A DNA stretch of 64,000 bases, from assembly GCA_903885375.1 (NCBI GenBank), contig CAISIK010000064.1, positions 456 through 64,455 on the forward strand, given 5' to 3'. Source of the stretch: an uncultured Pseudomonadota bacterium. Lineage in GTDB: Bacteria > Myxococcota_A > UBA796 > SXON01. This document shows, piece by piece, positions 1 to 64,000 of the stretch. The translations under genes were made by a program, and so were the position numbers. A model generated the notes under the pieces. That model searched no databases. It was not told the DNA's origin and saw only the letters and a program-made list of their open reading frames with translations. Positions within the stretch are counted from its first letter, which is position 1, and the number at the start of each line of letters is the position of its first letter.

Positions 1-138
1 CGGCGCGCAGGCGCAGGTGCGCGTTGGGCGTCACCAGCTCGTTGGCATCGTCATCGAAGAGCGACCAGACGGTGAACCCCGCGGGGGCGGGGAGGCGTTC
101 CCTCAGCCGCCACCGACCGATCGAGGCGCCGGCCTCGC

Positions 139-981
139 TCACTCGGCGGCGAGGTGCGGGTCGATCCACCCGACGAGGCTGTCGCTCAGCAGCTTTGGCG
201 CCACGGTGATCGACTCGGCGTGGTCGGCGCCTTCGATGAGCTGGAGCTCCTTCTCGGTGGCTCCGGCGGCCGCGTACACGAGCTGCGCGTGCTCGGGCTG
301 GATGTAGGTGTCATGGTCGCCGTGGAGCACGAGCAGCGGGATGTCGGCGGGCATGTCGCGGAGCACGCCGAGGTTGTCGAAGTTCTCCTCGAAGAACCAG
401 CCCGAGGGCAGGTCGAGCGTGGTGCCGTCGTCGAGCATCTTCTGGGTGTTGGCGAACATGTCCATGGTGACGAGCACGCCGGGGGGCGTGTCCTGGAGGT
501 TGTGCACCGACACGAACCCGCCCAGCGAGAGGCCGATGAACACGAGCTCGTCCGGCGCGCGGCCGGACACCTCGCTTGCGTAGTCGATCGCCACCCGGCC
601 GTCGGCGATCACCCCGTCGAAGCTCGGCTCGCCCCACGAACGACCGTAGCCGCGGTAGTCGAACTGGAGCACCTCGTAGCCGGCCGACCACAGGAACTCG
701 GAGTATTCCCAGTAGCTGTCGATGTTGTCGGCGTTGCCGTGGAAGAAGATGACCGGCTGGGCCGCTTCGTTGAGCTCGCCCGGCTCGCACTCGGCGGTGG
801 GCTCGGCCGGCCGGTGGGCCCAGGCGCCATAGAGCGTGCCCTCTTCACCTTCGAAGGTGACCAGCTGCTGGCAGGAGGCCGGGATCACGTCGCCGCCGAG
901 CTCGTAGGCGTCGACCACCTCGGGGTTGAAGAAGAAGCCATCGAGGCGGTAGCAGCCTGCGAGGAGGAGGACAAAGCTCAC
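139..981 (-). CDS. alpha/beta-hydrolase fold lipoprotein (esterase/peptidase-like)
   Basis: 280-aa ORF. Lipobox LLLAGC at the N-terminus. Nucleophile elbow GLSLGG (GxSxG), then LHGDHD and GADHAE motifs. The GTG start overlaps the upstream stop (GTGA at 978-981). Confidence 0.8.
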   Translation of the reverse strand: MSFVLLLAGCYRLDGFFFNPEVVDAYELGGDVIPASCQQLVTFEGEEGTLYGAWAHRPAEPTAECEPGELNEAAQPVIFFHGNADNIDSYWEYSEFLWSAGYEVLQFDYRGYGRSWGEPSFDGVIADGRVAIDYASEVSGRAPDELVFIGLSLGGFVSVHNLQDTPPGVLVTMDMFANTQKMLDDGTTLDLPSGWFFEENFDNLGVLRDMPADIPLLVLHGDHDTYIQPEHAQLVYAAAGATEKELQLIEGADHAESITVAPKLLSDSLVGWIDPHLAAE

Positions 982-1646
982 TGGGCACCCCCGAAGCGGA
1001 ATCCGTAGCCGAACTGCAGGGAGACCGCGCCCATCTGGCTGGGCGCGGCGAACTCGGGAACGACGGGCTCGCCATCATCCCAGGGGTTGAGCCACTTCAG
1101 TTCGAGGTCGAGGTGGCTGCGGCCGAAGCCGAACCGGTTGCCGAGCACCACGCCGCCCACGGCCGCGAGCGGGTCGGCGGCCTCGCAGAAGGCCGTGAAG
1201 CCGGTGTACACGGTGTGCTGGCCCGCCTTGCCATAGTCCCAACCCGCGAGGGCCGTGGGCTGGAAGAAGAAGCGGAAGCCGCCCTTGGGGGCGGTGTCGG
1301 GGTCGACATCGCCGGCGGCGCCGAGCAGCGTGAGATCGGCTGAGAGACGCGGACGGGCCCCTTTGGGGGCGAGGAACTGCTGCGACACGCCCACCTCGCC
1401 AGCGCCGATTCCGAACATCGCTGCGGCGGTGGGGTGGACAGCCGCGTGAACGTCGGTGGTGTCGGTTGCGCCGACCGTGGCCCCCACCGTGGTGAGCGGC
1501 AACGGGATCGGCAGGCCGAAGACCTCGGTGATTGGCCCGCCGAGCGAGGCGTCGACGGACACCGCGCCCTTCCCGATGGGCCGGATGCCGTGAGCCGTGG
1601 AACAGCCACCGGCGAGGAGGAGGAGAGGGAGAAGCAGGCGCAACAT
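978..1646 (-). CDS. hypothetical lipoprotein
   Basis: ORF 978-1739 trimmed to the in-frame ATG at 1646, which gives the signal MLRLLLPLLLLAGGC. Gly/Ala-rich and beta-type. No family recognised. Confidence 0.6.
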   Translation of the reverse strand: MLRLLLPLLLLAGGCSTAHGIRPIGKGAVSVDASLGGPITEVFGLPIPLPLTTVGATVGATDTTDVHAAVHPTAAAMFGIGAGEVGVSQQFLAPKGARPRLSADLTLLGAAGDVDPDTAPKGGFRFFFQPTALAGWDYGKAGQHTVYTGFTAFCEAADPLAAVGGVVLGNRFGFGRSHLDLELKWLNPWDDGEPVVPEFAAPSQMGAVSLQFGYGFRFGGAQ

Positions 1647-1687
1647 GCGACTCGCTAACCCGTCGGCGCGGGGCAACCGGCTACGCT

Positions 1688-2248
1688 GTGGAGGTGCTCG
1701 CCTGGCTGTTGTGCACCACGATCCGCATGCTCGCTGCAACGTGGCGGGTGCGTCGGCCTCCTTGGCCGGTGCGCGGCGCGTGCGTGGTGGCCCTCTGGCA
1801 TGGGGATCAACTCCCGATGATCGTGCTGCACCGCCACATGGGGATGGTGGCGATGGCGAGCCAGTCGCGGGATGGCGAGATCGTGGCCGGGGTGCTCCGC
1901 CGCTTCGGCTACGCCGTGGTGCGTGGGTCCTCCTCGCGGGGCGGGCAGGAGGCGCTGATGGGCTGCCTGCTGGCGCTCCGGGAGGGCGGGCGCCCGGCGC
2001 TCGCGGTGGATGGTCCGCGCGGGCCGGCAGGGAGCGTGAAGCCCGGGGCGGAGCGGCTGGCCGTCTCCGAAGGACTGCCGGTCGTGTACGGGCGGGTGCG
2101 GGCGCGGGGTTGGCGGGTCCGGAGCTGGGACCGCTTCCTCGTCCCCTGGCCCTTCACGCGTGTGGAGATCGAGTACGGCGTGTGGCAGCCGGGCGAAGGC
2201 ACCCTCGCGGCGGCGATGGCAACGCTTGCGCCGCTGGATGGGCGCTGA
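1688..2248 (+). CDS. DUF374-type lysophospholipid acyltransferase-like protein
   Basis: Motifs LWHGDQLPM, SQSRDGEIVAGVLRRFGYAVVRGSSSRGG, DGPRGP and SWDRFLVPWPF match my memory of DUF374 proteins. Start placed at in-frame GTG 1688; uncertain. Confidence 0.8.
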   Translation: MEVLAWLLCTTIRMLAATWRVRRPPWPVRGACVVALWHGDQLPMIVLHRHMGMVAMASQSRDGEIVAGVLRRFGYAVVRGSSSRGGQEALMGCLLALREGGRPALAVDGPRGPAGSVKPGAERLAVSEGLPVVYGRVRARGWRVRSWDRFLVPWPFTRVEIEYGVWQPGEGTLAAAMATLAPLDGR

Positions 2249-2252
2249 GCGC

Positions 2253-2555
2253 TCAGCCGTCCCAGCGCAGGCGCACGCGGAAGTGGGCCTGATCGGGCTG
2301 ACGGGCGAGGGCCACGGTGGCGTTGGCATCCACCCGAACGCCGAACTCCACCTCCATCGAGACCGGCGCGGGCGTGCCGCGGAGGGAGAGGCCGGCCCCG
2401 AGCGTCTCGGCGGCGGTCTGCACGATGGTGACGACGCTCTCCAGCACCTCGTCGGGGTGGGCGTTGGAGCCGGCGGCGTTCTTGTCGACCCCGCCCGCGT
2501 TTTCACAGTCGATGAGCAGTAGGAGCCCACCCTTCAGCCTCGACTCCAACAGCAT
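2253..2555 (-). CDS. small CU044_2847 / Trypco1-like protein (100 aa)
   Basis: Tail of track ORF 2253-4646, taken from ATG 2555. The C-terminus EVEFGVRVDANATVALARQPDQAHFRVRLRWDG resembles, from memory, the conserved end of CU044_2847 / trypsin-co-occurring-domain proteins. Confidence 0.5.
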   Translation of the reverse strand: MLLESRLKGGLLLLIDCENAGGVDKNAAGSNAHPDEVLESVVTIVQTAAETLGAGLSLRGTPAPVSMEVEFGVRVDANATVALARQPDQAHFRVRLRWDG

Positions 2556-2591
2556 GCCGCACCCGCCTGGCGTGCTACATAGCGGCCCGTC

Positions 2592-3389
2592 ATGGTCCAC
2601 GCACCCCCCTCCGACACCCCCTGGTGGGCCCTTCGTTACGAGGAGCTCGCGGGCGTCGATCCCGCGCTGCTCGGCGTGAGCGACCACGATGCCGAGGCCG
2701 AGTTCGTGGAGCGCCTCGCGGGTTTCGGCGCCGGCGCGCGCCTGCTTGATGTGGGCTGTGGCCTCGGGCGGCAGGCGGGCGCGCTCAGCCAGCGCGGGCA
2801 CAACGTGAGCGGGGTCGACCTCAGTCCGCGTGTCTTGCGCCTGGCCCGCGAGCGGTGGAACCGACTGTTTCCCGGCGAGCGCGGCCCCAACTGGATGCCG
2901 GGTGACATGCGCTGGCTCCCCAACAGCGGCGTATACGATGGCGTGCTGCTGCTGGGTGGCTCGTTCGGGCTGTTCGCGAGCGACGCCGATCATCAGGCGG
3001 TGCTCGCGGCGGCGGCGCAGCAGGTCCGGCCGGGCGGTTCGCTCGTGATGCAAACGCCCAACCCCTACTGGTGGGCGGCCAAGGCCGGCACCCAGTACGT
3101 GGCTCCGGGCTCGTGGGCAGATGGCGTCGAGGTGGTGCAGAACGTGCGCTTCGATGCGGTGGCCGGCCGGGTCGACGAGCGCACGATCTGCTTCGTCGGG
3201 GGCCGGAGGGTGGAGCCGCCGGTGCAGTCGCTCCGCGCCTTCACTCCGGCGGAGCTCGTCGCGCTGGTGCGCGGCGCAGGCTTCCGCGAGGTCGAGGTTT
3301 CGGGCACGGAGGGCTGGACGGTTCCCGAGGAGCCATTGCCGGTGGATGCCACCGAGAGTGTGTGGCTGTGGGTGAGCGCGCGGAGCTGA
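2592..3389 (+). CDS. class I SAM-dependent methyltransferase
   Basis: 265-aa ORF with motif I LLDVGCGLGR, followed by a VSGVDLS acidic loop. Confidence 0.85.
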   Translation: MVHAPPSDTPWWALRYEELAGVDPALLGVSDHDAEAEFVERLAGFGAGARLLDVGCGLGRQAGALSQRGHNVSGVDLSPRVLRLARERWNRLFPGERGPNWMPGDMRWLPNSGVYDGVLLLGGSFGLFASDADHQAVLAAAAQQVRPGGSLVMQTPNPYWWAAKAGTQYVAPGSWADGVEVVQNVRFDAVAGRVDERTICFVGGRRVEPPVQSLRAFTPAELVALVRGAGFREVEVSGTEGWTVPEEPLPVDATESVWLWVSARS

Positions 3390-3425
3390 GGGCGGGGTAG
3401 ACTGCTGCGCCTCGCGGGGATTCCC

Positions 3426-5453
3426 ATGCGCCTTGTCTCTACGTCCCTCCTGCTGGCGCTCTGCGCGTGTGATTCGAGCGTGGACTCTTCGGTGCGCGAT
3501 CCCTTCGACACCGGCTCGCCCGACACCGGAAACCCCGACACCGGCGGCGGAACCGGCGCGGATACGAACGACTCCTCGGCCGGTGGGGAGACCGGCGAGT
3601 CCGGCGGGACGGGCCACACGGGCGACAGCGGGGACACCGGCGAGGCGGGCGAGACGGGCGACACCGGCGACACCGGCGGTCCCCTGGGTCCCGGCATCAT
3701 CTTCTACATCGGCGACGGCATGGGGTTTGTGCACGTGGCCGGCGGCGGGATGTATGCCAATGGGTCGAGCGGCTCGCTCGTGATGGAAACGCTGCCGGTC
3801 CAGGGGCGCTTCCGCACTGCCTCGCTGTCGGGCGTCACCGATTCGGCGGCGGCGGGCACGGCGCTGGCCACCGGCACCAAGACCTACAACGAGCGCCTGG
3901 GCGTGGATCGGGATGCCCTCTCGGTGCCCAACCTGATCGAGCGCGCGCAGGCCGCCGGCTACGCCGTCGGCATCGTCAGCACCGACCGGCTCACGGGCGC
4001 CACGCCCTCGGCCTTCCTCGTGCACGAGGAGAACCGCAGCGACTACTCGGCGATCGCCTCGGCCTGGACCACCAACCTGCCCGACCTCTCGCTGGGCGGC
4101 GGCCTGAGCGACTTCAGCCCGCTCTTCGGGTCGATGTCCGCGCAGATCGTCACCACCCGCGGCGACATGATGCGGGCGGTCAACGACGGCCGGCCGCTCT
4201 TCGGCGCCTTCGCCAGCACCACGTTCCCCTTCGTGGTGGAGGGCTACTCGGCCGACCAGCCCACGCTGGAGGAGATGACCGAGTACGCCATCGACTACCT
4301 CGACGACGCGCCCGACGGCTTCTTCCTCGTGGTGGAGGGCGCCCGGATCGACCACGCGAGCCACTCGTCCGACGAGACCTCGGTCTACGACGAGGTGCTC
4401 AGCTTCGACGATGCCGTGGCCGTGGGCATCGACTGGGCGAGCACCAGTTCCCGCGACGTGACGATGCTCGTCACCGCCGACCATGAGTGCGGCGGTCTGG
4501 CCATCACCGGCACCACTCCGGCGGGCACCATCCCCAGCAGCACGTGGCGCTGGGGCGAGCACACCAACGCGGATGTGCCGGTGTACGCCAGCGGCAGCCT
4601 CACCACCGCGCTCGATGGCCAGCGCCTCGACCAGGTGTGGGCCCACGCGGTGATGGCCGCGGCGATCGACCAGGCGGCGTCGGTCACGAGCCCCACGGAG
4701 ACCCTGCTCGTGGATGGTTACACGGGCGACCTCGGCTCGCAGGTGACCACGCAGGCCTGGGGCACCACCTACGGCGCCGCCTACAACCAGCTCGACGGGC
4801 TGCGCCTCACCAGCGATGCCGACGGGCTCCGGGTGGGCGTGGATGGCGTCTTCGAGCGCGGCGACAACGCCGTGCTCGTGCTCGTCGACCTCGACTACGG
4901 CAGCGCCACCGGCCTCGGCGCCGACCTCACGGTGTCGGACACGCTCGACACGCTCGACTCCACGCTCACCACCGCCTCCCTGCTCGTGTCGGCCTCGGGG
5001 GTCGGGTTCGATGCCGCGTTCGGGGCGGTCGGCGCCGAGGAGATTGGCCTGGAGAAGCTGTCCAGCGAGGCGGGCCTTCGCGGTTTTGACGGCGACATCG
5101 GCGACCCGGGCAACTTCTCGTGGTTGATCGCGATCAGCAACTACGACGACGGCAACATCGCCGAGGGCGCCGCCGCCACCGATGCAGGCGCCACCGGGCT
5201 CACCGAGGGCGGGCTCGAAACCCTGCTGCCTTGGACCAGCCTCTTCCCGCTCGGCATCCCCGCGGCCGGAACGACCGTGGCCGTCTCCGTGGTGCTGGTG
5301 AACAGCGGCGGCGACTGGGCGAGCAACCAGGCGCTCCCCGGCCTCGCCAGCGCCACCGAGCCCGGCGCCGACGCGCTGGAGATCATCCAGGTGGCCACGC
5401 TCGGCATCGATGCATCCGGCCTGCCCACGGGCGCTGCGGCCCTCTCCCCCTGA
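3426..5453 (+). CDS. alkaline phosphatase lipoprotein with C-terminal extension
   Basis: Lipobox LLLALCAC. PhoA-type motifs GDGMG, TDSAAAGTALATG, ARIDHASH, TADHECGG and GEHTNADVPVYA. About 230 aa of uncharacterised sequence at the C-terminus. Confidence 0.9.
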   Translation: MRLVSTSLLLALCACDSSVDSSVRDPFDTGSPDTGNPDTGGGTGADTNDSSAGGETGESGGTGHTGDSGDTGEAGETGDTGDTGGPLGPGIIFYIGDGMGFVHVAGGGMYANGSSGSLVMETLPVQGRFRTASLSGVTDSAAAGTALATGTKTYNERLGVDRDALSVPNLIERAQAAGYAVGIVSTDRLTGATPSAFLVHEENRSDYSAIASAWTTNLPDLSLGGGLSDFSPLFGSMSAQIVTTRGDMMRAVNDGRPLFGAFASTTFPFVVEGYSADQPTLEEMTEYAIDYLDDAPDGFFLVVEGARIDHASHSSDETSVYDEVLSFDDAVAVGIDWASTSSRDVTMLVTADHECGGLAITGTTPAGTIPSSTWRWGEHTNADVPVYASGSLTTALDGQRLDQVWAHAVMAAAIDQAASVTSPTETLLVDGYTGDLGSQVTTQAWGTTYGAAYNQLDGLRLTSDADGLRVGVDGVFERGDNAVLVLVDLDYGSATGLGADLTVSDTLDTLDSTLTTASLLVSASGVGFDAAFGAVGAEEIGLEKLSSEAGLRGFDGDIGDPGNFSWLIAISNYDDGNIAEGAAATDAGATGLTEGGLETLLPWTSLFPLGIPAAGTTVAVSVVLVNSGGDWASNQALPGLASATEPGADALEIIQVATLGIDASGLPTGAAALSP

Positions 5454-5462
5454 GGGGGCGGC

Positions 5463-5921
5463 CTAGTCGAAGACGATCTCGCCGCCTGGCAGGAAGTACA
5501 GGATGAGCATGCGGCCGCCGCTGACGGTGGGGACGTGCTGACTGCCCGGCGGGTAGGCGATGAAGCGCTCGCGCTTGCCGTCGAAGCGGGGCTCGCCCGC
5601 GAGGTCGATGCAGAGCTCCACCTCGCCGCGGGGGTGCGTGTGGGCGCCCGCCGCGGGGCCATCCATGTCCACCACGTCGATGCTCAGGCCATGGCTGGCG
5701 GCATCGGCGCGGGTGAGGCGACCGAACTTCACGCCGCCGGCTTCTTTCGGCGTGAGCCACCCGGCCGCGTGGGCCGCGAGGGCAGTGGCCTCGAGGGCGG
5801 CGGTATCGAGCTGGTTCAGCGCCGCCACGAGCGTGTCGGGCGACCCGGTGCCTACGCGGGCAACCACCTCCGCAACCGGGAGGCAGTGCCGCAGCAGGTC
5901 CTCGCGCGTGACCACCATCAT
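5463..5921 (-). CDS. cupin-like protein (DUF4863-like from memory)
   Basis: 152-aa ORF with HTHPRGEVELC ... YPPGSQHVPTVSGGRMLILYFLPGG. Starts 4 nt after the actF stop on the same strand. Confidence 0.6.
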   Translation of the reverse strand: MMVVTREDLLRHCLPVAEVVARVGTGSPDTLVAALNQLDTAALEATALAAHAAGWLTPKEAGGVKFGRLTRADAASHGLSIDVVDMDGPAAGAHTHPRGEVELCIDLAGEPRFDGKRERFIAYPPGSQHVPTVSGGRMLILYFLPGGEIVFD

Positions 5922-5924
5922 CGC

Positions 5925-7271
5925 CTAGTGGGCGTGCCCGTGGCCGTGACCCTTGCCGACGTGAACGTGCACGTCGTCCGGGTGTTCGTGCATGAAGGGG
6001 TCGCTCACCACGACCGCCGGCACGCGGGCCAGGACGTTGAACACCACCGTGAGGAAGGCGGCCACGAAGCCGATGACCACACCCAGCTCGACGAGATGGA
6101 TGGGCAGGCTCGGCTTGGTCCACACCTGGGGCATGATGAGGTCGAAACGCTCGAGGAACACGCCGGTCGCGATCACCATCGACACCGCCACCAGGGAGCG
6201 GGGCGTCTTCTTGATGCCACGGCTCAGGAGCACGGTGAAGGGGATGAAGAAGCACATCGAGATGACCACCTTCGAGAGGCTGGCCCAGGGCTCGATGTAC
6301 ATGCGCAGGATCAGGTACCAGGTCTCTTCGGGCATGTTGCCGTACCAGATGGGCAGCAGGTGCGCGAAGAAGTTGTACGTCCAGAAGATGCACAGCGCGA
6401 AGATGAGCTTCCCGATGTCGTGGAAGTGCTTCGGCGTGATCAGGTGGCTGATCTTGAGCCAGTCGGCGGCAAACACGGCCACGATCACGGTCCAGTTCAG
6501 CGCCAGCCACACGTTCGAGACGAAGTGCCAAGCGGGGAACATGTTCGCGAACCAGTGCGGCGCGAGGGACATGATGTTGTCGACGGCGAAGAAGCTGAAG
6601 AACACGGCGTACAGAAGCACGATCACCGGCGCGAGGCGGATGTTCTTCTGGTAGGTGTCCTCGACCTCGGCGGCCTTGCCGCGCCAGCCGGCCGTGAAGT
6701 TCGACCAGAAGGCGGGGGTGCGGGTGCCGAGGGTCTCGGCGGCCACGCCCATGTCGGCGCGCATCGAGTTGCGGATGAACACGAAGTCGAGCACCATCAG
6801 GAGGCCGAGCATCCCGAGGTTGCGCGCCACGAAGAAGGCGGGCTGGAGCCAGACGGCCTTGTGGGGCGGCATCTCCTCGTGCATCCAGGGGAAGATCTCC
6901 AGGCCGCCGAGGGCCAGGAAGAGGATGTACAGCGCGTAGTTCACCGGCATGAAGAACCAGAACGATTCCGCGATGCGCTTGAACGGCCGGCCCCAGCGCC
7001 CGAGGGTGATGGTCTGGATGACCGTGAACATCAGGGCACCCTGGGACACGCCCATGAAGTACACGATGCAAACGAGCAGCACGCCGAGGGTACGGTTGTG
7101 TTCGGTGGAGAGGCCATAGGCGAGCGCGGCGAGGCCGATCGGCACGCCGATCATGCCGAAGGTCTTCACGCCGGCGGGCACCGTGCGCGGAGTGCCCGCG
7201 ATGGTGGCGGAGCAGTCAGGACCGGGACCGACGGTGCGTCGGGTAGCGGCGAGGACGTCGACGGTGCTCAT
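5925..7271 (-). CDS. actF: alternative complex III subunit ActF (NrfD-like membrane protein)
   Basis: 448-aa polytopic membrane ORF, last in the act gene order. ATGA overlap with actE. His-rich tail HVHVGKGHGHGHAH. Confidence 0.8.
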   Translation of the reverse strand: MSTVDVLAATRRTVGPGPDCSATIAGTPRTVPAGVKTFGMIGVPIGLAALAYGLSTEHNRTLGVLLVCIVYFMGVSQGALMFTVIQTITLGRWGRPFKRIAESFWFFMPVNYALYILFLALGGLEIFPWMHEEMPPHKAVWLQPAFFVARNLGMLGLLMVLDFVFIRNSMRADMGVAAETLGTRTPAFWSNFTAGWRGKAAEVEDTYQKNIRLAPVIVLLYAVFFSFFAVDNIMSLAPHWFANMFPAWHFVSNVWLALNWTVIVAVFAADWLKISHLITPKHFHDIGKLIFALCIFWTYNFFAHLLPIWYGNMPEETWYLILRMYIEPWASLSKVVISMCFFIPFTVLLSRGIKKTPRSLVAVSMVIATGVFLERFDLIMPQVWTKPSLPIHLVELGVVIGFVAAFLTVVFNVLARVPAVVVSDPFMHEHPDDVHVHVGKGHGHGHAH

Positions 7272-7936
7272 TTCGGCACTTCCGGGGCGGGCGGGGTGTA
7301 GGCCGCGTTGGGGAGGGTGCGCATGTAGGCGACGACGGCCCAGCGCTCGGCGTCGGTCAGGAGCGGGCCGTACGCCGGCATGCCGGCGCCGATTGCCGCT
7401 TCGACGGAGGTGCGGGTGGCCGAGGCGCCCGCGCTGCCGTTGCCGCCGTTGCGGATCGTGGCGTACAGGTAGCCGTCACTCAGCGTGCCGGTGCGGCTCG
7501 AGCTGCCGCTCAGCATCGGCGCGACCATCGGGAAGCGGCGGATGCCCTTGGCGGCGTCGTTCGTGGTGACAGGGCCATAGCCGGCGCCGTTCACGCCGTG
7601 ACAGGGCGCGCAATTCACCTGGAACATGCGCTCGCCCACCGCGAGGTGGTTTGGGTCGTTGGCGTAGGGGTTCACCAGGGCGTTGGTGGCCACCGCATCG
7701 AGGCGGTTCACTTCCGGCACCGTGGAGTTCTGGTAGTAGCCATCGGCCCGGGAGTGCGGGCGAGTGGAGGACACCCGCGCGGACACCGCGGCCGGCTGCG
7801 GCTTCATGCGCCACTCGTAGCCCTTGAACATGATGGCATCGATCATGTCGATGTCCCACGGGGAGGCCCACGCCGCGCCGGCCACGAAGACCGCGCCGAG
7901 GGTGAGCCATCGCGAACGGTTCTTCCACTCACCCAT
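7268..7936 (-). CDS. actE: alternative complex III monoheme cytochrome c subunit ActE
   Basis: 222-aa ORF with a single CAPCH heme motif and an N-terminal signal/anchor. Position matches the ACIII gene order. Confidence 0.8.
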   Translation of the reverse strand: MGEWKNRSRWLTLGAVFVAGAAWASPWDIDMIDAIMFKGYEWRMKPQPAAVSARVSSTRPHSRADGYYQNSTVPEVNRLDAVATNALVNPYANDPNHLAVGERMFQVNCAPCHGVNGAGYGPVTTNDAAKGIRRFPMVAPMLSGSSSRTGTLSDGYLYATIRNGGNGSAGASATRTSVEAAIGAGMPAYGPLLTDAERWAVVAYMRTLPNAAYTPPAPEVPK

Positions 7937-8461
7937 GGGTCACCTCGGTGGCGCCGGACGATTCGAGGATGTGAACGATCTCGTCCAGCCGGTTGCCGCT
8001 GCGCTCGAACACGATGCCGAAGCAGTCGTTCGTGAAGCGGGGGTCCTTCATCGCGGGATGCAGGTTCATGGCGGGAAGGCCGCAGAACTTGAGCAGGCCG
8101 GTGAGCGTGAACATCGAGGCCCAGAGGATGGTGCCTTCGAAGGTGACCACGAGGAACGGCGGAATGGACACCAGCGGCTTGCCACCGGGGATGATCATCG
8201 GCCAGTTGGCGTGCGTGAGCGACGCCAGGGAGAAGATCATCGTGCCGCCGAGGATGCCGCCCGCGAGGGTGAACCACCGCACGGGGCTCGGCTCACCCTT
8301 GTAGAGCATCTCGTCGATCTCGTGGCGGGGGATGGGGCTGAGGACCGTGAAGTCCTTGAGGCCGGCGTGCTGCAGGTCGTGGATGCCCTGAAGCAGGCAG
8401 TCCAGGTGCTTGTAGACGGCCTTCACCGTAGCGCCCGAGGCGCCCATGGCGTGGGAAGAGC

Positions 8462-8465
<4 letters not shown>
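7929..8465 (-). CDS. actD: alternative complex III subunit ActD (DUF3341-like)
   Basis: 178-aa ORF with two central hydrophobic helices, lying between actC and actE and overlapping both. Confidence 0.75.
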
Positions 8466-9795
<1,330 letters not shown>

Positions 9796-9796
<1 letters not shown>

Positions 9797-12700
9797 CAGC
9801 CCTCCTTGTGCTCGGCGCCGTGGCCGTGCGCGGGTGCTTCATCGGGTCCACCGTGGCCGCCGGGGGCTTCGGTGGGGGTGTGGGAATCGCCGTGGCCTTC
9901 CTCGTGGCCGCCGCCGTGCCCGCCGCCGTGGCTGAAGGCCGGCGCGTGGTGGCTGACCTTCGCCATGTAGCGAACACCGGGCTTGGTGTTGAGCTCGCCG
10001 AGCAGCGTGTAGGCGCGCGGGCTGGTGCCGAGCTGGCGAACCGTGGAGTCGGTGTCGTTCCAGTTGCCGAAGTTGATGGCTTCGGAGGGGCAGGCCGCGG
10101 CGCAGGCCGTGAGGCGCTGCAGCGCGGCATCGGGCACGCGATGCTTGTCCATGCTCACCGGCTTGCCGGGCTCGCGCTCTGCGAAGGCGGCATCACGCCA
10201 GTTGTCCTTCACGGAGCGCACGCGCTGCACGCAGAACGTGCACTTCTCCATCACGCCCATCTCTCGCGTGGAGAGCTCCGGGTTGAGCATGAGGTGGTAG
10301 CTCTGCGGCCACTCCCACGTGTGGTAGTTGAAGCGGCGGGCGGTGTACGGACAGTTGTTGGCGCAGTACCGGGTGCCCACGCACCGGTTGTAGATCATGG
10401 CGTTGAGGCCATCGAGGTTGTGGTAGGTGGCGAGCACCGGGCACACACCCTCGCACGGAGCGTGCGCGCAGTGCTGGCAGATGGCCGGCAGGTAGCGCAC
10501 GTCGGGGCTGTTCTCATCGCCTTCGAAGAACCGGTCCATGCGGATCCAGCTCATCGTGCGGCCCTTGCGGAGCTGGTCCGGACCCACAAACGGGGTGTTG
10601 TTCTCCACCGCGCAGGCAATCTGGCAGGCACCGCAGCCATTGCAGGCGTTGGTGTCGATGACCATCGAGAAGCGGTAGGTGGGGTGCTGGGGCTCGGGGA
10701 ACATGTCCACCGGGCCGGCCGCCTCGACGCGCGGGTCGGTGGGGAGGTGGTGGATGGGCACGATCGACTGGGCTTCACCCTCGACGTTCGCCACCGCATC
10801 GGCGGCGTTCACCCGGGCGGCGATGGTGCGGCCGTCCTGGTTCATGCTGCCGCACAGCGCGTGGAGACCGCTGTCGCCCTGCGTCCGGGTGATTCGCACG
10901 CGGGAGGTCAGGTTGAGCGCACCGGAGGCCGGGTCGACTTCGCCGCCGAGCAGGGCGAAGGCGTTGGCGCCGCGGCCCTTGGCGTACTTGCCGGTGGTCT
11001 TGCCGTTGCCCATCCGGAGCGCCACGGTGTCCTCGCGGACGGTCGGCGCGCCGAACCAGCCCACGGTCACGCTGCCGTGGTCGGTCTCCACCTTCACGAG
11101 GTCCTTCTCACCGAGGCCGAGCGACTCGGCCGTGCGGGGGTTGATCTCGATCCAGGTGTTCCAGAAGTAGGTGCTGACCGGATCGGGGAGCTCCTGCGCC
11201 CAGGGTACGTTGGCCCAGCGGCCATCACCGAGGTGGGAGGCGAAGAGGACCAGCGCGCGATCGCCGCTGCCGGAGTTGGTGCCTTCGGGGAGCGACGCGG
11301 CCACCCACGACACGGCCGCGAGGGCGGGGGGGGAGGCCACGAGGCCGATGGTCTGCACTTCCTGCCACCACGCGGCGGCGTTGGCGCCCGCGGGCATCAG
11401 GAGCGCGGTCCAGCGGGCCTTGACGAGCTCGCCGAAGTTGGCCGCCGACGCCACGAGGCTGGCGGTGGAGACCGGCGCGGGCGCGGCCACCGGGGCGACC
11501 GTGGCCGTGGAGTCTGCCGCGGGGGTGGCATCCGTGGAGCCTTCCAAGGGGGCAACCACCGCCTCCACCGGAGGAGCCGCGGGAGCCCATGCCTTCGCGA
11601 GGGTGAGCAGCGTATCGCCCAGGCCCCGGCTGTCGTGCAGCGGGACCATGCTGGGCTGACCGAGCACGTGCAGGCTGGATTCCACGCTCGCATCCGACCA
11701 CTGCTCGAGGCCCGAGCCGGTGGGGAGGACGAGGGTGTTCTCGCCGGTGGAGTCGTTCGCCTCGTCGGCGAACTGCACCACGAGGTCGACCTTGGCGAGC
11801 GCATCAGCTGCGCCGATCGCGGCGGGGAGCGCGTGGATGGCATCAATGCCATCGAGGAACAGCACGCCGATCTTGCCGGCCGCCGCATCCGCGACGAGCG
11901 ACTTCACGTCGGCGAACGAGTTCACCTGGCCGGGACGGAACCCGCGGCCGAACTGCACCGCCGTGCCGACGGCGCCGAGCACCATGTTGCAGAGGAGCGT
12001 GGCGACCGCGAGCGCGGTGGCGTCGGCGCCCTGCGTGGAGGGGCCGCCGGGGAGAACCACGGAGGGGGCCGCGGTGAGCATGGCCGCGAGCTCGGTGAGG
12101 CGCGCCTCGGCGATGCCGCTGGCGGCGCAGGCCGCGTTGACATCGACCCCGGAGAGCAGCGAGGCGCCGGCGCCGGAGTAGCCGTTGGCGGCGGCGCAGA
12201 GCTTCGCGAGCGCGAGGGCCACCTGCGTTTCGGTGCCGGGGAGGGCGCTCACCCAGTCATCGCAACCGATGCTGGAGCTGGAGAGGCGGGGCTCGATCGC
12301 CACGAGGCGGGCGGCAAACCCATCCGAGGCGGGATTGCGGGCCTTGGCGAAGCCCTTCCGCATGGCCATCGAACCGAAGGCGGAGTCGGCGAAGTCGAAG
12401 CCGAAGCTGACGACGGTACGGGCGCCGGCGAGCTCGTAGACGGGGAGCTCATCCACGCCGAAGGCAATGCGCGCGGCGGCGAGGAGGGGCTCCACGCCGA
12501 GCGTTTCCCAGTGAACCCGGCGAAGGCCACCCTCGGCGAGCACATCGAGGAGGGCGCTCGCGGTGCCCGTGCGGTAGCGACCGAGCCAGGCCACGGTCTT
12601 CCCGGCGGCGCGCGCGGCGGCGACCGCATCGAGCATCTGCTTGTCGGCATCGGCCCAGGAGAGGGTGGTGCGCTTGGCGGTGGCACCCGGCAGGCGGTCG

Positions 12701-13011
12701 GGACCGTAGGCCGCGATCAGGTCGAAGTGGCCGCGGGTGCAAAGCCCGGGGCCGCTCGGGTGATCGGGATTGCCTTCCACGCCGACCACACGGCCGTCGG
12801 TGTTGCGGGCGACCAGGCCGCAGGCCGTGGCACACCCGTTGCACAACGAGGCGTAGTAGGTGGCGAGCCCCGGCTGCACGTTCTCGGGGTTCACGACATA
12901 GGGGAGCACCTCTTCCTGAGGCACCTTGTAGTCGTAGGCGCAGGCCGCCGCGGTGGCCGAGGTGGCAACCGCGCCTGCCTTGAGGAAGTCGCGGCGGTTC
13001 AGTCCGTCCAT
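9796..13011 (-). CDS. actB: alternative complex III ActB (fused molybdopterin-like and 4Fe-4S domains)
   Basis: 1071-aa ORF. Tat signal NRRDFLKAG. Ferredoxin-type clusters CNGCGACQIAC, CQHCAHAPCEGVCP and CVGTRYCANNCP. His-rich C-terminal tail. Confidence 0.9.
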
Positions 13012-13022
13012 TGTGGCTCCGG

Positions 13023-13700
13023 CTACTTGTGACAGGTCCAGCAGTCCTTCAGCTCAGCGCGCCGAAGTTCTGCCTTGGTACCGTAGTTTTCGGTGATGCT
13101 CTCGTGCTGGGCGTGGCAGTCGAGGCACCAGCCCATGTTCAGCGGGGCGACGCGCTCGTTCACCGTCATGTTCTGCACTTCGCCATGGCACTCCTGGCAA
13201 TCCAGACCGGCGACGACGTGCCGCTTGTGCGAGAAGTAGACGTAGTCGGGAAGGTCGTGGACCTTCTTCCAGGGGATGACTTCGCCCTTGTCCCAGTATT
13301 CCTTGAGCTTCACGAGCTCGGGCCGGTCGGTCGTATCGACCAGCGCGTGGCAGCCCATGCACACGCTCGTGGCCGGCACGCCCGCGTGCACGCCCTTGCG
13401 CGCGTTGCTGTGACAGTAGTTGCAGTCCATGCCGAGGGTCTTGACGTGCCGCTCGTGGGTAAACGCGATCGGCTGCTCGATGGCTTCATCGAGGGGCTGG
13501 CCGACGGTGACCACGAGGTTCCGGTCGAAGAGCTCGGGGGGGAGAAGATTCTTCATTCCGATGGTGAAGGTCTCCTCGGAGGCCTCCTCCGCCGAAGCTT
13601 CGTCATCTTCTGCGTTGGCGCGCGTGGCGAAACCCGCCATCCCCACGGCCGCGCCTGTGAAGAGCACGATTGCCAGGGTGGCCCGGGTGAGCTGTCGCAT
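13023..13700 (-). CDS. actA: alternative complex III pentaheme cytochrome c ActA
   Basis: 225-aa ORF with five CxxCH motifs (CNYCH, CMGCH, CQECH, CLDCH, CWTCH) and an N-terminal signal. Confidence 0.9.
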   Translation of the reverse strand: MRQLTRATLAIVLFTGAAVGMAGFATRANAEDDEASAEEASEETFTIGMKNLLPPELFDRNLVVTVGQPLDEAIEQPIAFTHERHVKTLGMDCNYCHSNARKGVHAGVPATSVCMGCHALVDTTDRPELVKLKEYWDKGEVIPWKKVHDLPDYVYFSHKRHVVAGLDCQECHGEVQNMTVNERVAPLNMGWCLDCHAQHESITENYGTKAELRRAELKDCWTCHK

Positions 13701-13745
13701 CTTTCCTCCAGCCTGAGAGCCGGTGGGACGGAGGGGGGAGTGGGG

Positions 13746-13771
13746 GCCGCCCCCCTAATCCGGGGGGCGGC
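13746..13771 (-). terminator. perfect 10-bp GC hairpin between the cytochrome c gene and actA
   Basis: GCCGCCCCCC (13746-13755) pairs with GGGGGGCGGC (13762-13771) across a 6-nt loop. No U-tract follows on the transcribed strand, so it may be an attenuator or stabiliser rather than a full terminator. Confidence 0.35.
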
Positions 13772-13793
13772 GCTTCACAAGGGGGAGACGGTG

Positions 13794-14300
13794 CTACTTG
13801 CTGCGGAGCTCGGCGTCGATGTACGCGAGGACTTCCCACGATTGATCCTCGGTCAAGCCGAGGGGGGCCATCGCGGTGCTGGCGATGCCGTTCATCACGA
13901 TCCACTGCTTCGTACCGATCGGGGTGGCTTCCCAGCGCTCCTTCCAGTTGAACTGGGCGGGCTTCTGGGGGAGCGCGGCTCCGGCGATGCCATCGCCCGC
14001 GCCGGTGGCGCCGTGGCAGGTGGCGCACTTGAGGTATTGCTCCTTGCCGGCGGCGATCGCGGCCGGATCACCAGCCTTCGGGTTCGGGCGCGCATCGGCG
14101 CCGGCGGCCTTGGCCTTCTCGTAGGCGGCGGCGGCCAGCTCGGTGGCCGTGTACGGGCCCGTGGGCGCCGGCGCGGGGGCGGCGACGGGCGGGGGGGGCG
14201 GCGGCTCGGCCGGCTTCTCGGCGACGGGGGGCGCGACGGGCTTCGGAGCTTCTTCGGCGCCGCAAGCGACCAGCATGGCGAATGACAGGACGGTGACCAT
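13794..14300 (-). CDS. class I c-type cytochrome lipoprotein
   Basis: 168-aa ORF. Lipobox LVAC, a Pro/Ala-rich tether, a single CATCH heme motif and a distal Met region. Confidence 0.85.
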   Translation of the reverse strand: MVTVLSFAMLVACGAEEAPKPVAPPVAEKPAEPPPPPPVAAPAPAPTGPYTATELAAAAYEKAKAAGADARPNPKAGDPAAIAAGKEQYLKCATCHGATGAGDGIAGAALPQKPAQFNWKERWEATPIGTKQWIVMNGIASTAMAPLGLTEDQSWEVLAYIDAELRSK

Positions 14301-14360
14301 TTGATGACTCCCTTTACGCGCGCCGCGATTAGCCCGCTTCGCGGCGGCTTGCCACGCCCG

Positions 14361-14552
14361 CTAGAGATAGCCGACCGGGCGGAGGGAGTACATCGCTGAC
14401 ATCAGCGCGTTGAAAGCGGACTCTTCGTCGTCGATGCCTTCGGTTCCTTCGATGGCGGCGAGGACCTCCTCGATGGGGTAGCCGCGGAGGGTGGCGAGCG
14501 CCGCCTCTTCCTCGATGATGCGGGCGGCCGTGGCGGCGTCGAAGGTGAACAT
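14361..14552 (-). CDS. small acidic hypothetical protein (63 aa)
   Basis: ORF with strong G/C bias at third codon positions. No recognisable motif. Confidence 0.4.
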   Translation of the reverse strand: MFTFDAATAARIIEEEAALATLRGYPIEEVLAAIEGTEGIDDEESAFNALMSAMYSLRPVGYL

Positions 14553-14639
14553 GGGTTTCCGGGGGTGGAGCCGCCTAACCGGCGCGGCCCGTACCGATGG
14601 GCACTCGGGGCGATTAGCGGGGAAACCACGGAGGGCACC

Positions 14640-15053
14640 ATGCCCGGTTTCTGGATGATGCTCGCCTGCGTGGCCGCCGCGGTCGATCCCGCGCCGCCCT
14701 CTCCCCCCTCGCCCGTCGAGGTCGTGGCCGACGACGTCCCGCCTCCGGCTCCTCCGGTGCCTTCCATGCCCTCCGCCGTCGCCGAGGCGCGCATCGAAGG
14801 CCCCTCAACCCCGGGCGAGTGTGGCGCGGACGGCGACTGCGTGGCCACCGGCTGCGCCTCCGAGGTTTGCGTGGCGGGCCCGCGGGCCGGCGAGATCATC
14901 ACCACCTGCGAGGTGCTGCCCATCTTCAGCGAGCTCAGCGCCTGCGGCTGCCATGAAGGCGTGTGCAGCTGGACGAGGGTTCCCGGCGCGCGCGAGCTCG
15001 GCGCGCCGCGCACGCTCCCCGTGCGGGTGGTTGGTGGGGGCGGTGGGACTTGA
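14640..15053 (+). CDS. eight-cysteine lipoprotein
   Basis: ORF 14565-15053 trimmed to ATG 14640 (MPGFWMMLAC). Pro-rich tether, then 8 Cys (CGADGDCVATGCASEVC ... TTCE ... CGCHEGVC). The last 22 nt are antisense to the tRNA-Leu gene. Confidence 0.55.
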   Translation: MPGFWMMLACVAAAVDPAPPSPPSPVEVVADDVPPPAPPVPSMPSAVAEARIEGPSTPGECGADGDCVATGCASEVCVAGPRAGEIITTCEVLPIFSELSACGCHEGVCSWTRVPGARELGAPRTLPVRVVGGGGGT

Positions 15054-15117
15054 ACCCACAAGGGTATACACCCGGGGGATTTTGAATCCCCTGCGTCTGC
15101 CATTCCGCCACGCCCCC
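15032..15117 (-). tRNA. tRNA-Leu (anticodon CAA), type II with long variable arm, CCA encoded
   Basis: Hand-folded cloverleaf. Acceptor GGGGGCG/CGCCCCC, anticodon stem GGGGA/TCCCC, loop TTCAAAA, 15-nt variable arm, T-arm GTGGG-TTCAAGT-CCCAC, 3-prime ACCA. Confidence 0.95.
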
Positions 15118-15201
15118 CACGGGCGTTCCGAACACACGTTTTACTTCGCTGGCGGCGCTCCGCAAGCGGGTCTGCTACGATGCGCGGCGGAGAAGACCGT
15201 C

Positions 15202-16020
15202 ATGCTGCGCCTCGCCCTCGCCCTTGTCCTGCTTGCTGGCTGCGACCAGCAGAAAATCGCGCTTGGTCAGGGTGGCGATGATGACGCCCGGCTCTACGCC
15301 GACGTCTACACCTGGCAGTGCGAGGAGCGTTCCGGTGAGGACGTCTCCTACTACAACGGCGTGAACAGCTACCAGGTGTCGCTCGAGTACGCGCCCGACG
15401 AGCTCGTGAAGCGTGATCTGCCCGCGGCCGGCTGCAGCAGCGGCCTCGACATGTTCCCCGATGGAGCGGGCAGCGGCGGCGTGAACATTCCCGACGCCGG
15501 CAACCCCACCTGGAGCAACGGCGATCTCGACGGCACGCTCACCCAGGAAGCCGATGGCTTCTACTTCGACGACGTGTACGGCTCCGTCGAGAACTGCGCC
15601 TACGCGGAGGACCTCATCGGCGAAGGCACCGCCCTCTCCGAGGCCGGCAGCTTCAGCGGCGCGGTTTCGCCCGCGGCCGGCACGCTCGACGACGTGGACA
15701 TCAGCAACTACGACGTGAACACCGGCCTCACGTTCGGCGCCGAGGTGGATGTTTCCTGGACGCAGAAAGGCTGGCAGGACTCGTGGATCCAGATCCGGGC
15801 GGAGAGTGATGGCGAGCTCGTGGATTCCGTCACGTGCAACACCGGCGGGGCCAACAGCTTCGCGGTGGATGAGGGGGTGTGGTCGCTCATGAACACGGCG
15901 GTCGAGCCCGACGTCACCAACCTTTTCGTGGCGGTCCAGAACTCCGAGACCACCACCACCGCCGATGGGCAGCGCATCGAGCTGGTCACCCGCGTCATTC
16001 ACGCCGCCGTCGTTCGCTGA
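15202..16020 (+). CDS. hypothetical lipoprotein
   Basis: ORF 14821-16020 trimmed to ATG 15202 (MLRLALALVLLAGC). Acidic, beta-rich. No family recognised. Confidence 0.65.
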   Translation: MLRLALALVLLAGCDQQKIALGQGGDDDARLYADVYTWQCEERSGEDVSYYNGVNSYQVSLEYAPDELVKRDLPAAGCSSGLDMFPDGAGSGGVNIPDAGNPTWSNGDLDGTLTQEADGFYFDDVYGSVENCAYAEDLIGEGTALSEAGSFSGAVSPAAGTLDDVDISNYDVNTGLTFGAEVDVSWTQKGWQDSWIQIRAESDGELVDSVTCNTGGANSFAVDEGVWSLMNTAVEPDVTNLFVAVQNSETTTTADGQRIELVTRVIHAAVVR

Positions 16021-16033
16021 GCAGGAAATCCCG

Positions 16034-16855
16034 ATGTCGGTGGTATTGGTCGTCGATCCGTTGGCCCAGACGTCCCAGCGCGTGGCGCAGGCGCTCGTAG
16101 GCACACGCCTCACGATCCGCACGGCGCGCGACGCCTCGGATGCCGAGGTCATCCTCGATCGGGAGGAGGTCGTCGCGGTCTTCACCGCGGTGGTCCTGCC
16201 CGGCGGCAACCCCTACGATCTTACGCGCAGCGTGCACGCTCGGCACCCGGAGGCCCCCGTATTCCTCGTGTCCGGCGGCTTCGACGTGGTGAACAGCGAA
16301 CGAGCGGCCGAGGCGGGCGTGGCGGGCCGGCTCTCTCGTCCCTTCACCTCCGAGGCCGTGCGCCGCGCGCTCGAAGGCGCGATGGGTCCGCTGCAGCCGG
16401 AGTTGGCGGAGGGTGAGGGCGAATCTGCGGAAGAAACCCTCGATCCAGCCTCGTTTGAAGCGCTGGCCGAGGTCGAGCCCTTCGCGTTCGGCGAGCCCTC
16501 GCCCCGCCCCGCTGCCACAAGGCCCGCGGCGCCCCGGCTGGTGGGTGCGCCGGTGCCGGTGGCCGCGCCGCCCGTGGCCGATGAGCGGCGCGCGAGCTTC
16601 CTCCCGCGCGATTGGCGGGCCCTGCCGCCCGTGCAGGTCGACCCCGAGGTGGTCGGGCCGGCCATGGAGCGGGCCATTCTCGCGGTGCTCCCCGAGGTGG
16701 TGGAGATCGTGATCAACAAGGCGCTGACCACCTCGCCCGCCTTCCGCGAGATGATCGAGGTGGCCGTGGAGGCCGCCCTCCGCGAGGAGCTGCCCGCCAT
16801 CGCGCGCAAGGCGATCCGCGAGCGCATGGCGGAGATCGAGCGGGGAGAGGGGTAG
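16034..16855 (+). CDS. receiver-domain protein with degenerate phosphorylation site
   Basis: Starts at ATG 16034 (MSVVLVVD). CheY-like layout, but the acceptor position reads FTAVVLPG and the conserved Lys reads RPF. Pro/Ala-rich linker, then a helical C-terminus. Confidence 0.7.
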   Translation: MSVVLVVDPLAQTSQRVAQALVGTRLTIRTARDASDAEVILDREEVVAVFTAVVLPGGNPYDLTRSVHARHPEAPVFLVSGGFDVVNSERAAEAGVAGRLSRPFTSEAVRRALEGAMGPLQPELAEGEGESAEETLDPASFEALAEVEPFAFGEPSPRPAATRPAAPRLVGAPVPVAAPPVADERRASFLPRDWRALPPVQVDPEVVGPAMERAILAVLPEVVEIVINKALTTSPAFREMIEVAVEAALREELPAIARKAIRERMAEIERGEG

Positions 16856-16967
16856 ATCGGAGGCAACGGGCGGGCCGGCTCGCCGGCTGCTCCCGCAGCC
16901 TCTGGCTCCCCAGGCGGGGCGGCGGACGGGTGCGCGTGATAGCCGCCCGGCCTGTTCCGAGGCCGCC

Positions 16968-19583
16968 TTGACTCCTCCCGCCCCCGAGCTCCCGCAGTTC
17001 TACGATCCGCATGCCGCCTTTGCGCGCTACGCCTCCGCCTGGGAGGCGTCGGGCGTGAACAGCCCCCGCGCCGACGCGGCGGGTGAGCCCTACTGCATCG
17101 TGATCCCGCCGCCGAACGTGACCGGCAGCCTCCACATGGGTCACGCGCTCAACAACACGCTCCAGGACGTGCTGATCCGCTACAAGCGCATGGATGGCTT
17201 CAACGCCGTCTGGATTCCCGGCACCGACCACGCGGGCATCGCCACGCAGTGGATCGTGGAGAAGCAGCTCCGGGCGAAGGGGGTGGACCGGCGCGAGCTG
17301 GGTCGGGAGAAGTTCCTCTCGTGCGTATGGGAGTGGAAGGAGCAGTCGGGCGGCACGATCGTGAACCAGCTCAAGCGCCTCGGCGTGAGCTGCGACTGGT
17401 CGCGCGAGCGCTTCACCATGGATGAAGGCCTCTCCGCCGCCGTGAGGGAGAACTTCGTGAAGCTCGTGGAGGAGGGCCTCATCTACCGGGCCACCCGGCT
17501 CATCAACTGGGATCCGGTCGGCATGACCGCCATCAGCGACCTCGAGGTGGAGACCGAGGAGAACGTGCAGGGCGAGCTGTGGAGCTTTGCCTACCCGCTC
17601 TCCGATGGCAGCGGCGAGATCGTGGTGGCCACCACCCGCCCGGAAACGATGCTGGGCGACACCGCGGTGGCCGTGCACCCCGATGACCCCCGCTACAAGC
17701 ACCTCATCGGCACCACCGTGCGGCACCCCATCCTCGGGCGCGAAATCCCCATCGTGGGTGATGCCATTCTCGTAGACCCGGCGTTCGGCAGCGGTGCCGT
17801 GAAGGTCACGCCCGCGCACGACTTCAACGACCATGCGGTGGGCAAGCGCCACAACCTCCCGCTCATCACGATCTTCACGCTGGATGGCAAGGTCAACGGC
17901 GAGGGCGGCACCTACGCCGGCCTCGACCGCTTCGAGGCCCGCAAGCAGATCAAGGCCGACATCGAGGCGATGGGGCTCGGCCGCGGCAGCCGGCTCAACG
18001 TGATGACGCTGCCGCGCAGCCAGCGCTCCGGCGCGGTCGTGGAGCCGATGGTGAGCACGCAGTGGTTCGTGCGCATGAAGCCGCTGGCGGCGCCGGCGCT
18101 CGCCGCCGTGCAGCAGGACTTCACCCGCTTCCACCCGAAGCAGTGGGAGAACACCTACTTCGCCTGGCTCCGCGACATCCAGGACTGGTGCATCTCGCGC
18201 CAGCTCTGGTGGGGCCACCGCATCCCGGCGTGGCACTGCGCCGCTTGCGGGGAAACGACCGTGTCGCGCGTGGACGTGACCGTCTGCGGCAAGTGCGGGA
18301 GCGCCAACATCGCGCAGGACGAGGATGTGCTCGACACCTGGTTCAGCTCGGCGCTGTGGCCCTTCTCCACCCTCGGCTGGCCCGAGCGCACACCCGAGCT
18401 GGCGAAGTGGTATCCGAACGCCGTCCTCATCACGGGGTTCGACATCATCTTCTTCTGGGTGGCCCGGATGATGGTGGCGGGCCTGCACAACATGGGCTCG
18501 GTGCCCTTCCGCGACGTGTACATCCACGGGCTCGTGCGCGACGAGAACGGCGACAAGATGTCGAAGACCAAGGGCAACGTGGTCGACCCGCTGGTGGCCA
18601 TCGAGAAGCACGGCACCGACGCCTTCCGCATGACGCTCACCTCGCTGGCCGGCCTCGGCCGCGACCTCGCGTGGAGCGACAAGAGCGTGGAGATGTGGAC
18701 GCGCTTCCAGAACAAGGTGTGGCAGAGCTTCCGGTTCTTGCGCATGCACGTGAACGAGAAGCCCGCGCCCGCGGCGCTCGGCCCGATGGACCGGTGGATT
18801 CTCGCGCGTGCGGGCGTGGCGGTGGCGAACGTGCGCACTGCGCTCGACAGCTACCGCTTCAACGATGCGGCGGCCGAGGTGCACCGCTTCGTCTGGTACG
18901 AACTGTGCGACTGGTACCTCGAGTTCTCCAAGGCCGCGCTCTACGGCGAGGACGAGGATGGGAAGGCGGGCGCGCGCTACGCGCTCTGGACCGTGTACTC
19001 GGCGGTGGCCCGGCTCCTGCACCCGTTCATGCCCTTCCTCGCCGAGGAGCTCTGGCAGAACCTGCCGGGCGCCGAAGGCAGCGTGGTGCGGGCCTCGTTC
19101 CCCCGCCCCGACGAGTTCCCCCCGGCCGACGACACGCTCGCCGAGGTGGCGCTCCTGCAGGAGGCGATCGTGGCGGTGCGCCGCGTGCGCGCGGAGAAGG
19201 AGCTCTCGCCGCGGATTCCGCTGCAGCTCGTTTCGCAGGGGCTCGGCGGCCTCGCCCGCTACCACCGCGTGCTCGACGATCTGGTGAAGGTCACCGTGGT
19301 CACCGGCGAGAAGCCCGAGGCCTGCGCCACGGTGGTGGTGGAGGGCATCGAAGGCTGGATTCCGCTCGCGGGCGTGCTCGATCTCGACAAGGAGCGGGAG
19401 CGCCTCGACGGCCAGATCGCGAAGACCCGCAAGTCGGTGGACTTCCTACGCGGCCTCCTCGGCAACGAGGGCTTCGTGTCCAAGGCCAAGCCGGAGCTCC
19501 TGGCAAGCCGTCGCGCGGAGCTCGAGGGCGACGAGTCCAAGCTCGCCACGCTGGAAGCGGCGCTGGCCGCGCTCGGTCGCTGA
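16968..19583 (+). CDS. valS: valine--tRNA ligase
   Basis: 871-aa ORF with the HIGH-type motif SLHMGHAL, KMSKTKGN, and a C-terminal coiled coil. TTG start at 16968. Confidence 0.97.
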   Translation: MTPPAPELPQFYDPHAAFARYASAWEASGVNSPRADAAGEPYCIVIPPPNVTGSLHMGHALNNTLQDVLIRYKRMDGFNAVWIPGTDHAGIATQWIVEKQLRAKGVDRRELGREKFLSCVWEWKEQSGGTIVNQLKRLGVSCDWSRERFTMDEGLSAAVRENFVKLVEEGLIYRATRLINWDPVGMTAISDLEVETEENVQGELWSFAYPLSDGSGEIVVATTRPETMLGDTAVAVHPDDPRYKHLIGTTVRHPILGREIPIVGDAILVDPAFGSGAVKVTPAHDFNDHAVGKRHNLPLITIFTLDGKVNGEGGTYAGLDRFEARKQIKADIEAMGLGRGSRLNVMTLPRSQRSGAVVEPMVSTQWFVRMKPLAAPALAAVQQDFTRFHPKQWENTYFAWLRDIQDWCISRQLWWGHRIPAWHCAACGETTVSRVDVTVCGKCGSANIAQDEDVLDTWFSSALWPFSTLGWPERTPELAKWYPNAVLITGFDIIFFWVARMMVAGLHNMGSVPFRDVYIHGLVRDENGDKMSKTKGNVVDPLVAIEKHGTDAFRMTLTSLAGLGRDLAWSDKSVEMWTRFQNKVWQSFRFLRMHVNEKPAPAALGPMDRWILARAGVAVANVRTALDSYRFNDAAAEVHRFVWYELCDWYLEFSKAALYGEDEDGKAGARYALWTVYSAVARLLHPFMPFLAEELWQNLPGAEGSVVRASFPRPDEFPPADDTLAEVALLQEAIVAVRRVRAEKELSPRIPLQLVSQGLGGLARYHRVLDDLVKVTVVTGEKPEACATVVVEGIEGWIPLAGVLDLDKERERLDGQIAKTRKSVDFLRGLLGNEGFVSKAKPELLASRRAELEGDESKLATLEAALAALGR

Positions 19584-19585
19584 TC

Positions 19586-20434
19586 ATGCTGCTCTTCCTC
19601 ACGCTGGCCTGCGGCGAGCCCGCCGATACCGGTCCCGATGCCGACTCCGGCGGGGCCACCGACACCGACACCGCGGGCGGGGACTCCGGCGGGGGCGACT
19701 CCGCCGACACCGACGACACGGGCGGGGTCGAGCCGGTGCGAACCCTGCGCCTCGGCATCCCCAGCTACGCCAACGCCGGCACGGCCGAGTGGACCGGTTT
19801 TGTGGAGGGCGCCGCGGCCACCGACGGTTTTGTGATCGTGAACCCCGACTCCGGCCCCGGAAGCACGATCGACGAGGCCTGGCTCACCTCCGTGGAGGAG
19901 GCCCGCGCCCTCGGCGTGACCGTGCTCGGCTACGTGCCCACCGGCTACGGCGCCCGCGAGGCCGATGCCATCGACGGCGACGTGAACCAGTACACCACCT
20001 GGTACGGCGTGGACGGCATCTTCTTCGACGAGGTGGGCGAGGACTGCGAGGGGCTCGCCGGCTGGTACGCCGAACGGGCCGCGGCAGCCGACGCGCTCGT
20101 GTCGAGCGGGGATGCGCTCGTGGTGATGAACCCCGGGCTCGTGACCTGCGCGGCCTACCTCGATGCGGCCGATGTGCTGGTGGTCGCCGAGGATCGGCTG
20201 GCGCTGATCAGCGACTTCGAGCCGGCGGACTGGATGGCCAGCTACGGCCCCGAACGTTTCATGTTCCTCGCGTACGACGCTCCCGGCGCCGACCTCGGCC
20301 AGACCCTGAAGTTCGTGCACGACGCCGGCATCGGGTGGACCTACATCACCGACGACCGCCCGCGGAACCCGTGGGATGAGCTCCCCACCTACTGGGAGGC
20401 GGAAGTATCGGCGGTCGTGGAGTTCGTGGAGTAG
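19586..20434 (+). CDS. spherulation-specific family 4-like lipoprotein
   Basis: ATG 19586 lies 3 nt after the valS stop. Lipobox LTLAC and a DTG/DSG acidic tether. VIVNPDSGPG ... GYVPTGYGAR ... WYGVDGIFFDE resembles the Spherulin-4 family, from memory. Confidence 0.7.
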   Translation: MLLFLTLACGEPADTGPDADSGGATDTDTAGGDSGGGDSADTDDTGGVEPVRTLRLGIPSYANAGTAEWTGFVEGAAATDGFVIVNPDSGPGSTIDEAWLTSVEEARALGVTVLGYVPTGYGAREADAIDGDVNQYTTWYGVDGIFFDEVGEDCEGLAGWYAERAAAADALVSSGDALVVMNPGLVTCAAYLDAADVLVVAEDRLALISDFEPADWMASYGPERFMFLAYDAPGADLGQTLKFVHDAGIGWTYITDDRPRNPWDELPTYWEAEVSAVVEFVE

Positions 20435-20443
20435 GCGGCCCGC

Positions 20444-21772
20444 TCAGATGGTGCGCACGCGGCCGGCGAGGTTCGGCGCACGTCTGCGGGCCTCGGCCGT
20501 GGCGTTGCGGGCATCGACGATGCGCGGCGCATGGCGAAGGACGAAGTCCCAGTCGAACTCGGCGTGGTCGGTGAGGACCACGACGACATCGGCCTCCTGC
20601 AGCGAGGTGGCGGTGAGGGGCTCGCTGCGCAGGGCACTGGTTTCGAGGGTGAGCGCCGGCACGTAGGGGTCGTGGTAGGACACGCTCGCCTTGCGGGCCA
20701 GGAGGCGATCGATGACGTCGAGCGCGGGGGATTCGCGCATGTCGGCGATGCCGGCCTTGTAGGCCACGCCGAGGGCGAGCACGCGGCTGCCGTTGAGCGG
20801 GAGGCGCGCGTCGTTGAGCACCTCGTTCACCACCTCGACCACGTGCTCGGGCATCCGGCCGTTGATGGCGTCGGCAAGCTCCACGAAGCGCGCGGTGAAG
20901 TTGTGCGCCCGCAGCTTCCACGCGAGGTAGTGCGGGTCGACCGGGATGCAGTGGCCGCCGAGTCCGGGGCCGGGCTTGAAGGCCATGAAGCCGAAGGGCT
21001 TGGTGCTCGCCGCCTCGATGACCTCCCACACGTTCACCCCGAGCTGTCCGCAGATGAGGGCGAACTCGTTCACGAGGCCGATGTTGACCATGCGGAAGGT
21101 GTTCTCGAGGAGCTTCACCATCTCGGCCGTGGCCGGCGAGCTCACGGGGTGGAGGCTGTCGCAGGCGCGGGCGTAGAGCGCCGTGGCGGCCGCGGTGCAC
21201 GCGGGCGTGACGCCGCCGATGACCTTGGGGGTGTTGCGGATGCCGTAGCGCGGGTTGCCGGGATCGACGCGTTCGGGCGAGAAGGCCACGGCCACCTCGA
21301 TGCCGGGGCGCAGCCCGCGCTCCTCGAGCATGGGCACGAGGAGCTCCTCGGTGGTGCCCGGGTAGGTGGTGCTCTCCAGCACGATCAGCTGGCCCTCGCT
21401 GGCGTTCTCGCTCACCGCCCGGCCGGCGGCCACGATGAAGGAGATGTCGGGGTCCTTGGTCTTGCGGAGCGGGGTCGGCACGCAGATGACGACGGCATCG
21501 GCGCGGCGGAGCACGGTGGCATCGGTGGTCGCGGTGAAACCCTGGGAGAGGGCGGTGGCGAGGGCGCTCGCGGACACGTCGCCCACGTGGGAGGCACCGC
21601 CGTTGAGGGCGGCGCAGAGCGCCGGGCTCACGTCCAGCCCGAGGACCTCGGCGCCGGAGGAGGCGAACTCCACACAGAGGGGCAGGCCCACGTAGCCCAG
21701 ACCGACCACCGCGATGGTGGGCCGCGAGCCCGCGAGGCGGGCGTTGAGGTCGGCAAGTTCGCGAGAGGGCAA
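20444..21772 (-). CDS. nucleotide-sugar dehydrogenase (UDP-glucose/GDP-mannose dehydrogenase family)
   Basis: 442-aa ORF with Rossmann motif IAVVGLGYVGLPL and the catalytic Cys context GLGGHCIPVDP. Confidence 0.9.
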   Translation of the reverse strand: MPSRELADLNARLAGSRPTIAVVGLGYVGLPLCVEFASSGAEVLGLDVSPALCAALNGGASHVGDVSASALATALSQGFTATTDATVLRRADAVVICVPTPLRKTKDPDISFIVAAGRAVSENASEGQLIVLESTTYPGTTEELLVPMLEERGLRPGIEVAVAFSPERVDPGNPRYGIRNTPKVIGGVTPACTAAATALYARACDSLHPVSSPATAEMVKLLENTFRMVNIGLVNEFALICGQLGVNVWEVIEAASTKPFGFMAFKPGPGLGGHCIPVDPHYLAWKLRAHNFTARFVELADAINGRMPEHVVEVVNEVLNDARLPLNGSRVLALGVAYKAGIADMRESPALDVIDRLLARKASVSYHDPYVPALTLETSALRSEPLTATSLQEADVVVVLTDHAEFDWDFVLRHAPRIVDARNATAEARRRAPNLAGRVRTI

Positions 21773-21804
21773 GGCAGCTCCGGCGGTCGGGAGCTAACCC
21801 GGCG

Positions 21805-22797
21805 GTGTCGCGATACGTCCGCGGCGTGATGGCCTGGTTGCGGCGGAACCTGGGCGCGGTGCTCCGGTTCTGCGCCACGATCGTGGCCCTCGGCTGGGCC
21901 GGCGAGCACCTGCGCGCCGCCTGGGGCAGCACGCCCATGCCGGGCCTCGTGGCCGGGCCGGCCCAGTGGGCGCTTGCGCTGGGGGCGGGGGCGGCGGCGC
22001 TCCTGCTGCTCTCCTCGGTGTCGGCGGCCGGCGTGGTGGCGCTCGGCCTCGTCCCGCGCGCGGGGGCGCTGGCGTTCGGCCTCGCGTGGACGCGACTGTG
22101 GTTCGTGTCGTACCTCTACCGGTACATCCCGGGAAAGCTCGTGCTCATCGCGGAGCGCGTGCGAATGGGGCGGGCCTTCGGCATTGGCGCCACGCCGAGC
22201 GTGCTGCTCGTGGTCTGGGAGAGCGGCCTGCTGCTCGCGGGCGCCGCCGTCTTCGCCGCGCTCGGGTACGCCGGCGTGCCGCTCCCGGCCGATGCGCCGC
22301 TCACGCAGGGGCAGGCGGTGCTCGCCGCAGTCGTGTGTCTCGTGGGGCTGCTGCTGTTCCCCCAGGAGCTCCGTTGGGCTGCGCGGCGCTTCCCCTCGCT
22401 GGCGGCGCGCCTCCCCGGCCTCGTCCTGGAGGTGCCGGTGGGCGCGCAGCTCGCGCTCGTGGGGGCCAACGCGGTGTGCTGGGGACTCCTCGGCCTCTGC
22501 TTCGCCCTGACGGCCCGGCTCTTCGACAACCCCGCGCCGGTGAGCGCCCTCCCCCTCGCGGTGTGGTTCGTGGTGTCCTACGTGGTGGGGCAGGTGTCGA
22601 GCGTGACGCCCGCGGGCCTCGGGGTGCGCGAGGCCGTGCTGGTGGCGGCGCTGGCGGATGTCGCTGCGCCGCCCGTGGTGCTCGCGTGGGCGGTGGCGAA
22701 CCGGCTCCTGCTGGCCGCCGTGGAGCTCGTGCTGCTGCTCCTGTCGCTCACGATTCGGCTCCCGGAGCGGGTCGCGGCGCCGGAAGCCACCGGTTAG
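21805..22797 (+). CDS. UPF0104 / lysylphosphatidylglycerol-synthase-TM-like flippase-type membrane protein
   Basis: 330-aa polytopic ORF with the family-typical TPAGLGVREAVLV motif. GTG start. Confidence 0.7.
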   Translation: MSRYVRGVMAWLRRNLGAVLRFCATIVALGWAGEHLRAAWGSTPMPGLVAGPAQWALALGAGAAALLLLSSVSAAGVVALGLVPRAGALAFGLAWTRLWFVSYLYRYIPGKLVLIAERVRMGRAFGIGATPSVLLVVWESGLLLAGAAVFAALGYAGVPLPADAPLTQGQAVLAAVVCLVGLLLFPQELRWAARRFPSLAARLPGLVLEVPVGAQLALVGANAVCWGLLGLCFALTARLFDNPAPVSALPLAVWFVVSYVVGQVSSVTPAGLGVREAVLVAALADVAAPPVVLAWAVANRLLLAAVELVLLLLSLTIRLPERVAAPEATG

Positions 22798-22815
22798 CCC
22801 ACCGCAGTTCTCCCG

Positions 22816-23832
22816 GTGGCGCCCATGCCTTCCCCGCGCCCCTTGCGTCTACTCGTGATGATGCCGGCGCTCAACGAAGCGGCCACCATCGGGTCCGTGC
22901 TCGCGCGGGTTCCCCGCTCGCTCTCGGGCGTGGCGGAGGTGTCGCTCCTCGTGATCGACGACGGCAGCACCGACGAGACCGTACAGATCGCGCGCGCGGC
23001 CGGCGCCGACGTGATCAGCCACGGCCACAACCTCGGGGTGGGGGTGGCCTTGCAAACGGGGCTCGCCGAGGCGCTCCGGCGGGGGGTGGACCTCGCCGTG
23101 AACATCGACAGCGACGGGCAGTTCGCCCCCGAGGACATCGCGAAGCTCATCGTACCGGTGGTTGAGGGGAGGGCCGACTTCGTGTCGGCGTCGCGTTTCC
23201 TCGACCCCGCGCTCGTGCCCGACATGCCGGGGGTGAAGAAGCTCGGCAACTGGGGCATGGCCCGCATCATCAGCGCGCTGGTGGGGCGCCGCTTCGCCGA
23301 CGTGAGCTGCGGTTTCCGCTGCTACGGCCGCGAGGCGATGCTCCGGCTGGTGCTCCTCGGCAAGTTCACCTACACGCAGGAGAGCTTCCTCGTGCTCTCC
23401 CAGAAGGGCCTTCGCCTCGTGGAGATGCCCATCCCCGTGCGCGGGGTCCGCGAGTTCGGGCAGAGCCGCGTGGCGAGCAACCTCTGGAACTACGCCTGGC
23501 GCACGCTGGCCATCATCTTCGGCTTCATCCGCGACTACTCGCCCGGCCTGCTCTTCAACAACCTCACGCTCCTGCTCGCCGTCCTCTCCGCGGGCTTCGG
23601 TTCGTTCTTCTTCTGGCACCGCTGGTCCACCGGCGCGTTCTCGCCCCACATCTGGGCCGGGTTCGTGAGCGCCTACCTGTTCGGGCTGGCCATCCTCGTT
23701 TTCGGGCTCGGCCAGATCGCGCTGATGGTGGCGCGTTTGCGGAGCGTCCAGGAGCAGCAGCTGTACCTCGCGCGGCGTTACCTCCCGCGGCTCGGGGAGC
23801 CCGAGCCCCCCGGAAACCCCGATGCGAATTGA
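22816..23832 (+). CDS. family 2 glycosyltransferase with C-terminal membrane anchor
   Basis: MPALNEAATI ... VIDDGSTDET ... NIDSDGQ motifs (GT-A, DxD), plus C-terminal TM helices like polyprenyl-phosphate glycosyltransferases. Confidence 0.9.
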   Translation: MAPMPSPRPLRLLVMMPALNEAATIGSVLARVPRSLSGVAEVSLLVIDDGSTDETVQIARAAGADVISHGHNLGVGVALQTGLAEALRRGVDLAVNIDSDGQFAPEDIAKLIVPVVEGRADFVSASRFLDPALVPDMPGVKKLGNWGMARIISALVGRRFADVSCGFRCYGREAMLRLVLLGKFTYTQESFLVLSQKGLRLVEMPIPVRGVREFGQSRVASNLWNYAWRTLAIIFGFIRDYSPGLLFNNLTLLLAVLSAGFGSFFFWHRWSTGAFSPHIWAGFVSAYLFGLAILVFGLGQIALMVARLRSVQEQQLYLARRYLPRLGEPEPPGNPDAN

Positions 23833-24487
23833 CCCGGACACGCTCCGCGACATGGCCGCCCGCCTGGGCGAGGCGGACCGCGACGAGATGGCCATTCCCA
23901 GCTACCTCCACCCCAACCCCGCGCTGCGGTGGATGGCCTGGCGGCGGGTGGAGGTAGTGGCCCGGCTCCTGCGCGAGACCTGCCCCGAAGGGGGGTGCGT
24001 GCTCGACTTCGGGTGCGGCACCGGGGTCCTGTTCGAGGCCGCGCTCGAACGCGCGGGGTCGGTGATCGGCGTCGACCTCGTGCTCGGTGCCGCCCGGCAC
24101 TGGAAGGACAAGCAGAACCTCGCCCGGGTGTCGTTGATGACGCCGGCGGAGGCGATGGCCGCCGTGCCCGACGCGAGCGTGGATGTGGTGGTGGCGGCCG
24201 AGGTGCTGGAGCACATCGAAGACCCGGCGGAGGTGCTGGCGTTCTTCCTCAGGGTGCTGCGCCCCGGTGGCGTGCTGCTCGTGAGCCTCCCGACCGAGGG
24301 CCGGCTCTACCGCCTCGGGCGCCGGCTCGCGGGCTTCAGCGGGCACTACCACGACCACAACGCTGCCGTGGTGGCCGCGCGCATCGAGGCCGCCGGCTTC
24401 GAGCTCCGCACGGCCGGGCACATCCCGCTGCCGCCGCCCGCGGCCATCTACTTCGTTGCCACCTACCGCCCCGGCGCCCGGCCATGA
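23822..24487 (+). CDS. class I SAM-dependent methyltransferase
   Basis: 221-aa ORF with motif I VLDFGCGTG and VVVAAEVLEHI. Overlaps both of its neighbours. Confidence 0.85.
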   Translation: MRIDPDTLRDMAARLGEADRDEMAIPSYLHPNPALRWMAWRRVEVVARLLRETCPEGGCVLDFGCGTGVLFEAALERAGSVIGVDLVLGAARHWKDKQNLARVSLMTPAEAMAAVPDASVDVVVAAEVLEHIEDPAEVLAFFLRVLRPGGVLLVSLPTEGRLYRLGRRLAGFSGHYHDHNAAVVAARIEAAGFELRTAGHIPLPPPAAIYFVATYRPGARP

Positions 24488-27069
24488 CCGTCCCCAACCG
24501 CGCGTCGCCGGCCCCGCCCTTCGGCGCCGGCGGCCTCTTCCTGCTGCTCGTCGCCACCCTCGGCGCCCGGGGCTGGGCGGCGTGGTTCCTCCGCTGGCGC
24601 AACCTCGACGATGGGCGGGTGCTGGAGCTCGCCCGCAACGTCCGGGACGGTCAGGGGCTCGTGAGCTCGGTCAGCGGCGCCGCAAACCCCGCGATCGTGT
24701 TGTCGGCTCCGTCCGACGTGCCTCCGCTGTGGCCCTGGGTTCTGGGCATGCTCGGGCGCACGCACGACTTCCAGGAGCTCGCCCAGTGGCTCCCGCTGGG
24801 ACTGTACGGGCTCGCCATCGTGGCCGCATGGATCGGGGGCCGCGCGATGCGCCCGGGGGCGATCGTGCCGTCGTTGAGCCCCCGCGTGCACGGCGGCCAC
24901 GTGGCGGCCGTGCTGGTGGCCTTCGAGCCTTCCTTTCTCGCGGGAGCCGCGCAGGCGGGGACGGTGGGGTTCGCCTTCTTCGTGCTCACCCTCTACCTCG
25001 CGCGACTCGCCGTTCGGCGTGGGCGAGCCGGGCTCCTCCATGGCTTCGAGGAGGGCGTGTGGCTGGTGTTGCTGGCGCTGGCGGCGCCGCCGTTCGCGAT
25101 CCTCGCGCTTGGCGTGGTGTTGTGGCGCGTGCTGGGATTGGTGAGGGGGCCGGGGCGCGTGAGCCGGGGGCTGACGTCTGGGGCGCTTCTGGCTGGCGCG
25201 GCTGCCACCTGGATGGGATGGACCGCGGCGGTTGGCACGCCCTCGGTCGAATGGGCGTTCGACGCTGAGCGGGCCGCGGCCGTACCGGACGCGGCGGGGA
25301 TGGTGATGGCGCTCGGCCTCGGTGCGGGCACGTGGATGGTGCTGGGCGCGCTCGGCCGGAAGGGGCTCCTCGCCGTGGGGGCGGCCGTCGCCGTCGGCGT
25401 GCAGGTGGCGCGCGGTGGGGGCGTGATGGTGGAGTCGGCCCTCGTGGCACGCGACCTGGCGGCGCAACCGGATCGTCACGTGGGCCTCGTGGCGTGGCTC
25501 AAGCAGCACACCGAGGGCAAGGGCACCACCGCTGTCCTGATGGACGAGGAGACCGCGATCCGGATCGGCTGGCGCCTCAAACAGCACGCGCTGCAGGGCA
25601 TCGATCGGGACATGGACTTCGCGAGGGTCCAGATGCTCGCCACCGCCCGGAAGGCGGCGTACATCATCCACGCCGGGCCGCCCGAGGACTGGCGCTTCCG
25701 TCGCACGAGCGCCGGCCGCCTGGAGCAGGCCTTCACGCTGCGCACGGACTCGCCCGATGGGTACACGATCCTCGAGGCGCGGCCCGCCCCCGTGGCGCAG
25801 ACGCCCCCCGCCGGGAAGGTGCTGCTCATCGGCGTGGACGGAGGCTCCTGGAAGGTGATGGGCCCGCTCGTGGCGGCGGGCGAGCTGCCCACCTTCGCGC
25901 GCCTCTACCGGGAGGGTGCGTCCATGGTGGAGTTCGACACGATGGAGTCCCAGGACTCCCCCGTGGTGTGGACCAGCGTGGCCACCGGCCGACGGCCGAA
26001 GGACCACGGGGTGAAGGACTACACGGAGGAGGTGGCGGGCGTGGGCAAGGTGCCCATCACCAGCAACAGCCGCAAGGTGCCGGCCATCTGGAACGTGGCC
26101 ACGGCGGCGGGCCGCACCGTGGAGGTGGTCAACTGGTGGGCGAGCTGGCCCGCGGAGCCCGTAAACGGCGTCATCCTGAGCGATCACGCCAATCCGGCGG
26201 CGGCCGGCTGGATGGCCGGCAAGTACTTCGACGCCGACACCGAGGCGCTGAAGGCCCGCCTGCAGGACACCTTCCCCGGCGAGCTCGCCGCCACGCTGGC
26301 CCCCTATTGGATCGCCCCCGAGGCCTTCCCCTTGGCGGACTTCACGGCGCGCTCTGGCCTCACGCCGGCCCAGGTGGAGCAGCTGGTGGCGGCCCCGTAC
26401 AACGAGCGCACCGCCTACTCCTGGCTGAAGACCTTCTACACGCTGGACGAGCCGCACAAGCGCATCGCGGTCGACCACCTGCGCTCGGCCCCGGCCGACC
26501 TCACGATGGTCTACCTCCGCGGGCCCGACCCGGTGCAGCACTACGCATGGAACCTCGTGGAGCCCTGGCTCTACGCCACCCCGCCGGCCACGCTCGAGCG
26601 CGACCGGGGCCTCGTCGAGGCCACCTACCGGTACACCGACAGCTTCGTGGGCGAGCTCATCGAGGCTGCCGGGCCCGACACCACCGTGATCGTGATGAGC
26701 GACCACGGCGCCGAGCCCTGCTCCTACGCCGTGGGCAAGAACTCGAAGAAGCGGCCGGGTTGCCATCGGAGCACCGCCAAGGGCATCCTGTTCATGACGG
26801 GGCCCGGGGTGAAGGCGGGCGGGCGGATCACCCATGCCAGCCCCATGGACATCGCGCCCACGCTCGCCTGGCTTGCCGGCCTCCCGGTCTCCCGGGAGAT
26901 GCCGGGCCGGGTGCTCAGCGAGGCCTTCAGCTGGGAGGCGGCGGCCGCCATGGAGTTCGTGCAGGTGGACGACTGGGGCGACCGCGTGAAGGCCGCCGAG
27001 CCAACCACCGCCTCGCCGGCGGATGGCCAGATGCTGGAGCAGCTGCGGGGGCTCGGCTACATCGAGTAG
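24484..27069 (+). CDS. fusion of a polytopic membrane domain and an alkaline-phosphatase-superfamily phosphodiesterase domain
   Basis: Starts at ATG 24484 (ATGA overlap). About 11 hydrophobic segments come first. The AP-superfamily part has LLIGVDGGSWKV, WTSVATGRRPKDHGV and VMSDHGAEP, like type I phosphodiesterases. Confidence 0.8.
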   Translation: MTVPNRASPAPPFGAGGLFLLLVATLGARGWAAWFLRWRNLDDGRVLELARNVRDGQGLVSSVSGAANPAIVLSAPSDVPPLWPWVLGMLGRTHDFQELAQWLPLGLYGLAIVAAWIGGRAMRPGAIVPSLSPRVHGGHVAAVLVAFEPSFLAGAAQAGTVGFAFFVLTLYLARLAVRRGRAGLLHGFEEGVWLVLLALAAPPFAILALGVVLWRVLGLVRGPGRVSRGLTSGALLAGAAATWMGWTAAVGTPSVEWAFDAERAAAVPDAAGMVMALGLGAGTWMVLGALGRKGLLAVGAAVAVGVQVARGGGVMVESALVARDLAAQPDRHVGLVAWLKQHTEGKGTTAVLMDEETAIRIGWRLKQHALQGIDRDMDFARVQMLATARKAAYIIHAGPPEDWRFRRTSAGRLEQAFTLRTDSPDGYTILEARPAPVAQTPPAGKVLLIGVDGGSWKVMGPLVAAGELPTFARLYREGASMVEFDTMESQDSPVVWTSVATGRRPKDHGVKDYTEEVAGVGKVPITSNSRKVPAIWNVATAAGRTVEVVNWWASWPAEPVNGVILSDHANPAAAGWMAGKYFDADTEALKARLQDTFPGELAATLAPYWIAPEAFPLADFTARSGLTPAQVEQLVAAPYNERTAYSWLKTFYTLDEPHKRIAVDHLRSAPADLTMVYLRGPDPVQHYAWNLVEPWLYATPPATLERDRGLVEATYRYTDSFVGELIEAAGPDTTVIVMSDHGAEPCSYAVGKNSKKRPGCHRSTAKGILFMTGPGVKAGGRITHASPMDIAPTLAWLAGLPVSREMPGRVLSEAFSWEAAAAMEFVQVDDWGDRVKAAEPTTASPADGQMLEQLRGLGYIE

Positions 27070-27175
27070 GGGCATCGGTGCGGCGAGAGCCTCGCGCGCA
27101 CCCGGTCGCCCGCACGTCGAGGCGGCGCGCCGCGAACCACCTCAGGTTGTTGCCGTGAATATGTTCGGCGTGGGG

Positions 27176-27206
27176 TTGACAAAACTTTGGGGGGGGGGCG
27201 TATCCT
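27176..27206 (+). promoter_or_regulatory. candidate sigma-70-type promoter with a G10 tract in the spacer
   Basis: TTGACA (27176-27181), a 19-nt spacer containing G10, then TATCCT (27201-27206). GAGGA (27220-27224) precedes ATG 27229. Confidence 0.4.
27189..27198 (+). repeat. homopolymeric G10 tract
   Basis: Ten consecutive G. This is the longest homopolymer I found by eye in the window. Confidence 0.9.
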
Positions 27207-27228
27207 TGCCGTTCACCCTGAGGATTTC

Positions 27229-27981
27229 ATGTCTTGTTCCACGACCTTCGGCCCCACACAGAAAACCCTTGTCGCGACCTCCACCACGCTTCAGTACGAG
27301 TGGATGGGAGGGTGGGAGCTCGCGATCGGCGTCACCGCGCTCAAGGCGGTGATCAAGCGTCGCACTGCAACCGCCTTCCAGGCTCAGTTCGCGATCCAGA
27401 CCGCACCGGTGCGCACCGACAAGCCGAACGCGCCCGTGCCGCTGGGCACGCTCACCTCGGGCGAAGGCGAAACCTGCTCCACCGTGATTGACCTCACCAG
27501 CTACACGTCGGGCAACTTCTGGATTCGGGTGGGTGTGGCCTACTCGGCAACTTCGGCGACTGTTGGGAGCTGCGATGTCACGTTCACCGGCGGCCTCTCG
27601 CGTTGCGGTCGGTCGCTGGGGGTGCAGGTGTTCACGCTGTCCACCCTGAGCACGACCAACGCCTACCAGCCGATCACGGGCTGGCAGCCGGCGCTCGACC
27701 TCGAGGTGATCAAGGCGGCGATCGTGACCACGGGGATCATCGGCAACTTCCGGTTCCGGCTGGCTTACCGTCGTGCCACCACCAGCCAGGAGGTGCCCGG
27801 CGCGTGGTCGACTGACCTCACCTCCGAGTGGAGCCAGAACGGCGAAGCGGCGCTGAGTGACACGCCCTTGCCTAGCGTCGGCGCCGAGATGTGGGTGCAG
27901 ATCGGCATTCAGTACTACCTCTCCACCGGCAGCGCGCTCGGTCAGGCCACCGTGAGCGTAGCGCTCGCGGGCAAGCGGTGA
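27229..27981 (+). CDS. hypothetical tandem-duplicated beta-rich protein (island 1, gene 1)
   Basis: 250 aa from ATG 27229, no signal peptide. Two homologous halves (see findings). Codon usage is less GC-biased than the backbone. Confidence 0.65.
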   Translation: MSCSTTFGPTQKTLVATSTTLQYEWMGGWELAIGVTALKAVIKRRTATAFQAQFAIQTAPVRTDKPNAPVPLGTLTSGEGETCSTVIDLTSYTSGNFWIRVGVAYSATSATVGSCDVTFTGGLSRCGRSLGVQVFTLSTLSTTNAYQPITGWQPALDLEVIKAAIVTTGIIGNFRFRLAYRRATTSQEVPGAWSTDLTSEWSQNGEAALSDTPLPSVGAEMWVQIGIQYYLSTGSALGQATVSVALAGKR

Positions 27982-29459
27982 CGCCGGGGCAGACGTCGGG
28001 CGTCAGCGCAGGCGCGGGACCGGGGGAATCGGGAGCTGACGCCTTTCTCGGTCAGGCCTATCGAGCGTGGATGCTCGACGAGGCGGGGCGACAGTTTTCG
28101 CACGGTCCGACCTCGGCCGAGGTACAGGAGGCCATGCACGCTGTCGGTCCCCCACCTTCCGTGCTGGCCGAGGGAGTGCTGGCCGTGGTGGAGCAGGGCC
28201 CGAACGTTCAGCCCACCGTGGATGTCTGGATCAGCGCCGGGCCGCGTTCGTCGGTGAACTGGCTTGGCCAGGCGCTGCCGGCGGGGGAGGAGATCAGCTG
28301 CGACCAGGGGAGCACCGAGAGCTGCCGGATCTATCGCCTGCGCCTCAACATTCTGGCCCGCACCGCCACGGTCACCAAGGTGCAGGACCTCACCGGGATG
28401 GGCATGGGGTCGGTTCAGCCGGCGGTGGATGCGAGTGGGAGGCAATTGGCTACGGTAATCAACCGAGGGAAGTCGGCGAACGGAAACTATCCAGCCGCCG
28501 TCGGGCTTCTGCTCGATGACGGCGGCGGGTGGCCGATCTTCCTGCGCGAGCCGGTGGGCCCTTCCGCTCGCCGACCCGCGAAGCCGACGTTCTGGGGTGC
28601 CAAGCGAGTGCTGTGGACGTCGAACGTCGGGGGTGAGCTCGATGACAACAGCCCAAGTTGGTGGTGGGCGAACCTGATGCAATCGAATCTTGCTTCGGGT
28701 TCGGCTCCCAGCGTATTGCTGGGCGGTCCCGAGGGGGAGAACAGCGACAGCAACCCACCGCCGCCCTGCGAGGCCAACCCAGATTGGCCGAGCGCCGACT
28801 GTGTGAGCTGGCGGGATGCCCAGGTTCACCCCAACCCGGCGGCGTTGAGCCATCTGGTAGCCGCGGAATGGGTCACCGTGTTCGGCCGCCACGGTGTCGA
28901 CCCGCTCGCCGCCGAAGGCAGGCCGATCGTGGCGCGGCTGCCCGATGGGTCCGCCATCCAGGAGTTCGACCTCGGCAACGGCAACGAGGGGGACTCGATT
29001 GTGGGCTGCCACCATCCCGCCTGGAGCATCACGGGCGGGGAGATTGCCTGTACGAGGGAAAAGTCCTTTGATGACACGGTCGGTCTTGAACTCGACGTAC
29101 ACGGCCTTTACGGCTTCCGCTTCCCAAACTTTGGGCGTTGGCAGAACCAAGGCGAGGTGATCAGGAGCACCGACGTTCGTGGCGATCCCGATTTCCCCCA
29201 CTTTCACGGGCTTGCCTACTCGGGTAACGACCATCCTGTCCTCAGCTACAAATACGCCACATGGGTAGCCTCCGACCGTTGGATAGCCGCCACCGTTTTC
29301 ATCACCCAGGGCGGCTCGCACAACGTCCTGATGAGCCGGGTGGTGCTGTTCGACACCACCGGAGCAGAGGCTCCCTTGGATCTGGTCGAGTTCGTCGAGG
29401 ACGCAGAGGGGGCCACCCGCGGCGAGTGGCGGGCGGTGTCCAGCGAGGCGCGGCGATGA
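27978..29459 (+). CDS. hypothetical protein with degenerate TolB/PD40-like beta-propeller repeats (island 1, gene 2)
   Basis: The in-frame GTG at 27978 overlaps the upstream stop (GTGA). Trp/Gly-rich repeats such as HHPAWSITGGEIACT and ATWVASDRWIAAT. Start uncertain. Confidence 0.55.
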   Translation: MTPGQTSGVSAGAGPGESGADAFLGQAYRAWMLDEAGRQFSHGPTSAEVQEAMHAVGPPPSVLAEGVLAVVEQGPNVQPTVDVWISAGPRSSVNWLGQALPAGEEISCDQGSTESCRIYRLRLNILARTATVTKVQDLTGMGMGSVQPAVDASGRQLATVINRGKSANGNYPAAVGLLLDDGGGWPIFLREPVGPSARRPAKPTFWGAKRVLWTSNVGGELDDNSPSWWWANLMQSNLASGSAPSVLLGGPEGENSDSNPPPPCEANPDWPSADCVSWRDAQVHPNPAALSHLVAAEWVTVFGRHGVDPLAAEGRPIVARLPDGSAIQEFDLGNGNEGDSIVGCHHPAWSITGGEIACTREKSFDDTVGLELDVHGLYGFRFPNFGRWQNQGEVIRSTDVRGDPDFPHFHGLAYSGNDHPVLSYKYATWVASDRWIAATVFITQGGSHNVLMSRVVLFDTTGAEAPLDLVEFVEDAEGATRGEWRAVSSEARR

Positions 29460-30463
29460 CCGCGCGGGTGGTCCTCTTCGGTGTGCTGGTAGGGTCCTGC
29501 TCCTGTGTGCCACCCAACGACGCGGACACCGGGGGCCGCAGCAAGAGCGGCGAGGGGAAGGATTCCGGGGACACCGGCGAGCAGACCGCGCGCACCTGCC
29601 CCGACGAGCCGTGGATTGATGTGCAGGTGTCGTGGGACTCCGCGTGTGGTCTCCACGAGGGCGGCTGCATCGAGTGTTGGGGGCGCAATGAAAACGGCGG
29701 CTGGGGGTTGTACGACCCGCCCGATCTGGTAGCGGCTTCCATGACCATCGCCGAGGTGAGCTACGAAGATACCGTCGAGGATGGTACGTATCCCGGCGGA
29801 TGCGCCATCACGCCTGAAGGAGACATGGAGTGTTGGGGAGCGGGGGACTACGGGAGCACGCATCCCACGTCGGATGTCGCGGCGGTGGAGTTGTCCGACT
29901 ATGGCGCGATCGGGGTGCTCACGCTCAATGGCGAGTTGTTTCTCACCAGCCACGGGAAATATTCGCACCTTCCTGTCCCGGACCTCACTGGCCCCTTCGG
30001 CGTGGGTAACTATCGGGTGGCCGGTGTGACCGGCGGGCGATTGTTGTCATGGAAGGGGCAAGGTGGGAGCGAAGAATTGGAGCTGGTTGCGGACTTCGGA
30101 CTGGTTGCTGATTGGCGGTGGTTGCGACACCTTGGCGAGCTTCACATGGTTGGCGCGAGGTTGGATGGCGCCCTGGTGATCTTTGAGGCGAGCCAATACC
30201 ACGGGGATGCCGTTGAGATAGCCCCTCCGGGCTCCGAGTGGGTCGACCTGTTTGCATACCCCTACATCGTCCAGGACGCCGACGGCTACCTCTTCTGGCT
30301 CGAGGATGTGGCGGCCGGGCCCGTGGTTCCCGATCCGATGATGCGCTTCGACATGCGGCAGGGCGGCGATGGTTGCGGCGTGACCTTCGATGGCCGCGTC
30401 CAGTGCATCGGGCCGTTCGCCGCGGAATACCCCCCGCCAGGAAGCTACGTGGTGGGTCCGTAG
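29456..30463 (+). CDS. RCC1-like repeat lipoprotein (island 1, gene 3)
   Basis: ATG 29456 overlaps the upstream stop (ATGA). Lipobox VGSCSC and a DTG tether. Recurrent CWG-type motifs (IECWG, MECWG, VQCIG). Confidence 0.6.
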   Translation: MTARVVLFGVLVGSCSCVPPNDADTGGRSKSGEGKDSGDTGEQTARTCPDEPWIDVQVSWDSACGLHEGGCIECWGRNENGGWGLYDPPDLVAASMTIAEVSYEDTVEDGTYPGGCAITPEGDMECWGAGDYGSTHPTSDVAAVELSDYGAIGVLTLNGELFLTSHGKYSHLPVPDLTGPFGVGNYRVAGVTGGRLLSWKGQGGSEELELVADFGLVADWRWLRHLGELHMVGARLDGALVIFEASQYHGDAVEIAPPGSEWVDLFAYPYIVQDADGYLFWLEDVAAGPVVPDPMMRFDMRQGGDGCGVTFDGRVQCIGPFAAEYPPPGSYVVGP

Positions 30464-30502
30464 GATGGACGGGGAGACGTGAGCCCCGCCCCCCCCGCCT
30501 CC

Positions 30503-32074
30503 CTACCAGCGCGTGCGCGCCGCGGCCGACAGCACCGTGACCGTGCCCCCGCCGAGGTTGTCGGCGGCGAGGAGGTGGCCGCCCTGGAGGAGGAGGGCGG
30601 GCTGGAGCTGCCACACACGCTTCAGCGGGACATCGCCGAGCTGGATGGCCCAGTCGATCTCGGTGCCGAGGTCGTAGCCCTCGGTGACCTCGCCGAGGTG
30701 GTTGGTGGGCACGCCGCCGTTGCGGGCCGTGGTGAAGGGCTGCTGAACGGGGTTGGTGTTCCAGGCCAGCAGCACGCCCGCCTTCAGGCTGAGCCACTTC
30801 TTCGGGGTGACCTCCACGATCGGCTGCACGAACGCCGCGTGGCGGAAGGCGCCCTCGGCCACCAGCGACTCGGCGCCATCGGGCGCCCCGCCGCTGTGCG
30901 CGGGGTCCTGGAGCTGCGCGTAGGCTGCCGCATCGACCGCGCCGAGCACCTCGTCGAACAGCACGCTGCCCACGTCGAAGTCGCGATCGAAGGTGAAGTC
31001 GTTGCTCGCGCGGTCGTCGGGGTTGGTGTCGCCGCTGGCCCAGCCGCCGCGGGCGGCCACGCGGAGCGGCACGGCCTTCAGGCGGGCCTCGGCGAGGCCG
31101 GTGACACCGGCCGCCTGCACCGTGAGGCCCTCGCGGCTGGAGTAGCTCTGCCCCCGCGTGGTCTCGCCGAAGATGCCGGCGCCTTCTACCGCGAAGCGGA
31201 GGTCGGCCCCCCGCAGCGGGACGGGCAGATCGCCGAACGCGTCGACGACGTGCGCCTGGGTGGTGCGCACGGCGTCGAGCTCGGTCTGGTCGCGGTAGAC
31301 GTAGTACACGCCGGTGCGCGCCCCCTCCCGCTCGCCGTAGATGGCCGAGGCCACGAGCTGCCAGGCCTCCTCGCCGCCTTCGAGGGGGCTCCAGTCGGCG
31401 AGCTCATCCTCCACCACGCGGTCGCCGGCCACCACGAGGGTCAGCGGCTTGCCCACGAGGGGGCGCGTGGCCACGCGGAGGCGGATCACCCGGTCGCCGA
31501 AGTCGTTGCGGCCGAACTCCGGGTCGGTGGCGCCGTCGTTGGCCACCATGCCGAGGCCCCAGCGGCTGGTCACGAGGCCGCCTTCGAGGGCCACGGGCCC
31601 CACCCGGCCGCCGATGCTCAGGCGCCGCGCGGTGAAGGCGTCGGGGCGCGTGAGGAGGTCGAGGGATTCGCGGTGGCGCGCATCCTCCGTGCCGCGGATG
31701 TCCCAGGCATCGCCGGCGAGCTGGCCATCGAAGAGGTCCCACTCCGTCCTGGCGTCAAAACCCTTCCAGGAAAAGCCGACGCCGGCGCGGAGGCGGGAGT
31801 CGAGGACCAGGGATTGGCCGAGGGTGTTGCCTTCGTCGTCTACCTGCAGGTCGGCGGGCGGGAGGCTGGCGATGAGCCGCGCTTCGCCCGTGGTGGAGAA
31901 CCATTGGGGGAGGCCGCGACTCTCGGCGAGCGCCGCGGCGGCCTCGGCGGGGGTTTGGGCGCCGGTTGCATCCTTCTCGGCGGCGTGGCCCGGATCGACC
32001 AGACCAAGCATCAGGATCGGGGTCATTCGCCACCCCCCGTGTCGCCTTCGGGCAGGGCGGGGAGCCAGGCGCAC
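30503..32074 (-). CDS. putative outer-membrane beta-barrel protein
   Basis: 523-aa ORF with an Arg-rich, then hydrophobic N-terminus. Alternating beta-type sequence ending in Trp. An alternative ATG at 32026 overlaps the upstream stop (ATGA). Confidence 0.6.
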   Translation of the reverse strand: MRLAPRPARRRHGGWRMTPILMLGLVDPGHAAEKDATGAQTPAEAAAALAESRGLPQWFSTTGEARLIASLPPADLQVDDEGNTLGQSLVLDSRLRAGVGFSWKGFDARTEWDLFDGQLAGDAWDIRGTEDARHRESLDLLTRPDAFTARRLSIGGRVGPVALEGGLVTSRWGLGMVANDGATDPEFGRNDFGDRVIRLRVATRPLVGKPLTLVVAGDRVVEDELADWSPLEGGEEAWQLVASAIYGEREGARTGVYYVYRDQTELDAVRTTQAHVVDAFGDLPVPLRGADLRFAVEGAGIFGETTRGQSYSSREGLTVQAAGVTGLAEARLKAVPLRVAARGGWASGDTNPDDRASNDFTFDRDFDVGSVLFDEVLGAVDAAAYAQLQDPAHSGGAPDGAESLVAEGAFRHAAFVQPIVEVTPKKWLSLKAGVLLAWNTNPVQQPFTTARNGGVPTNHLGEVTEGYDLGTEIDWAIQLGDVPLKRVWQLQPALLLQGGHLLAADNLGGGTVTVLSAAARTRW

Positions 32075-35031
32075 GAAGCGTCCTCGAGGCAGGGGTCGTC
32101 GACCACCTCCTGCCCGTTGTTCTGGAAGTAGGTGGCGATCTGCATGACCATGTAGGTGCTGATGTCGAAGGGGTCGTCGGGGCGCGGGATGGCGAAGCCG
32201 TGGCTCCCGGTGGGGGTCGTGTACGGGAGCCGCATGGCGCTGGTGCCCGCGCTAGTGGGGACGGTGAGGCGGAGGGGGGCATCGCTGGGGGCGCCGGTGC
32301 CGTCCATGCCGTCGTCGAGATCGTCGGCGTCGAACAGGCAGCTGGCGCCGTTGGCATCGACGTAGGGGCCCCACTCCTCGAGGCCGGAGACCACGCCCCG
32401 GTCGATGAGGTAGCGGTCCACCGTCATGCCGTAGCGGTCGTCCACCACGGTGTCGTCGATCCAGCCGGCCGCGCGGGCGAGCGCGATCTCGCTGTTCACG
32501 CTCACGATCGTGTCGCCCGGGGTGGGGACGAGGAGCATGTTGCGCGGGACGCCGTTGGTTGGCGATTCCGTGAGCATGCGGGCGTAGCCGACCGGGTCGC
32601 CGCCCTCGAGCACGGCGCCGAAGATGAAGGCGGTGCGGCGCAGGTCGGGGGTGCCCCGAATCTTGCCGAGGCCCTCGGCCGCCGCCACGAGCGTGCTTCC
32701 CGCGGCGTAGGTGGCCCCCTGGAAGGACACCTCGTCCTGCCAGTCCTCGACCACCGCCACCTCCTCGCCCTCGGCGGTGAGGAAGGTCAGCCGGAGACGG
32801 TCGCCGGCTTCGGCGTTGTCGGGGAGCACGTAGCGGGCGCCGGCCTGGGCGCCGTTTTCGGGGATGCCGGCGAGCGCGCGTTTTTCCCAGGCGCTCGCGG
32901 CGTCGGCGGGGATGCCGAGCCGGAAGCGGCCGTCGGTGGGCACCAGACCCTCGCGGACCTCGCCATTGTCGAGGTTTTCGATGCGGATGCGGCCCCCGGC
33001 CGGGAAGGAGGGGAGGGTGGCCACGGGCAGGGACACCATGTCGGTGACGGAGTTCACGATCTGCACGATCTGCACGCTGCCATCGTCGGCCGGGTAGCCC
33101 ACGAACAGCGGCGACATCAGGCGGCCGTGCATGGCCTCGACCGCGCCGCCGATCTCGGTGCGCAGGGCCACGTCGAGGAGGCCGGCGCCGGCCACGATCG
33201 GGCTCCAGGCAGTGACCTCATCGATGATGCCCGCGGCCACCGCGGTGTTGATGCCGCCCAGCGAGCCGCCGATGACGTACTGGCGCGCGTCGGGGCCGCC
33301 GATGTCGGCGGTGCCATCGCCATCCCAGTCGCAGGAAACGGCCTTCTTGCCATCGGGGAGGGTCATCGTGCCCTGGCCGCACGCCATGGTCGCATCCACC
33401 ATCCGGGCATGGTCGAGCGCGCCCTGGCGCACCATGTCGCGGGTGTGGAAGGCGTCGGCCGTCCACTGGTCGCCGCCGGAGTCGCCGATACCGTCGTTGT
33501 CGAGGTCGCGGTAGCGGGAGTCCTGGAGGTGCGTGAGGAAGCCCTCGAGGCCCTTGCCCTTGAGCACTGCCTGGATGAGCGCGGCTTCGTCGGCGCTCAC
33601 GGTGGGACCGTGGCCCGGGTAGTCGAACGCGCAGGCCGCCATGCCCACCCGGTTGAAGGCCCAGGCAAAACCGAGGAAGTCGAAGCGGCTGGAGCCGTAG
33701 CCGTGCCCGAAGGACACGACCGGCGCGGGCTGGGCGACATCCTTCGGCAGCACGCAGGTGAAGACCACGCGCTCCTCGCGGGCACGGGCGCGACCGGCGC
33801 CGAGGTCCACATCCCAGAGGTCGTCGCTGTCGTCGGCCGCGGGCCAGGCGGCCTGCGTGCCGTCGAGGTCGGCCATGAAGTTGGGGGTGGTGAAGCTGCC
33901 GCCCACCACGTAGCTCCCGAAGGCCTCGTAGTTGGCGATGAGCGCGTCGGCGCCGGCGCCATCGAAGAGGCCGAGCTCCACCAGCGTGTCGAGCAGGACC
34001 GACACGGGGAGGGTGTGGCTCGGCACGCCCGGCATCTCGTGGACGGGCTCGGCACTGAGCACGCCGGCCGGGAACTGCTCGGCGAGGGAGGCGAAGGCCC
34101 CTTCGCCGAGGAGGCCTTGACGCACGGCGCGCAGGTCCCCCGAGACATCGCCGGTGGTGAAGGTCCAGGCGTAGGCGACGTCGCTGACGGAGAGATCGAG
34201 CTCGGGGAGCAGGTCCTCGAGCGGGCGGAGGGTTTCGGTCTGCTTGAGGTGGTTCACCCAGGGCCAGGGCGAGCGCACGGGCTCGCCGTCCGCCCCCACG
34301 AGGCGGTTGGTGAGGACCACGGCGTAGGTGGTCTTCTCGCGCAGGGGGCGCTGGGGGCGCCAGATGAGGGTGTCGGTCTGGCGCTCGTAGAAGGTGAGCA
34401 GGTCGGCGCGCGGATCGCCGCCCTCCGGGTACACGTTCGGCACGTCGAGGACCCCGTCGTTGTCGGTGTCCTCCCCCCAATCGAGCGAGCCGTTGCCGTT
34501 CACATCCTCGGCCACGGTGTCGAACACGAGCGTAGGCGACGCGAAGCGGCTGTCGTTGGGGAAGTAGCGGTTGGGGTCGGGCACATCGAGCGGGAAGCGG
34601 CCCTCACCGAAGTCGAGCGGCACGGCCTTGCCGTAGTCGGGGGAGCCCTCGGTGACGTCGATGACGTAGACCGCATCGTCGGCGAAGGCGGCCTCGCCGC
34701 GCTTCTCGTCATCGCGGTGGCGCAGGGCCACGTTGTCGAGGTCGAGCGGCGCATCGAAGCGGACGGCCATCGGGGCGTACACGCCGAAGCCGGTGAGGGT
34801 GTTCATCTTCTGGCGGGCGTTGCGCTCCATCTGCGTGGGCGCATCGGTGGGGATGTTCAGGCGCAGGCCGGTGGTGCTCGTGACATCGGTGCGCGTGGCC
34901 AGATCGTTGGGGAAGGGCAGCTCGGGGAGCGGCTGGGCATCCCAGTCGATCACCACGACGGGACCGGACCCTTCGGGGGTAGCCCGGAGCCCTTCCGGGT
35001 AGGGGGCGCAGGCGAGGAGGGCGAGGATCAT
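32023..35031 (-). CDS. large secreted lipoprotein with alpha/beta-hydrolase (lipase/esterase-like) core
   Basis: 1002 aa. Lipobox LLAC. SFGHGYGSSRFDF and the nucleophile elbow IGGSLGG (GxSxG). Confidence 0.7.
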   Translation of the reverse strand: MILALLACAPYPEGLRATPEGSGPVVVIDWDAQPLPELPFPNDLATRTDVTSTTGLRLNIPTDAPTQMERNARQKMNTLTGFGVYAPMAVRFDAPLDLDNVALRHRDDEKRGEAAFADDAVYVIDVTEGSPDYGKAVPLDFGEGRFPLDVPDPNRYFPNDSRFASPTLVFDTVAEDVNGNGSLDWGEDTDNDGVLDVPNVYPEGGDPRADLLTFYERQTDTLIWRPQRPLREKTTYAVVLTNRLVGADGEPVRSPWPWVNHLKQTETLRPLEDLLPELDLSVSDVAYAWTFTTGDVSGDLRAVRQGLLGEGAFASLAEQFPAGVLSAEPVHEMPGVPSHTLPVSVLLDTLVELGLFDGAGADALIANYEAFGSYVVGGSFTTPNFMADLDGTQAAWPAADDSDDLWDVDLGAGRARAREERVVFTCVLPKDVAQPAPVVSFGHGYGSSRFDFLGFAWAFNRVGMAACAFDYPGHGPTVSADEAALIQAVLKGKGLEGFLTHLQDSRYRDLDNDGIGDSGGDQWTADAFHTRDMVRQGALDHARMVDATMACGQGTMTLPDGKKAVSCDWDGDGTADIGGPDARQYVIGGSLGGINTAVAAGIIDEVTAWSPIVAGAGLLDVALRTEIGGAVEAMHGRLMSPLFVGYPADDGSVQIVQIVNSVTDMVSLPVATLPSFPAGGRIRIENLDNGEVREGLVPTDGRFRLGIPADAASAWEKRALAGIPENGAQAGARYVLPDNAEAGDRLRLTFLTAEGEEVAVVEDWQDEVSFQGATYAAGSTLVAAAEGLGKIRGTPDLRRTAFIFGAVLEGGDPVGYARMLTESPTNGVPRNMLLVPTPGDTIVSVNSEIALARAAGWIDDTVVDDRYGMTVDRYLIDRGVVSGLEEWGPYVDANGASCLFDADDLDDGMDGTGAPSDAPLRLTVPTSAGTSAMRLPYTTPTGSHGFAIPRPDDPFDISTYMVMQIATYFQNNGQEVVDDPCLEDASCAWLPALPEGDTGGGE

Positions 35032-35203
35032 GGCGGGCCGCTATCCGGCGTTGGGCGCGGGCGCTCGCGGGGGTGGGGGGGCGATGTCGGGCCGACGCGC
35101 CGCGACCCGTTCCGGGGGGCGCCGGGGCAGGCGCGCGTCGGGGCGCCTTGCGTGGCGCTGGGCCCCCGGCGGCGCTTCGACGGGGGCGATACGGGCGGAG
35201 CGC

Positions 35204-36892
35204 ATGCCGCAACCGGAGCCGTCGCCGCCCCCTGCCGAGGTGCGCAGCCCGTGGGGGCGGCTGGCGGCGCCGTTGGGTCTGGCCCTCGCGGTGCTGTTCG
35301 GCGCCCGGGCAGCGGTGATGAACCCGGTGGCGGCCTTCCCGCAGCGCGACACCGCCTTTGGCGAGGTGGCCATCCATCACCTGCAGGACGCGCTGCTGGG
35401 CCGCGCGGCGTGGGCCGACGCCCCGCTCGGTTGGCCGCTCCCGGGCGGTACTGCGCGGCTCGACTGGATGCTCGGGCAGGCGCTGCTCACGCTGCCGCTG
35501 AGGGCGGTCGGCGCGGCACCGTGGACCTGTCATGGGTCCGCGAGCGCGCTCGGCCTGGTGGTGTCGGCGCTCGCGGCGTTCGGCATCGGGCGTCGGCTGG
35601 GGCTCACGCGCGCAGGGGCGCTGCTGGCGGGCCTCGGCGCCGGGCTCGGGCCGGCGGCGCTCGGCGAGCTGCACCACGCGAACCTCACGTGGGGCGGGCT
35701 CGGCGGCGTGGCGGTCTGGCTCATTTGGGGGGCGGGCCACCGCGCGACGGACGCGGCCGATCCCCGTCGGGCCGCGCTGCGCGGCGGGATGGCCGGCGCT
35801 GTCCTGGCCGGGGCCGCCCACTTCGGGCTGTACGCAGCACTGTTCAGTGGCGTCACTTTTCTGGCGGCCCTGCCGGCGTTGGCGGTCACCGCCGGCCGGC
35901 GCGCGTGGCTCGGCTTCTTGGGCGGTGCGCTCGCGGTGGGGCTCACCCTCGTGCCGGTGGCGGTGCTCTACGCCGGCGCTGACAGCGCCGTGGATGCGGG
36001 CGACAGCGCCGGCGAATCCTGGGACCCCGCCAGGAGCCTCGCGCCCACCGCCGCCGCCCCGGTGCACCGTGCGCTCGGGCTGGCGGCGCTTCCCGCGGCC
36101 AAAGCGGTGCTGCAGCGCTCGGCGAACCCGGGCTATCTGCTCGGCGGGATGGGGATCGTAGGGGTGTCGCTGGCGCTCCGTCGGTGGCGCGCGGGCTGGC
36201 CGATGGTGCTTGCGCTGGGGCTCTCGGCGGCGGCGATGGCGGTGGGGGGCCGGCCGAGCTGGGCGGGGAACTCGCTCGGGGTGGTGGGCCCCTACGCCTG
36301 GGTCGACCTCTTCTCCGGCCACCGACTGCGCGCGCCGGAGCGCTGGCTCTTCCTCGTGCACGTGGCGCTGGCGCTATTTGCGGGGCTGACGCTGAGCGCG
36401 GCGCAGCGGTGGGTGGCGGGGGGCGGCGGGGCGCGGGCGTGGAGGGCGATGCCGCGGGCCTGCGCGTGGGTGCCTGCGCTCCTGGGCGCCGTGGTGCTCC
36501 TCGTCGCGTACGGCGAGCTGCCGGTGAGGGTGCCGCACGCCGCGGCGCGCACCGGCTTTCCGCCACCGGCCTACACGCTGCTCGATGGCGCGGCGCCGGG
36601 ACCGCTCTTCGAGGTGCTGGGCGGGAAGGACCCATGCCGGCCGGTGGATCGGCTGCGCATGCAGCCGGCGCACGGCCACGCGCTGGTGGGCGGGCACCAG
36701 GGCCGCTTCTCGCCGGAGATCCGGGCGCTGAACAAGACGCTCGACGCCTGGCCGTCGCCCGCCACCGTGAGCTGGCTGCGGGAGGCAGGCGTGGGGCTGA
36801 TCCTGGAGCATCCGCCGCTCCGGCCGCTGCCCGCAGACCCGGGGTTGGTGTGCACGGAGGCGGCCAGCCATCGGCTCTGCACGCTGCGCTGA
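35204..36892 (+). CDS. polytopic membrane protein (glycosyltransferase-39/ArnT-like topology)
   Basis: ORF 35030-36892 trimmed to ATG 35204. More than 10 hydrophobic segments, then a soluble C-terminal domain. Family not confirmed. Confidence 0.6.
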   Translation: MPQPEPSPPPAEVRSPWGRLAAPLGLALAVLFGARAAVMNPVAAFPQRDTAFGEVAIHHLQDALLGRAAWADAPLGWPLPGGTARLDWMLGQALLTLPLRAVGAAPWTCHGSASALGLVVSALAAFGIGRRLGLTRAGALLAGLGAGLGPAALGELHHANLTWGGLGGVAVWLIWGAGHRATDAADPRRAALRGGMAGAVLAGAAHFGLYAALFSGVTFLAALPALAVTAGRRAWLGFLGGALAVGLTLVPVAVLYAGADSAVDAGDSAGESWDPARSLAPTAAAPVHRALGLAALPAAKAVLQRSANPGYLLGGMGIVGVSLALRRWRAGWPMVLALGLSAAAMAVGGRPSWAGNSLGVVGPYAWVDLFSGHRLRAPERWLFLVHVALALFAGLTLSAAQRWVAGGGGARAWRAMPRACAWVPALLGAVVLLVAYGELPVRVPHAAARTGFPPPAYTLLDGAAPGPLFEVLGGKDPCRPVDRLRMQPAHGHALVGGHQGRFSPEIRALNKTLDAWPSPATVSWLREAGVGLILEHPPLRPLPADPGLVCTEAASHRLCTLR

Positions 36893-36936
36893 GGGGAGGG
36901 GGCGCCGCGAGCGGCGCGGCTTCCAAGGGCTTTGGC

Positions 36937-36984
36937 CAAACCGCCGCGACCGTCCGCTGGGGTCCCGGAGTCCGGCGCGGTTTG
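36937..36984 (+). repeat. conserved stem-loop element, copy A
   Basis: 8-bp stem CAAACCGC/GCGGTTTG encloses a 32-nt loop. The 20-mer CGCCGCGACCGTCCGCTGGG (36942-36961) is identical to 41405-41424. Confidence 0.6.
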
Positions 36985-37101
36985 CGGCGCCTCCGGGAGC
37001 GACGACCGGGGCCCAGGGGGGCCCCGACTTCGCAGTTCTTCACATGGGGCATCACGAAGCCTTCATGCGCGGGGGCGATGCTGTGGGGGCAAGGAGTTCG
37101 A

Positions 37102-37605
37102 ATGTTCGGTTTCTTCATGGGTACACTCTGTCTTTTCGCGCTCGGCGGCGTTCTCCGTCGGATGATGTGGATGCGCCACGGTCGCTTCGCGCAAGGCGGC
37201 CACGGGGGTGGGTGGGGCCGCGGCCACTGGCATCGCGGACGCGGCGGCGCGTTCGCGCAACAGGGCTTCGGCCGGGCCATGGCCGAGGTGGTGAAGCGTC
37301 GGCTGCGCATCGACCCCAACCAGAAGGGCATCGTGGAGCACGCGCTCGCCGACGCCCGCAAGTCGGGGAGCGAGCTGCGCGACGAGCTGGCCGCCACCCG
37401 GGCGGGGATCGCCGACGCTTTCCGGGGTGAAGCGGTGGACGACGCGGCCCTCGCCGCCGCCTTCGCCCGCCACGACGACGCCCTCTCGCGGGCCCGTCGC
37501 GACGTCGTGTCGACGTTCAAGCAGGTGCACGCCGTGCTCGACGAGAAGCAGCGCGCCCGGGCCGCCGACTGGATGGCCTCGGGCAGCCAGGGAGGGTGTG
37601 TCTGA
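37102..37605 (+). CDS. CpxP/Spy-family periplasmic stress protein-like
   Basis: AAGGAG (37091-37096) precedes ATG 37102. N-terminal hydrophobic segment, a Gly/His/Arg-rich stretch, and two LTxxQ-like motifs (IDPNQ, LDEKQ). Confidence 0.65.
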   Translation: MFGFFMGTLCLFALGGVLRRMMWMRHGRFAQGGHGGGWGRGHWHRGRGGAFAQQGFGRAMAEVVKRRLRIDPNQKGIVEHALADARKSGSELRDELAATRAGIADAFRGEAVDDAALAAAFARHDDALSRARRDVVSTFKQVHAVLDEKQRARAADWMASGSQGGCV

Positions 37606-37745
37606 TGATCCGCCTTCGCATCCTCGCCATCCTCCTGTTCGTCGGGGCCGTGGTCGGCTTCGGGAGCGGCTTCCGCCACCTCGCCGGGGGCGGGTCCTGG
37701 CACGGCCACGCCTGCGAGCGGGCCGCGGCGGAGCCCACGCCTTAG
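37605..37745 (+). CDS. possible 46-aa single-pass membrane peptide (not in the ORF track)
   Basis: The ATG overlaps the preceding TGA (TGATG). Translates to MIRLRILAILLFVGAVVGFGSGFRHLAGGGSWHGHACERAAAEPTP. Ends 12 nt before the regulator gene. Confidence 0.3.
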   Translation: MIRLRILAILLFVGAVVGFGSGFRHLAGGGSWHGHACERAAAEPTP

Positions 37746-37757
37746 AGCGGAGCGGTC

Positions 37758-38444
37758 ATGCCCGTGCGCGCCCTGCTCATCGACGACGACACCCGCCTCG
37801 CCGAGCTGCTCGCCGCCTACCTCACGCCCCACGACGTCGTGCTCATGCACGCGCCGGATGGCCCGAGGGGGTTGCGGCAGCTCGGCGCCGGCGGCGTGGA
37901 CATCGTGCTGCTCGACATCATGATGCCGGGCATGGATGGGCTCGACGTGCTCCGGCGTCTCCGCCAGCAGTGGGCGGTGCCGGTGGTGATGCTCACCGCC
38001 CGTGGCGACGAGACCGACCGGGTGGTCGGGCTCGAGCTGGGCGCGGACGACTACCTCGCCAAGCCCGTGTACCCGCGGGAGCTCCTCGCCCGCATCCGCG
38101 CGGTGCTCCGCCGCACGGCGCCCCGGGCGCCCGATCGGCGCATCGTCGTGGGCGACCTCGAGATCGACCCGGGCGCGCGCCTGGCCACCATCGGGCGCGA
38201 TGCCCTCCCGCTCACGGCCCTCGAATTCGACCTGCTCCTCGCGCTGGCCGAGCGGGCGGGGCGCGTGGTGCCGCGGGATGCGCTCTGGGAGGCCGCCGGC
38301 CGCAGCGACACCGTGGTGAACGAACGCACGGTGGATGTGCACGTCTCGCACCTCCGGGCCAAGCTGGGCGACGACGCGCGCGACCCGCAGCGCCTGAAGA
38401 CCATCCGCGGGGCGGGCTACCTGCTCGTGCGGGAGCCGGGATGA
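37758..38444 (+). CDS. OmpR-family response regulator
   Basis: LLIDDD, LLDIMMPGMDG and LAKPV receiver motifs, plus a winged-helix C-terminus (TVDVHVSHLRAKL). Confidence 0.95.
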   Translation: MPVRALLIDDDTRLAELLAAYLTPHDVVLMHAPDGPRGLRQLGAGGVDIVLLDIMMPGMDGLDVLRRLRQQWAVPVVMLTARGDETDRVVGLELGADDYLAKPVYPRELLARIRAVLRRTAPRAPDRRIVVGDLEIDPGARLATIGRDALPLTALEFDLLLALAERAGRVVPRDALWEAAGRSDTVVNERTVDVHVSHLRAKLGDDARDPQRLKTIRGAGYLLVREPG

Positions 38445-38463
38445 GTGCCGGTTCGGGTGGCGG

Positions 38464-39555
38464 GTGAGGCGCCGCGGCCCTCAAGGCCCTCCCTGGCACC
38501 GCAAGGGGAAGGCCCCGCGCGGGTGGCTCCTCGCCCGCGGCATCCACCGGACCGTGGTGGGTTTCCTGCTGGTCGCGCTCCTCCTCGGGGGAGTCGGCGG
38601 CGCGCTCCTGCATCACGCGCTGCGCGATGGCCACGTTTCCGGCGGGTTGGTGTGTCTCGCCGCCGCGGTCTTGTTCGCGGTGTGGCCGCTGGCCTGGATG
38701 GCCACGGCGCGCATCGCCTGGCCGCTGCGTGATCTGGCGAACGTGGCCGGCGAGATCCACGAAGGGCGCCTGTCCAGCCGCACGCAGCTCCCGGAGGGGG
38801 ACACCGAGGTGGGCGCCGTCGGCGTAGCGCTGCGGGGCGTGGCCGACCGGGTGGCCCGTCAGCTTCAGGACCAGCGGGCGCTGATGGCGGCCGTCTCCCA
38901 CGAGCTCCGCAGCCCGTTGGGCCGCGCGCGGATACTCATCGAGCTCGCGCGTGAGGGCACCGCCCCCGCCACGGCCTACGACGAGCTGCAGGCGGAGATC
39001 GACGGCATGGACCAGCTGGTGGGCGACCTGCTCGCCGCCGCCCGCATCGACTTCGAGGCGCTCGCCCCGGTGGACCTCGACCCGGGCGCGCTTGCCCGGC
39101 GGGCCGCGGGCACGGCGGGCCTCCCCGATGCCGCCGTTCACGTGGGGCCCGACCCCGGGTCGGTGCGCGCCGACCCGACCCTGCTCGCGCGGGCGCTGGG
39201 GGTGCTCCTCGACAACGCCCGGCGCTACGGGGCCGCCGAGGTGCACCTGCACGTGCGGGGGCGGCTCAACCGCGTACGTTTCGAGGTGGAGGACGACGGC
39301 CCGGGCTTTCCGGAGGGCACCGCCGAGCAGGCCTTCCAGCCCTTTTGGCGCGGGCCGGCCGGACCGGACGGGGCGCGGCCCCACGGCGAAGGCCTCGGGC
39401 TCGCGCTCGTGCGCCAGATCGCCGCCGCCCACCACGGCGAGGCGGGCGCGGAGAACCGCAGCGAAGGCGGCGCCCGCGTGTGGATCGAGCTCCCGCGTGA
39501 CCCCACTCCCGCCGCGGGCGGGTCGGAAAAGGCGACGCCCAAACCCGCCCGATGA
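38464..39555 (+). CDS. sensor histidine kinase
   Basis: Two TM segments. H-box SHELRSPL, N-box LLDNARRYG, G-boxes DDGPGF and GEGLGLAL. GTG start. Confidence 0.9.
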   Translation: MRRRGPQGPPWHRKGKAPRGWLLARGIHRTVVGFLLVALLLGGVGGALLHHALRDGHVSGGLVCLAAAVLFAVWPLAWMATARIAWPLRDLANVAGEIHEGRLSSRTQLPEGDTEVGAVGVALRGVADRVARQLQDQRALMAAVSHELRSPLGRARILIELAREGTAPATAYDELQAEIDGMDQLVGDLLAAARIDFEALAPVDLDPGALARRAAGTAGLPDAAVHVGPDPGSVRADPTLLARALGVLLDNARRYGAAEVHLHVRGRLNRVRFEVEDDGPGFPEGTAEQAFQPFWRGPAGPDGARPHGEGLGLALVRQIAAAHHGEAGAENRSEGGARVWIELPRDPTPAAGGSEKATPKPAR

Positions 39556-39690
39556 ATGGAAGTGGGTAGGATCCCCCACATCCTGTCGACTTCGGTTCAT
39601 CCGCTCGTGCCGCCGTCTCCCGCACGAAGCGCGGCTGGACCGGTCGCTCGTTCCTCGGCGACAGCGGGCGCGGGGGCCGCGCGCTCGGCC

Positions 39691-39726
39691 GCCCGCGACC
39701 CGCCGCCCGCCCGCGACCCGCCGCCG
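39691..39726. repeat. two tandem copies of an 18-nt GC-rich unit
   Basis: GCCCGCGACCCGCCGC occurs at 39691 and again at 39709, in the convergent intergenic region. Confidence 0.8.
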
Positions 39727-39755
39727 GGCCGGGCGCTCACCGGCGCGCGGCGCCT

Positions 39756-40166
39756 TCAGGACCGGTTCGCGATCCAGTCACTGCCGTCGGCGTAGCGCTC
39801 GCGCTTCCACACGGGCACGCGCGCCTTCAGCTCGTCGATGAGCGTGCGGCTGGCGGCGTAGGCCTCCTCGCGGTGGGCGGCGCCGACCGCGATCACCACG
39901 CTCGCTTCGCCGATGGCCACGAGGCCGGTGCGGTGCACCATCGCCACCGCGACCCCCGGCCAGCGCTCGCCGACCTCGCGCTCGATCTTCGCCATCTCCA
40001 CGAGCGCCATCGCTGCGTAGGCTTCGTACTCGAGGCCGAGCACCTCGCGCCCACGGTTGTGGTTCCGCGCCACGCCGGCGAAGGTGAGCAGCGCGCCGTG
40101 GCCAGGCGCGGCAACAAGCGCTTCGAGCGCGGCGGCGTCGATACGATCGGCGGTGAGCGCGACCAT
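39756..40166 (-). CDS. moaE: molybdopterin synthase catalytic subunit
   Basis: 136 aa from ATG 40166. LLTFAGVARNHNRGREV ... VAIGEASVVIAVGAAHREEA ... PVWKRE, typical of MoaE. Confidence 0.9.
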   Translation of the reverse strand: MVALTADRIDAAALEALVAAPGHGALLTFAGVARNHNRGREVLGLEYEAYAAMALVEMAKIEREVGERWPGVAVAMVHRTGLVAIGEASVVIAVGAAHREEAYAASRTLIDELKARVPVWKRERYADGSDWIANRS

Positions 40167-40393
40167 CAGCCACCGCCGAGGGGAGGGAGGAAGGCCACCT
40201 CGTCGCCCTCGGCGAGCGGGGTGGTACCGGCCACGCGCTCGAGGTTCACGGCGAAGGCCACCGGCAGGTCCAGGGGGAGGCCGAGCCGGGCGTAGGCCGC
40301 GGCAACGGTGGCGCCATCGGGGAGGGCGAGCGACTCCGTGCTGCAACCGCGCAGCTCGCGGAGCGTGGCGAAGTGGTGGACGGTCACGCGCAT
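40166..40393 (-). CDS. moaD: molybdopterin synthase sulfur-carrier subunit
   Basis: 75 aa from ATG 40393, ending in the diagnostic GG. Its stop overlaps the moaE start. Confidence 0.85.
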   Translation of the reverse strand: MRVTVHHFATLRELRGCSTESLALPDGATVAAAYARLGLPLDLPVAFAVNLERVAGTTPLAEGDEVAFLPPLGGG

Positions 40394-40459
40394 GGCCGCC
40401 GCGTAGCCCGGCCGCCCGCTGGCCGCCCACCCCGCCGGGTTTGGGATTACGCGGGTGGC

Positions 40460-41386
40460 GTGGATCCTTCCTGGCTCGATGCGGTCGTGCTGCTCACCAT
40501 CGGCGGTTCGTCCTGCTCGGGCACCTTCGTGGAGTCCTCCGGCCTGGTGCTCACGGCCTACCACTGCGTGGCCTCGGGGGCGCCCGTGCGCGTGGAGACG
40601 CACGACGGCAGGACAGCGGTGGGGCGAACGGTGGCGGCCGACCCCGCGCACGACCTCGCCCTCGTGGAGGTGGCCGCCCTCGGCCCGAACGCGCCCGTTC
40701 TCGCTCTCCGTGTGGAGGACCCGGCGCTCGGCGAGCGCCTCTGGGCGGTCGGCCACCCCTTCGCCTCCGCCGCCAGCGGCGCGATGGAGGGCACCCTCCG
40801 CTGGAGCGTGACCGAAGGCGTGGCCTCGGCGGTGGGCGCCACCTTCGTGCAGACCGACGCCGCGCTCAACCCCGGCAACAGCGGCGGCCCCCTGCTGGAC
40901 GGCGCGGGCCGCATCGTCGGGGTCGTGAGCCGGAAGCTCGCGGCCGACAACATCTCCTTCGCCACGCGCGCGCCGCTGGCCCGCGCGCTGCTCGACGCGC
41001 GCACCCGGCCCGCCCTGCTCGGTGGAACCTGGAGCGTGGGCGGGCTCCTCGCGGCCAGCCGCACCCAGCAGGTGGCGGCGGCCGCCGAGCTCTCGGTGGT
41101 GGTGCGCGAGCGGGTGTGGGTTCGGGGCGCCGTGGGTGGCACGCTCGTGGGCGACCCCACGCCGTACGCCGCCGCCGCGCTCGGCCTTCGCCAGCGCCTG
41201 GGCACCGGCCCCTTCTCCACCGCGGTGGACGTGGGCGGGATGATCGATGCCGCCGAGCCGCTCGACCCCTCCGTGGTGGCGCGGGTGAGCCTGCTCACGG
41301 TGGGGCTCGGCTACCGGTGGGCGCCGCTCTCGGGGGCGATGGGGGCGGAGCTGAGCTTCAGCCTCCCGCTGCACGGTGTGTGGTGA
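40460..41386 (+). CDS. trypsin-like (S1) serine protease with non-PDZ C-terminal extension
   Basis: Catalytic contexts TAYHC, HDLALV and GNSGGPL. The track ORF starts at GTG 40373, which overlaps moaD; GTG 40460 is preferred. Start uncertain. Confidence 0.8.
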   Translation: MDPSWLDAVVLLTIGGSSCSGTFVESSGLVLTAYHCVASGAPVRVETHDGRTAVGRTVAADPAHDLALVEVAALGPNAPVLALRVEDPALGERLWAVGHPFASAASGAMEGTLRWSVTEGVASAVGATFVQTDAALNPGNSGGPLLDGAGRIVGVVSRKLAADNISFATRAPLARALLDARTRPALLGGTWSVGGLLAASRTQQVAAAAELSVVVRERVWVRGAVGGTLVGDPTPYAAAALGLRQRLGTGPFSTAVDVGGMIDAAEPLDPSVVARVSLLTVGLGYRWAPLSGAMGAELSFSLPLHGVW

Positions 41387-41398
41387 GGGCACGCGGGG

Positions 41399-41448
41399 GA
41401 GACGCGCCGCGACCGTCCGCTGGGCAAATCGGGGCAGGTGCGCGTCTC
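41399..41448 (+). repeat. conserved stem-loop element, copy B
   Basis: 9-bp stem GAGACGCGC/GCGCGTCTC encloses a 32-nt loop whose first 17 nt equal those of copy A. Confidence 0.6.
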
Positions 41449-41563
41449 GGCGCGACCGGGCGCGCCGCCTAAACCGGGGCATGCAAGCTGTGAAACTGGC
41501 GGCAGGCCACGGGTTGGACATTTTTTTCTGACAGCGGCGGCATTGCGCCGGGGACCGGGTACA

Positions 41564-42109
41564 ATGCTGGACCGCTCCGGGGTTCACGCTCCGGGGTTCA
41601 TCATGCGTATGTGGACTGGTAATGGTGCCTTTCAATGGGAAGCTTCCCGCAAGTGGGAACTGAACGCGGCCTCCGAATTCTGCAGAGGCGATGGCGCGGT
41701 GCTCATTCCTGGGGGGCTTCAATCGTTCAGCGTGTTTTTCCGCCGAGCCAGTCAGTCGGCGGGGACATTCACCCTCAAGGTGCACACAACTCCGATCTAT
41801 ACGCAGCTGCTCGATACCGAGGTCACCTCGAACAACGCGGCCGCTACCCTGCTTCCGCTCGCCGTACAGCCGCTCACCGGCTTGGAGATGACCTCCACTG
41901 GGGCCAAAGTGTTTGGGGCGAGGATCGACCCTTCGCAAGCCATGGGCACCGTGCTGTTCTGGGAGGTGGCCAACACCGTTGCCGGTGGCGTTCTGGTCGG
42001 CGACATCTACCTCGTGGCCAATCATCAAGGCGCAGTAGCGAACCCGAGGTTCGCTCGGACCGTGGACGACCCCGACGGTCAGGGCGGCACCAACCCGCGA
42101 ATGCGGTGA
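41564..42109 (+). CDS. hypothetical single-domain beta-rich protein, apparent paralog of the 27229 product (island 2, gene 1)
   Basis: ORF 41438-42109 with candidate ATG starts at 41564 or 41603. Shares the QxE...WEL and RR...F.L...TP motifs with the island 1 protein. Confidence 0.55.
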   Translation: MLDRSGVHAPGFIMRMWTGNGAFQWEASRKWELNAASEFCRGDGAVLIPGGLQSFSVFFRRASQSAGTFTLKVHTTPIYTQLLDTEVTSNNAAATLLPLAVQPLTGLEMTSTGAKVFGARIDPSQAMGTVLFWEVANTVAGGVLVGDIYLVANHQGAVANPRFARTVDDPDGQGGTNPRMR

Positions 42110-42118
42110 GGGGCGATC

Positions 42119-42460
42119 ATGGCCTACATCGACAGGCCGAGCAAGGAGTTGCTGACCTACTACCGCGGCACGGTTTCTGCGCTGAAGGTGGAGCAGTACG
42201 ACGAGCGGGACCAGATTTGGTTCATCCTGGACTTGACGGAAGAAACGGCCGCGCTGCCTCCATTCGGCTACACGCTGCCGGTCGGGCACGAGGTGCACTA
42301 TCTGTGCATCTACCGCGATATCGGCACCACGGTCGCGCTGGCCCAGCTGCAGTTGTTGCGCACGGCGCTGATGGAGCGGGCCGAGGTGGGGGTGTGGGCG
42401 CTGCGCGACCTCGCAACGACGACGCAATTTGTCTACTCCGTCTGCTTGTATCCGGGATAA
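42119..42460 (+). CDS. hypothetical protein (113 aa; island 2, gene 2)
   Basis: ATG 42119 lies 9 nt after the previous stop, behind a GGTGAGGGG purine run. No family recognised. Confidence 0.5.
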   Translation: MAYIDRPSKELLTYYRGTVSALKVEQYDERDQIWFILDLTEETAALPPFGYTLPVGHEVHYLCIYRDIGTTVALAQLQLLRTALMERAEVGVWALRDLATTTQFVYSVCLYPG

Positions 42461-42749
42461 GCAGAATTTTGTTATGGGAGCGGGCGGGCGTAACGGCAAG
42501 TGACCAGCGTGGAGCGCGGCCCGGTCGAGGCGGGGGACTGATGGCGGGTGGCCAACTCGGATTGCGGCGACGGGAATGGTGGGTGGGCCTGAGTGCGGGC
42601 GTGGCGTACCGCAGGGCCAAAGTGTTTGCCGCAGCACGTCCGCATCTCCCAGTCCGTTCCGCGCGGCACGTCCGGCAGGACAGGGCTGACGAAGCGAGGG
42701 AGGGGATACAGGCGGGCGCCGTGACCGGGCTTCGAGCCTACTCGAGTAG

Positions 42750-43640
42750 ATGGAGCGGCCGAGGGCTCCTCGTTTGGGGCGAGCGACGGCCGGTGAGCCA
42801 CCGGGCGCCCGCGAAGGTGCGGCCCGCGCGGAGGTGCCGGTGAGTACGGGCAGTCCGGGGCTTCCTCTGGTCGCGGTGCGAGTTCGGCCGACTCTCTTCG
42901 TCGGAGACGCGGGCTCGGCCAGTGCAAATGCGGTCGCCAAATGCAGCGAAATGATGCGGCTCACCACCACGGCATTTGCTCAGGCAGGAGTGGTTCTTGC
43001 CTGGGAAACACTGAGAATCGTCGAGAGTGCCACGATGGAGCGAGCCGCGAGCGGTCGCCAGTCGGCGTGGACGGAGGGGCAGTGCACGCCATCGGCGTCA
43101 TGGATGGACGTTTTCTTCATTGAGAACACCTACGCTGACGCCGACGCCGAGGTGTCGCCCTCGTCGGGTCGGCCGGAATTCCACGGAGTGACCCTTCACC
43201 CCGATCCGAGTGCCTCCCCTCCGCTCCTTGGCTGGGGCGTGTGGGTGTACTGGCAGGTCTCGACGTGGACCACCCTGGCTCACGAACTCGGGCATGCTTT
43301 CGGCCTGCCCCACGTCGATACAGGGAGCGGGTCATATTCGGAGACGATAGAGGAGTTTAGGCTTGACGATTACGCCTTCATGCCGTTCGAAAATGACACG
43401 GTGGGGGTGGGCTCAAACCTGATGATTCAGGGGACTGACAGCACAAGCGACCCCAGCGACTTCACTTGGACGCACGGTCAGGTGCTGTTGATGCGTCGGA
43501 CGCTCGCGTCGCGTGCGAGCCGGTGGGCCTTTGCTTCGTCCTATTGGCGAAGTTGGGGGGGGCGGGACACGCTCCCGGTCGGTTTCGTTCGGCTGCCTGA
43601 TTGCGTCAGCTTTCTGGGTGCCGAATGGGGGTGGCCGTGA
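42750..43640 (+). CDS. metzincin-type zinc metalloprotease (HExxHxxGxxH)
   Basis: HELGHAFGLPH motif. Start ATG 42750 or GTG 42840. No obvious signal peptide. Confidence 0.75.
   Translation: MERPRAPRLGRATAGEPPGAREGAARAEVPVSTGSPGLPLVAVRVRPTLFVGDAGSASANAVAKCSEMMRLTTTAFAQAGVVLAWETLRIVESATMERAASGRQSAWTEGQCTPSASWMDVFFIENTYADADAEVSPSSGRPEFHGVTLHPDPSASPPLLGWGVWVYWQVSTWTTLAHELGHAFGLPHVDTGSGSYSETIEEFRLDDYAFMPFENDTVGVGSNLMIQGTDSTSDPSDFTWTHGQVLLMRRTLASRASRWAFASSYWRSWGGRDTLPVGFVRLPDCVSFLGAEWGWP
43554..43562 (+). repeat. homopolymeric G9 tract inside the metalloprotease CDS
   Basis: Nine consecutive G, lying in the codons that read SWGGR. Second-longest homopolymer seen by eye. Confidence 0.9.
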
Positions 43641-44023
43641 AGGCAGCGAACTGGGGCGCGGTTCGAGTGTTCGCTGCACTGCTTTTGACCCTGACGGCCG
43701 CGTGCCAGGAAGATGTCTGGGAATGCGCTGGGGATGACTGCGCTTGCGCAGTGGATGACGACTGCGTCATCACCACCTGCGCGTCATCCGCCGATGCCTT
43801 CGAGTGCTCTCCCGAGTGCCCATGTACCAATGGATGGCCCCTGCCCAGGTCCGTGGCCGATCGCGTCGCGGCCGCCAGCTTGGCGGAAGGGTGCGGGCAT
43901 TGCGAGCAGTCGTCTGTGGTGGGGAGCTGTATTCGGACCGAGTGCGACGTCGTCGAGTTGGAAGCCAGTTGCCGCTTGGGCAGGTGTGTCGGCGTGCCCG
44001 CGGGTGGTCGTGCAGCACCCTGA
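43637..44023 (+). CDS. Cys-rich lipoprotein overlapping the metalloprotease stop
   Basis: GTG 43637 overlaps the protease stop (GTGA); ATG 43625 is an alternative. Lipobox LTAAC, then 16 Cys including DDDCVITTCAS. Confidence 0.6.
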   Translation: MKAANWGAVRVFAALLLTLTAACQEDVWECAGDDCACAVDDDCVITTCASSADAFECSPECPCTNGWPLPRSVADRVAAASLAEGCGHCEQSSVVGSCIRTECDVVELEASCRLGRCVGVPAGGRAAP

Positions 44024-44131
44024 CTGGCGTGTCCCGGAATCCGCCGACGCCGAGCATCAGCCCGCCCCGGCGGCGCCCGGCGCGCGCCTGCCCTGCCTCC
44101 CCTGAGGTGGGTCGCGGCGCGCCGGCCCGCC

Positions 44132-44977
44132 TCACCGAACGAGCTGCCCCCGGGGCACCACCCGCACCGCCGGAACGAGCGCCCCGCCGCGCTCCGCGAG
44201 GTATTCCACCTCGCCCACCGGCTCGCCGAGGAAGCGCTCCCCCAGCTCGGCGAAGCGGGCGGGATCGCCGGTGGAGAGGAAACGCAGCCGGCCGGTGCCC
44301 GGGCTCGCGAACGAGGGGTGGCGCGCCAGCCAGTCCACGAGGCGCTCGGCCACCCAGGGCGCCGGATCCAGCAGGGTGACCTCGGGGGGGAGGGCGCCCT
44401 CGAAGGCGCGGCGCAGGAGCGGGTAGTGGGTGCACCCGAGCACGAGGGTGTCGATGTCGCCGAGGGTGGCCACGTACCGGCGCACGGCGGCGCGGGCCAC
44501 GTCGGTTTCCTCCCAGCCATCCTCCACGATGGGGGCGAGGAGCGGGGCCGCCCGCTCCACCACCAGCACGTCGGCGAGCTTCCGCACCTCGGTGGTGAAC
44601 GTACCGCTGGCCACGGTGCGCGCGGTGCCGAGGAGGCCGATCCGGCCGCGCGTGGCGCCCACGGCGCACTCCGCCGCCGGGATGGTGACCCCGAGCACGC
44701 GGCGGGTCTCGGAGCCGTAGCGGGCCTGGAGGTGGCGGAGGGCCACGCTCGAGACCGTGTGGCACGCCACCACCACGAGCCGGCAGCCCTCGGCGAAGAG
44801 CCGCTCCACGCACTGCTCGGAGAAGTCGAGCACCGCCTCGGCCTCCCGGCCGCCGTAGGGCGCGCGGCCGGAGTCGCCGAGGTACACAAAATCGTGGTGG
44901 GGCAGCGCGCGGCGGAGCTCCCGCAGGACGGTGAGCCCCCCGAAGCCCGAGTCGAGCACGCCGATGGGAGCGCTCAT
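44132..44977 (-). CDS. murI: glutamate racemase
   Basis: VLDSGFGGLTV, VVACHTVSS and LGCTHYPLL motifs. ATG 44977 overlaps the upstream stop (ATGA). Confidence 0.93.
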   Translation of the reverse strand: MSAPIGVLDSGFGGLTVLRELRRALPHHDFVYLGDSGRAPYGGREAEAVLDFSEQCVERLFAEGCRLVVVACHTVSSVALRHLQARYGSETRRVLGVTIPAAECAVGATRGRIGLLGTARTVASGTFTTEVRKLADVLVVERAAPLLAPIVEDGWEETDVARAAVRRYVATLGDIDTLVLGCTHYPLLRRAFEGALPPEVTLLDPAPWVAERLVDWLARHPSFASPGTGRLRFLSTGDPARFAELGERFLGEPVGEVEYLAERGGALVPAVRVVPRGQLVR

Positions 44978-45813
44978 GCGTCGTCCCACTCGCCTTCATG
45001 CGCGGTGGCCATCAACGCGCCGAGCATGGCGCTCGCGCTGACCTCTCCGCTCGCCACGCGCCGCACCCCGCCCACGATGGGCAGGCCGGGCGCGTGCCGC
45101 AAGAGCGCCTCCGCCATCGCGGCCACGTCGGGCAGGCGCTCCCCGCGCGCGAGGGCGAGGCCCCGGCCATGGCCCGGGTGTTCCTGGCTGGCGGCGCACG
45201 CCACGAGGTCGCCCACACCGGCGAGCCCCGAGAAGGTCCGGGCCTCGCCACCGATGCGCCCGGCGAGGCGGGCGCCCTCCACCGCGGCGCGGGCCACGAG
45301 CAGGGCCTCCGCGCCCGTGCCGAGGCCGAGGCCGCGGGCCGCGCCGAGGGCCACCGCGAAGACGTCGACCAGCGCGCTGGCCAGCTCCACGCCGACGAGA
45401 TCGGGGGAGGCATAGGCGCGACAGAGGGGCGAGCGGAGCGCGGCCGTGGCGAGCGCGGTGAGCTCCGTGAAGGGGGAGGCGATCACCGCGGCGCAGGGGC
45501 TCCGCCGGCGCACCTCGCCGGGGAGGAGCGGCCCGCCCAGCGCACCCACGCGGAGGCAGGCCGAGCCGGCGAGCACGACCTCGCTGCCCCGCCGGCCGGT
45601 GCCGGGCTCGAGGCCGCGGGTGGCGAGCACGATGCGGTCGGCGGGGCCGGGCCGGCGGGCTTCCACCACCCGCGCGAGCTCCGACGCCGGCACCACCCAG
45701 AGCTCCACGTCGGCGCCCCCCTCCACCCGCTCGGCCCCGGCCGTGGCGACGAGGGTGCCGAGCGCCTCGAAGAGCTCGCCGGCGCCGACCAGCTGGATGC
45801 GGGGGGGCTTCAC
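44974..45813 (-). CDS. divergent glycerol-3-phosphate dehydrogenase (GpsA)-like protein
   Basis: 279 aa from GTG 45813 (GTGA overlap). GLAGVGDLVACAAS resembles the GpsA core, but the dinucleotide motif reads GAGELF instead of GxGxxG. Confidence 0.65.
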   Translation of the reverse strand: MKPPRIQLVGAGELFEALGTLVATAGAERVEGGADVELWVVPASELARVVEARRPGPADRIVLATRGLEPGTGRRGSEVVLAGSACLRVGALGGPLLPGEVRRRSPCAAVIASPFTELTALATAALRSPLCRAYASPDLVGVELASALVDVFAVALGAARGLGLGTGAEALLVARAAVEGARLAGRIGGEARTFSGLAGVGDLVACAASQEHPGHGRGLALARGERLPDVAAMAEALLRHAPGLPIVGGVRRVASGEVSASAMLGALMATAHEGEWDDA

Positions 45814-47270
45814 GCGAACTCCGGCCAGCCGACGAGGCGGTTCTGGTAGTAGAGCACGAGCTCCGGGGCGAGCACGAGCGACGCATCGTCGGGCTCCAGG
45901 GCGCGGCGGCGATGGAAGCTCGCGAAGCGGTGGATGGCCTCCTCGAGGATGAGCTCGGGGGTGGCCGGCATCGAGGTGAACCGGCCCGCCAGCCGCGGCA
46001 GGGCTTCGGCGATGCGGCGGGTGACGGCCGCGCGGGGCACGCGGGCCTCGATGGGCGAGAGGCGCACGAGGCGCCAGGTGTCGCGCCCGGGGTGCGCCGC
46101 CTTGAGCGCCGCCCACGCCGCCCATGCCGCGAGGTGCGTGCTCTGCACCACGAAGTCGCGGTGGTAGGCCTCCGAGAGGCGGTCGGCCACACGCTGCGTG
46201 TAGAGGTGGTCGCGCTGCTCGTCCGGCACGACAGCGCCGTTCCGGTCGCACACGTAGCCGCGCGCATCCACCACGCGGCCGCCGGGATCGAGGCTGCGAC
46301 CCTCGGCATCGATCGGGTTGCCCACCACGTCCATCGGCTCGCCGAAGCGCACGTGCACGGCGGCATCGAGCGAGAGCAGGTGCCGCACGAAGTTGGCGAT
46401 GGTGCGCGGCTCGGAGAACTCGTCGTCCATCATGATGTACCGCTGCTTGCCCTCCTCCGCGAGCGAGTCGGCGATGAGGCTCTCGGCCTCCAGCACGAGG
46501 CCCATGGAGAGCGTGCAGGGAACGATGAAGCAGGGCCGCTCCTGGCCCCGGCTGAGCGACTCCTGCCAGGCTTCGAGCCCGGTGCCGAGGAGCCCCTTCT
46601 TGAGCCGGGCCTCCAGCTTGCCCGACCGGCTGCGGGTGCCGCCGGGGAAGAAGAGGGAGTGGTGGCCCCGGCTCAGGATTTCTACGCTGTAGTCCTTCAG
46701 CGTGGCCTTGTAGAGGCGGTTCCGCTTGCGACGATCCACCGTATAGGCGCCCAGCCGCTCCATGAAGAACGCCATGGCGGGGTTGGCGAAGAGGTTGAGG
46801 CCCGCGCCGTAGGCGAAAGGAGGGAGCCCGGCCGCGAAGAGGCTGTATCCGATGAGCGGCGAGTCGAGGTTCGACACGTGCGTGGGCGCGAGGATGAGGG
46901 TGGCGCGCTCGGTGAGCGCACGGATGCGCTCGATGGGGCCGCTCAGGCGCACGCGGGTGGCGGGGTCGGAGGGGCGCTCGGTGAGGTCGCGGAGGCGGGT
47001 GGCGCTCAGCAGGTGGGTGAGCGCGCCGGGGAGGATGCGCGTGGCGAAACGGTAGGCGCGCGGCGAGAAGGGGTTGTGGATTTCGAGCGCGTACAGGCCT
47101 ACCAGCGCGACCGCAGCCCGTTCGAGCGCGCCCCGGTCGGCCGCATGGACGGCGAGCGCCGCCGCCTCCACCGCGGCGGCGTAGGCGGGGTCGGCCCCAT
47201 CCTGCGACACGCGCCGGCGCTCGTGGAACACGGTGTCCGCGAGCAGATCGGTGAGGGCGCCCTCCGCCAT
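45810..47270 (-). CDS. PlsB-like glycerol-3-phosphate/glycerolipid acyltransferase
   Basis: 486 aa from ATG 47270. HVSNLD (HxxxxD) and FFPGGTRSRSGK acyltransferase motifs. Confidence 0.8.
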   Translation of the reverse strand: MAEGALTDLLADTVFHERRRVSQDGADPAYAAAVEAAALAVHAADRGALERAAVALVGLYALEIHNPFSPRAYRFATRILPGALTHLLSATRLRDLTERPSDPATRVRLSGPIERIRALTERATLILAPTHVSNLDSPLIGYSLFAAGLPPFAYGAGLNLFANPAMAFFMERLGAYTVDRRKRNRLYKATLKDYSVEILSRGHHSLFFPGGTRSRSGKLEARLKKGLLGTGLEAWQESLSRGQERPCFIVPCTLSMGLVLEAESLIADSLAEEGKQRYIMMDDEFSEPRTIANFVRHLLSLDAAVHVRFGEPMDVVGNPIDAEGRSLDPGGRVVDARGYVCDRNGAVVPDEQRDHLYTQRVADRLSEAYHRDFVVQSTHLAAWAAWAALKAAHPGRDTWRLVRLSPIEARVPRAAVTRRIAEALPRLAGRFTSMPATPELILEEAIHRFASFHRRRALEPDDASLVLAPELVLYYQNRLVGWPEFA

Positions 47271-47462
47271 GGTGGCGGCCCGCCGCCGGAAGCGGGCCTG
47301 GAGCGCCAGCGCGATCTCCGAAGCCGGTGGCGCGCGGAACAGGGCGGGTTCGGTGGCCACGGCGCATCCTATCGCGCGGCGTGCCGCCCGCGTGCCGCCC
47401 GCGTGCCGCCCGTGCGTGGCCCGCAGCTTGCTCGCCGCGTTCCGGATATGCGCCCGGCAACC

Positions 47463-47900
47463 ATGCGCGTGCTCCTCCCCGTCCTGCTCCTGCTCCTCCT
47501 CCCCGGCTGCGGCCAGATGGGTCTGGAGTACGCGGCGGAGAACACGGCGGAGCTCGCGCTCGAGCCGCTCGAGGGCTGGGACTTCGGCGAGCTCCTCCCC
47601 GAGCACGAGGCCGGCGTGCACAACTTCTCGTTGCGGTCGGCCGAAGCGGAGCGCGGCACCTACGTGGAGGATGCCTGGCTCGATGGCGACACCGGCGCGT
47701 TCGTGATCGAGCGTGAGCCCGAGCTCCCCGCCGTGATCGAGGCCGGCAAGCACGCCAGCATCGTGGTGCGCTTCCGCCCCGAAAAGAGCGGCTCCTTCCG
47801 CGCGCAGCTCAAGGCCGTCGATGGCAACGGCGCCCGCTACCGCGTGGAGCTGCTGGGGCAGGGCTGCCGAAACAACGACGGCAACCGGCGGTGCGACTGA
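47463..47900 (+). CDS. hypothetical lipoprotein (beta-sandwich-like)
   Basis: ATG 47463. Signal plus lipobox LLLLLLPGC. 145 aa. Confidence 0.6.
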   Translation: MRVLLPVLLLLLLPGCGQMGLEYAAENTAELALEPLEGWDFGELLPEHEAGVHNFSLRSAEAERGTYVEDAWLDGDTGAFVIEREPELPAVIEAGKHASIVVRFRPEKSGSFRAQLKAVDGNGARYRVELLGQGCRNNDGNRRCD

Positions 47901-47902
47901 GC

Positions 47903-48415
47903 ATGACGCGGCTGCAACTGCGCATCCAGCACCTCGAACGGGGTGCCGCCTTCCCCCACGACGACGATGACCTCGGCGAGGCCCTGTGGGCACGGCTGCG
48001 CACCGAGCTCCCCCGTGGGGTGCCCCGCCCGGCGCTCCTGACGCTGTTTTCGGAGTCGGTGCAGGTCATCGATCTCCTGCCGATCCTGCGGTCGGGGCAG
48101 GATGTGCACCGCGCCTGCGCCGCGTTCGCCTCGCAGGAGGGCGCCCAGGCGCTCGCGGCCGTGGGGGTGATGAACCGCCGGCGGGCCGGCACGGTCCTCG
48201 GGCACTTCGGCGTGGCCTTCGTGGAGTGGCCCGACGGGCGCTGGTGGTGCTGCACTCGGCCGCTCGATCCGCTGGGGCGCCCGCTGGAGGGCAGCGAGGA
48301 CGACGTGCAGCGCGCGGTAGACGGCGCCGCCAAGCCGGGCGGCCTCGGCGCCTGGTTCCGCCGCGCCCGCTACGAGCAGCTGAACGTGCGGATCGACGGC
48401 CCGCCGGTCAACTGA
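47903..48415 (+). CDS. hypothetical protein
   Basis: ATG 47903 lies 3 nt after the upstream stop. 170 aa. No family recognised. Confidence 0.5.
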   Translation: MTRLQLRIQHLERGAAFPHDDDDLGEALWARLRTELPRGVPRPALLTLFSESVQVIDLLPILRSGQDVHRACAAFASQEGAQALAAVGVMNRRRAGTVLGHFGVAFVEWPDGRWWCCTRPLDPLGRPLEGSEDDVQRAVDGAAKPGGLGAWFRRARYEQLNVRIDGPPVN

Positions 48416-49724
48416 GGGCGTACAACGCGCCGTCGACCGACCAGGCCCAGCGCTGGCCGGCCACGAGCACCACGCCGTCGGCCGGGAGCGGCCAGGCCAC
48501 GCCCGCCAAGCGGAGCTCGCTCGGCTCCCCGGGTTCGGACAGCTCCGCGCCCGCCTCGCTGGGCAGCTCGGGCAGCCAGTCGGCATCACTCTCGGCGCGT
48601 CGCGCCTCGCCGGTGAAGGAGAAGGAGGCGAGGGCGCCGCTGCTCGTCTGCACGAGGAGCTCGTCGCCCCGGATGGCCGCGAGCTCCACGGACTCCTCCT
48701 CGTGGGTGGGCAGGCCGTGGGCGAAGCGGTGGTGGTCGACCACGATGATGTCGGTGTCGTCGGCCACCACGATGCGCGCGCCGTCGGTGGCCACGACGCC
48801 CGGCGGGAGCCCGCCGCGGAGGCAGGCGCCGGTGGCCCGCGACCAGACGCTCCCGCCCGGACCCACGAGCCAGTCGCCCCCGACGGCGGCGGCGGCGCCC
48901 GCGAAGCCCGCGAGGAGGCAGGGGCCGTCGGCGTTGGTCAGGTTGCCAGTGCCGCCGTCGAGCCAGGTGGCGTCGGGGGCGTAGCCCACGGGGGTGAGGG
49001 CGCCCGGCCAGCGACGGAGCGTGGTGCCGGTGCGGAGGTCGATCTCCTGGAGGCCATCCTCATCGGCGGCGAGCGCGCGGAGGCCATCGGGCGAGAAGCG
49101 GGCGAATTCGACGTCCACCGGGTCGCCGAGGCGACGGGCGGGGGCGCCGGGGGCCACGCAGATCGTGTCGCCCTCGAGCGCGACGAGGGTGGCGCCGAAG
49201 GGGCCGACGGAGAGCGCTGCCGCGCCGCCCGCGCGCCCGAGCGCGTGGGGACGGCCATCCGCGCCCATGCGGTACAGGTAGTCGAGATCGAGCCAGACGA
49301 GCCCGACGCCGGTGGCGAAGGGGGCCGCGAAGCGCGCGCGGGTGGCGGCGTCGGGGAGCGGAACCGCCGGCCCGCCCGCCAGCGGGACGAGCGAGTGCTC
49401 GGGCACGCTCAGCACCAGCACGCAGTCGGCCCCGGGTAGGACACCCAGCGGCTCGCCGGCATCAACAGAGAGGGCCCGCCCCACAATGCCCTCGGGCGAC
49501 ACCATCACCGCGCCGTAGGCCGTGGCGAACGTGCAGCCGGCCGCGGTGACGGTGCACTCCGACACGTCGTCGGGGAGGAGCGTGGTGGTGACGCCCCGGG
49601 CGTCGAGGCAGAAGAGCACATCCCGCACGGCCCACCACACCCGCGCCCCATCCGCGCCGATCCAGTCGGGTACTCCGGGCGCGAGGAGACGGGGGAGGGG
49701 ACCGGTGCCGAGGGAGAGCCGCAT
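48408..49724 (-). CDS. hypothetical protein, possibly beta-propeller-like
   Basis: ORF 48408-50291 trimmed to ATG 49724. Repetitive Gly/Asp/Trp-containing segments. Confidence 0.5.
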   Translation of the reverse strand: MRLSLGTGPLPRLLAPGVPDWIGADGARVWWAVRDVLFCLDARGVTTTLLPDDVSECTVTAAGCTFATAYGAVMVSPEGIVGRALSVDAGEPLGVLPGADCVLVLSVPEHSLVPLAGGPAVPLPDAATRARFAAPFATGVGLVWLDLDYLYRMGADGRPHALGRAGGAAALSVGPFGATLVALEGDTICVAPGAPARRLGDPVDVEFARFSPDGLRALAADEDGLQEIDLRTGTTLRRWPGALTPVGYAPDATWLDGGTGNLTNADGPCLLAGFAGAAAAVGGDWLVGPGGSVWSRATGACLRGGLPPGVVATDGARIVVADDTDIIVVDHHRFAHGLPTHEEESVELAAIRGDELLVQTSSGALASFSFTGEARRAESDADWLPELPSEAGAELSEPGEPSELRLAGVAWPLPADGVVLVAGQRWAWSVDGALYALS

Positions 49725-49735
49725 GAGGACGGATC

Positions 49736-52621
49736 TTAGCGCACCCAGCGGGCGATGTAGAGGTCGGTGTCGTGCTTGCCGGGCTCGGTGGCGCGGTTGC
49801 TGGCGAACACCAGCCACTTCCCGTCGGGGGAGAACATCGGGAAGCCGTCGAAGCCAGCGGTGGAGGTGATGCGCTCCTCCTTGCCCTTCCAGTCCACGAA
49901 CCAGATGTCGAACTCGCGGGGGTTCTCCCCCTTGTTCGTGGCATAGAGCGTGCCCTTGCCATCGGGCGTGGGGTAGGGGGCGAAGCTGCCGGCCCCGTGT
50001 TTCGTGAGCTGCCGCGGCTTGGAACCATCGGCGTTCATCACGAAGATTTCGAGGTCGCTGGGCCGGACCAGCCCCTCCTTCAGCAGGCTCCGGTACTCCT
50101 CGAGCGCCGCGCCCTCCGGACGAGAGGCCCGGTACACGATCTGCTTGCAGTCCGGCGTGAAGAAGGCGCCACCATCGTAGCCGGGCAGGTCGGTGAGCTG
50201 CTTCGGGTCGCTGCCATCGGCGTTGGCCACGAACAGGTCGAGGTCGCCGTTGCGGGTGCTGGTGAACAGGATGCGCCCATCCTTGAAGCACTGCGTGGCC
50301 TCCGCGTCGTAGGCCGGCGACTGGAGGATGGGGGTGCGCTTGCCGTGGAGGTCGTCGCGGACGATGTCGTAGGTCGCGTAGATGGGCCAGACGTAGCCCT
50401 TGCTGTAGTCGGGCTTGGCCGGACAGGCCGCTCCGGCGGCCTCGGTCGTGGCGTAGATCAGCGAGCCGCCGCCGGGGTAGTCAAGGTACCCGCAGGTGGT
50501 GCGACCCTCGCCGCTGGAAGCCAGCGTGACCGCGCCCGTGTCGAGGTTGTAGAGGTACTGGGCATCGCATCCGCCCTCGGGCATGGTGCGCTGGAACGAG
50601 AGCGTGCGGCCATCCGGGCCCCAGTACGCTTCGGCGTTCTCGCCGCCGAAGGTGAGGCGCCGCAGGTCGGCGAGGTGTCGCTCATCTGCAGCGAGGAGCT
50701 CGGACACCCGCTTGCCCGCACCGGGGCTCCACCGGTCGCCCTTCGCCGGCGTGGCGGCTTCGGACGCTACCTGGAAGCTCGCGTGCTTCGGTGCGGGGGG
50801 AGCGCCGCCTTCGGTGCTCGCCGGCCGGACCGCGAGCGTGGCGAGGAGCCGGAGCTCCTTGCCCTCCCGCTTCACCACCACCTCGATGCTCTCGCCGGGC
50901 TTGTGCTCGCGGAGCACGAAGGTCATGTCGTACAGGTTGGCCACGGTCACGCCGGCCATGGCGATGATGACGTCGCCCTTCAGGAGCCCGGCGCGGGCCG
51001 CGGGGCTGCCGGCCCGCGTGTCGCTCAGCTTCACGCCGCCGGTCGTGGCCTCCATGGCGGTGTAGTCGGGCACGGAGCCGAAGTACGCGCCGTAGCCGCG
51101 GCTGTCGCCCATCGTGGGGGTGGAGGTCGTGCTCCGCGCGAACGTGGGGCGGGCGGCGGTGCGGGCCTGGCCGGCGAGCGCCGCCGTGAACCGAACGACG
51201 TCGGCGCCGCCATCGAGGTTCAGGGTGGCGAAGTCGTCGTCGGGGGTGTGGTAGGTGTCGTGCGCGCCGGTGAAGAGGTGGGCCACGGGGATGTCGGCGC
51301 CGTAGAAGCTGGCGTGGTCGCTCGGGCCGTAGCCATCGCCGCCCATGGTGGTGGTGAGCGCCGGCACCTGCGCGCGGGCGGCCTCCACCAGCGCCGACCA
51401 GGCGGGCGAGCTGTCCGTGCCGAGGAGGGCGAGCTTGCCCTCGCGGAGCCGCCCCACCATGTCGAGGTTCACCATCGCGGCCGTGGCGGTGAGCGGAAAC
51501 AGCGGGTGCTGCACGTACCAGCCGCTCCCGCCGAGGCCGATCTCCTCGGCCGAGAAGGCCGCCACCACCACCGTCCGCGCGCTCTTCGCGGCCGGGGCCG
51601 CGCGCAAGGCCTTGGCTGCGCACAGGATGCCTGCCACGCCAGAGGCGTTGTCGTCGGCGCCGTTGTGCACCTCGGTGGAGTCGGGGCGCAGGCTGCCGTG
51701 GCCGCCGTGGCCGAGGTGATCGAAGTGGGCGCCGAGGACCACCACCTCGGAGGCCAGGGCACCGCTCCCGGGGATCAGGCCGAGCACGTTGCGCGTGGTG
51801 GCCGTGGTGGGCACGAGGTCGGTGGTGCCGGACACCTTTGTTCCGCCGAGCGCGCGCGAGGCCGGCTTCCAGGTGCGGTCGATCTCGGCCTGCACGCTGG
51901 CGAGCGAGGTGGGGCCGAGCCAGCGCCCGGCGAGCGCGCGGGTGATCTGCAGCACGGGCAGGCCCGCATCGCTGACCGGGCCGAGGAGCTTCAGCGGCGG
52001 GAGGCGGTCCGGCTCGTCGGCGCTGGTGGCCGGGCTCACGAGCACGAGCGCCTTCGCGCCCGCTTCGCGGGCCACGATCGCCTTGGTGCGGAGGTCGCTG
52101 TAGCGGGTGGGCCGCTTGCCTTCGAAGGGCGAGGCGTCGTCGTTCTCGCCGGGCTCGTAGCGCATGGCGAGCACGACCTTGCCCTTCACGTCGAGGCCGG
52201 CGTAGTCGTCGTAGCCGAGGTCGGGCGCACGGATGCCGTAGCCCACGAAGACCACCTCACCGGAGAAGGCGCCGTTGGCGGAGAAGCCGAGAGGGGTCCA
52301 GTCCTCCTCGAGGCGGGCGCCGACGAGCTGGTTGCCCACCCCGAGGTGTACGCCGGTGCGGACCTCGAAGGGCTGCGTCCACCCGGAGGCGGGCGCGGTG
52401 AGCCCCGCGCCGAGCATCCACTTGCGGATCTGCTCGGCCGCGGCGTCGTTGCCGGCGGTGCCCACGCCTCGGCCCTCCAGCCCGTCGGCCGCGAGGGTTT
52501 CGGTGACGGCCGCGAAGCAGTCACGGGGGTCGGCGGGGAGGGGAGCACCGGAGGCGGACCCGGCGAGGAGGAGCTGCAGCATGGGGCGGCGGCTATCTCG
52601 CGCCCGTCCGCGCTCTGTCAA
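49736..52621 (-). CDS. M28 aminopeptidase - PDZ - TolB-like beta-propeller fusion protein
   Basis: M28 zinc-site motifs HFDHLGHGG, NGADDNASG and SAEEIGLGGS. A PDZ-like segment (GLLKGDVIIAMAG). PD40 repeats (FSPDGKWLVFASNR). Alternative start at 52582. Confidence 0.85.
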   Translation of the reverse strand: MTERGRARDSRRPMLQLLLAGSASGAPLPADPRDCFAAVTETLAADGLEGRGVGTAGNDAAAEQIRKWMLGAGLTAPASGWTQPFEVRTGVHLGVGNQLVGARLEEDWTPLGFSANGAFSGEVVFVGYGIRAPDLGYDDYAGLDVKGKVVLAMRYEPGENDDASPFEGKRPTRYSDLRTKAIVAREAGAKALVLVSPATSADEPDRLPPLKLLGPVSDAGLPVLQITRALAGRWLGPTSLASVQAEIDRTWKPASRALGGTKVSGTTDLVPTTATTRNVLGLIPGSGALASEVVVLGAHFDHLGHGGHGSLRPDSTEVHNGADDNASGVAGILCAAKALRAAPAAKSARTVVVAAFSAEEIGLGGSGWYVQHPLFPLTATAAMVNLDMVGRLREGKLALLGTDSSPAWSALVEAARAQVPALTTTMGGDGYGPSDHASFYGADIPVAHLFTGAHDTYHTPDDDFATLNLDGGADVVRFTAALAGQARTAARPTFARSTTSTPTMGDSRGYGAYFGSVPDYTAMEATTGGVKLSDTRAGSPAARAGLLKGDVIIAMAGVTVANLYDMTFVLREHKPGESIEVVVKREGKELRLLATLAVRPASTEGGAPPAPKHASFQVASEAATPAKGDRWSPGAGKRVSELLAADERHLADLRRLTFGGENAEAYWGPDGRTLSFQRTMPEGGCDAQYLYNLDTGAVTLASSGEGRTTCGYLDYPGGGSLIYATTEAAGAACPAKPDYSKGYVWPIYATYDIVRDDLHGKRTPILQSPAYDAEATQCFKDGRILFTSTRNGDLDLFVANADGSDPKQLTDLPGYDGGAFFTPDCKQIVYRASRPEGAALEEYRSLLKEGLVRPSDLEIFVMNADGSKPRQLTKHGAGSFAPYPTPDGKGTLYATNKGENPREFDIWFVDWKGKEERITSTAGFDGFPMFSPDGKWLVFASNRATEPGKHDTDLYIARWVR

Positions 52622-52639
52622 CGCGGCGCCTCCGGTCGG

Positions 52640-53176
52640 TCAACCGGCGGCGGCCTCGAACACGAGCGAGGCGGAGTTGATGCAGTAGCGTTTGCCGGTG
52701 GGGGCGGGGCCGTCGTCGAAGACATGCCCGAGGTGCCCTTCGCAGCGCGCGCACACCACCTCCTCGCGGAGCATGCCGAAGCTCAGGTCGCGGTTCACCT
52801 TCACCCGATCGGGCCGCGCGGGGCGGGTGTAGCTGGGCCAGCCGGTGCCCGACTCGAACTTGTCCTCGCTGGCGAAGAGGCGCAGGCCGCAGCCGGCGCA
52901 GCGGAAGCTCCCCTGCTCGTGGTTGTTCCAGTAGCGGCCGGTGAACGCCCGCTCGGTGCCCTTGTCCCGGAGCACGGAGTAGGTGCTCTTGTCGAGCAGC
53001 GCGGCCCACTCCGCATCCGTGCGCACCACCGGCACGATGCTCGTGGGGTCGGCCTCGAGGTCGGGGAGCGCCACCCGCGCTGGCGTGCTCTCGGCGGAGG
53101 CGCCGCCAGGGGCGCACGCCACGAGGGCGGCGAGGCTGGTCATGGACACGGTGAAACAGCGGCGGCTGAGGGTCAT
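52640..53176 (-). CDS. msrB: peptide-methionine (R)-S-oxide reductase with export signal
   Basis: Zinc CxxC pairs (CAGC, CARC) and the catalytic context RYCINS. N-terminus SRRCFTV ... LVAC. Confidence 0.93.
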   Translation of the reverse strand: MTLSRRCFTVSMTSLAALVACAPGGASAESTPARVALPDLEADPTSIVPVVRTDAEWAALLDKSTYSVLRDKGTERAFTGRYWNNHEQGSFRCAGCGLRLFASEDKFESGTGWPSYTRPARPDRVKVNRDLSFGMLREEVVCARCEGHLGHVFDDGPAPTGKRYCINSASLVFEAAAG

Positions 53177-53289
53177 CGGAGCTCCTGGTCTGCACGGTAC
53201 GATGCCGGAGGGGGGATCGGGTTTTCGCGGACGCGTCCCAGTTTGTCAACGGCCGGGAACCCGGGGGCCGCGCCGTGGTCGAAGGGGCC

Positions 53290-53835
53290 ATGAACTGCCC
53301 CGAAACGCTGGCGGAGCTGCGCGCCGTCGATCAGGTCGTCGTCGTGTGGAAGGCCGAGCGCCGCATGGGGCTCTACGAGCGCGGCGCGCTGGTGCAGCCT
53401 GCGGGCGAGGCGCGCTGCTTCCCGGTGGCGCTCGGCGATGCGCCCGTAGGGGACAAGCTGCGTCAGGGCGACGAGCACACCCCCGTGGGCTGGTTCCGCA
53501 TCACCCACAAGAACCCCCGCAGCAGCTTCCACCTCTCCCTGGGCCTGAACTACCCCGACGCCGCGCACGCCCGCGCCGCCTTCGCCGCCGGCACGATCGC
53601 CCGCACCACGCGCGACCGCATCGTGCTCGCCGATGAGAAACGCGCCATGCCCCCGCGCGACACCGCCCTCGGCGGCGACATCTACCTGCACGGCGGCGGC
53701 AGCCAGCCCGACGACTGGACGGACGGCTGCGTGGCCGTATCGAACGCCGACATGGACCTGCTCTACGCCTGGGCGCGGCCCGGGATCGCGGTGGTCATCG
53801 TGGAGAGCACGGCGAGCCCGCTGCCCACGGGCTGA
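53290..53835 (+). CDS. L,D-transpeptidase (YkuD/YafK-like) family protein
   Basis: Catalytic context HGGGSQPDDWTDGCVAVSN. The track ORF starts at 53275; ATG 53290 is preferred. Confidence 0.8.
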   Translation: MNCPETLAELRAVDQVVVVWKAERRMGLYERGALVQPAGEARCFPVALGDAPVGDKLRQGDEHTPVGWFRITHKNPRSSFHLSLGLNYPDAAHARAAFAAGTIARTTRDRIVLADEKRAMPPRDTALGGDIYLHGGGSQPDDWTDGCVAVSNADMDLLYAWARPGIAVVIVESTASPLPTG

Positions 53836-53852
53836 ACGCACACGGAGGCGCC

Positions 53853-53902
53853 GCGATTCGGGGCGGCGGGGCCCACCCCGAGGTGGGGCGGACCCGAATC
53901 GC
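53853..53902. terminator. nested hairpin in a convergent intergenic region (bidirectional terminator candidate)
   Basis: 10-bp stem GCGATTCGGG/CCCGAATCGC around a 30-nt loop that contains an inner CCCACC/GGTGGG hairpin. Confidence 0.4.
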
Positions 53903-53917
53903 CCTGAACCCCCCACC

Positions 53918-55297
53918 CTACAGTCGGGCGGCGGCGGCCTCGGCGAGCGCGCTGCGTTCGCCCTTGCGGAGCGTCACGTGGCCCGCCATCGGGCTCGTGC
54001 GGAAGCGCTCCACCACGTAGGAGAGGCCGTTGCTGGTGGCATCCACGTAGGGGTTGTCGATCTGGTAGCGGTCGCCCGTGAGCACCACCTTCGTGCCTTC
54101 ACCCGCGCGCGTGATGACGGTCTTGACCTCGTGCGGGGTGAGGTTCTGCGACTCGTCGATCACGAGGAACTGCCGGGGGAGCGAGCGCCCGCGGATGTAG
54201 GTGAGCGGCTCGATCTCGACGATCTTCTGGTCGAGGAGCGCCTGGTAGTTGGGGGTGTTGCTCTTGCCCGGGCCGCCGTTGCGCCCGTTGCTGCGCTCGT
54301 GGCCGGTGCCGGCCTGGTCTTCGCCGCCGCAGAGGAGCTCGAGCGAGTCGAAGATGGGCTTCATCCAGGGGTTCAGCTTCTCGTCGAGGCTGCCGGGAAG
54401 GAAGCCGATGTCCTTGCCGAGCGGGAAGACGGGTCGCGCCACGACGAGGCGACGGTAGAGCTTCTCGTCGGCCACGCGCTGCAGACCGCAGGCGATGGCG
54501 AGGAGCGTCTTGCCGGTGCCGGCCATGCCATCGAGCGTGACGAGGGCCACGGAGTCATCGAGCAGCAGGTCGAGCGCGAAGAGCTGCTCGCGGTTGCGCG
54601 CGAAGATGCCCCAGACGCCTTCCTTGTGCCGGCCGACGAGCGTGAGCCGCTGCTGCCGCTTGTCGAAGCGGGCCATCGCCGTTTGCGAGGGGTTGGCGCC
54701 GTTCTTCAGGATGACGAACTGGTTGGGCGAAACCACGCTGTCTTCGGGTTCGGCCAGCCAGCCGCGGTTGTAGATCTCGCCGATGAGGTCGGCATCGACC
54801 TCGCGCTCCACGACGCCGGTGTAGGCCTCATCGACCTCCACGTGGGCGTGCTCGAAGTCCTCGGCGTGGATGCCCAGCACCTCGGCCTTGATGCGCATGT
54901 TGGTGTCGCGGCTGACGAACACCACCGTGCTCTCCTTGCCGACATCGCGGAACACCTGCATCGTGATGCGGAGGATGGTGTTGTCGGCGCTGTCGAGCGC
55001 ACCGGCGAACAGCTCGCTGCACACGCCGGGCTCGCCGCATTCCACGCGCAGGCTGCCGCCGTTGGAGAGCGCGACACCCTCGCGCAGGTTGCCGTTCTCG
55101 CGCAGCGCATCGAGCTGCCGCGACACGGTGCGCGCGGCGCGACCGCGCTCGTTCAGCTCGCGCTTGAACTTGTCCAGCTCCTCGAGCACCGTGATGGGCA
55201 GCACGAGGTCGTGCTCATCGAAGACGTAGAGGGAGCCGGGGTCGTGGAGGAGGACGTTGGTGTCGAGGACGTAGGTCCGCTTGCCGGGACCGTGCAC
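53918..55297 (-). CDS. PIN-domain plus PhoH-like ATPase (PhoH2/YlaK-type)
   Basis: PIN start KRTYVLDTNVLL and Walker A GMAGTGKT. Start set at in-frame GTG 55297 because the upstream part of the track ORF is Arg-rich and overlaps the next gene. Confidence 0.85.
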   Translation of the reverse strand: MHGPGKRTYVLDTNVLLHDPGSLYVFDEHDLVLPITVLEELDKFKRELNERGRAARTVSRQLDALRENGNLREGVALSNGGSLRVECGEPGVCSELFAGALDSADNTILRITMQVFRDVGKESTVVFVSRDTNMRIKAEVLGIHAEDFEHAHVEVDEAYTGVVEREVDADLIGEIYNRGWLAEPEDSVVSPNQFVILKNGANPSQTAMARFDKRQQRLTLVGRHKEGVWGIFARNREQLFALDLLLDDSVALVTLDGMAGTGKTLLAIACGLQRVADEKLYRRLVVARPVFPLGKDIGFLPGSLDEKLNPWMKPIFDSLELLCGGEDQAGTGHERSNGRNGGPGKSNTPNYQALLDQKIVEIEPLTYIRGRSLPRQFLVIDESQNLTPHEVKTVITRAGEGTKVVLTGDRYQIDNPYVDATSNGLSYVVERFRTSPMAGHVTLRKGERSALAEAAAARL

Positions 55298-55440
55298 CGA
55301 TGGAGGGGCCAGGGGGAGCTCCGATGGGGGGGCGCGGGGAGGGGGGAGGGCAGCGGGGAGGGGGCCGACAGGCCGAGAGCAGCGGGGTACGTCAATATCC
55401 CCCGCGCACGTTGACGCGTCAAGCTGACGACGCGCCAGAT

Positions 55441-56001
55441 TCAGGGGACCTGGATCGTGGCCTCGGTCTCGCCGCCGCCGCCGAGATCGACGGAACGGCG
55501 GGTGTAGCGCACGTCGGGGGTGTCCATCCGCACGGTGCCGCCCGCGGTGCTGCCGCGGCCGATGTAGATCATGAGCGCCCCGCCGCCGTAGCGGCCCGGT
55601 GCGGCCACGAGGCGGACGTCGTTCTGGCCGTGCCGCAGCCAGGGGCCCACATCCACGATGGCCTGGGGATCGCCCGAGCGCACGTGACGGACGCTCACGC
55701 CGTTGACCTGCACGTCCACGTCGTGTCCGACGCTGTCGTGGTCCTCGGTCACGAGCCACCAGGTGCCGACGGCGATGCCGTTTGCCGCGGGAGGGGACGC
55801 ATCGGGCGCGGGCGGCGGAGGAGGCGACTTCTGCACGACCGTGACCCGATACATGGGGGCATCGATCCAGATGTTGCCGGCCTCGTCGAACCGAACGGTA
55901 ACGCCCTCCATGGACATGATCGGGGGCTGGTCGGCGCGGACGCCGTTGATGTACAGGTCGCCCGCGAGCGCCGCGCCCATCGCGGCGAGGAAGAGGCTCA
56001 C
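55441..56001 (-). CDS. hypothetical secreted protein
   Basis: 186 aa, short hydrophobic N-terminus, poly-Pro linker. ATGA overlap with the ihf-like gene. Confidence 0.55.
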   Translation of the reverse strand: MSLFLAAMGAALAGDLYINGVRADQPPIMSMEGVTVRFDEAGNIWIDAPMYRVTVVQKSPPPPPAPDASPPAANGIAVGTWWLVTEDHDSVGHDVDVQVNGVSVRHVRSGDPQAIVDVGPWLRHGQNDVRLVAAPGRYGGGALMIYIGRGSTAGGTVRMDTPDVRYTRRSVDLGGGGETEATIQVP

Positions 56002-56279
56002 GCCTTGCCTTCGAGGCGGAGCTTCAACTCCTTCCCCACGCGGAAGACGGGGAGCACCTTGGGGGCGACCTCGATGGAGGCGCCAGTGCGCGGATTGCGC
56101 CCGCTGTAGGCGCCGTAGTGCTTGGCCGAGAAGCTGCCGAAGCCGCGGAGCTCAACCCGGGCGCCCGACTGGAGCGACCGCGTGATGCCCGCGAAGAAGC
56201 CCTCCACGACCGCCTCGGCCACCTGCCGCGACACCGAATGGCGGTGCGCGAGGGCATCCACCAGCTCGCTGCGCGTCAC
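55998..56279 (-). CDS. HU/IHF-family DNA-binding protein (IHF-beta-like)
   Basis: 93 aa with RGFGSF, GRNPRTG and VPVFRVGKELK motifs. Confidence 0.9.
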   Translation of the reverse strand: MTRSELVDALAHRHSVSRQVAEAVVEGFFAGITRSLQSGARVELRGFGSFSAKHYGAYSGRNPRTGASIEVAPKVLPVFRVGKELKLRLEGKA

Positions 56280-57469
56280 CGCGGACGCTCCGACTGCGCG
56301 CTCTCGGTGGAGGGGGGCGGCGCGGCCGGGGAGAGCCCGAAGATGCGCCGCACGGCCGGCTCGTAGTGCCGCAGCGTGAGCGTGATCGGGGCGGCCACGT
56401 AGACCGACGAGTACGTTCCCACCGTGATGCCGATGAGCATGACCAGCGCGAACTGCTGGAGCACCGCGCCGCCGATGAAGAGGAAGGGAATCATGGCCAG
56501 CGAGGTGGCCAGGGCGGTCATGATCGTGCGCGACAGGGTCTGGTTGATGCTGTCGTTGATCAAGGTCCCGAAGTCCTTTTTTCGGTAACGTTCACCGTTC
56601 TCGCGGATTCGATCGTACACGATGATCGTGTCGTTGAGCGAGTAGCCCGAGAGCGTGAGGAGCGCGCTCACCGTGGAGAGGCCGAACTCCTGCCGGAAGA
56701 TCACGAGGATCCCGCAGGTGAAGAGCACGTCGTGCACGAGGCAGAGCGTGGCGCCCGGGGCGAAGCTGAGGTCGAAGCGGATGGCGATGTAGATGAGGTG
56801 GAGGATGGTGCTCACCACGAGCGCCGTGAGGCCGGCGGTACGCAGGCTGCTGCCCACCTTGGGGCCCACGCTGTCGGCACGATCGATGGTGAGGGCGTTG
56901 CCGGGCATGGCTGCCGTGAGCGCGGCCTTCACCGACTCGGACACGCCGGGAAGGCGCACGTACACGGAGTTCTCATCGGTGCCGCCCTGAACGGACACGC
57001 CGGTGATGCCGGAGAGCTCCTTGGCGATGGTGTCGGCGGAGAGCGGGGGGCCCTTGTAGACGAGGGACACGCGGGCGCCGACCTCGTTCTCCACTTCGAA
57101 CGACTCGATCCAGTCCTTGCCGTGTGCGGCTTCCAGCGTGGAGCGGACGGCAGTGAGGTCGGTCTCCTTCGCGGCGGTGTCGCCCTGCATGCGCAGCGCG
57201 AACTGGTTGGCGGAAGGGTCGCCCACCTGGGTGACGGCATCCTCGCCCACGCCCACGCCTTCGAGCGCCTCGCGCACATCGGCGATGGCCACGCTACCCT
57301 CGAAGTGCAGCTCGATCTCGGTGCCGCCGGTGAAGTCGATGCTCCAGCGAGGACCGACGACGATGAAGAGCACGAGCGAGATCGCGGACGAGATCAGCGA
57401 GGCGTAGGCCCAGAACCGACGGGTGCCGACGAAGTCGTAGTAGAAACCCTTGGGGATGAACTCGAACAT
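56276..57469 (-). CDS. secF: protein translocase subunit SecF
   Basis: 397 aa. Typical SecF N-terminus (FDFVGTRRFW) and six TM segments. Follows secD. Confidence 0.95.
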   Translation of the reverse strand: MFEFIPKGFYYDFVGTRRFWAYASLISSAISLVLFIVVGPRWSIDFTGGTEIELHFEGSVAIADVREALEGVGVGEDAVTQVGDPSANQFALRMQGDTAAKETDLTAVRSTLEAAHGKDWIESFEVENEVGARVSLVYKGPPLSADTIAKELSGITGVSVQGGTDENSVYVRLPGVSESVKAALTAAMPGNALTIDRADSVGPKVGSSLRTAGLTALVVSTILHLIYIAIRFDLSFAPGATLCLVHDVLFTCGILVIFRQEFGLSTVSALLTLSGYSLNDTIIVYDRIRENGERYRKKDFGTLINDSINQTLSRTIMTALATSLAMIPFLFIGGAVLQQFALVMLIGITVGTYSSVYVAAPITLTLRHYEPAVRRIFGLSPAAPPPSTESAQSERPR

Positions 57470-59228
57470 CAGATGCTCACCGTCGTGCGGTTGCGGGTGG
57501 TGAAGGCGAGCTCCATGAGGGTGCGCGACACGAACAGGCCGGTGAAGACGGTCGTGAAGATGCCGAGGCCCAGCGTGACGGCGAAGCCCTTCAGCGGGCC
57601 GGTGCCGTAGCTGTAGAGCACCACCGCGGCGAGGAGGGTGCAGATGTTGGCGTCGATGACTGCCACGCCCGCACGATCGAAGCCCACCTCGATGGCCTGG
57701 GCGGGGCCCTTGCCTTGCCGGATCTCTTCCCGGATGCGCTCGAACACGATGATGTTCGCATCCACCGCCATGCCGATGGTGAGCGCGATACCGCAGATGC
57801 CGGGCAGCGTGAGCGTGGCGTTGATCGCCACGAGGAGCGCCACGCAGAGCAGCGCGTTGAGCGCGAGGGACACGTCGGCCAACACGCCGCTCAGGCGGTA
57901 GTAGGCGGCGGCGAGCACGAAGACGAGCAGGCAGCCGAGCAGCGACGCGAGCGAGCCCTCGTGGATGGCCTTCTCGCCGAGCTGGGGGCCGATCTGGCGG
58001 ACCTCGCCGACGGTGACCGGAGCGGGGAGCGCGCCGCTCCGCAGGAAACGCGCGAGGTTGCTCGCGTTGTCGAACGTGTCCTGCAGGTTGCCGCCGCCCA
58101 CGGTGATGCTGGCCGTGCCGGAAATCTTGGACTGGATGGTGGGCGCGGAGCGCAGGCGACCGTCGAGTACGATGGCCAGGCGCTTGCCGATGTTGTTGCC
58201 GGTCACTTCGCTGAACACGGCGCTGCCATGGGGCTTGAAGTCGAGCGCCACGTAGTAGTGGCCCGCTTGCGAATCGAGGTTCGTGTAGGCGGTGGCGATG
58301 TCATCGCCGGTGAGGAGGACCTCCTCCTTCAGCACGAGCGGATCGAACCGCTGCTCCGGCACGCCCTCGGTGTAGTGCCAGAGCAGGCGTTGGCCGGGGT
58401 GAAGCACGCCGCGGTCCACGAGGGTGTCGGACACCTTCTGGTCGTCCTTCGCCTCCTCGGCGGAGAGACCGGCGATGATGCCCTCGGCGGCCTCGGAGAT
58501 GGCCTTGTGGTCGGCATCCTCATCGACGAGGAGGAACTCGAGCTGGGCGGTGGTGCCGAAGCTGGTCTTGGCCTTCTCGATGTCGCTCTCGCCGGGGAGC
58601 TGCACGTTGATGCCGGTGTCGCCCTTGCGGGTGATCGACGGCTCCTTCACGCCCGAGCTGTTGATGCGGTTGTCGATGACCTCGCGGGCCTGCTCGACCG
58701 CCTGCTTGCGGATTTCGGCCGCGCGGGTGTCGGACATGCGGAAGTGCATTCGGGTGATGCCCGCTTCTTCGTCGGTCTTCTCGTAGGTGTAGGACTGAAG
58801 ACGGGCGTTGACGACGGTCTTGACCGCCTCGACGGTGACGCCGGGCTCGGCCTGGACCAGGAGGACGGGCTCGCGGCGATCGCGGCGCACATCCACCAGG
58901 CCCACGCCCTTGTCCTTGGCCGCGGCCTTGAGCGGCTGGATCTCGCGCTGCACGGTGGAGCGAACGGCCTCGTCGACATCGACGTAGAGGGTGAGGTCGA
59001 TGCCGCCCTGAAGATCGAGCCCCTTCACCAGGATGTTGCAGGGGAGGTAGCCGGTGTACCAGGCCGGCGCCGGGCTGTTCTCCGGCTTGACCTTCACGGT
59101 CTGCAGCTCGCAGACGCGGACGATCTCCGCCTGCACTTCGGGCGGAGCGAAGCTGGGGGTGAGCATCCACACGCCCGCGAGGAGCGAGCTCACGGTGACG
59201 ACGATGCGCGCTACGAGTCCGGCTTCCA

Positions 59229-59229
<1 letters not shown>
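57469..59229 (-). CDS. secD: protein translocase subunit SecD
   Basis: 586 aa. Large periplasmic domain, then an RND-like TM bundle (LDLQGGIDL, GYSLNALL-type segments). Confidence 0.95.
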
Positions 59230-61751
<2,522 letters not shown>

Positions 61752-61843
61752 TTGGGCGCAGGCCTACTTCCGGCGCGACGGGTGGGCAAGCGCGGGCCGC
61801 CGCCCGGTACACGGGATAGCTGCCGGCGCCTCCCGGACCCCCA

Positions 61844-62938
61844 ATGACCGAAACTCCCGATCCCCGCTCCCCCCGCCGCCGGGGTGGTCCCCGTGAGCGC
61901 CTGGCCGCGCCCCCCGAAGTCGAGGTCGAGGTCGCTGCGCCCGCGCCTGCGCCGGCCCCCCGCGCCGCACGCTCCGCTCCCGTGGCCGCCCCCGCCGCGC
62001 CCTCTGCCCGCGAGACCACCGATTTCGACGGGCTGCGCGCCATCGGCGACATGGACCCCGCGGCGGTTCGCGCGGCGATGGAGGCGTTCACCCAACCCCG
62101 TACGCAGGGCCTCTTCAAGGTCGGGCAGCGGGTGGTGGGCCGGGTCACCAGCATCGGCGCCCAGGCCGTGTTCCTCGACCTCGGCGGCAAGTCCGATGCT
62201 TCGCTGGATCGCATGGAGCTCGGCGAGGTGGAGCTGGGCGAGCAGCTCGTGGCGTACGTGAGCGGCTTCGAGGGCGAGGTGCGCCTCACGCTCAAGCCCT
62301 CGGGCAGCGGCGCACGCGAGATGTTCGCCGAGGCCATGGCGGCCAAGGCCACGGTGCAGGGCACGGTCACGGCCGCCGCCGACTCCGGCTGGCAGGTGTC
62401 GCTCGGCGAGGGCGTTCGGGGCTTCTGCCCCGGCTCGCACACCGGCGAGGAGGACTGTGCCTCGGCGGAGCACGTAGGTCGCTCGTTCTCCTTCCTCGTG
62501 CACGATCTACGCGGGCGCGACGTGGTGCTCTCCCGCCGCGCGCTCATCGAAGCCGAGAACCGCGAAACGCAGAGCGCCCGCTACGGCGAAGCCGAAGTGA
62601 ACGCCGTGGTCACGGGCGTGGTGTCCCGCCTCGCCGACTTCGGCGCGTTCGTGAAGCTCGAGAACGGCCTCGAGGGGCTCGTGCACATCTCGAACCTCAC
62701 CGACCATCGGGTGAAGCACCCCTCCGAGGTGGTCAAGGAGGGCGACGAGGTGCGCGTGCGCGTGCTCGCCGTCGACCGCGCCCGCCGCCGGATCGATCTC
62801 GGTCTCCGTCAGGCCACCGAAGGCAACGCCGCGCCCGAGATGAGCGCCGCCCCCGAAGGTTCGCGCACCGGCTTCGGCCTCTTCGCGTCGCTCCTGAAGG
62901 ACGTGAAGGTGAAGGAGCCGAAGGCGAAGCGGAAGTAG
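61844..62938 (+). CDS. S1 RNA-binding domain protein
   Basis: Arg/Pro-rich N-terminus, then three S1-like repeats (for example [31 protein letters not shown]). Confidence 0.8.
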
Positions 62939-62940
62939 CC

Positions 62941-63583
<643 letters not shown>

Positions 63584-63609
<26 letters not shown>

Positions 63610-64000
63610 GCGCCTCGAAGGCCGCACGTTTCCTTGCGACGTCGCTACCCTGCTCGGAGGGGTGCCAGGTGCCGATCGCATCGACCCCGGCGAAGCGCAC
63701 CCAGCGGCCCGGCTCGGCGGCGAGGAGCGCGCGGGCGTTCGGCCCGAGCGCGAGCACGACGCGGGGGCGCGCGGCTTCGATCTGGGCTTGAACTCCCACG
63801 GCGCACGTGGCGCAGGCGCGGGGGTGGAACGTGAGCACGTCGGCCGGCTCCACCCCGACCACCCGCACGAGCATGTTGGTGAGGGTGGCGGCGTCGGTGT
63901 CGGTGCCGGCGTCGTAGAGCATGGCCATGCCGCTGGTGAGGCCGCCGGTCGCCAGCTGCGGCAACTCGCCGCAGCCCGGGCATGCTTCGCCCAGCTTCTC
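63584..64000 (-). CDS. uracil-DNA glycosylase superfamily-like protein, 5-prime partial at the window edge
   Basis: The frame stays open to position 64000. Family-4-like layout (CPGC ... VVLALGPNA ... GTWHPS), but the GE.PG motif is degenerate. Confidence 0.5.

What the first reader, a model, noticed from the sequence alone, without database searches (positions are those of the whole stretch)
27176..27206. G10 tract inside the spacer of a near-consensus promoter: candidate phase-variable switch for island 1
A perfect -35 (TTGACA, 27176-27181) and a -10-like TATCCT (27201-27206) are separated by 19 nt. Ten of those 19 nt are a G homopolymer (27189-27198), the longest run I could find by eye in 64 kb. 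A GAGGA ribosome-binding site and ATG 27229 follow. Homopolymers in promoter spacers are an established route to slipped-strand ON/OFF or volume control, as with the Bordetella fim and Neisseria opc promoters. Losing 1-2 G would give the optimal 17-18 nt spacing.
Basis: partly seen in the sequence, partly recalled or inferred. Interest (0 to 1): 0.75.

Follow-up and report, generated by a model that had tools for sequence, protein, structure and literature searches.

The report
Poly-G tract in a promoter spacer
A run of ten G's sits between the two recognition boxes of the promoter of an uncharacterised three-gene operon in an uncultured Myxococcota-like bacterium. Related promoters repeatedly carry such slippery repeats of different lengths, so it is probably a mutational volume or ON/OFF switch of the kind known from pathogens, seen here in an environmental lineage.

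Summary

A single G10 in 71% GC DNA is not significant alone (0.12-0.66 expected per 64 kb). Comparative data make it significant.

- **Strain polymorphism:** two independent assemblies of a 99.7-99.8% identical strain carry G11. The tract is the only indel among 35 differences in 12.7 kb.
- **Recurrence:** orthologous promoters in other metagenomes carry G13, G11, G10, a decayed GGGTGGGGG, a (GGC)n repeat, a heptamer x4, or no repeat, interleaved on the protein tree.
- **Enrichment:** in 289 kb of high-GC DNA examined, all eight G/C runs of 9 or more lie in these promoters.

The promoter drives a translationally coupled operon. It encodes a 250-aa tandem beta-sandwich protein (about 490 clusters at 50% identity, no annotation), a roughly 490-aa protein and an RCC1-like lipoprotein.

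Best reading: a slipped-strand contingency promoter of the porA/opc type. Reversible switching, the active tract length and the transcription start are untested.

It is a new member of a known kind, in a phylum where my literature search found none described.

The parts
27070..27111 (+). GC-rich hairpin just after the stop codon of the upstream phosphodiesterase-family gene. It is a possible terminator without a U tract and would insulate the island promoter from read-through.
   Evidence: The fold shows the hairpin in both the MFE and centroid structures. The z-score of the whole region is not significant, and the terminator scan did not call it, so this part is weak.
27157..27166 (+). Relatively A/T-rich block GAATATGTTC, 10-19 nt upstream of the -35 box. 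Similar GAA-N-TTCG blocks sit at the same place in the L005, L008 and L009 promoters. It could be an UP-like element or a regulator site.
   Evidence: Alignment of upstream regions. No function was tested.
27176..27181 (+). -35 hexamer TTGACA, a perfect consensus match.
   Evidence: TTGACA occurs only 4 times on both strands of the window. TTGACA or TTGACT is conserved at the same place in L005, L008, L009 and L014.
27182..27200 (+). 19-nt promoter spacer AAACTTT-G10-CG.
27189..27198 (+). G10 homopolymer, the proposed slipped-strand mutable element. It is G11 in a near-identical strain.
   Evidence: longest run in the window. (G11 in L001 and L002, the only indel in 12.7 and 9.8 kb). (all runs of 9 or more in 289 kb are at these promoters).
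27201..27206 (+). -10 hexamer TATCCT (TAnnnT).
   Evidence: Aligned -10 boxes in orthologues are TATGCT, TACGTT, TATGTT, TAGGCT and TATGAT. In five of these six promoters the box lies 22-24 nt before the start codon; L010 has a 49-nt leader.
27220..27224 (+). Shine-Dalgarno-like GAGGA, 4 nt before the ATG, in a predicted leader of about 16 nt.
   Evidence: The leader sequence TGC-N3-TCACC...GA(G/A)(G/A)A is conserved in L008, L010 and L014.
27229..27981 (+). g1: a 250-aa protein of unknown function. It is a tandem beta-sandwich (jelly-roll-like) fold with a conserved N-terminal M-x-C.
   Evidence: GC3 is 0.86. No Pfam, PHROG or PADLOC hit. The AF2 model has pLDDT 93.7. Foldseek gives only loose matches, TM 0.25-0.3, to SIDT1 ectodomain, XepA and PRD1 P3. 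The family holds 29 clusters at 90% identity and 490 at 50%. dN/dS is 0.14-0.37.
27978..29459 (+). g2: a protein of about 493 aa of unknown function. Its GTG start overlaps the g1 stop (GTGA), which suggests translational coupling.
   Evidence: overlap. (the N-terminal extension is conserved in homologues). (co-occurs with g1 in L005, L009 and L014). The AF2 model is poor, pLDDT 46.
29456..30463 (+). g3: a 335-aa predicted lipoprotein (LVGSC lipobox-like signal) with an RCC1-type repeat. Its ATG overlaps the g2 stop (ATGA).
30489..30496 (+). C8 tract in the 39-nt gap between g3 and the convergent gene, at the 3' edge of the island. Its length is invariant between the strains, so it serves as a control for homopolymer miscalling.

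Best explanation
The G10 tract lies in the spacer of the sigma-70-type promoter (TTGACA-19 nt-TATCCT) that drives a horizontally mobile, translationally coupled three-gene operon (g1-g2-g3, 27229-30463). Shown: the promoter geometry is conserved in orthologous loci. The tract is the only length-variable site between two near-identical strains. Orthologous promoters repeatedly carry uninterrupted G tracts of different lengths or other simple repeats. Inferred: slipped-strand mispairing during replication adds or removes a G. Each step changes the -35/-10 distance by about 3.4 A and their relative rotation by about 35 degrees. RNA polymerase therefore uses the promoter better or worse, and a clonal population contains cells with different, heritable but reversible expression levels of the operon. 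This would be a contingency locus of the porA/opc type. Which length is most active is unknown. Repeat-free relatives have 17-18 nt spacers, which favours the view that G10 (19 nt) and G11 (20 nt) are low states. However, 19 nt recurs in four lineages. The operon includes a predicted lipoprotein and lies next to envelope polysaccharide genes, so the likely selective agent is something that recognises the cell surface, such as phage, predators or kin. That last point is speculation.
For: (1) The architecture is exact and unique in the window.

(2) L001 and L002 come from a strain 99.73% and 99.81% identical to the window. They carry G11 instead of G10, and this is the only gap in 12,753 and 9,783 aligned bases, against 34 and 18 substitutions. 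The C8 tract 3.3 kb away is unchanged.

(3) Assembly calls at such tracts are reproducible. L001 and L002 are identical and both show G11. L005, L006 and L007 are identical and all show G13.

(4) Orthologous promoters have these forms:
- L005: TTGACA-[AC G13 CGAA]-TATGCT
- L009: TTGACA-GATACC-G11
- L011: G10
- L008: TTGACT-[..GGGTGGGGG..]-TACGTT
- L010: (GGC)5.7 filling the spacer
- L099/L100: (ATGGTCG)x4 directly after TTGACA
- L014 and L101: repeat-free spacers of 18 and 17 nt

That is 4 independent lineages, with none elsewhere.

(6) Synonymous divergence between these genes is 0.74-1.1 per site while dN/dS is 0.14-0.37. A neutral 10-13 nt run would not stay uninterrupted over that divergence.

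(7) Repeat-bearing and repeat-free promoters are interleaved in both clades of the g1 tree, as expected for repeated gain and loss.

(8) The established analogue is the porA promoter with a poly-G between -35 and -10: 11G is high, 10G is 2.2-fold lower and 9G is 13-fold lower (PMC3639595).
Against: No reads were available, so heterogeneity within a population and reversibility were not observed.

Only one informative strain pair exists. The sequencing platform of the window is unknown, so G10 versus G11 could still be a homopolymer miscall.

The transcription start is not mapped.

The total spacer is 19 nt in four lineages despite different tract lengths: 7+10+2, 2+13+4, 8+9+2 and the GGC version. 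That pattern could equally mean selection for a fixed 19-nt geometry rather than for variability.

Two tract-bearing loci have a damaged g1: an ACG start in L005 and an internal deletion with frameshift in L009. Long tracts may therefore partly accompany decay.

In L011 and L099 the repeat is 95-170 nt from the start codon and the promoter assignment is unclear.
Confidence: 0.58

Rival explanations
1. The tract is a static architectural element. The G tract is conserved because it gives the promoter a particular fixed geometry or responsiveness. Possible forms are a long 19-nt G/C-rich spacer that makes the promoter dependent on negative supercoiling, a stiff A-like poly(dG).poly(dC) segment, or a binding site for an unknown factor. 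In this reading, slippage is only tolerated noise.
For: The total spacer length is 19 nt in four lineages although the tract length differs, with compensating changes in the flanks. L008 keeps 19 nt with an interrupted, poorly slippery tract upstream of an intact gene under purifying selection. The tract is poly-G on the sense strand in every lineage.
Against: Other orthologues do without any G tract and have 17-18 nt spacers (L014, L101). Still others replace it with unrelated repeats, (GGC)n or a heptamer, which share slipperiness but not sequence or structure. L001 and L002 have 20 nt. The spacer has no dyad symmetry and no regulator gene lies adjacent.
Confidence: 0.2
2. The tract is a neutral by-product of GC-rich, mutation-biased intergenic DNA. 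It is an accidental run with no effect on expression, and the G10/G11 difference is a sequencing or assembly miscall.
For: Markov expectation is 0.12-0.66 G runs of 10 or more per 64 kb. Homopolymers are the classic site of indel errors. Only one strain comparison is informative.
Against: All runs of 9 or more in 289 kb fall in the roughly 100-nt promoters of one gene family, in four independent lineages. The tracts are uninterrupted despite a dS near 1. Independent assemblies of the same strain agree on length, 2 of 2 and 3 of 3. The C8 control tract does not differ between strains.
Confidence: 0.08
3. The tract is a transcribed RNA-level element. Transcription would start upstream, either by read-through from the phosphodiesterase gene or from another promoter. 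The G run would then act in the 5' leader, for example by pairing with the CCCU/SD region or by causing transcriptional slippage.
For: The upstream gene is on the same strand, 159 nt away, with no U-tract terminator. In the minimum-energy fold the G run pairs with the CACCCUGAGG segment that overlaps the SD.
Against: The fold is no better than shuffles (z = +1.08). There is no Rfam match even at E<=1. The conserved elements are a perfect -35 and a TAnnnT box at a fixed distance from the start codon, not a conserved pairing partner. The cassette keeps this promoter in unrelated genomic contexts.
Confidence: 0.06
4. The promoter is a MerR-type activator-dependent promoter, in which a conserved over-long 19-20 nt spacer is realigned by a bound regulator.
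For: The 19-20 nt spacing between good -35 and -10 boxes is the hallmark of MerR-family promoters (established knowledge). This spacing recurs in four lineages.
Against: The spacer has no dyad-symmetric operator. No MerR-family gene lies next to the promoter in the window or in the other loci. Relatives have 17-18 nt spacers.
Confidence: 0.03

Closest known systems
Neisseria meningitidis porA promoter (poly-G between -35 and -10)
   Same: It has a G homopolymer of 9-11 nt inside the spacer of a sigma-70-type promoter. One-base changes in length grade expression: 11G is high, 10G is 2.2-fold lower and 9G is 13-fold lower (PMC3639595). The tract length differs between strains.
   Different: porA controls a known outer-membrane porin in a host-restricted pathogen with about 52% GC. 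Its switching, rates and selection by antibody are demonstrated experimentally. Here the organism is an uncultured Myxococcota-like bacterium with 71% GC, the products are uncharacterised, the observed spacers are 19-20 nt, and nothing has been measured.
Neisseria meningitidis opc (poly-C promoter) and Bordetella pertussis fim (C tract) promoters
   Same: These are homopolymers within or next to core promoter elements, and their length sets transcription.
   Different: In opc the tract also supplies part of the promoter. In fim the tract lies between the activator (BvgA) site and the -10 box. No activator site is known here. Both are pathogen surface antigens.
Haemophilus influenzae hifA/hifB (TA repeats between -35 and -10) and Mycoplasma vlp (poly-A in promoter)
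   Same: Simple repeats other than G/C runs in promoter spacers change the spacing (van Ham 1993 is cited in PMC5084427). This parallels the (GGC)n and heptamer repeats seen in the orthologous promoters L010 and L099.
   Different: The repeat chemistry and the organisms differ. In the present family several repeat types occur at orthologous promoters of one gene family.
Homopolymeric-tract phase variants in Mycobacterium tuberculosis
   Same: They show that homopolymer indels act as reversible switches in a high-GC genome with few classic contingency loci (PMC11898584 abstract).
   Different: I have read only the abstract of that study. [quoted passage not shown] It does not describe a tract placed in a promoter spacer, as here.

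Membership tests
SSR-driven transcriptional phase variation (promoter-spacer homopolymer, porA/opc type) | [quoted passage not shown] | tested here: met
   G10 at 27189-98 lies inside TTGACA-19 nt-TATCCT, 22 nt upstream of the ATG at 27229. The promoter itself is inferred from consensus and conservation; it is not mapped.
SSR-driven transcriptional phase variation (promoter-spacer homopolymer, porA/opc type) | Tract length differs between closely related strains while the flanks are conserved | tested here: met
   The window has G10 and L001/L002 have G11, at 99.7-99.8% identity. The tract is the only indel. There is only one informative pair, and the platform of the window is unknown.
SSR-driven transcriptional phase variation (promoter-spacer homopolymer, porA/opc type) | A repeat is present at orthologous loci, with its length or type varying | tested here: met
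   The orthologous promoters carry G13, G11, G10, GGGTGGGGG, (GGC)5.7, (ATGGTCG)x4 or no repeat. All runs of 9 or more in 289 kb are at these promoters.
SSR-driven transcriptional phase variation (promoter-spacer homopolymer, porA/opc type) | High-frequency, reversible length changes within a clonal population | not testable with these tools
   No read-level data are available. Identical strains in 2 and 3 samples gave identical consensus lengths, which says nothing about minority variants.
SSR-driven transcriptional phase variation (promoter-spacer homopolymer, porA/opc type) | Expression level depends on tract length | not testable with these tools
   This needs reporter fusions or transcript or protein measurements of length variants.
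SSR-driven transcriptional phase variation (promoter-spacer homopolymer, porA/opc type) | Transcription start mapped downstream of the proposed -10 box | not testable with these tools
   The only support is indirect: a 22-24 nt distance from the -10 box to the start codon and a conserved leader in five of six promoters with an assigned TAnnnT box (L010 has 49 nt).
MerR-type promoter | 19-20 bp spacer between the -35 and -10 boxes | tested here: met
   The spacer is 19 nt in the window and 20 nt in L001/L002.
MerR-type promoter | Dyad-symmetric operator within the spacer and an adjacent MerR-family regulator gene | tested here: not met
   There is no inverted repeat in the spacer. The neighbouring genes are a phosphodiesterase-family gene and g1, and no MerR or HTH hit was found.
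Known structured RNA or riboswitch in the leader | Match to an Rfam covariance model, or a significantly stable fold | tested here: not met
   There is no Rfam match at gathering score or at E<=1. Fold z-scores are -0.39 and +1.08.
Sequencing artefact (two-colour poly-G) | G run at a read or contig end, without conserved sequence on both sides | tested here: not met
   The tract is internal. It has identical flanks in three assemblies and homologous flanks in other species.

The most novel reading that the evidence does not exclude
A widespread but entirely uncharacterised three-gene envelope cassette of environmental Myxococcota and neighbouring phyla (the g1 family has about 490 clusters at 50% identity) may be a true contingency locus. 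Its promoters have repeatedly evolved different slippery repeats (Gn, (GGC)n, a heptamer). This would be the first simple-repeat phase variation described in Myxococcota, and evidence that free-living, high-GC soil and sediment bacteria use the pathogen-style strategy to vary a surface-related function, for example against phage or in kin or prey interactions.
Probability: 0.4. Interest if true: 0.72.

Novelty: new member of a known kind. Interest (0 to 1): 0.58.

Why it matters
Simple-repeat contingency loci are textbook features of host-adapted pathogens such as Neisseria, Haemophilus, Campylobacter, Helicobacter and Mycoplasma. They are rarely documented in free-living, high-GC environmental bacteria. 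A full-text search found no paper connecting homopolymer phase variation with Myxococcus in substance.

If this promoter does switch, it gives a concrete, easily testable example in the Myxococcota lineage. It also marks an unannotated gene family (g1-g2-g3) as being under fluctuating selection, which is a useful lead to its function.

The comparative pattern could also serve as a search signature for contingency loci in metagenomes where no reads or cultures exist. That pattern is different repeat types at orthologous promoters, with every long G/C run in 289 kb concentrated there.

Tried and rejected
- **GTDB species representatives:** searching for g1 relatives found none. The source genome and its family are therefore not among the representative genomes.
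- **Viral contigs, phage and plasmid records:** no g1 homologue was found. A viral or plasmid origin was dropped, even though Foldseek listed double-jelly-roll capsid proteins at low TM.
- **Pfam, NCBIfam (neighbouring genes only), PHROGs and PADLOC:** nothing matched g1 or g2. A profile search of PDB sequences gave only noise.
- **RNA explanations:** there was no Rfam hit and the folds were not better than shuffles.
- **MerR-type promoter:** rejected for lack of a dyad operator and a regulator gene.
- **Paralogues or similar promoters elsewhere in the window:** none were found. The other G8/C8 runs are coding or lie between convergent genes.
- **Alternative upstream promoter:** the TATGTT at 27160-65 has no -35 partner (read).

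Full report
**1. The observation**

The sequence at 27160-27240 reads GTTGACAAAACTTTGGGGGGGGGGCGTATCCTTGCCGTTCACCCTGAGGATTTCATG.
- TTGACA at 27176-81
- a 19-nt spacer at 27182-27200
- G10 at 27189-98
- TATCCT at 27201-06
- GAGGA at 27220-24
- ATG at 27229

G10 is the longest homopolymer in the window; the next longest are three G8 and one C8. The window is 70.9% GC and 37% G. Markov models of order 1-5 therefore predict 0.12-0.66 G runs of 10 or more per 64 kb, so the run alone is not remarkable. The combined pattern TTGACA-N16-20-TANNNT is unique in the window, with 0.05 expected from shuffles. The built-in promoter scan missed it only because it allows spacers of 16-18 nt.

**2. What lies downstream**

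Codon-position GC shows three plus-strand genes with lower GC3 (0.86, 0.78, 0.74) than the neighbouring genes (0.93-0.94).
- g1 (27229-27981) encodes 250 aa.
- g2 starts at a GTG that overlaps the g1 stop (GTGA, 27978-81). Homologues conserve this N-terminal extension.
- g3 starts at an ATG overlapping the g2 stop (ATGA, 29456-59).

The three genes therefore form one translationally coupled operon ending at 30463, 39 nt before a convergent gene.

g1 and g2 have no Pfam, PHROG or PADLOC match. g3 has one RCC1 repeat hit and a lipoprotein-like signal.

The AF2 model of g1 is very confident (pLDDT 93.7). It shows two beta-sandwich domains. Foldseek hits are loose (TM 0.25-0.3): the SIDT1 ectodomain, XepA of PBSX, and the PRD1 and IBDV capsid proteins. 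They support only 'tandem jelly-roll-like fold'. The g2 model is unusable (pLDDT 46).

The g1 family is small in the word-indexed search: 10 hits, then 29 with a profile, one of them from a Myxococcota MAG. A full HMMER scan finds 490 clusters at 50% identity, and all members looked up are 'hypothetical'. No homologue exists in the phage, plasmid or viral-contig collections.

The upstream context is envelope polysaccharide genes: a nucleotide-sugar dehydrogenase, a glycosyltransferase, a methyltransferase and a phosphodiesterase/sulfatase-like membrane protein.

For taxonomy, ValS is 77% and 74% identical to two MAG records whose titles are clearly wrong ('Klebsiella'). The next hits are 60% to a Myxococcota MAG and 55% to an Anaeromyxobacteraceae MAG. 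The organism is an uncultured Myxococcota-like bacterium without a close representative genome.

**3. Comparative evidence on the tract**

*(a) Same species.* Contigs L001 and L002 come from two sequencing runs and are 100% identical to each other. They match the window at 99.73% and 99.81%, with 34 and 18 substitutions and exactly one gap: G11 instead of G10. The C8 tract 3.3 kb downstream is unchanged.

*(b) Orthologues.* Computed spacers are listed below (sequences).

| Locus | Promoter | Spacer |
|---|---|---|
| window | TTGACA-[AAACTTT G10 CG]-TATCCT | 19 |
| L001/L002 | same, with G11 | 20 |
| L005-7 (65% aa identity) | TTGACA-[AC G13 CGAA]-TATGCT | 19 |
| L008 (66%) | TTGACT-[TCTGCTTT GGGTGGGGG TG]-TACGTT | 19 |
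| L009 (65%) | TTGACA-GATACC-G11-AGTTCT | 17, with a poor -10 box |
| L010 (44%) | TTGCGC-[(GGC)5.7 TA]-TATGTT | 19 |
| L014 (66%) | TTGACT-18 nt-TAGGCT, no repeat | 18 |
| L101 (36%) | TTGTCG-17 nt-TATGAT, no repeat | 17 |

Other loci:
- L011 (40%) has a G10 about 95 nt upstream of the ATG.
- L099/L100 (38%) have TTGACA, then 11 nt, then (ATGGTCG)x4.
- L003, L012 and L095 show no repeat.

The -10 box lies 22-24 nt before the start codon in five of the six promoters with an assigned TAnnnT box; L010 has a 49-nt leader. The leader and a block upstream of the -35 box are alignable. This is a homologous promoter that travels with the cassette into unrelated genomic contexts.

All eight are at these promoters, in four independent lineages.

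*(d) Persistence.* dS between these g1 genes is 0.74-1.1 and dN/dS is 0.14-0.37. At roughly one substitution per neutral site, a 10-13 nt run would not stay pure by chance. L008 shows what an interrupted tract looks like.

*(e) Phylogeny.* Repeat-bearing and repeat-free promoters are interleaved in both clades of the g1 tree. This implies repeated gain and loss, and replacement by other repeat types.

**4. Mechanism**

The closest experimentally established analogue is the meningococcal porA promoter. There a poly-G between -35 and -10 gives high expression at 11G, 2.2-fold lower at 10G and 13-fold lower at 9G (PMC3639595). Spacing-dependent promoter repeats are a recognised class (PMC5084427).

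Steps shown here:
- the architecture
- conservation of the promoter
- length polymorphism between strains
- recurrence of repeats

Steps inferred:
- the transcription start
- slippage within populations
- dependence of expression on length

I disagree with one detail. A 19-nt spacer recurs in four lineages, including L008, where the tract is no longer slippery and the gene is intact. So 19 nt may be a functional length, or the commonly sampled state. On the other hand, the repeat-free relatives have 17 and 18 nt. The active length is therefore open.

**5. Rivals**

- *Static architectural role* (0.2). This could be a fixed long G/C spacer, for example one conferring supercoiling dependence, or a factor binding site. 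The compensated 19-nt total favours it. The repeat-free orthologues and the substitution by unrelated repeat types weaken it.
- *Neutral run plus miscall* (0.08). The recurrence contradicts this, as does the agreement of replicate assemblies.
- *RNA-level leader element* (0.06). There is no Rfam match and the folds are not significant.
- *MerR-type promoter* (0.03). There is no dyad operator and no regulator gene.

**6. Caveats**

- Only one strain pair is informative.
- Read data are unavailable.
- The platform of the window is unknown.
- Two tract-bearing loci have a damaged g1: an ACG in place of the ATG in L005-7, and an internal deletion with frameshift in L009. Some long tracts may therefore sit in decaying copies.
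- The promoter assignment in L011 and L099 is uncertain.

**7. Novelty and verdict**

The mechanism class is well known, so this is a new member of a known kind. What is new is the setting: an environmental, 71% GC Myxococcota-like genome, for which a full-text search found no paper connecting homopolymer phase variation with Myxococcus in substance. Also new is the cargo, an unannotated three-gene cassette, and the pattern of several repeat types at orthologous promoters.

Scores: confidence in the switch reading is 0.58 and interest is 0.58.

Noticed in passing
L099:3830-3900 and L100 (same region), upstream of the g1 homologue P0012: A heptamer tandem repeat (ATGGTCG)x4 starts 11 nt after a TTGACA box. 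With a single copy the sequence would read TTGACA-17 nt-GATACT. The copy number is 4 in both assemblies, which differ by 6 SNPs.
   Followed up: partly
L010:640-700, upstream of the g1 homologue P0007: A (GGC)5.7 trinucleotide repeat fills the spacer between TTGCGC and TATATG/TATGTT. It sits at the position occupied by poly-G in other orthologues.
   Followed up: partly
L005:405 (also L006, L007); L009:732-1308: Two tract-bearing orthologues have a defective g1. In L005-7 the start codon position reads ACG instead of ATG. In L009, g1 has an internal deletion of about 65 aa plus a frameshift.
   Followed up: partly
window 27229-27240 and all g1 homologues: The N-terminus M-x-C (Cys at residue 3) is conserved across the g1 family, with no signal peptide. 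This may indicate a processing or modification site.
   Followed up: no
window 22086-22187 and 23956-24250: The substitutions between the window and strain L001 are clustered: 9 fall in about 100 nt and 13 in about 300 nt. These patches lie in the open reading frames 21805-22797 and 23822-24487 (the methyltransferase gene), upstream of the island. The pattern looks like recombination patches rather than clock-like divergence.
   Followed up: no
L015 and L016 (GTDB representative records CAYHRZ010000236.1, CAMAWH010000014.1): The closest ValS relatives (77% and 74% aa identity) are MAG records titled 'uncultured Klebsiella sp.' and 'Klebsiella pneumoniae'. The next hits are Myxococcota and Anaeromyxobacteraceae, so the record titles appear to be mislabelled.
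   Followed up: no
window 30489-30496: A C8 tract lies in the 39-nt gap between the convergent genes g3 and the 507-aa TIGR04551-like gene. Its length is identical in L001 and L002.
   Followed up: partly
window 41500-41600: This intergenic region holds the longest A/T homopolymer in the window (T7, 41521-27, right after TTGGACA), a TACAAT box at 41560, and a perfect 14-nt direct repeat CGCTCCGGGGTTCA x2 (41573-41600).
   Followed up: no
window 9796-13011 (-) and 8462-9796 (-): A 1071-aa fusion of QrcB-like molybdopterin and QrcC-like Fe-S modules is followed by a DsrP/NrfD-like membrane subunit. This looks like an alternative-complex-III-type quinol oxidoreductase module.
   Followed up: no
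window 15032-15117 (-): The only RNA gene found in the window is tRNA-Leu(CAA).
   Followed up: yes

Follow-up and report, generated by a model that had tools for sequence, protein, structure and literature searches.

In the 64-kb stretch of DNA analysed here (the window), for which we infer a Myxococcota-like placement, three overlapping genes (g1, g2 and g3) together most resemble a swappable cassette for an effector and its protection, and their proteins match no known family. Our reading, which we hold only tentatively and at clearly less than an even chance, is that the trio is a phase-variable carrier, effector and envelope-immunity cassette and represents one allele of a wider class exchanged by recombination. 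The cassette part of this reading is supported by the same gene order and 4-nt overlaps being found in unrelated contexts and from homology between copies starting at the −35 box. The effector/immunity part draws on a conservation gradient (g1 > g2 > g3) of the kind typical of such loci, and the replacement of partner genes, breakpoints in the second gene, displaced gene pieces and variation in repeat length are also counted in its favor. Feature coordinates are collected in Table 1.

Table 1. Features of the trio and its upstream region (window coordinates)
Feature	Position	Strand	Description
Exchanged block	~26550-30450		~99-100% identical to L031 by sliding 200-nt identity and per-gene dN/dS; boundaries approximate, within ~100 nt
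Promoter-like element	27176-27206	+	TTGACA 27176-27181; 19-nt spacer; TATCCT 27201-27206
G10 tract	27189-27198	+	inside the spacer between TTGACA and TATCCT
Ribosome-binding site	27220-27224	+	GAGGA, upstream of g1
g1	27229-27981	+	250 aa, without signal peptide
g1 domain 1	~27229-27600	+	predicted beta-sandwich (jelly-roll-like), ~123 aa
g1 domain 2	~27601-27978	+	tandem duplicate of the predicted ~123-aa beta-sandwich domain
g2	27978-29459	+	493 aa, without signal peptide
g2 C-H-H-x-x-W motif	29007-29024 (codons)	+	invariant in homolog alignment
g3	29456-30463	+	335 aa, predicted lipoprotein

The three genes and their products

The three overlapping forward-strand reading frames of the earlier note were recovered, sharing GTGA at 27978–27981 (g1/g2) and ATGA at 29456–29459 (g2/g3), and its hand counts of G+C (35/60 for 27229–27288 and 43/60 for the backbone at 24991–25050) proved exact. 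The lower GC that it had pointed to also held in a windowed check, with 65.9% GC for 27229–30463 compared with 70.9% for the window and 72–73% for flanking genes; only 1.5% of equal-sized windows have GC this low. Specifically, GC3 is 0.86 for g1, 0.79 for g2 and 0.78 for g3, against a median of 0.91 (40 genes of the window) and 0.93–0.94 for the immediate neighbors, and the low GC of g1 stems largely from its first and second codon positions (GC1 0.55, GC2 0.57). Frame-specific GC3 favors the forward-strand trio frames over antisense ORFs. The trio is co-oriented with a phosphodiesterase-type gene and lies 159 nt downstream of it. The adjacent glycan-modification cluster encodes a UDP-Glc dehydrogenase, a GT2, a methyltransferase and a phosphodiesterase-type membrane enzyme, and itself contains a hypervariable stretch. 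As for the convergent gene at 30503–32074, which had been called an outer-membrane gene, a TIGR04551 match does provide some basis for the label, but at 41 bits against a cut-off of 300 it is weak, and it is the sole one.

The proposal that g1 is signal-less, beta-rich and duplicated was borne out, as the AF2 model (pLDDT 93.4, pTM 0.86) is all-beta and hhalign matched the N-terminal half to the C-terminal half with a probability of 99.9% (E 2e-34). The protein is thus a tandem duplication of a ~123-aa domain, modelled as a jelly-roll-like beta-sandwich, and a single-domain form exists as a 125-aa protein in a related locus (L014). Foldseek searches with g1 returned only generic tandem jelly-roll proteins (TM 0.20–0.37). 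Like the tandem jelly-roll comparators (the SIDT1 extracellular domain, PBSX XepA, CBM22 tandems, PHM and double jelly-roll capsids/DUF2961), g1 is predicted to comprise two consecutive eight-stranded beta-sandwiches from one duplicated domain. With rmsd values of 10–20 Å or more, however, the low global TM implies that its two-domain arrangement matches none of them, and g1 further differs in having no sequence similarity to these proteins and no viral context. Double jelly-roll capsid proteins themselves have cellular DUF2961 relatives (PMC8812541).

Sequence searches gave no match for g1 in Pfam (E ≤ 1), PADLOC, PHROG or PDB sequences, and only noise in NCBIfam. An exhaustive profile search at E ≤ 1e-3 retrieved 494 cluster representatives, of which 127 reach E ≤ 1e-30. 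Relatives were also sought in IMG/VR, GenBank phages and PHROGs, without any match. The named members are all ‘hypothetical’, one of them coming from a Thermoanaerobaculia MAG (Acidobacteriota), and the family appears to be abundant, conserved and without annotation. The residues that hardly vary in g1 are W, G, A, P, R and Q, and none of catalytic type is invariant; its GC3 is host-like and high (0.86–0.95). Paralogs occur in tandem (three in L028), and some members carry insertions or C-terminal extensions.

For g2, we favor the GTG start at 27978 over the ATG at 28071 chosen by the metagenome gene caller, because residues 19–31 (FLGxxYRAW) are conserved and because the g2 start of homologs overlaps the g1 stop by 4 nt. 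The earlier description of the protein as degenerate PD40-like found no support: the window g2 has no Pfam match at E ≤ 10, and one of seven homologs has a single sub-threshold PD40 match (E 0.0096). Nothing related was found in Pfam, PADLOC, PHROGs or PDB, the family comprises only 5 clusters among 5.8 billion proteins, and g2 thus appears to be an orphan family, for which the AF2 model (pLDDT 35) is unusable as a guide to fold. The statement that the trio has no recognisable catalytic motif calls for a qualification in the case of g2, where a Cys/His/Asp-type set is invariant among homologs at 24–47% identity (C344-H345-H346-x2-W349, C358, D365, K425-Y426 and S453-R454). Further g2 homologs lie in L004, L007, L010 and L019, always immediately 3′ of a g1 gene.

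The g3 product was expected to be an RCC1-like lipoprotein. Its N-terminus, MTARVVLFGVLVGS-C, fits by pattern a signal peptide ending in a lipobox ([LVI][ASTVI][GAS]C), here L-V-G-S-C with Cys15 encoded at 29498–29500. A marginal match to PF13540 RCC1_2, in one repeat only (E 1.1e-4; 22.4 bits against a cut-off of 22), and weak PDB matches to chains of UVR8, an RCC1-fold protein (E 1e-4 to 1e-3, with E 1e-4 over residues 66–134), are in line with this expectation, and we regard g3 as a predicted RCC1-like lipoprotein and putative beta-propeller. The RCC1-like repeats contain Cys. Homologs of g3 at 31–36% identity, all with a lipobox, come after every g2 homolog.

Recurrence, exchange and partner replacement

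The suggestion of the earlier note that the trio is an acquired accessory module is supported by four independent lines, namely the shift in composition, mainly at third positions of g2 and g3, recurrence as a unit, rarity and recent exchange with L031. The opposite picture that it had named, of ubiquitous and syntenic genes with normal composition and housekeeping homologs, was looked for and is not what we found. Among related loci, which are metagenome contigs and in some cases possibly chimeric, the trio recurs in the same order and with 4-nt overlaps in at least four unrelated gene neighborhoods. It adjoins ketosynthases, a Ser/Thr kinase and a T2SSE ATPase in L010, a PIN/PhdYeFM pair in L004-6 and a PAS histidine kinase in L007, and is also present in L019. 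A distant version adjoins a B12 radical-SAM gene in L012-15, where a single-domain g1 homolog (36.8 bits) lies ahead of the pair of g2-like and RCC1-lipoprotein genes, so that the three-way linkage persists to 24% g2 identity. Identity among trio copies is 65% for g1, 37–47% for g2 and 31–36% for g3. In a pattern scan of 185,579 species-representative genomes, g1 relatives were found in one MAG only and g2 relatives in none. Synteny of the trio is confined to very close relatives (three related strains or samples), and the glycan cluster is absent beside it in every other lineage.

With respect to recent exchange, the trio is 99.3–99.7% identical to that of L031, whereas the flanks are 88–96% identical, and in the sliding profile the backbone to either side of the block stands at about 93–98%. 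The dS values against L031 are 0.005–0.009 for g1, g2 and g3 and 0.12–0.28 for flanking genes, a ~20-fold lower divergence of the trio that is a signature of recent exchange by recombination. The exchanged block spans the 3′ end of the upstream gene, the promoter-like element and the trio, and ends at the g3 stop. The window contains no integrase, adjacent recombinase gene or flanking repeats as marks of a self-mobile island, and its only tRNA, at 15032–15117, marks none; homologous recombination, and not a self-mobile element, therefore probably mediated the transfer.

In other related loci, the g1-family gene is followed by unrelated second genes. Those of L017, L024 and L020 encode HExxH proteins, that of L016 a Cys-rich protein and that of L025 a 390-aa protein. 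The third gene encodes a lipoprotein in L020, L017 and L025, and in L016 what is predicted to be a small three-helix membrane protein. L022 has a truncated g1 copy and the remnant of a deleted partner, with the lipoprotein gene directly after that remnant. No signal peptide was found in g1 or the second genes across the g1-family loci examined. Between L016 and L020, identity is 94–96% across the upstream genes, g1 and ~245 nt at the start of the partner gene, after which the two are unrelated; their partner proteins share 80% identity over the first 91 aa and then no relationship. Similarly, identity between L017 and L024 is 92% as far as ~58 nt inside the partner gene, beyond which the partners have only 39% amino-acid identity. 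In these relatives, recombination breakpoints thus appear to fall just inside the second gene, and the polymorphic-toxin pattern of a conserved N-terminal part with an exchangeable remainder would seem to be present in both pairs. L020 also carries a 3′ fragment of g1 behind its third gene. The g2/g3 type showed no C-terminal swapping; there, g2 diverges over its entire length. No toxin family was found in g2 or the partner proteins, only HExxH motifs and one weak WLM match (E 0.007), and a search for an N-terminal docking motif shared by all partner proteins scored no better than shuffled sequences. Separately, one g1-only copy adjoins HTH_17 and transposase-like genes.

A promoter-like element with a variable repeat

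Upstream of g1, the TTGAC box is the point where homology between cassette copies of different genomes begins, and the G10 tract that follows is the longest homopolymer of the window. Repeat length differs between close relatives in four lineages, all upstream of g1. At the trio locus the window has G10, a 99.7% identical strain (L008/L009) has G11 and a 95% identical strain (L031) has G8, with conserved flanks, and upstream of other g1 genes we found G11 in L022 versus G10 in L023, (GGTCGAT)x4 in L017 versus x3 in L024, and (GTC)x5 in L016 versus x3 in L020; the homopolymer length differences among these, especially those of 1 nt, may be sequencing or assembly errors. Repeats occur at the equivalent site in five further lineages, and the five G/C runs of at least 9 nt present in ~200 kb of non-redundant loci fall, without exception, within 120 nt upstream of a g1 start.

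A consensus scan of the region detected no promoter with 16–18-nt spacing, which fits the 19-nt spacer. The spacer lengths seen are 15, 19 and 20 nt, and since the 17-nt optimum is absent from them, the ON state is not among the observed alleles. As far as sequence can indicate, the locus bears the marks of a contingency locus, namely a simple-sequence repeat in the promoter/5′ region and length variation among near-identical genomes, and 27176–27206 may well be a promoter in which repeat length would switch expression. Homopolymers in promoter spacers underlie the contingency loci porA and opc of Neisseria, the fim genes of Bordetella and hif of Haemophilus. Like these, the trio carries its G-run between −35-like and −10-like hexamers, with a length that varies among near-identical strains, and related g1 cassettes have repeats of other types at the corresponding site. 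Unlike the pathogen loci, it belongs to environmental high-GC bacteria, its switching is putative and none of its alleles seen has a 17-nt spacer.

Candidate functions of the cassette

In the mechanism that we propose, each cassette of the class would be headed by a conserved, abundant g1-family beta-sandwich protein and would travel with a sigma-70-like promoter, in which a hypermutable repeat would alter the −35/−10 spacing and switch the operon between expression states. The g1 protein would be cytoplasmic and translationally coupled to the second gene, and would act as a generic carrier, adaptor or scaffold for its product. That product, here the signal-less g2 with its conserved Cys/His/Asp residues, would be the variable enzymatic effector, exported by a route encoded outside the cassette to act in the cell envelope, and the third gene (here g3) would supply the immunity-like cognate envelope partner that neutralises or receives it. 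Promoter activity and its switching, the g1–g2 interaction, export, toxicity of g2 and protection by g3 are all presumed in this scheme. Against the proposal, the trio has no match to a known toxin, immunity, secretion, chaperone or defense family, and there are no secretion-system genes in the window. Moreover, g2 and g3 always co-occur, which would also fit an enzyme and its structural partner, and g3, as a beta-propeller-like lipoprotein of 335 aa, is larger than would be expected of an immunity protein.

Orphan T6SS islands are built of Hcp/VgrG or an adaptor (DUF4123, DUF1795, DUF2169), an effector and an immunity protein. Like the g1 cassettes, they combine a small conserved signal-less protein, an exchangeable downstream signal-less effector and an envelope cognate protein, often a lipoprotein, and the two share the conservation gradient, breakpoints inside the effector gene and displaced fragments. 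They differ in that g1 has no profile match to the T6SS carrier and adaptor families (Hcp, PAAR, VgrG, DUF4123, DUF1795 and DUF2169; Pfam E ≤ 1), Hcp/tube folds are absent among its Foldseek top matches, the window holds no T6SS genes and the trio has no known toxin domain. In sit cassettes, the immunity protein is cytoplasmic. According to two reports, myxobacterial sitBAI encode polymorphic lipoprotein toxins delivered by outer-membrane exchange and, like the trio, are small, polymorphic, horizontally spreading cassettes with a lipoprotein (PMC5562445, PMC8546572), in high-GC hosts of a likely similar group, the placement of ours being inferred. Compared by these cassette features, the sitBAI lipoprotein is the toxin, whereas that of the trio is RCC1-propeller-like and encoded by the last gene, and the candidate effector has no lipobox; no relationship in sequence came to light.

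A possible though rather doubtful alternative is that the trio is a phase-variable module for an envelope or surface structure, with g1 as abundant subunit, g2 as Cys/His maturation or assembly enzyme and g3 as anchoring or nucleating outer-membrane lipoprotein; variation between loci would then reflect pressure from phages or predators to diversify antigens or receptors, not toxin/immunity conflict. The lack of invariant catalytic-type residues in g1, its host-like high GC3 (0.86–0.95), which suggests high expression, and its tandem paralogs, insertions and C-terminal extensions, as usual for structural subunits, all point this way, as do the strict co-occurrence of g2 and g3 and, in the window, the adjoining glycan-modification cluster with its hypervariable stretch. 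Promoter-repeat switching is, moreover, classic for surface structures, as at the contingency loci of Neisseria, Haemophilus and Bordetella. However, neither g1 nor g2 has a signal peptide or known export signal, and assembly machinery such as an usher or a secretin is not linked to them. In other cassettes the second genes are mutually unrelated and enzyme-like, some with HExxH, and hard to fit to one assembly pathway, and the neighborhood is different at every locus, so that the glycan cluster is not a constant neighbor.

We consider it unlikely that the trio is a new anti-phage defense or surface-exclusion system, in which g1 would sense or mimic a phage structural protein, g2 would be the effector enzyme and g3 an entry-blocking or anchoring lipoprotein; the cost of such a cassette would explain why it is kept as a contingency locus. 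None of 5,027 PADLOC models (E ≤ 1) matched g1, g2, g3 or seven related-locus proteins (five partner genes and the single-domain g1-like and g2-like proteins of L014). Nor is there a nuclease, NTPase, SIR2, TIR or similar domain, or any known defense gene elsewhere in the window, and envelope-located third genes would be unusual for abortive-infection systems. On the other side are the rare, patchy distribution, atypical composition and recent exchange of the trio, one copy beside a PIN/PhdYeFM toxin-antitoxin pair and a g1-only copy beside HTH_17/transposase-like genes, all of which would suit defense. The fold class of g1 is also that of viral capsid, tail-fibre and receptor-binding proteins, at low TM only, and phase variation of defense genes is known, as in phase-variable restriction-modification systems.

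It is very unlikely that the trio is an ordinary, vertically inherited part of the envelope-glycan cluster whose low GC stems only from a Ser/Thr/Gly-rich composition. Co-orientation with the phosphodiesterase-type gene 159 nt away, synteny in three related strains or samples and the largely GC1/GC2 origin of the low GC of g1 would be expected, but the third positions of g2 and g3 deviate (0.78–0.79 versus 0.93–0.94), the trio occurs without the glycan cluster in all other lineages and it has its own conserved promoter-like element. Its ~20-fold lower divergence from L031 than that of the flanks, seen in the dS values and the sliding identity profile, largely refutes this origin. Descent from a tailless virus, with g1 as a remnant or domesticated small double jelly-roll capsid protein, is extremely improbable: g1 does have two tandem jelly-roll-like domains by duplication, and its Foldseek matches include PRD1 and PR772 P3, the STIV turret protein and IBDV VP2, but TM to the double jelly-roll capsid proteins (PRD1, PR772 P3) is only 0.22–0.27 at an rmsd of ~15 Å, the neighborhood has no viral genes such as those for a packaging ATPase or penton, and the family, without relatives in IMG/VR, GenBank phages or PHROGs, is always in cellular contexts.

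Returning to the carrier, effector and immunity cassette, a broader and more speculative extension, which we rate as rather unlikely, is that the g1 family marks an unrecognised widespread system, in which a single or duplicated jelly-roll-like protein would be the common carrier or shell for enzymatic cargoes that can be exchanged for one another, each with its cognate envelope protein, and a promoter repeat would exert stochastic control. If true, polymorphic effectors would have a new route of delivery or packaging that does not depend on known secretion-system markers, and the duplication from single to double jelly-roll, otherwise known from virus capsids, would have an example in cells.

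Composition, recurrence and exchange of the three-gene unit

The window has an overall G+C content of 70.9%, and the 3,235-nt trio formed by genes g1, g2 and g3 stands at 65.9%, a value matched or undercut by just 1.5% of equal-sized windows. The lower-GC block described in the earlier note is thus present, the hand counts behind it (35/60 and 43/60) were exact on recount, and the GTGA and ATGA start/stop overlaps that it reported are found in the junction sequences (GCGGTGACGC for g1/g2 and GCGATGACCG for g2/g3). Position-specific GC favors the plus-strand frames of the trio as coding. GC3 is 0.79 for g2 and 0.78 for g3 versus 0.93-0.94 for both neighbors (the median of 40 genes is 0.91), while g1, with a GC3 of 0.86, owes its low GC mainly to the first and second codon positions; in every locus compared, the genes downstream of g1 have a lower GC3 than g1 itself. 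With respect to the g2 start, a metagenome gene caller selects the ATG at 28071. The GTG at 27978 is the better choice, because the residues N-terminal to that Met are kept in g2 homologs and because in these homologs, too, the start and the g1 stop share 4 nt. Elsewhere in the window, two ORFs have the lowest GC3 values of all, and the second gave weak matches to reprolysin-like metallopeptidases (E 1.5e-5, below the cut-off); this region may be another atypical island, its gene calls being putative.

Features of the trio, its surroundings and the related loci (L-numbered metagenome contigs)
Locus	Feature	Position	Strand	Description
Window	g1	27229-27981	+	ORF, 250 aa
Window	g2	27978-29459	+	ORF, 493 aa
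Window	g3	29456-30463	+	ORF, 335 aa
Window	Promoter-like element	TTGACA 27176-27181; TATCCT 27201-27206		AAACTTT-G10-CG between the hexamers
Window	Phosphodiesterase/sulfatase-type gene	24463-27069		
Window	N-terminal membrane part of this gene	24600-25700		
Window	Gap between convergent stops	30464-30502		39 nt
Window	C8 run	30489-30496		
Window	Two large convergent genes	30503-35031	-	523 and 1002 aa
Window	Two low-GC3 ORFs	41635-43640	+	GC3 0.55 and 0.72; ~65% GC
L019	Trio copy			Neighbors unlike the window's
L010	Trio copy			Ketosynthase and Ser/Thr-kinase genes at one end, T2SSE ATPase at the opposite end
L004-6	Trio copy			Adjoins PIN/PhdYeFM pair
L007	Trio copy			Adjoins PAS histidine kinase
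L007	Direct repeat, two copies	1-300; 3538-3837		Perfect, 300 nt
L010	MshEN+T2SSE gene	12756-14711		280 nt downstream of trio
L022	T2SSE ATPase gene	2785-5275		Ends 15 nt before truncated g1 copy
L028	Three g1 paralogs	1-2555		Head to tail
L016	Tandem repeat at contig end	about 6950-7099		21-nt unit
L004-6	G tract upstream of g1			G13
L007	G tract upstream of g1			G11
L022, L023	G tract upstream of g1			G11 vs G10
L017, L024	Heptamer repeat			(GGTCGAT)x4 vs x3
L016, L020	(GTC) repeat between TTGCAG and TAGTAA			x5 vs x3
L030	Tandem repeat			15-nt unit
L017, L024	Second gene			431 and 413 aa, HExxH
L020	Second gene			397 aa, HExxH
L016	Second gene			402 aa, Cys-rich
L025	Second gene			390 aa
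L020	Third gene			190-aa lipoprotein
L017	Third gene			194-aa lipoprotein, Dickkopf-like, Cys-rich
L025	Third genes			FG-GAP lipoproteins
L022, L026	Third gene			FG-GAP lipoprotein directly after deleted partner remnant
L016	Third gene			Predicted small three-helix membrane protein

The trio is conserved as a unit in L019, L010, L004-6 and L007, each with differing neighbors, and keeps both its order and the 4-nt g1/g2 overlap there; much of this comparison draws on short contigs from metagenomes. Compared with the window proteins, identity is about 61-66% for g1, 36-47% for g2 and 31-36% for g3. A far more divergent version of the trio, in L012-15, pairs a g2-like protein (24% identity) with an RCC1-like lipoprotein; the gene before this pair encodes a protein of 125 aa that matches the g1 profile in its N-terminal domain (36.8 bits). 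Since all three components are kept even in this version, the linkage of g1, g2 and g3 is old. Pattern scans of one genome per species (185,579 species) returned no relative of g2 and a relative of g1 in one MAG. In L007 the trio is bracketed by a direct repeat that contains the g3 3′ end, downstream sequence and a 59-aa ORF. Of its two copies, the left one sits at the end of the contig, and next to it comes a 75-89% diverged copy of the histidine-kinase 3′ region. The repeat may represent an array of tandem cassettes, a duplicated target or an artefact of assembly.

The trio occupies the same site in three contigs from this lineage or one close to it, two of them (L008 and L009) being 99.7% identical to the window and the third, the syntenic L031, 94.8% identical overall. 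Against L031, dS is 0.12-0.28 for the flanking genes (GT2, methyltransferase and phosphodiesterase type) and 0.005-0.009 for g1, g2 and g3, so that the trio has diverged about 20-fold less than its flanks. Sliding identity likewise reveals a 99-100% block that runs from about 26,550 to about 30,450 and ends at the g3 stop. The island was therefore exchanged between lineages far later than the backbone diverged, and we infer that homologous recombination was the route. Within the window, no integrase, nearby tRNA, flanking repeats, Rfam element or terminator of note marks the island. Taken together, recurrence in differing contexts, rarity, composition and this recent exchange bear out the acquired accessory module proposed in the earlier note. 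Irrespective of its function, the locus offers a clear natural case of recombination confined to an island.

The immediate surroundings of the trio have features of their own. In the phosphodiesterase/sulfatase-type gene, the N-terminal membrane part is only 72-79% identical to L031, with 93-98% on both sides, and the whole gene has a dN/dS of 0.32 at a dS of 0.28; this part is a second, independent hypervariable segment beside the island and possibly a determinant of surface-glycan specificity. Downstream, the gap between the stops of g3 and the convergent 523-aa gene contains the sole C8 run of the window and no terminator-like hairpin. Both large convergent genes lack a Pfam family, and the sole match of the 523-aa product, called outer-membrane in the earlier note and putative as such, is to TIGR04551, far below threshold.

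Predicted products of the trio

The g1 product lacks a signal peptide, and its AlphaFold2 model (pLDDT 93.4, pTM 0.86, from 10 aligned sequences) is all-beta, with two similar eight-strand units. The halves also match each other in a profile-profile comparison based on a 106-sequence family alignment (probability 99.9%, E 2e-34), and the protein thus consists of a ~123-aa domain duplicated in tandem, in line with the signal-less, duplicated beta-rich protein of the earlier note. Foldseek against PDB and BFVD returned only proteins with two jelly-roll/beta-sandwich domains, at TM-scores of 0.20-0.37 (the SIDT1 ectodomain, XepA, IBDV VP2, PRD1 P3, CBM22 tandems, PHM and phage tail/receptor-binding proteins), and no specific structural relative. 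The model thereby supports a predicted tandem jelly-roll/beta-sandwich fold class. A double jelly-roll capsid-like protein was considered and dropped, the matches being low in TM-score and generic. Searches of g1 in Pfam, NCBIfam, PADLOC, PHROGs and PDB sequences gave no match, an HK97-capsid hit in NCBIfam being noise (11.9 bits, cut-off 80).

A word-indexed search placed 10 clusters in the g1 family, and an exhaustive profile search extended it to 494 representative clusters at E<=1e-3 (127 at E<=1e-30). All named members are hypothetical proteins, one of them, MFA6958391.1, from a 56-kb contig of a Thermoanaerobaculia MAG. About half of the family begins with M-x-C, and the near-invariant residues (W, G, A, P, R and Q) do not look catalytic. 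Two members depart from the common architecture: P0107 (432 aa, from L028) has a C-terminal extension of ~170 aa shared with P0101 of a Thermoanaerobaculia MAG, and in P0068 domain 2 is interrupted by a Gly-rich GGSGY...P.V.F repeat.

The g2 product, also without a signal peptide, falls in an orphan family that comprises five clusters and the copies found in the loci; a profile re-search added no homologs. Residues invariant among homologs of 24-47% identity include C116-R117-x-Y119, C344-H345-H346-x2-W349, C358, D365, K425-Y426 and S453-R454. Nothing meaningful was found in Pfam, NCBIfam, PADLOC, PHROGs or PDB-sequence searches, and an AF2 model from five homologs was too poor to use (pLDDT 35). 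The label 'PD40-like' finds no support in profile searches and should be dropped. For g3, 'RCC1-like lipoprotein' is acceptable: the sequence carries a lipobox (LVGS-C15), a single RCC1_2 repeat that just reaches threshold, and weak similarity to UVR8.

Other cassettes headed by g1 and their upstream repeats

In other g1-family loci, the second gene is unrelated to g2; further contigs of the family were mostly 1-2.5 kb long. Its products in L016, L017, L020, L024 and L025 have no signal peptide and no family match in Pfam, NCBIfam, PADLOC, PHROGs or PDB-sequence searches. Sequence similarity breaks off just inside this gene. L016 and L020 share 94-96% identity from the upstream genes through g1 to ~245 nt into the second gene, the products being 80% identical in their first 91 aa, and are unrelated from there on; L017 and L024 are 92% identical until ~58 nt into the second gene, after which the products share 39% identity. 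Fragments are found as well: L020 has a g1 3′ fragment after the third gene, at the contig end, and L022 combines a truncated g1 copy and second-gene remnants with a retained lipoprotein. In L001, g1 stands alone beside HTH_17 and transposase-like genes.

A docking helix common to the second-gene products seemed plausible on inspection (FLGQAYRAW, FRQQVLEVFGTP and similar) but was rejected as unsupported: under an HMM of g2 N-termini, those of the real partners fared no better than shuffled ones. Part of the apparent N-terminal likeness came from reading the conserved g1 3′ end in an alternative frame. T2SSE genes lie beside g1 modules in two loci only (L022 and L010) and are absent from the window and the other loci; this linkage could be a hint to an export route or a coincidence. 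The tandem repeat at the end of L016, downstream of its g1 cassette, reads TLYPLPS in one frame.

When cassette copies are aligned upstream of g1, homology begins at TTGAC(A/T) and continues through a G-rich spacer to a TAnnnT hexamer. The spacer is 19 nt in the window, where its G10 is the longest homopolymer of all 64 kb; 20 nt in L008/L009, with G11 and one other mismatch in 310 nt; and 15 nt in L031, with G8 and without the CG that follows the window's tract, although single-base differences in homopolymer length may be sequencing errors. Non-redundant sequence of about 200 kb contains five G/C runs of at least 9 nt, and every one of them is located no more than 120 nt upstream of a g1 start. 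The placement and length variation of these repeats are thus the signature of a contingency locus, and from this pattern we infer that a promoter repeat would switch the cassette.

Proposed function and significance of the cassette

Tentatively, we read the trio as a polymorphic cassette of carrier (g1), effector (g2) and envelope immunity-like protein (g3) under phase-variable control. This reading fits best because the gene after the conserved head gene is exchangeable, enzyme-like and without a signal peptide, its breakpoints lying shortly after its start, and because cognate envelope third genes, orphan fragments, patchiness, recent exchange and a promoter repeat termed hypermutable accompany this arrangement. 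The organization is analogous to that of the orphan islands of type VI secretion that combine Hcp or an adaptor with effector and immunity genes, but the trio is not a member of the Hcp or adaptor families, from which it differs in every feature testable by sequence or fold. No secretion genes lie near the trio, and no toxin domain is recognizable in it.

The main rival, a phase-variable envelope structure with g1 as its subunit, is possible at a somewhat lower probability; it shares the promoter repeat with the carrier/effector reading, and the exchangeable second genes favor the latter. A new defense or exclusion system is unlikely, g1 and g2 having drawn blanks in PADLOC. A glycan-type cluster lies just upstream of the trio, which elsewhere recurs beside other genes, and an ordinary role within that cluster is improbable. 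A viral remnant is the least credible, as the absence of relatives from IMG/VR (three scans), GenBank phages and PLSDB plasmids argues against viral or plasmid origin. The window itself is ordinary chromosome, its genes including those for ValRS, an ACIII-like complex, SecD, PhoH and two-component systems. The remaining probability goes to the option that none of these readings holds.

Returning to the carrier/effector/immunity-like reading, the components of the trio are new, and its general behavior resembles that of known polymorphic cassettes and contingency loci. Several of its features are unexpected and testable, any function being putative. The test objects comprise a 3.2-kb operon, a candidate effector with an invariant Cys-His-His site, a candidate protector and a G-tract that can be engineered in length. 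To our knowledge, promoter-repeat phase variation has hardly been described in environmental high-GC lineages. If the cassette reading is true, an unannotated family of hundreds of sequence clusters would join the systems of bacterial competition and envelope variation, and g1 would add to them a confidently predicted new two-domain arrangement. The locus shows coherent biology hidden in 'hypothetical' genes that are nearly absent from reference genomes.

What the first reader, a model, noticed from the sequence alone, without database searches (positions are those of the whole stretch)
27229..27981. Island 1 lead protein is an internal tandem duplication of a beta-rich domain
The two halves align by eye. 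GWELAIGVTALKAVIKRRTATAFQAQFAIQ pairs with GWQPALDLEVIKAAIVTTGIIGNFRFRLAY. FWIRVGVAYSATSATVGSCDVTFTGG pairs with MWVQIGIQYYLSTGSALGQATVSVALAG. Two tandem beta-sandwich or jelly-roll-like domains in a 250-aa cytoplasm-synthesised protein is an unusual architecture that I cannot place in a named family.
Basis: seen in the sequence. Interest (0 to 1): 0.6.

Follow-up and report, generated by a model that had tools for sequence, protein, structure and literature searches.

The report
Duplicated jelly-roll lead protein of effector cassettes
The 250-residue protein really is two fused copies of one small beta-sandwich domain, belongs to an unnamed family confined to one order of myxobacteria-like bacteria, and is the constant first gene of small mobile cassettes whose second gene swaps its business end like a polymorphic toxin.

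Summary
Observation confirmed. The two halves of the ORF at 27229-27981 align with a Smith-Waterman score of 91 against 30.6 +/- 5.5 for shuffles (z = 11). AlphaFold2 gives a confident all-beta model (pLDDT 93.7, pTM 0.86) with 8 + 7 strands in two sandwiches.

No Pfam, NCBIfam, PHROG, PADLOC or PDB sequence match exists. Foldseek finds only generic tandem jelly-roll proteins at TM 0.25-0.33. The family has about 494 clusters, sits in one order of the phylum, is patchy (0-11 copies per genome) and also occurs as 125-residue single-domain genes. A domain tree shows one old duplication and fusion.

The new part is context. In about 30 loci the gene is first in a low-GC3 island. It directly precedes a signal-less, often Cys-rich protein of 350-550 residues, and a lipoprotein or membrane protein usually follows. 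The lead protein's clade tracks the first ~60 residues of that neighbour, while the neighbour's C-terminal domains (beta-propeller, HExxH and others) are shuffled and travel with the third gene.

I read it as the constant partner (escort or targeting subunit) of an undescribed polymorphic effector-immunity cassette (confidence 0.45). Type VI secretion is absent from these genomes, so the export route is unknown.

The parts
27070..30502 (.). Accessory island (3.4 kb) between the phosphodiesterase-fusion gene (stop 27069) and the convergent barrel-like gene (30503-32074, minus strand).
   Evidence: GC is 0.64-0.68 here against about 0.72 in the flanks. In congeners G004 and G005 the two flanking genes end 10-20 nt apart, an empty site. 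G003 carries an unrelated 3.2-kb insert at the same junction.
27176..27206 (+). Promoter-like site: TTGACA, a 19-nt spacer containing G10 (27189-27198), then TATCCT.
   Evidence: Read from the sequence. The consensus scan allows only 16-18 nt spacers and so did not list it. Simple-sequence repeats recur upstream of family members in other loci.
27229..27981 (+). g1: the 250-aa duplicated beta-sandwich protein, which is the finding.
27229..27600 (+). g1 N-terminal domain (residues 1-124), 8 strands. Conserved positions: W29, Q57, A59, R62, P66, R100, G102.
27601..27978 (+). g1 C-terminal domain (residues 125-250), 7 strands. Conserved positions: C126, G127, W152, P154, A183, W193, G226.
27978..29459 (+). 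g2: a 493-aa signal-less protein whose GTG start overlaps the g1 stop (GTGA). It has an N-terminal helical module of roughly 60-75 residues followed by a beta-propeller-like body with an invariant CHHPAW motif.
   Evidence: Homologues follow g1 in L002, L003, L028, L043 and L060. The model has pLDDT 57 and pTM 0.66, and all Foldseek hits are propellers.
29456..30463 (+). g3: a 335-aa Cys-rich RCC1-like lipoprotein (MTARVVLFGVLVGSC...) whose ATG overlaps the g2 stop (ATGA).
   Evidence: Pfam RCC1_2 hit. The lipobox was seen by eye and by regex. Homologues follow every window-type g2 whatever the g1 clade.

Best explanation
g1 is a fused pseudo-dimer of a jelly-roll-like beta-sandwich domain of about 123 residues. 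It is the constant first component of a three-gene polymorphic effector cassette.

I propose that g1 physically pairs with the short helical N-terminal module (about 60 residues) of the protein encoded immediately downstream. In this role it would act as the effector's escort, targeting or carrier subunit. The effector's C-terminal domain (a beta-propeller in this window, an HExxH zincin or other Cys-rich domains elsewhere) is the exchangeable payload. The third gene, a lipoprotein or membrane protein, would be the cognate protector.

Shown here:
- the duplication and the fold;
- the family's distribution;
- the gene order;
- the co-inheritance of g1 with the N-terminal module;
- the shuffling of C-terminal domains together with the third gene;
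- the cassette being an insertion.

Inferred, not shown:
- the physical g1-effector interaction;
- that the effector is toxic;
- that g3 protects;
- the export route. It is not type VI secretion, and it does not depend on a type III or flagellar export gate.
For: Duplication and fold.

One old fusion: N halves, C halves and single-domain relatives each form one group, with support 98/84, 100/98 and 96/92.

Unfused relatives: 125-aa single-domain genes exist.

Gene order: in about 30 of 33 loci a same-strand ORF of 150-555 aa abuts or overlaps the g1 stop.

Co-variation with the N-terminus: the g1 tree clades coincide with the N-terminal classes of the neighbour. Of 25 locus pairs with close g1, 15 share the neighbour's first 110 residues (z > 9), against 1 of 326 pairs with distant g1 (z > 6).

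Shuffled C-termini: 20 of 326 distant-g1 pairs share the C-terminal part (z > 8), while only 3 of the 25 close pairs do.

Breakpoint: two cassettes in one genome (L046 and L053) show 60-90% DNA identity from -80 through g1 and about 230 nt into the next gene, then fall to background.

Third gene: it tracks the C-terminal class across three g1 clades.

Mobility: empty sites in congeners, and the same cassette in unrelated flanks.

Simple-sequence repeats lie upstream in many loci.
Against: - No experiment or co-fold shows that g1 binds the N-terminal module. Adjacent DNA is co-inherited by linkage alone, so the co-variation could simply mark a recombination breakpoint.
- No known toxin domain was detected in g2. 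The HExxH class rests on a motif only.
- The g2 model is of low confidence.
- No secretion system could be tied to the cassettes. The proposed effectors lack signal peptides, yet their presumed protectors are extracytoplasmic.
- Arrays of g1 paralogues occur without interleaved effectors (L025, L057). These do not fit a strict one-escort-one-effector model.
- g3 is large (335 aa) for an immunity protein.
Confidence: 0.45

Rival explanations
1. g1 is an independent lectin-like or surface-associated structural protein (tandem carbohydrate-binding sandwiches). It merely shares a variable island and promoter with unrelated accessory genes. On this view the link with the neighbour's N-terminus is plain genetic linkage.
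For: Foldseek hits include tandem CBM22 modules, phage receptor-binding and minor tail proteins, and the SIDT1 ectodomain. Some members carry an extra C-terminal beta domain (P0097, P0103) or a loop insertion of GSGY..GGGGSGA repeats (P0064), as surface-exposed binders do. Paralogue arrays occur without effectors. Repeat-bearing promoters are typical of surface contingency genes.
Against: No signal peptide, and no carbohydrate-binding family hit. The breakpoint lies consistently about 60 codons inside the next gene rather than between the genes. That argues the N-terminal module belongs functionally with g1.
Confidence: 0.25
2. g1 descends from, or is related to, double jelly-roll capsid proteins and assembles into a capsid-like shell or lattice. 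The neighbour would be packaged through its N-terminal module.
For: It has two jelly-roll-like domains in one chain of about 250 aa. PRD1/PR772 P3, the STIV turret protein and a tectivirus capsid protein appear among Foldseek hits at E 1e-5 to 1e-4. Single-domain and fused forms coexist, as in single and double jelly-roll capsids.
Against: TM to those capsid proteins is only 0.23-0.26, and non-viral tandems score better. No packaging ATPase, penton or other virus hallmark gene occurs in any neighbourhood with precomputed Pfam. No DUF2961 or capsid profile match beyond an insignificant E = 0.08. The islands are only 2-4 genes long.
Confidence: 0.08
3. g1 is the protector or regulator of the cassette: an inhibitor that keeps the downstream enzyme inactive in the producer's cytoplasm.
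For: It is encoded with overlapping stop and start next to a signal-less enzyme-like protein. A cytoplasmic inhibitor would make sense for a protein made without a signal peptide.
Against: Protectors co-vary with the toxic domain. g1 co-varies with the N-terminal module instead, and is paired with unrelated C-terminal domains. The third gene shows the protector-like pattern.
Confidence: 0.07

Closest known systems
Polymorphic toxin loci with an upstream accessory or targeting gene. Examples are T6SS effectors with Eag/DUF1795, DUF4123 or DUF2169 adaptors, and T7SS LXG toxins with small Lap partner proteins (recalled from my own knowledge of the literature, not tested here).
   Same: A constant accessory gene lies directly upstream of a protein with a conserved N-terminal module and exchangeable C-terminal domain. 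A gene that travels with that C-terminal domain follows. The loci are multi-copy, patchy and island-borne.
   Different: The accessory protein has an unrelated fold (tandem jelly-roll-like sandwiches) and no profile match to any adaptor family. The T6SS sheath gene is absent from the genome and from 60 of 61 relatives. No LXG, PAAR, Rhs or other known trafficking domain was detected.
[quoted passage not shown]
   Same: Two eight-stranded jelly-roll-like domains arise from duplication within one polypeptide. Single-domain relatives exist. There is weak Foldseek similarity to PRD1 P3.
   Different: TM is 0.23-0.26 only. No Pfam DUF2961 hit and no viral gene neighbourhood. At 250 aa it is smaller than most such capsid proteins.
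XepA (PBSX lytic-cassette protein) and YomS of Bacillus subtilis prophages (PMC6834076; PDB 6i56).
   Same: A signal-less protein of about 280 residues built of two beta-sandwich domains. A single-domain relative (YomS) exists. Second-best Foldseek E-value, 3e-6.
   Different: TM is 0.28-0.30 at rmsd about 20 A, with 8% identity and no sequence match. XepA sits in a phage lysis module, not before a polymorphic protein. Its pentameric dumbbell assembly could not be tested for g1.
The island 2 cassette of the same window (41399-44023): jelly-roll-like lead protein, small protein, signal-less metzincin, Cys-rich lipoprotein
   Same: The layout is the same: a beta-rich lead gene, a signal-less enzyme, a Cys-rich lipoprotein, lower GC and a slippery tract near the promoter.
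   Different: Its lead protein shows no profile similarity to the g1 family (hhalign probability 0.2%). Its fold was not modelled here.

Membership tests
[quoted passage not shown] | Two jelly-roll domains in one chain. | tested here: met
   AF2 model with 8 + 7 strands in two sandwiches, pLDDT 93.7. Halves are homologous.
[quoted passage not shown] | Close structural match to known members, with the same mutual orientation of the two rolls giving a pseudo-hexagonal trimer. | tested here: not met
   PRD1/PR772 P3 TMq is 0.23-0.26 at rmsd 15-16 A. PM2 P2 is not among the top 50. The oligomeric state cannot be tested with these tools.
[quoted passage not shown] | Viral genome context (FtsK/HerA-type packaging ATPase, penton protein). 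| tested here: not met
   Neighbourhoods with precomputed Pfam hold metabolic, regulatory and toxin-antitoxin genes only. The islands are 2-4 genes long.
DUF2961 (cellular double jelly-roll glycosidase-like family) | Match to the Pfam DUF2961 profile. | tested here: not met
   Zero Pfam families at E <= 10.
T6SS effector adaptors and chaperones (DUF1795/Eag, DUF4123, DUF2169) | Profile match to an adaptor family. | tested here: not met
   No Pfam or NCBIfam hit.
T6SS effector adaptors and chaperones (DUF1795/Eag, DUF4123, DUF2169) | A type VI secretion apparatus in the same genome. | tested here: not met
   TssC/VipB (PF05943) is absent from the own genome and found in 1 of 61 relatives, while the control genome rings.
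Polymorphic toxin-immunity systems | Conserved N-terminal region with exchangeable C-terminal domains. | tested here: met
   Pair statistics and breakpoint.
Polymorphic toxin-immunity systems | A downstream gene that co-varies with the C-terminal domain. | tested here: met
   The RCC1-like lipoprotein follows all four window-type C-terminal domains across three g1 clades. Other classes have other lipoproteins or membrane proteins. Only one class was tested quantitatively.
Polymorphic toxin-immunity systems | C-terminal domain is a recognisable toxin, or toxicity is shown. | tested here: inconclusive
   No Pfam, NCBIfam or PADLOC hit. An HExxH motif occurs in 8 of 34 neighbours. The window's g2 is a generic propeller. 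Toxicity cannot be tested here.
XepA/YomS | Sequence or close structural similarity to XepA. | tested here: inconclusive
   Foldseek E = 3e-6 and probability 1.0, but TM 0.28 and 8% identity. No PDB sequence hit.
Type III secretion substrates and chaperones | An export gate (FHIPEP) present wherever the family is present. | tested here: not met
   FHIPEP is missing in 7 of 27 genomes that have full-length g1, several of them 92-96% complete.

The most novel reading that the evidence does not exclude
The g1 domain family (single or fused) is a self-assembling jelly-roll carrier. On this reading it forms a capsid-like or ring-like oligomer that loads the downstream effector through its N-terminal module. 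It would then release or deliver the effector without any classical secretion system. That would be a new, non-viral use of the duplicated jelly-roll architecture and a new delivery route for polymorphic toxins in myxobacteria that lack type VI secretion.
Probability: 0.08. Interest if true: 0.9.

Novelty: new variant of a known kind. Interest (0 to 1): 0.6.

Why it matters
If the reading is right, it defines a protein family without any database name. The family has about 500 clusters at 50% identity. It would be the hallmark gene of a previously undescribed polymorphic effector system in an order of predatory or social myxobacteria-like bacteria that lack type VI secretion.

That gives a handle for finding the effectors, their protectors and an unknown export route in these organisms. 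The domain occurs both as single genes and as a fused pair, with one clear fusion event. This also makes it a clean small model for how duplicated jelly-roll proteins arise, a step that is central to theories of capsid protein origins.

If the rival linkage-only reading is right, it remains a confidently modelled new beta-sandwich family of unknown role.

Tried and rejected
- **T6SS adaptor idea:** rejected, because TssC is absent.
- **Dependence on a type III or flagellar export gate:** rejected, no co-occurrence.
- **Anti-phage defence system:** no PADLOC hits for g1, g2, g3 or three HExxH neighbours.
- **HK97 capsid hint from NCBIfam:** E = 0.08 and 11.9 bits against an 80-bit cut-off. Treated as noise.
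- **Homology between g1 and the island 2 lead protein:** none by profile comparison.
- **Flanking repeats for the island:** no direct or inverted repeats beyond chance-level short matches.
- **22-nt DNA repeat inside g1:** 27511 against 27742, 82% identity. It is out of register with the domain period (231 nt rather than 369 nt) and was treated as chance.
- **Genome-contig scan:** returned only one locus, labelled 'uncultured proteobacterium', so it gave no taxonomy.
- **Literature search for a described system:** found nothing relevant.
- **g2 structure:** low confidence, and it yielded only 'beta-propeller'.
- **The look-up of sequencing runs:** Expression and tract-length variation in reads could not be examined.

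Full report
**The object.** The finding points to the ORF at 27229-27981 on the + strand. Its ATG is preceded by GAGGA at a proper distance, and it translates to 250 residues. A longer TTG-started version (27187) exists, but relatives begin with a conserved M-[S/A/T/G]-C, so 27229 is the start. The N-terminus has no hydrophobic stretch, judged by eye only.

**The duplication.**
- A local alignment of the first against the second half scores 84-91. Shuffled second halves score 30.6 +/- 5.5, giving z = 9-11, and 0 of 500 shuffles reach the observed score.
- In 108 family members of 240-280 residues the median z is 11, and 84% exceed z = 5.
- Equivalent conserved positions appear in both halves: W29/W152, the Q-x-A-x-x-R-x-x-x-P loop against R-x-A...P-x-A-W, R100-x-G102 against Q224-x-G226, and a Cys at the start of each repeat (C3 and C126).

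**The fold.** AlphaFold2 on a 10-sequence alignment gives mean pLDDT 93.7 and pTM 0.86. The model has only strands: eight in residues 4-124 and seven in residues 128-249.

Foldseek against the PDB and against predicted viral structures returns many hits at E 1e-6 to 1e-4. All are tandem or single jelly-roll or beta-sandwich proteins: SIDT1 ectodomain, XepA, PRD1/PR772 P3, IBDV VP2, the STIV turret protein, a CBM22 pair, and phage minor-tail and receptor-binding proteins. Global TM is only 0.2-0.33 with rmsd above 10 A.

So the domains are jelly-roll-like, and no structural homologue of the two-domain arrangement is known. Sequence libraries give nothing:
- Pfam: 0 hits at E <= 10.
- NCBIfam: one insignificant hit.
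- PHROGs: one insignificant hit.
- PADLOC: 0 hits.
- PDB sequences: 0 hits.

**The family.**
- A word-indexed search found only 10 relatives. An exhaustive profile search found 494 clusters at 50% identity (E <= 0.001) and 127 at E <= 1e-30, nearly all 245-270 residues long.
- In whole genomes the family is single-copy in the window's own 6.0-Mb assembly.
- It is present in 33 of 61 relatives, with 0-11 matches per genome.
- Within the phylum it is confined to one order: 17 of 301 sampled genomes at E <= 1e-10, all of that order.
- The lineage is high-GC. I did not establish the taxonomy myself.

**Unfused relatives and the origin of the duplication.**
- The same profile matches ORFs of about 125-150 residues over one domain only.
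- A near-complete genome carries six or seven such genes in tandem (L057 8920-11852).
- In a tree of 31 N halves, 31 C halves and 14 single-domain proteins, each group is one side of a branch (98/84, 100/98 and 96/92). The N and C halves lie together against the single-domain group.
- The fusion therefore happened once, before the two-domain family diversified, and both forms persist.

**Context: a mobile three-gene cassette.**
- In the window g1 is followed by g2 (27978-29459, GTGA overlap) and g3 (29456-30463, ATGA overlap). All sit in a 3.4-kb stretch of lower GC.
- Congeners G004 and G005 have the two flanking genes 10-20 nt apart, which is an empty site. G003 has a different 3.2-kb insert there.
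- The same g1-g2-g3 trio sits in unrelated surroundings in metagenomic contigs L002, L003 and L060, and in G004 (L028).
- g2 has no family hit. Its model is weak (pLDDT 57, pTM 0.66). It shows two N-terminal helices of low confidence and a body that matches only beta-propellers. It has an invariant CHHPAW motif.
- g3 is a Cys-rich RCC1-like lipoprotein.

**The general pattern.**
- I fetched about 35 further loci from relatives.
- In about 30 of 33 loci with sequence downstream, a same-strand ORF of 150-555 residues abuts or overlaps the g1 stop.
- These neighbours lack signal peptides by eye and are often very Cys-rich, with up to 27 Cys.
- They fall into unrelated C-terminal classes: the window's propeller type (WIN, L003, L028, L043), an HExxH type (eight loci), and several others.
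- They are usually followed by a small or mid-sized Cys-rich lipoprotein or a multi-pass membrane protein.

**What goes with what.**
- The g1 tree has well-supported clades. Each clade coincides with one type of N-terminus of the neighbour, while C-terminal classes are mixed within clades.
- Of 25 locus pairs with close g1, 15 share the neighbour's first 110 residues (z > 9) but only 3 share the rest.
- Of 326 pairs with distant g1, only 1 shares the N-terminus (z > 6) but 20 share the C-terminal part (z > 8).
- Two cassettes of one genome (L046 and L053 of G040) are 60-90% identical in DNA from about 80 nt upstream of g1, through g1, and about 230 nt into the next gene. Identity then falls to background.
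- The third gene behaves the opposite way. The RCC1-like lipoprotein accompanies every propeller-type C-terminus, whichever g1 clade leads.
It is followed by an RCC1-like protein and has an A10 tract upstream. So the unfused domain does the same job.

**Interpretation.** This is the anatomy of polymorphic toxin loci: a constant delivery-related part, an exchangeable payload, and a protector that travels with the payload. Here the constant part is g1 plus about 60 codons of the next gene.

g1 cannot be the protector, because it does not track the payload. The most economical reading is that g1 binds the N-terminal module and serves as escort, targeting or carrier subunit. The extracytoplasmic location of the third-gene products suggests the payload acts outside the cytoplasm.

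This is inference. No interaction, toxicity or protection has been shown, and linkage alone would also keep adjacent DNA together. The breakpoint lies inside the neighbour rather than between the genes, and it does so in many independent clades. That is what makes me prefer a functional unit. I give this reading 0.45.

**Tests of specific mechanisms.**
- A T6SS adaptor role is excluded. The sheath gene TssC is absent from the genome and from 60 of 61 relatives, while the control rings.
- A type III or flagellar export gate is present in 43 of 61 genomes, but it is missing in 7 of 27 genomes with full-length g1.
- No defence-system model matches.
- A capsid relationship is not supported by TM scores or by gene context. 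It is not excluded at the level of distant ancestry.
- Features that point to an exposed binding surface fit a lectin-like or receptor-binding role. These are an extra beta domain at the C-terminus of some members, a repeat insertion in a domain-2 loop of P0064, and paralogue arrays without effectors. That role may be part of the partner function or may be independent of it.

**Promoters.** The window has TTGACA, a 19-nt spacer holding G10, then TATCCT (27176-27206). Upstream regions of family members elsewhere often hold homopolymer, di-, tri- or longer repeats. It fits contingency-type expression but was not studied further.

**Verdict.** The architecture is a single ancient fusion of two copies of an unnamed jelly-roll-like domain.

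The added value is that this domain, fused or not, marks an undescribed family of mobile, polymorphic effector-like cassettes restricted to one bacterial order, with no known secretion system attached. I rate it a new variant of a known kind (polymorphic effector loci with an accessory lead gene) and give it interest 0.6. The mechanism is inferred from comparative genomics only.

Noticed in passing
Upstream 130 nt of g1-family genes in WIN (27189-27198 G10), L043 (G8), L028 (G11), L047 (C9), L023 (C7 and CT repeats), L037 (A9), L020/L021 (GTC repeats), L022 (GGC repeats), L040 (CT repeats), L030 (GC repeats), L049 (17-mer x3), L039 (8-mer x3), L069 (A10): Simple-sequence repeats of many kinds recur just upstream of family members. 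This suggests slippage-controlled expression of the cassettes.
   Followed up: partly
L062 (G003:C39) 1936-5137, against window 27070-30502: A congener carries a different 3.2-kb insert at exactly the same junction between the phosphodiesterase-fusion gene and the barrel-like gene. The insert holds two lipoproteins, one FG-GAP/VCBS-like, plus a 333-aa protein on the opposite strand. The site looks like a hot spot for accessory genes.
   Followed up: partly
L063 (G010:C19) and L064 (G006:C20): In two congeners the 862-aa membrane/phosphodiesterase fusion gene upstream of the island is missing altogether. The methyltransferase gene abuts the barrel-like gene.
   Followed up: no
L057 (G309:C1) 8920-11852, fragment at 12976-13224: Array of six or seven tandem single-domain (about 125 aa) paralogues of the g1 domain in a lower-GC3 stretch of a near-complete genome.
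   Followed up: partly
L025 (G057:C4) 5090-11299: Four tandem two-domain paralogues lie about 1.1 kb downstream of, and on the same strand as, a secreted matrixin-like protease (Pfam Peptidase_M10, E = 5.5e-6). One paralogue is extended by an additional C-terminal beta-rich domain of about 170 aa, also seen in P0097 and P0103.
   Followed up: partly
P0064, residues ~215-290: A family member has an insertion of two GSGY-x-x-x-P-x-V-x-F-x-GGGGSGA-like repeats in a loop of the second domain. From memory, this motif resembles repeats in phage fibre or structural proteins.
   Followed up: no
L029 9000-9734 (minus strand): An HExxH-class neighbour, truncated at its N-terminus, contains a run CNSCECCECCECCECCECCECYECYEYC. 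This is an unusual Cys-Glu repeat.
   Followed up: no
window 27978-29459 (g2): Invariant CHH-x-x-W (C344, H345, H346, W349), C116-R117, C358 and D365 in all seven aligned homologues of the propeller-type protein. This may be a metal or active site.
   Followed up: no
window 41438-42109 (island 2 lead protein): The beta-rich lead protein of the second low-GC island in this window shows no profile similarity to the g1 family, although the cassette layout is analogous.
   Followed up: partly
L002 519-2705: In this metagenomic contig the g1 gene is called as only 150 aa. Profile matches to g1 positions 1-33 lie in another frame of a long ORF, which suggests a frameshift or assembly error in that copy.
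   Followed up: no

What the first reader, a model, noticed from the sequence alone, without database searches (positions are those of the whole stretch)
36937..36984. Conserved stem-loop with covarying stem, copy A, upstream of the CpxP-like gene
The 20-mer CGCCGCGACCGTCCGCTGGG occurs identically at 36942-36961 and 41405-41424. In both places it spans the inner 3 bp of a stem and the first 17 nt of a 32-nt loop. The outer stem sequences differ but stay complementary: CAAAC/GTTTG here and GAGACG/CGTCTC in copy B. Equal loop length plus compensatory stems argues for a structured RNA or protein-binding element rather than chance.
Basis: seen in the sequence. Interest (0 to 1): 0.6.

Follow-up and report, generated by a model that had tools for sequence, protein, structure and literature searches.

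The report
REP-like palindromic repeat family copies
The two matching stem-loops are two of about 200 copies of a genus-specific, hairpin-forming dispersed DNA repeat that sits mostly just behind stop codons and flanks a very divergent hairpin-cutting (HUH) transposase-like gene, so it is a mobile-repeat family and not a dedicated regulator of the neighbouring CpxP-like gene.

Summary
**Observation:** confirmed in every detail. The shared 20-mer, the 32-nt loops and the different but complementary outer stems are all there.

**What it is:** the two sites are not a private pair. They belong to a roughly 73-nt repeat family.
- The genome holds about 200 copies, five of them in this window.
- The layout is a G-rich leader, a perfect 9-bp arm, about 32 nt of interior, the complementary arm, then GGCGC(C/G)..CGGGG.
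- About 60 different arm sequences occur, and 98% of arm positions are Watson-Crick. Only 4 of 1755 are G·T.
- The family is found in 9 of 12 genomes of the genus and in none of 29 genomes from other genera.
- Copies A and B are both missing at the orthologous sites of the nearest relative (G003); copy B's site is also empty in G004.

**Likely mechanism:** inverted family copies flank a divergent Y1 HUH plus HTH gene. This gene has three paralogues here. Its profile and predicted fold match IS200/IS605 TnpA and the E. coli REP transposase. The best reading is therefore a new REP/RAYT-like system, not a gene-specific RNA.

**Position:** 77% of copies lie within 100 nt of a gene's 3' end, with a bias toward the sense orientation.

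**Unexplained:** the stop-codon-to-hairpin distance is a multiple of three in 51 of 70 cases (p = 1.6e-11).

The parts
36927..36999 (+). Copy A, the full element as matched by covariance model R1. The hairpin is 36937-36984 with 8-bp arms CAAACCGC/GCGGTTTG. The ninth, outermost pair is a C·C mismatch where the family has G-C. The 3' flank is CGGCGCCTCCGGG.
   Evidence: 65.7 bits, E = 3e-9. It lies 44 nt after the TGA at 36890-36892 and 117 nt before the ATG at 37102 of the CpxP-like gene.
36900..36925 (-). Remnant of an inverted partner element of the AGCCGCGC arm type, apparently with its interior deleted. With copy A it forms a decayed head-to-head doublet.
   Evidence: Read directly from the sequence. 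'ggcgcggcttcc' is the reverse complement of GGAAGCCGCGCC, the 5' end of the partner seen intact in head-to-head doublets at G000 C171 (twice), C83 and C207; C102 shows the same partner sequence upstream of its copies. R1 does not detect it.
41390..41462 (+). Copy B, full element. Arms are GAGACGCGC (41399-41407) and GCGCGTCTC (41440-41448). It begins 12 nt after the TGA of the trypsin-like protease gene (40373-41386).
   Evidence: (64.1 bits). The element is absent after the conserved stop codon of the orthologues in G003 and G004.
35083..35155 (+). Third family copy, arms CCGACGCGC/GCGCGTCGG. It sits in the divergent region about 55 nt upstream of the start of the minus-strand gene 32023-35031.
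   Evidence: (57.5 bits).
44064..44134 (-). Fourth family copy, arms CCGGCGCGC. It is in sense orientation and starts 6 nt after the TGA of the minus-strand gene 44132-44995.
   Evidence: (45.5 bits).
53839..53911 (-). Fifth family copy, arms GCGATTCGG, with an inner CCCACC/GGTGGG hairpin. It lies 15 nt after a TAG stop codon on the minus strand.
   Evidence: 60.1 bits.

Best explanation
Copies A and B belong to a genus-specific family of REP-like (repetitive extragenic palindrome) elements.

**Anatomy.** Each element is about 73 nt. It has a short G-rich leader (..GGnT[C/T]GGG), a perfect 9-bp arm, a roughly 32-nt interior, the complementary arm, and an asymmetric 3' flank GGCGC(C/G)N(C/T)CGGGG. 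The interior starts with the conserved CGCGACC... motif in the subfamily of this finding.

**Inferred mechanism.** The element works as a hairpin in single-stranded DNA. A divergent Y1 HUH tyrosine transposase-like protein with a C-terminal HTH recognises it. The genes for this protein are themselves flanked by inverted family copies, as RAYT genes are flanked by REPs. The enzyme would read the hairpin shape plus the conserved interior and flanks. The arm sequence would then be free to drift, provided both sides change together.

**Consequences.** Copies survive mostly just behind stop codons, where they do not break genes. There they may secondarily act as 3'-end hairpins in mRNA.

**Shown here:**
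- family membership, copy number and anatomy
- Watson-Crick-only covariation of the arms
- restriction to one genus
- absence at orthologous sites
- the HUH fold of the protein and its physical association with the elements

**Inferred, not shown:** that this enzyme mobilises the elements, and any effect at the RNA level.
For: **A large family.**
- The 20-mer matches genome-wide: 5 exact, 8 with one mismatch, 9 with two.
- Iterated nhmmer finds 197 copies at E < 1e-3.
- R1 finds 5 copies in the window and at least 120 in the genome.

**A constrained hairpin.**
- 125 of 195 copies have exactly 9 perfect pairs, and 184 have at least 8. Hairpin length peaks at 50 nt. About 60 arm sequences occur.
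- 98.1% of arm positions are Watson-Crick and only 4 are G·T. A double-strand-symmetric or ssDNA constraint predicts this; an RNA-only helix does not.

**Lineage-specific and insertional.**
- Present in 9 of 12 genomes of the genus and 0 of 29 from other genera.
- Copy A's site is empty in G003; copy B's site is empty in G003 and G004.

**Associated enzyme.**
- Three paralogues exist at G000 C54, C90 and C219.
- Invariant or nearly invariant motifs are VDDHVHxV, YCLxQxxHHGL and TGSCF.
- The 18-sequence profile's top seven PDB hits are all IS200/IS605 TnpA; the best is ISDra2 2xm3 at E = 6e-4.
- The AlphaFold model (pLDDT 89.8) best matches ISDra2 and ISHp608 TnpA. It also matches E. coli TnpA-REP 4er8, at rmsd 3.3 over 117 columns.
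- One JGI homologue is annotated RayT.

**Physical association.** R1 copies flank these genes at six loci in four genomes of the genus, three of them as inverted pairs:
- L128: 497-568(+) and 1744-1816(-)
- L134: 1055-1130(+) and 3072-3148(-)
- L146: 1398-1474(+) and 2690-2766(-)
- also L135, L137 and L138

The background density is about one element per 30 kb.

**BIME-like doublets.** Head-to-head doublets of two arm types occur.
Against: - The HUH genes fail the curated thresholds of PF01797 (12 bits against a cut-off of 23) and NF047646 (11.7 against 80). A family search of the genome found nothing.
- The classical 5' GTAG or CGTC tag of REPs is absent.
- The gene is multi-copy and its paralogues are only about 55% identical, so there is no sign of recent transposition of the gene.
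- Genome G002 has 59 elements but no detectable HUH gene, though it is only 80% complete. G007 has the gene but no R1 hits.
- Homologous genes in other genera have no R1 elements.
- Next to the genes lies a second, non-dispersed hairpin type, the 51-bp-period arrays. These could be the enzyme's real substrate.
- No transposition event was observed directly.
- The sense-orientation bias and the 3-nt phasing point to some RNA- or translation-level constraint that a purely DNA-level model does not explain.
Confidence: 0.68

Rival explanations
1. The family is primarily a host RNA element. It would be a U-tract-less transcription terminator or a 3'-end mRNA-stabilising hairpin selected behind genes. 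It would spread by duplication or recombination and not through a dedicated transposase.
For: - 147 of 191 copies lie within 100 nt of a gene's 3' end.
- Adjacency to a sense-strand stop only outnumbers adjacency to an antisense stop only, 64 to 30 (p = 6e-4).
- Many copies start 1-18 nt after the stop codon.
- The stop-to-hairpin distance is phased in threes on the sense side only, which suggests a link to translation.
Against: - There is no T/U run after the hairpin.
- G·U pairs are virtually absent (4 of 1755), although RNA helices tolerate them.
- A third of gene-adjacent copies are antisense, and some lie in divergent promoter regions.
- Orthologous genes in relatives lack the element.
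- The asymmetric conserved flanks, the inverted doublets and the flanking of HUH genes are hallmarks of a mobile repeat.
Confidence: 0.17
2. It is a non-autonomous derivative (MITE or PATE type) of a classical IS200/IS605 insertion sequence, moving by peel-and-paste next to a fixed target tetranucleotide.
For: - The associated protein has the Y1 HUH fold of TnpA.
- The hairpin plus asymmetric flanks resemble IS200/IS605 ends.
- The strong site preference just after TGA/TAG could reflect a short target motif.
Against: - The hairpins flanking the genes are inverted, not in the direct orientation of IS200/IS605 left and right ends.
- No near-identical full-length gene copies exist; the paralogues are about 55% identical.
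- No tnpB lies beside the gene.
- The bases between the stop codon and the conserved leader vary in both length and sequence, so no fixed target motif abuts the element.
Confidence: 0.1
3. It is a gene-specific cis-regulatory RNA or operator for the CpxP-like / two-component / protease cluster.
For: Copy A lies 117 nt upstream of the CpxP-like gene, and copy B lies just after the protease gene that ends the cluster.
Against: - About 200 copies sit next to unrelated genes.
- Both copies are absent at the orthologous sites of the nearest relative, G003; copy B's site is also empty in G004.
- No Rfam family matches.
Confidence: 0.02

Closest known systems
REP / BIME / REPIN elements with their RAYT (REP-associated tyrosine transposase), for example E. 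coli TnpA-REP (PDB 4ER8) and Pseudomonas REPIN-RAYT systems
   Same: - Short palindromic repeats in hundreds of copies, mostly extragenic and often abutting stop codons.
- Singlets plus inverted doublets of two types.
- Lineage-restricted.
- A Y1 HUH gene flanked by inverted copies.
- Several divergent gene paralogues alongside several repeat subfamilies. This feature of Pseudomonas is recalled from memory; the general points come from PMC3733652 and PMC3337134.
   Different: - The hairpin is larger: 50 nt, with a strict 9-bp perfect stem and a 32-nt interior.
- Arm sequences are far more diverse (about 60 types) and are compensated perfectly.
- There is no GTAG or CGTC tag.
- The protein is so divergent that Pfam and NCBIfam RAYT/IS200 models miss it.
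- The protein carries a roughly 150-aa C-terminal helical/HTH region.
- Its 5' side carries tandem hairpin arrays with a 51-bp period.
- The gene occurs in 1-12 copies per genome, whereas RAYTs are typically single-copy (PMC5581495).
IS200/IS605 insertion sequences and their palindrome-associated derivatives (PATEs / MITEs)
   Same: - The enzyme has the Y1 HUH fold.
- The substrate is probably a hairpin in single-stranded DNA.
- The elements are asymmetric, with a defined orientation.
   Different: - The flanking hairpins are inverted, not direct.
- There is no tnpB.
- No recent gene copies exist.
- No constant target tetranucleotide is visible at the 5' junction.
GTAG-tagged REPs that donate the TAG stop codon to the flanking ORF (Di Nocera et al. 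2013, PMC3733652)
   Same: The elements sit tightly against ORF ends. In some copies (stop-to-arm distance 1-3) the leader's TAG or TGA serves as the gene's stop codon.
   Different: Most copies sit 6-18 nt beyond a host-encoded stop codon, at distances that are multiples of three. That paper does not describe this as far as I read it.
Conserved repeated terminator-like hairpins of GC-rich bacteria, such as the TRIT motif of Mycobacterium tuberculosis (recalled from memory, not checked here)
   Same: A high-copy conserved stem-loop downstream of genes in a GC-rich genome, with no canonical U-tract.
   Different: No transcript data are available here. The present family has mobile-element hallmarks: inverted doublets, association with an HUH gene, and absence at orthologous sites.

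Membership tests
REP / REPIN-RAYT system | Short palindromic repeat present in many, mostly extragenic, copies | tested here: met
   About 200 copies. 147 of 191 lie within 100 nt of a gene's 3' end. The 9-bp arms are 98% Watson-Crick.
REP / REPIN-RAYT system | Conserved unpaired GTAG (or CGTC) tag at one end of the palindrome | tested here: not met
   The 5' flank profile is GG at -2/-1, with T/C at -5/-4 and G at -6/-7. GTAG occurs in only a handful of copies.
REP / REPIN-RAYT system | A Y1 HUH transposase gene flanked by inverted copies of the repeat | tested here: met
   Fold and profile matches to IS200/IS605 TnpA and to 4er8. R1 copies flank the gene at six loci in four genomes of the genus; three of these are inverted pairs.
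REP / REPIN-RAYT system | The protein is recognised by the curated RAYT / IS200 models (PF01797, NF047646) | tested here: not met
   12.0 bits against a cut-off of 23, and 11.7 against 80. No hit in the whole-genome family search.
REP / REPIN-RAYT system | Catalytic HUH motif and catalytic tyrosine are conserved | tested here: met
   H47 and H49 (VDDHVH) are at least 90% conserved. Y98, Q102 and H106 are invariant in 18 homologues. Y98 lies in a helix of the model.
REP / REPIN-RAYT system | Typically a single-copy, vertically inherited RAYT per repeat family | tested here: inconclusive
   Three paralogues of about 55% identity here, and 1-12 copies in relatives. Subfamily-to-paralogue assignment was not resolved.
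REP / REPIN-RAYT system | The enzyme binds and cleaves the repeat, leading to mobilisation | not testable with these tools
   Needs biochemistry or population data.
IS200/IS605 plus MITE/PATE derivatives | Left-end and right-end hairpins in direct orientation, a fixed target tetranucleotide at the left junction, and near-identical IS copies | tested here: not met
   Flanking copies are inverted. The 5' junction sequences are variable. Gene paralogues are about 55% identical.
Intrinsic (Rho-independent) terminator | GC-rich hairpin with a short loop, followed by a U-tract | tested here: not met
   No T run follows the hairpin, the loop is 32 nt, and the scan found nothing at copy A.
Any Rfam family | Match at or above the gathering score | tested here: not met
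   Only a tRNA was found in the window. At the locus, only chance-level hits appeared, with E > 2.

The most novel reading that the evidence does not exclude
The family may be a 'codon-phased' post-stop element. Its hairpin starts an integer number of codons after the stop codon of the upstream gene. This holds in 51 of 70 cases here and in 11 of 19 in sister genomes. It is absent for other hairpins and absent on the antisense side. That pattern would mean either that insertion or retention is governed by the terminating ribosome, or that the enzyme measures from the stop codon. In the first case the repeat would have been co-opted to tune termination, ribosome release or the fate of the mRNA 3' end in a phase-dependent way. 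Neither has been described for REPs.
Probability: 0.15. Interest if true: 0.7.

Novelty: new variant of a known kind. Interest (0 to 1): 0.42.

Why it matters
**For annotation.** These roughly 200 hairpins should be masked as a repeat family. They should not be read as gene-specific riboswitches, operators or small RNAs. They also explain many contig breaks in this assembly.

**For biology.**
- REP/RAYT systems have been characterised chiefly in Proteobacteria (from memory). Two full-text searches of the paper library found no description of one in Myxococcota.
- The associated HUH-HTH gene family is invisible to the standard models, yet it is multi-copy in 23 of 41 related genomes. RAYT-like systems may therefore be under-counted.
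- The strictly Watson-Crick covariation across about 60 arm types is an unusually clean natural example of shape-based hairpin recognition.
- If the 3-nt phasing behind stop codons is real biology, it would link a selfish repeat to translation termination in a testable way.

Tried and rejected
**Searches that led nowhere or misled**
- The PF01797 search of the own genome was negative. It misled me until earlier notes pointed to an HUH-like gene. Profile and fold searches then recovered it.
- The exact-pattern scan of genome contigs with GGGCAAACCGCCGCGACC gave 67 single, unrelated chance hits, and records of the own lineage were withheld.
- The look-up of encoding contigs on the protease found nothing on record. 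I could not establish the taxonomy myself.
- Rfam gave no match.
- The 11-mer arm of the 51-bp arrays is not dispersed. The other matches lack a hairpin partner and look like chance (two, on C181 and C194, share a partial unit). Those arrays are therefore a separate, local feature.

**Explanations for the 3-nt phasing that were tested and dropped**
- An artefact of gene-end calling. Control hairpins give 130/120/102 across the three phases, and the 3' side shows no phasing.
- A stop codon carried by the element. The spacer beyond the roughly 8-nt leader is not conserved.
- The stop codon shifting upstream after insertion. Copy B's stop codon is ancestral.
- Frame-specific back-up stops after the element. 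None were found.
- TAG enrichment. The family has 41% TAG against 35% genome-wide.

**Other readings rejected**
- attC sites: there are no arrays and the arms are not RYYYAAC/GTTRRRY.
- SECIS-like recoding: the spacing is variable and there are 200 copies.
- CRISPR repeats.

Full report
**1.

The 20-mer CGCCGCGACCGTCCGCTGGG is present exactly twice in the window, at 36942-36961 and 41405-41424, both on the + strand.
- Copy A has arms CAAACCGC/GCGGTTTG at 36937-36944 and 36977-36984.
- Copy B has arms GAGACGCGC/GCGCGTCTC at 41399-41407 and 41440-41448.
- Each pair of arms encloses 32 nt.
- The shared 20-mer covers the inner CGC of the stem plus the first 17 loop bases.

Predicted folding energies are not exceptional for 71% GC DNA (z = -0.85 and -0.08). 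Any significance must therefore come from conservation and covariation.

**2. It is a large repeat family, not a pair**

The window is G000:C64:456-64455, in a 6.01-Mb, 224-contig assembly of 71.4% GC.
- Genome-wide, the 20-mer has 5 exact matches, 8 with one mismatch and 9 with two.
- Iterated nhmmer converges on 197 copies at E < 1e-3.
- A covariance model built from 71 copies (A1, R1) finds five copies in the window: 36927-36999(+), 41390-41462(+), 35083-35155(+), 44064-44134(-) and 53839-53911(-).
- Rfam has nothing at either site.

**3. Anatomy**

The element is about 73 nt. In order, it consists of:
- a G-rich leader, with GG at -2/-1 in 98% of copies and a T/C-containing pair at -5/-4
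- a 9-nt arm
- an interior of about 32 nt
- the complementary arm
- an asymmetric 3' flank, GGCGC(C/G)N(C/T)CGGGG

The interior comes in several subfamilies.
- The one in this finding starts CGCGACC(GTCCGC|CACCTC|GGTCGC)GGGG.
- Another carries an inner CCCACC-TCGG-GGTGGG hairpin.
- Others carry GGGGCGAAGGGG or GGTTCGAA-like loops.

Of 195 copies, 125 have exactly nine perfect pairs and 184 have at least eight. The total hairpin length peaks sharply at 50 nt. About 60 different arm sequences occur; examples are GCAAACCGC, GCGATGCGC, GAGATGCGC, GCGAATCGC, GCGGTGCGC, GCAACGCGC and AGCCGCGC.

In an unselected count, 1722 of 1755 arm positions are Watson-Crick, 4 are G·T and 29 are other mismatches. 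Twelve of those 29 are one subfamily's outermost position. On alignment A1, all nine pairs show double changes and none shows a one-sided change. Shuffled and slid controls collapse. That alignment was enriched for perfect stems, so one search is the fair number.

The near-absence of G·T wobble is what a constraint on DNA hairpins would give. It is also what a constraint on both strands would give. It is not what an RNA-only helix usually shows.

**4. Distribution and turnover**

R1 matches occur in 9 of 12 genomes of the same genus. Counts are at least 120, then 59, 53, 26, 25, 10, 10, 1 and 1. No matches occur in 29 genomes of other genera of the family and order. Copies in sister species keep the 9-bp perfect arms and the 50-nt hairpin.

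At the orthologous loci the elements are missing.
- The protease gene of G003 and G004 ends with the same ...GTGTGGTGA as in the window, but unrelated sequence follows.
- The orthologue in G003 of the gene upstream of copy A likewise lacks the element.

The two copies are therefore lineage-specific insertions. They are not conserved regulators of the CpxP-like / OmpR-type regulator / histidine kinase / trypsin-like protease cluster.

Copy A is also half of a decayed head-to-head doublet. Positions 36900-36925 are the remnant of an inverted partner of the AGCCGCGC arm type. Intact versions of this doublet occur at C171 (twice), C83 and C207; C102 shows the same partner sequence upstream of its copies. 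These resemble the two-type inverted doublets of BIMEs and REPINs.

**5. An associated HUH enzyme**

A Pfam Y1_Tnp search of the genome was negative. Earlier scan notes pointed to an HUH-like gene elsewhere in the genome, and I checked it.
- Three paralogues exist: C54:59452-60453, with a TAG at codon 21, and intact C90:8930-8115(-) and C219:51266-52120(+).
- They share about 55% identity.
- Only 16 database relatives were found. None has a Pfam domain, and one is named RayT by JGI.
- The alignment shows HLTWxTxGR, VDDHVHxV (the HUH motif), YCLxQxxHHGL and TGSCF. Y98, Q102 and H106 are invariant.
- Single-sequence Pfam and NCBIfam matches are far below threshold, at 12 and 11.7 bits.
- The top seven PDB hits of the 18-sequence profile are all IS200/IS605 TnpA proteins. 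The best is ISDra2 2xm3 at E = 6e-4.
- A confident AlphaFold model (pLDDT 89.8, pTM 0.86) finds ISDra2 and ISHp608 TnpA as its best structural matches. It also finds the E. coli REP-associated transposase bound to a REP hairpin (4er8; rmsd 3.3 over 117 columns).

**6. The elements flank that gene**

Scoring every position of 17 loci around these genes with R1 gives family copies at six loci in four genomes of the genus; three of these are inverted pairs.
- C54: 497-568(+) and 1744-1816(-) in L128.
- C90: 1055-1130(+), overlapping the gene's stop codon, and 3072-3148(-) in L134.
- G010: 1398-1474(+) and 2690-2766(-) in L146.
- Single flanking copies at C219, G005 and G006.

In four of the six loci, a sense-oriented copy lies 285-390 nt upstream of the start codon. 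With about one element per 30 kb, this is far beyond chance. It is the arrangement that defines RAYT loci.

There are caveats.
- The gene family is multi-copy, with 1-12 copies in 23 of 41 relatives including other families of the order.
- In other genera it has no R1 elements nearby.
- G002 has 59 elements but no detectable gene. It is 80% complete and in 680 contigs.
- Between the upstream element and the gene lie tandem hairpin arrays with a 51-bp period. These are conserved in form across genera but are not dispersed. They could be the enzyme's primary binding sites.

**7. Position relative to genes**

I used a crude ORF and GC3 gene set, so the numbers are approximate.
- 85 of 191 elements have a same-strand gene ending within 30 nt upstream of the 5' arm.
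- 51 have a convergent gene ending within 30 nt of the 3' arm, and 21 have both.
- 147 lie within 100 nt of some 3' end.
- Sense-only adjacency outnumbers antisense-only adjacency, 64 to 30 (p = 6e-4).

Elements that abut or even donate stop codons are known for GTAG REPs (PMC3733652).

**8. An unexplained regularity**

The distance from the stop codon to the first arm base is a multiple of three in 51 of 70 cases with d = 4-30 (p = 1.6e-11).
- It holds for TGA (32 of 42) and for TAG (17 of 25).
- It recurs more weakly in five sister genomes, at 11 of 19.
- It is absent on the 3' side.
- It is absent for 352 non-family perfect hairpins behind stop codons, which split 130/120/102.

In the window, copy B has d = 12, the 44.1-kb copy d = 6 and the 53.8-kb copy d = 15.

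I could exclude several causes:
- an element-borne stop codon
- a shifted stop codon, at least for copy B
- frame-specific back-up stops
- TAG enrichment

Post-stop composition is itself weakly 3-periodic in my gene set. This may partly reflect shadow ORFs, and it cannot by itself produce a 73% phase preference. I leave this open.

**9. Verdict**

The object is a new REP-like dispersed palindromic repeat family, most likely serviced by a very divergent RAYT-like Y1 HUH-HTH enzyme. It is not a dedicated RNA or operator of the neighbouring genes.

Two full-text searches found no description of REP/RAYT systems in Myxococcota in the paper library.

Noticed in passing
G000:C54:59205-59360 (L128 605-760); G000:C143:31177-31330; L135 1058-1205; L141 1184-1468; L142 1279-1436: Tandem arrays of 3-5 hairpins with a 51-bp period lie about 35-95 nt upstream of the HUH-HTH genes. 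The arm sequences differ between genera (CGCGTAGCTCG, GCAACCGAAyT, AACCGTTCTC), but the period and the hairpin form are kept. The arrays are not dispersed in the genome.
   Followed up: partly
G000:C54:59452-60453 (L128 853-1857): One of the three HUH-HTH paralogues has an in-frame TAG at codon 21, and its 3' end runs on past the end of homology. It is probably a pseudogene. The C90 and C219 paralogues are intact.
   Followed up: partly
window 41387-41398, 44117-44131 (-), 53895-53915 (-) and genome-wide: The stop-codon-to-hairpin distance of family copies is a multiple of three in 51 of 70 cases (p = 1.6e-11). Other hairpins, and the antisense side, show no such phasing. No explanation was found.
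   Followed up: yes
L032 (G004:C154:271-343) versus G000:C27:30066-30134: A 6.8-kb contig binned with genome G004 carries an element plus about 30 nt of flank on each side identical to a G000 locus. Elsewhere the coding DNA of the two genomes is only about 68% identical. This could be cross-binning or a recent transfer.
   Followed up: no
window 37102-37605 (+): The 'CpxP-like' gene is a 167-aa protein with an N-terminal hydrophobic segment and an AAGGAG Shine-Dalgarno at 37091-37096. The listed ORF at 37044-37430 is an Arg-rich shadow frame with no Pfam match. An OmpR-type regulator, a histidine kinase and a trypsin-like protease follow, which together look like an envelope-stress module.
   Followed up: partly
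whole genome, positions +1 to +36 after stop codons: In-frame position 1 after stop codons is enriched in T and A (T 0.18-0.22 against 0.10-0.14) for at least 12 triplets. This could reflect tandem in-frame stops, or shadow ORFs in my crude gene set.
   Followed up: no
G000 contig ends (for example C42:1-74, C102:68-141, C72:360-432, C14:191-263, C150:226-298, C203:102-173): 17 of 191 family copies lie within 400 nt of a contig end. The repeat probably causes assembly breaks, so the true copy number is likely higher.
   Followed up: no
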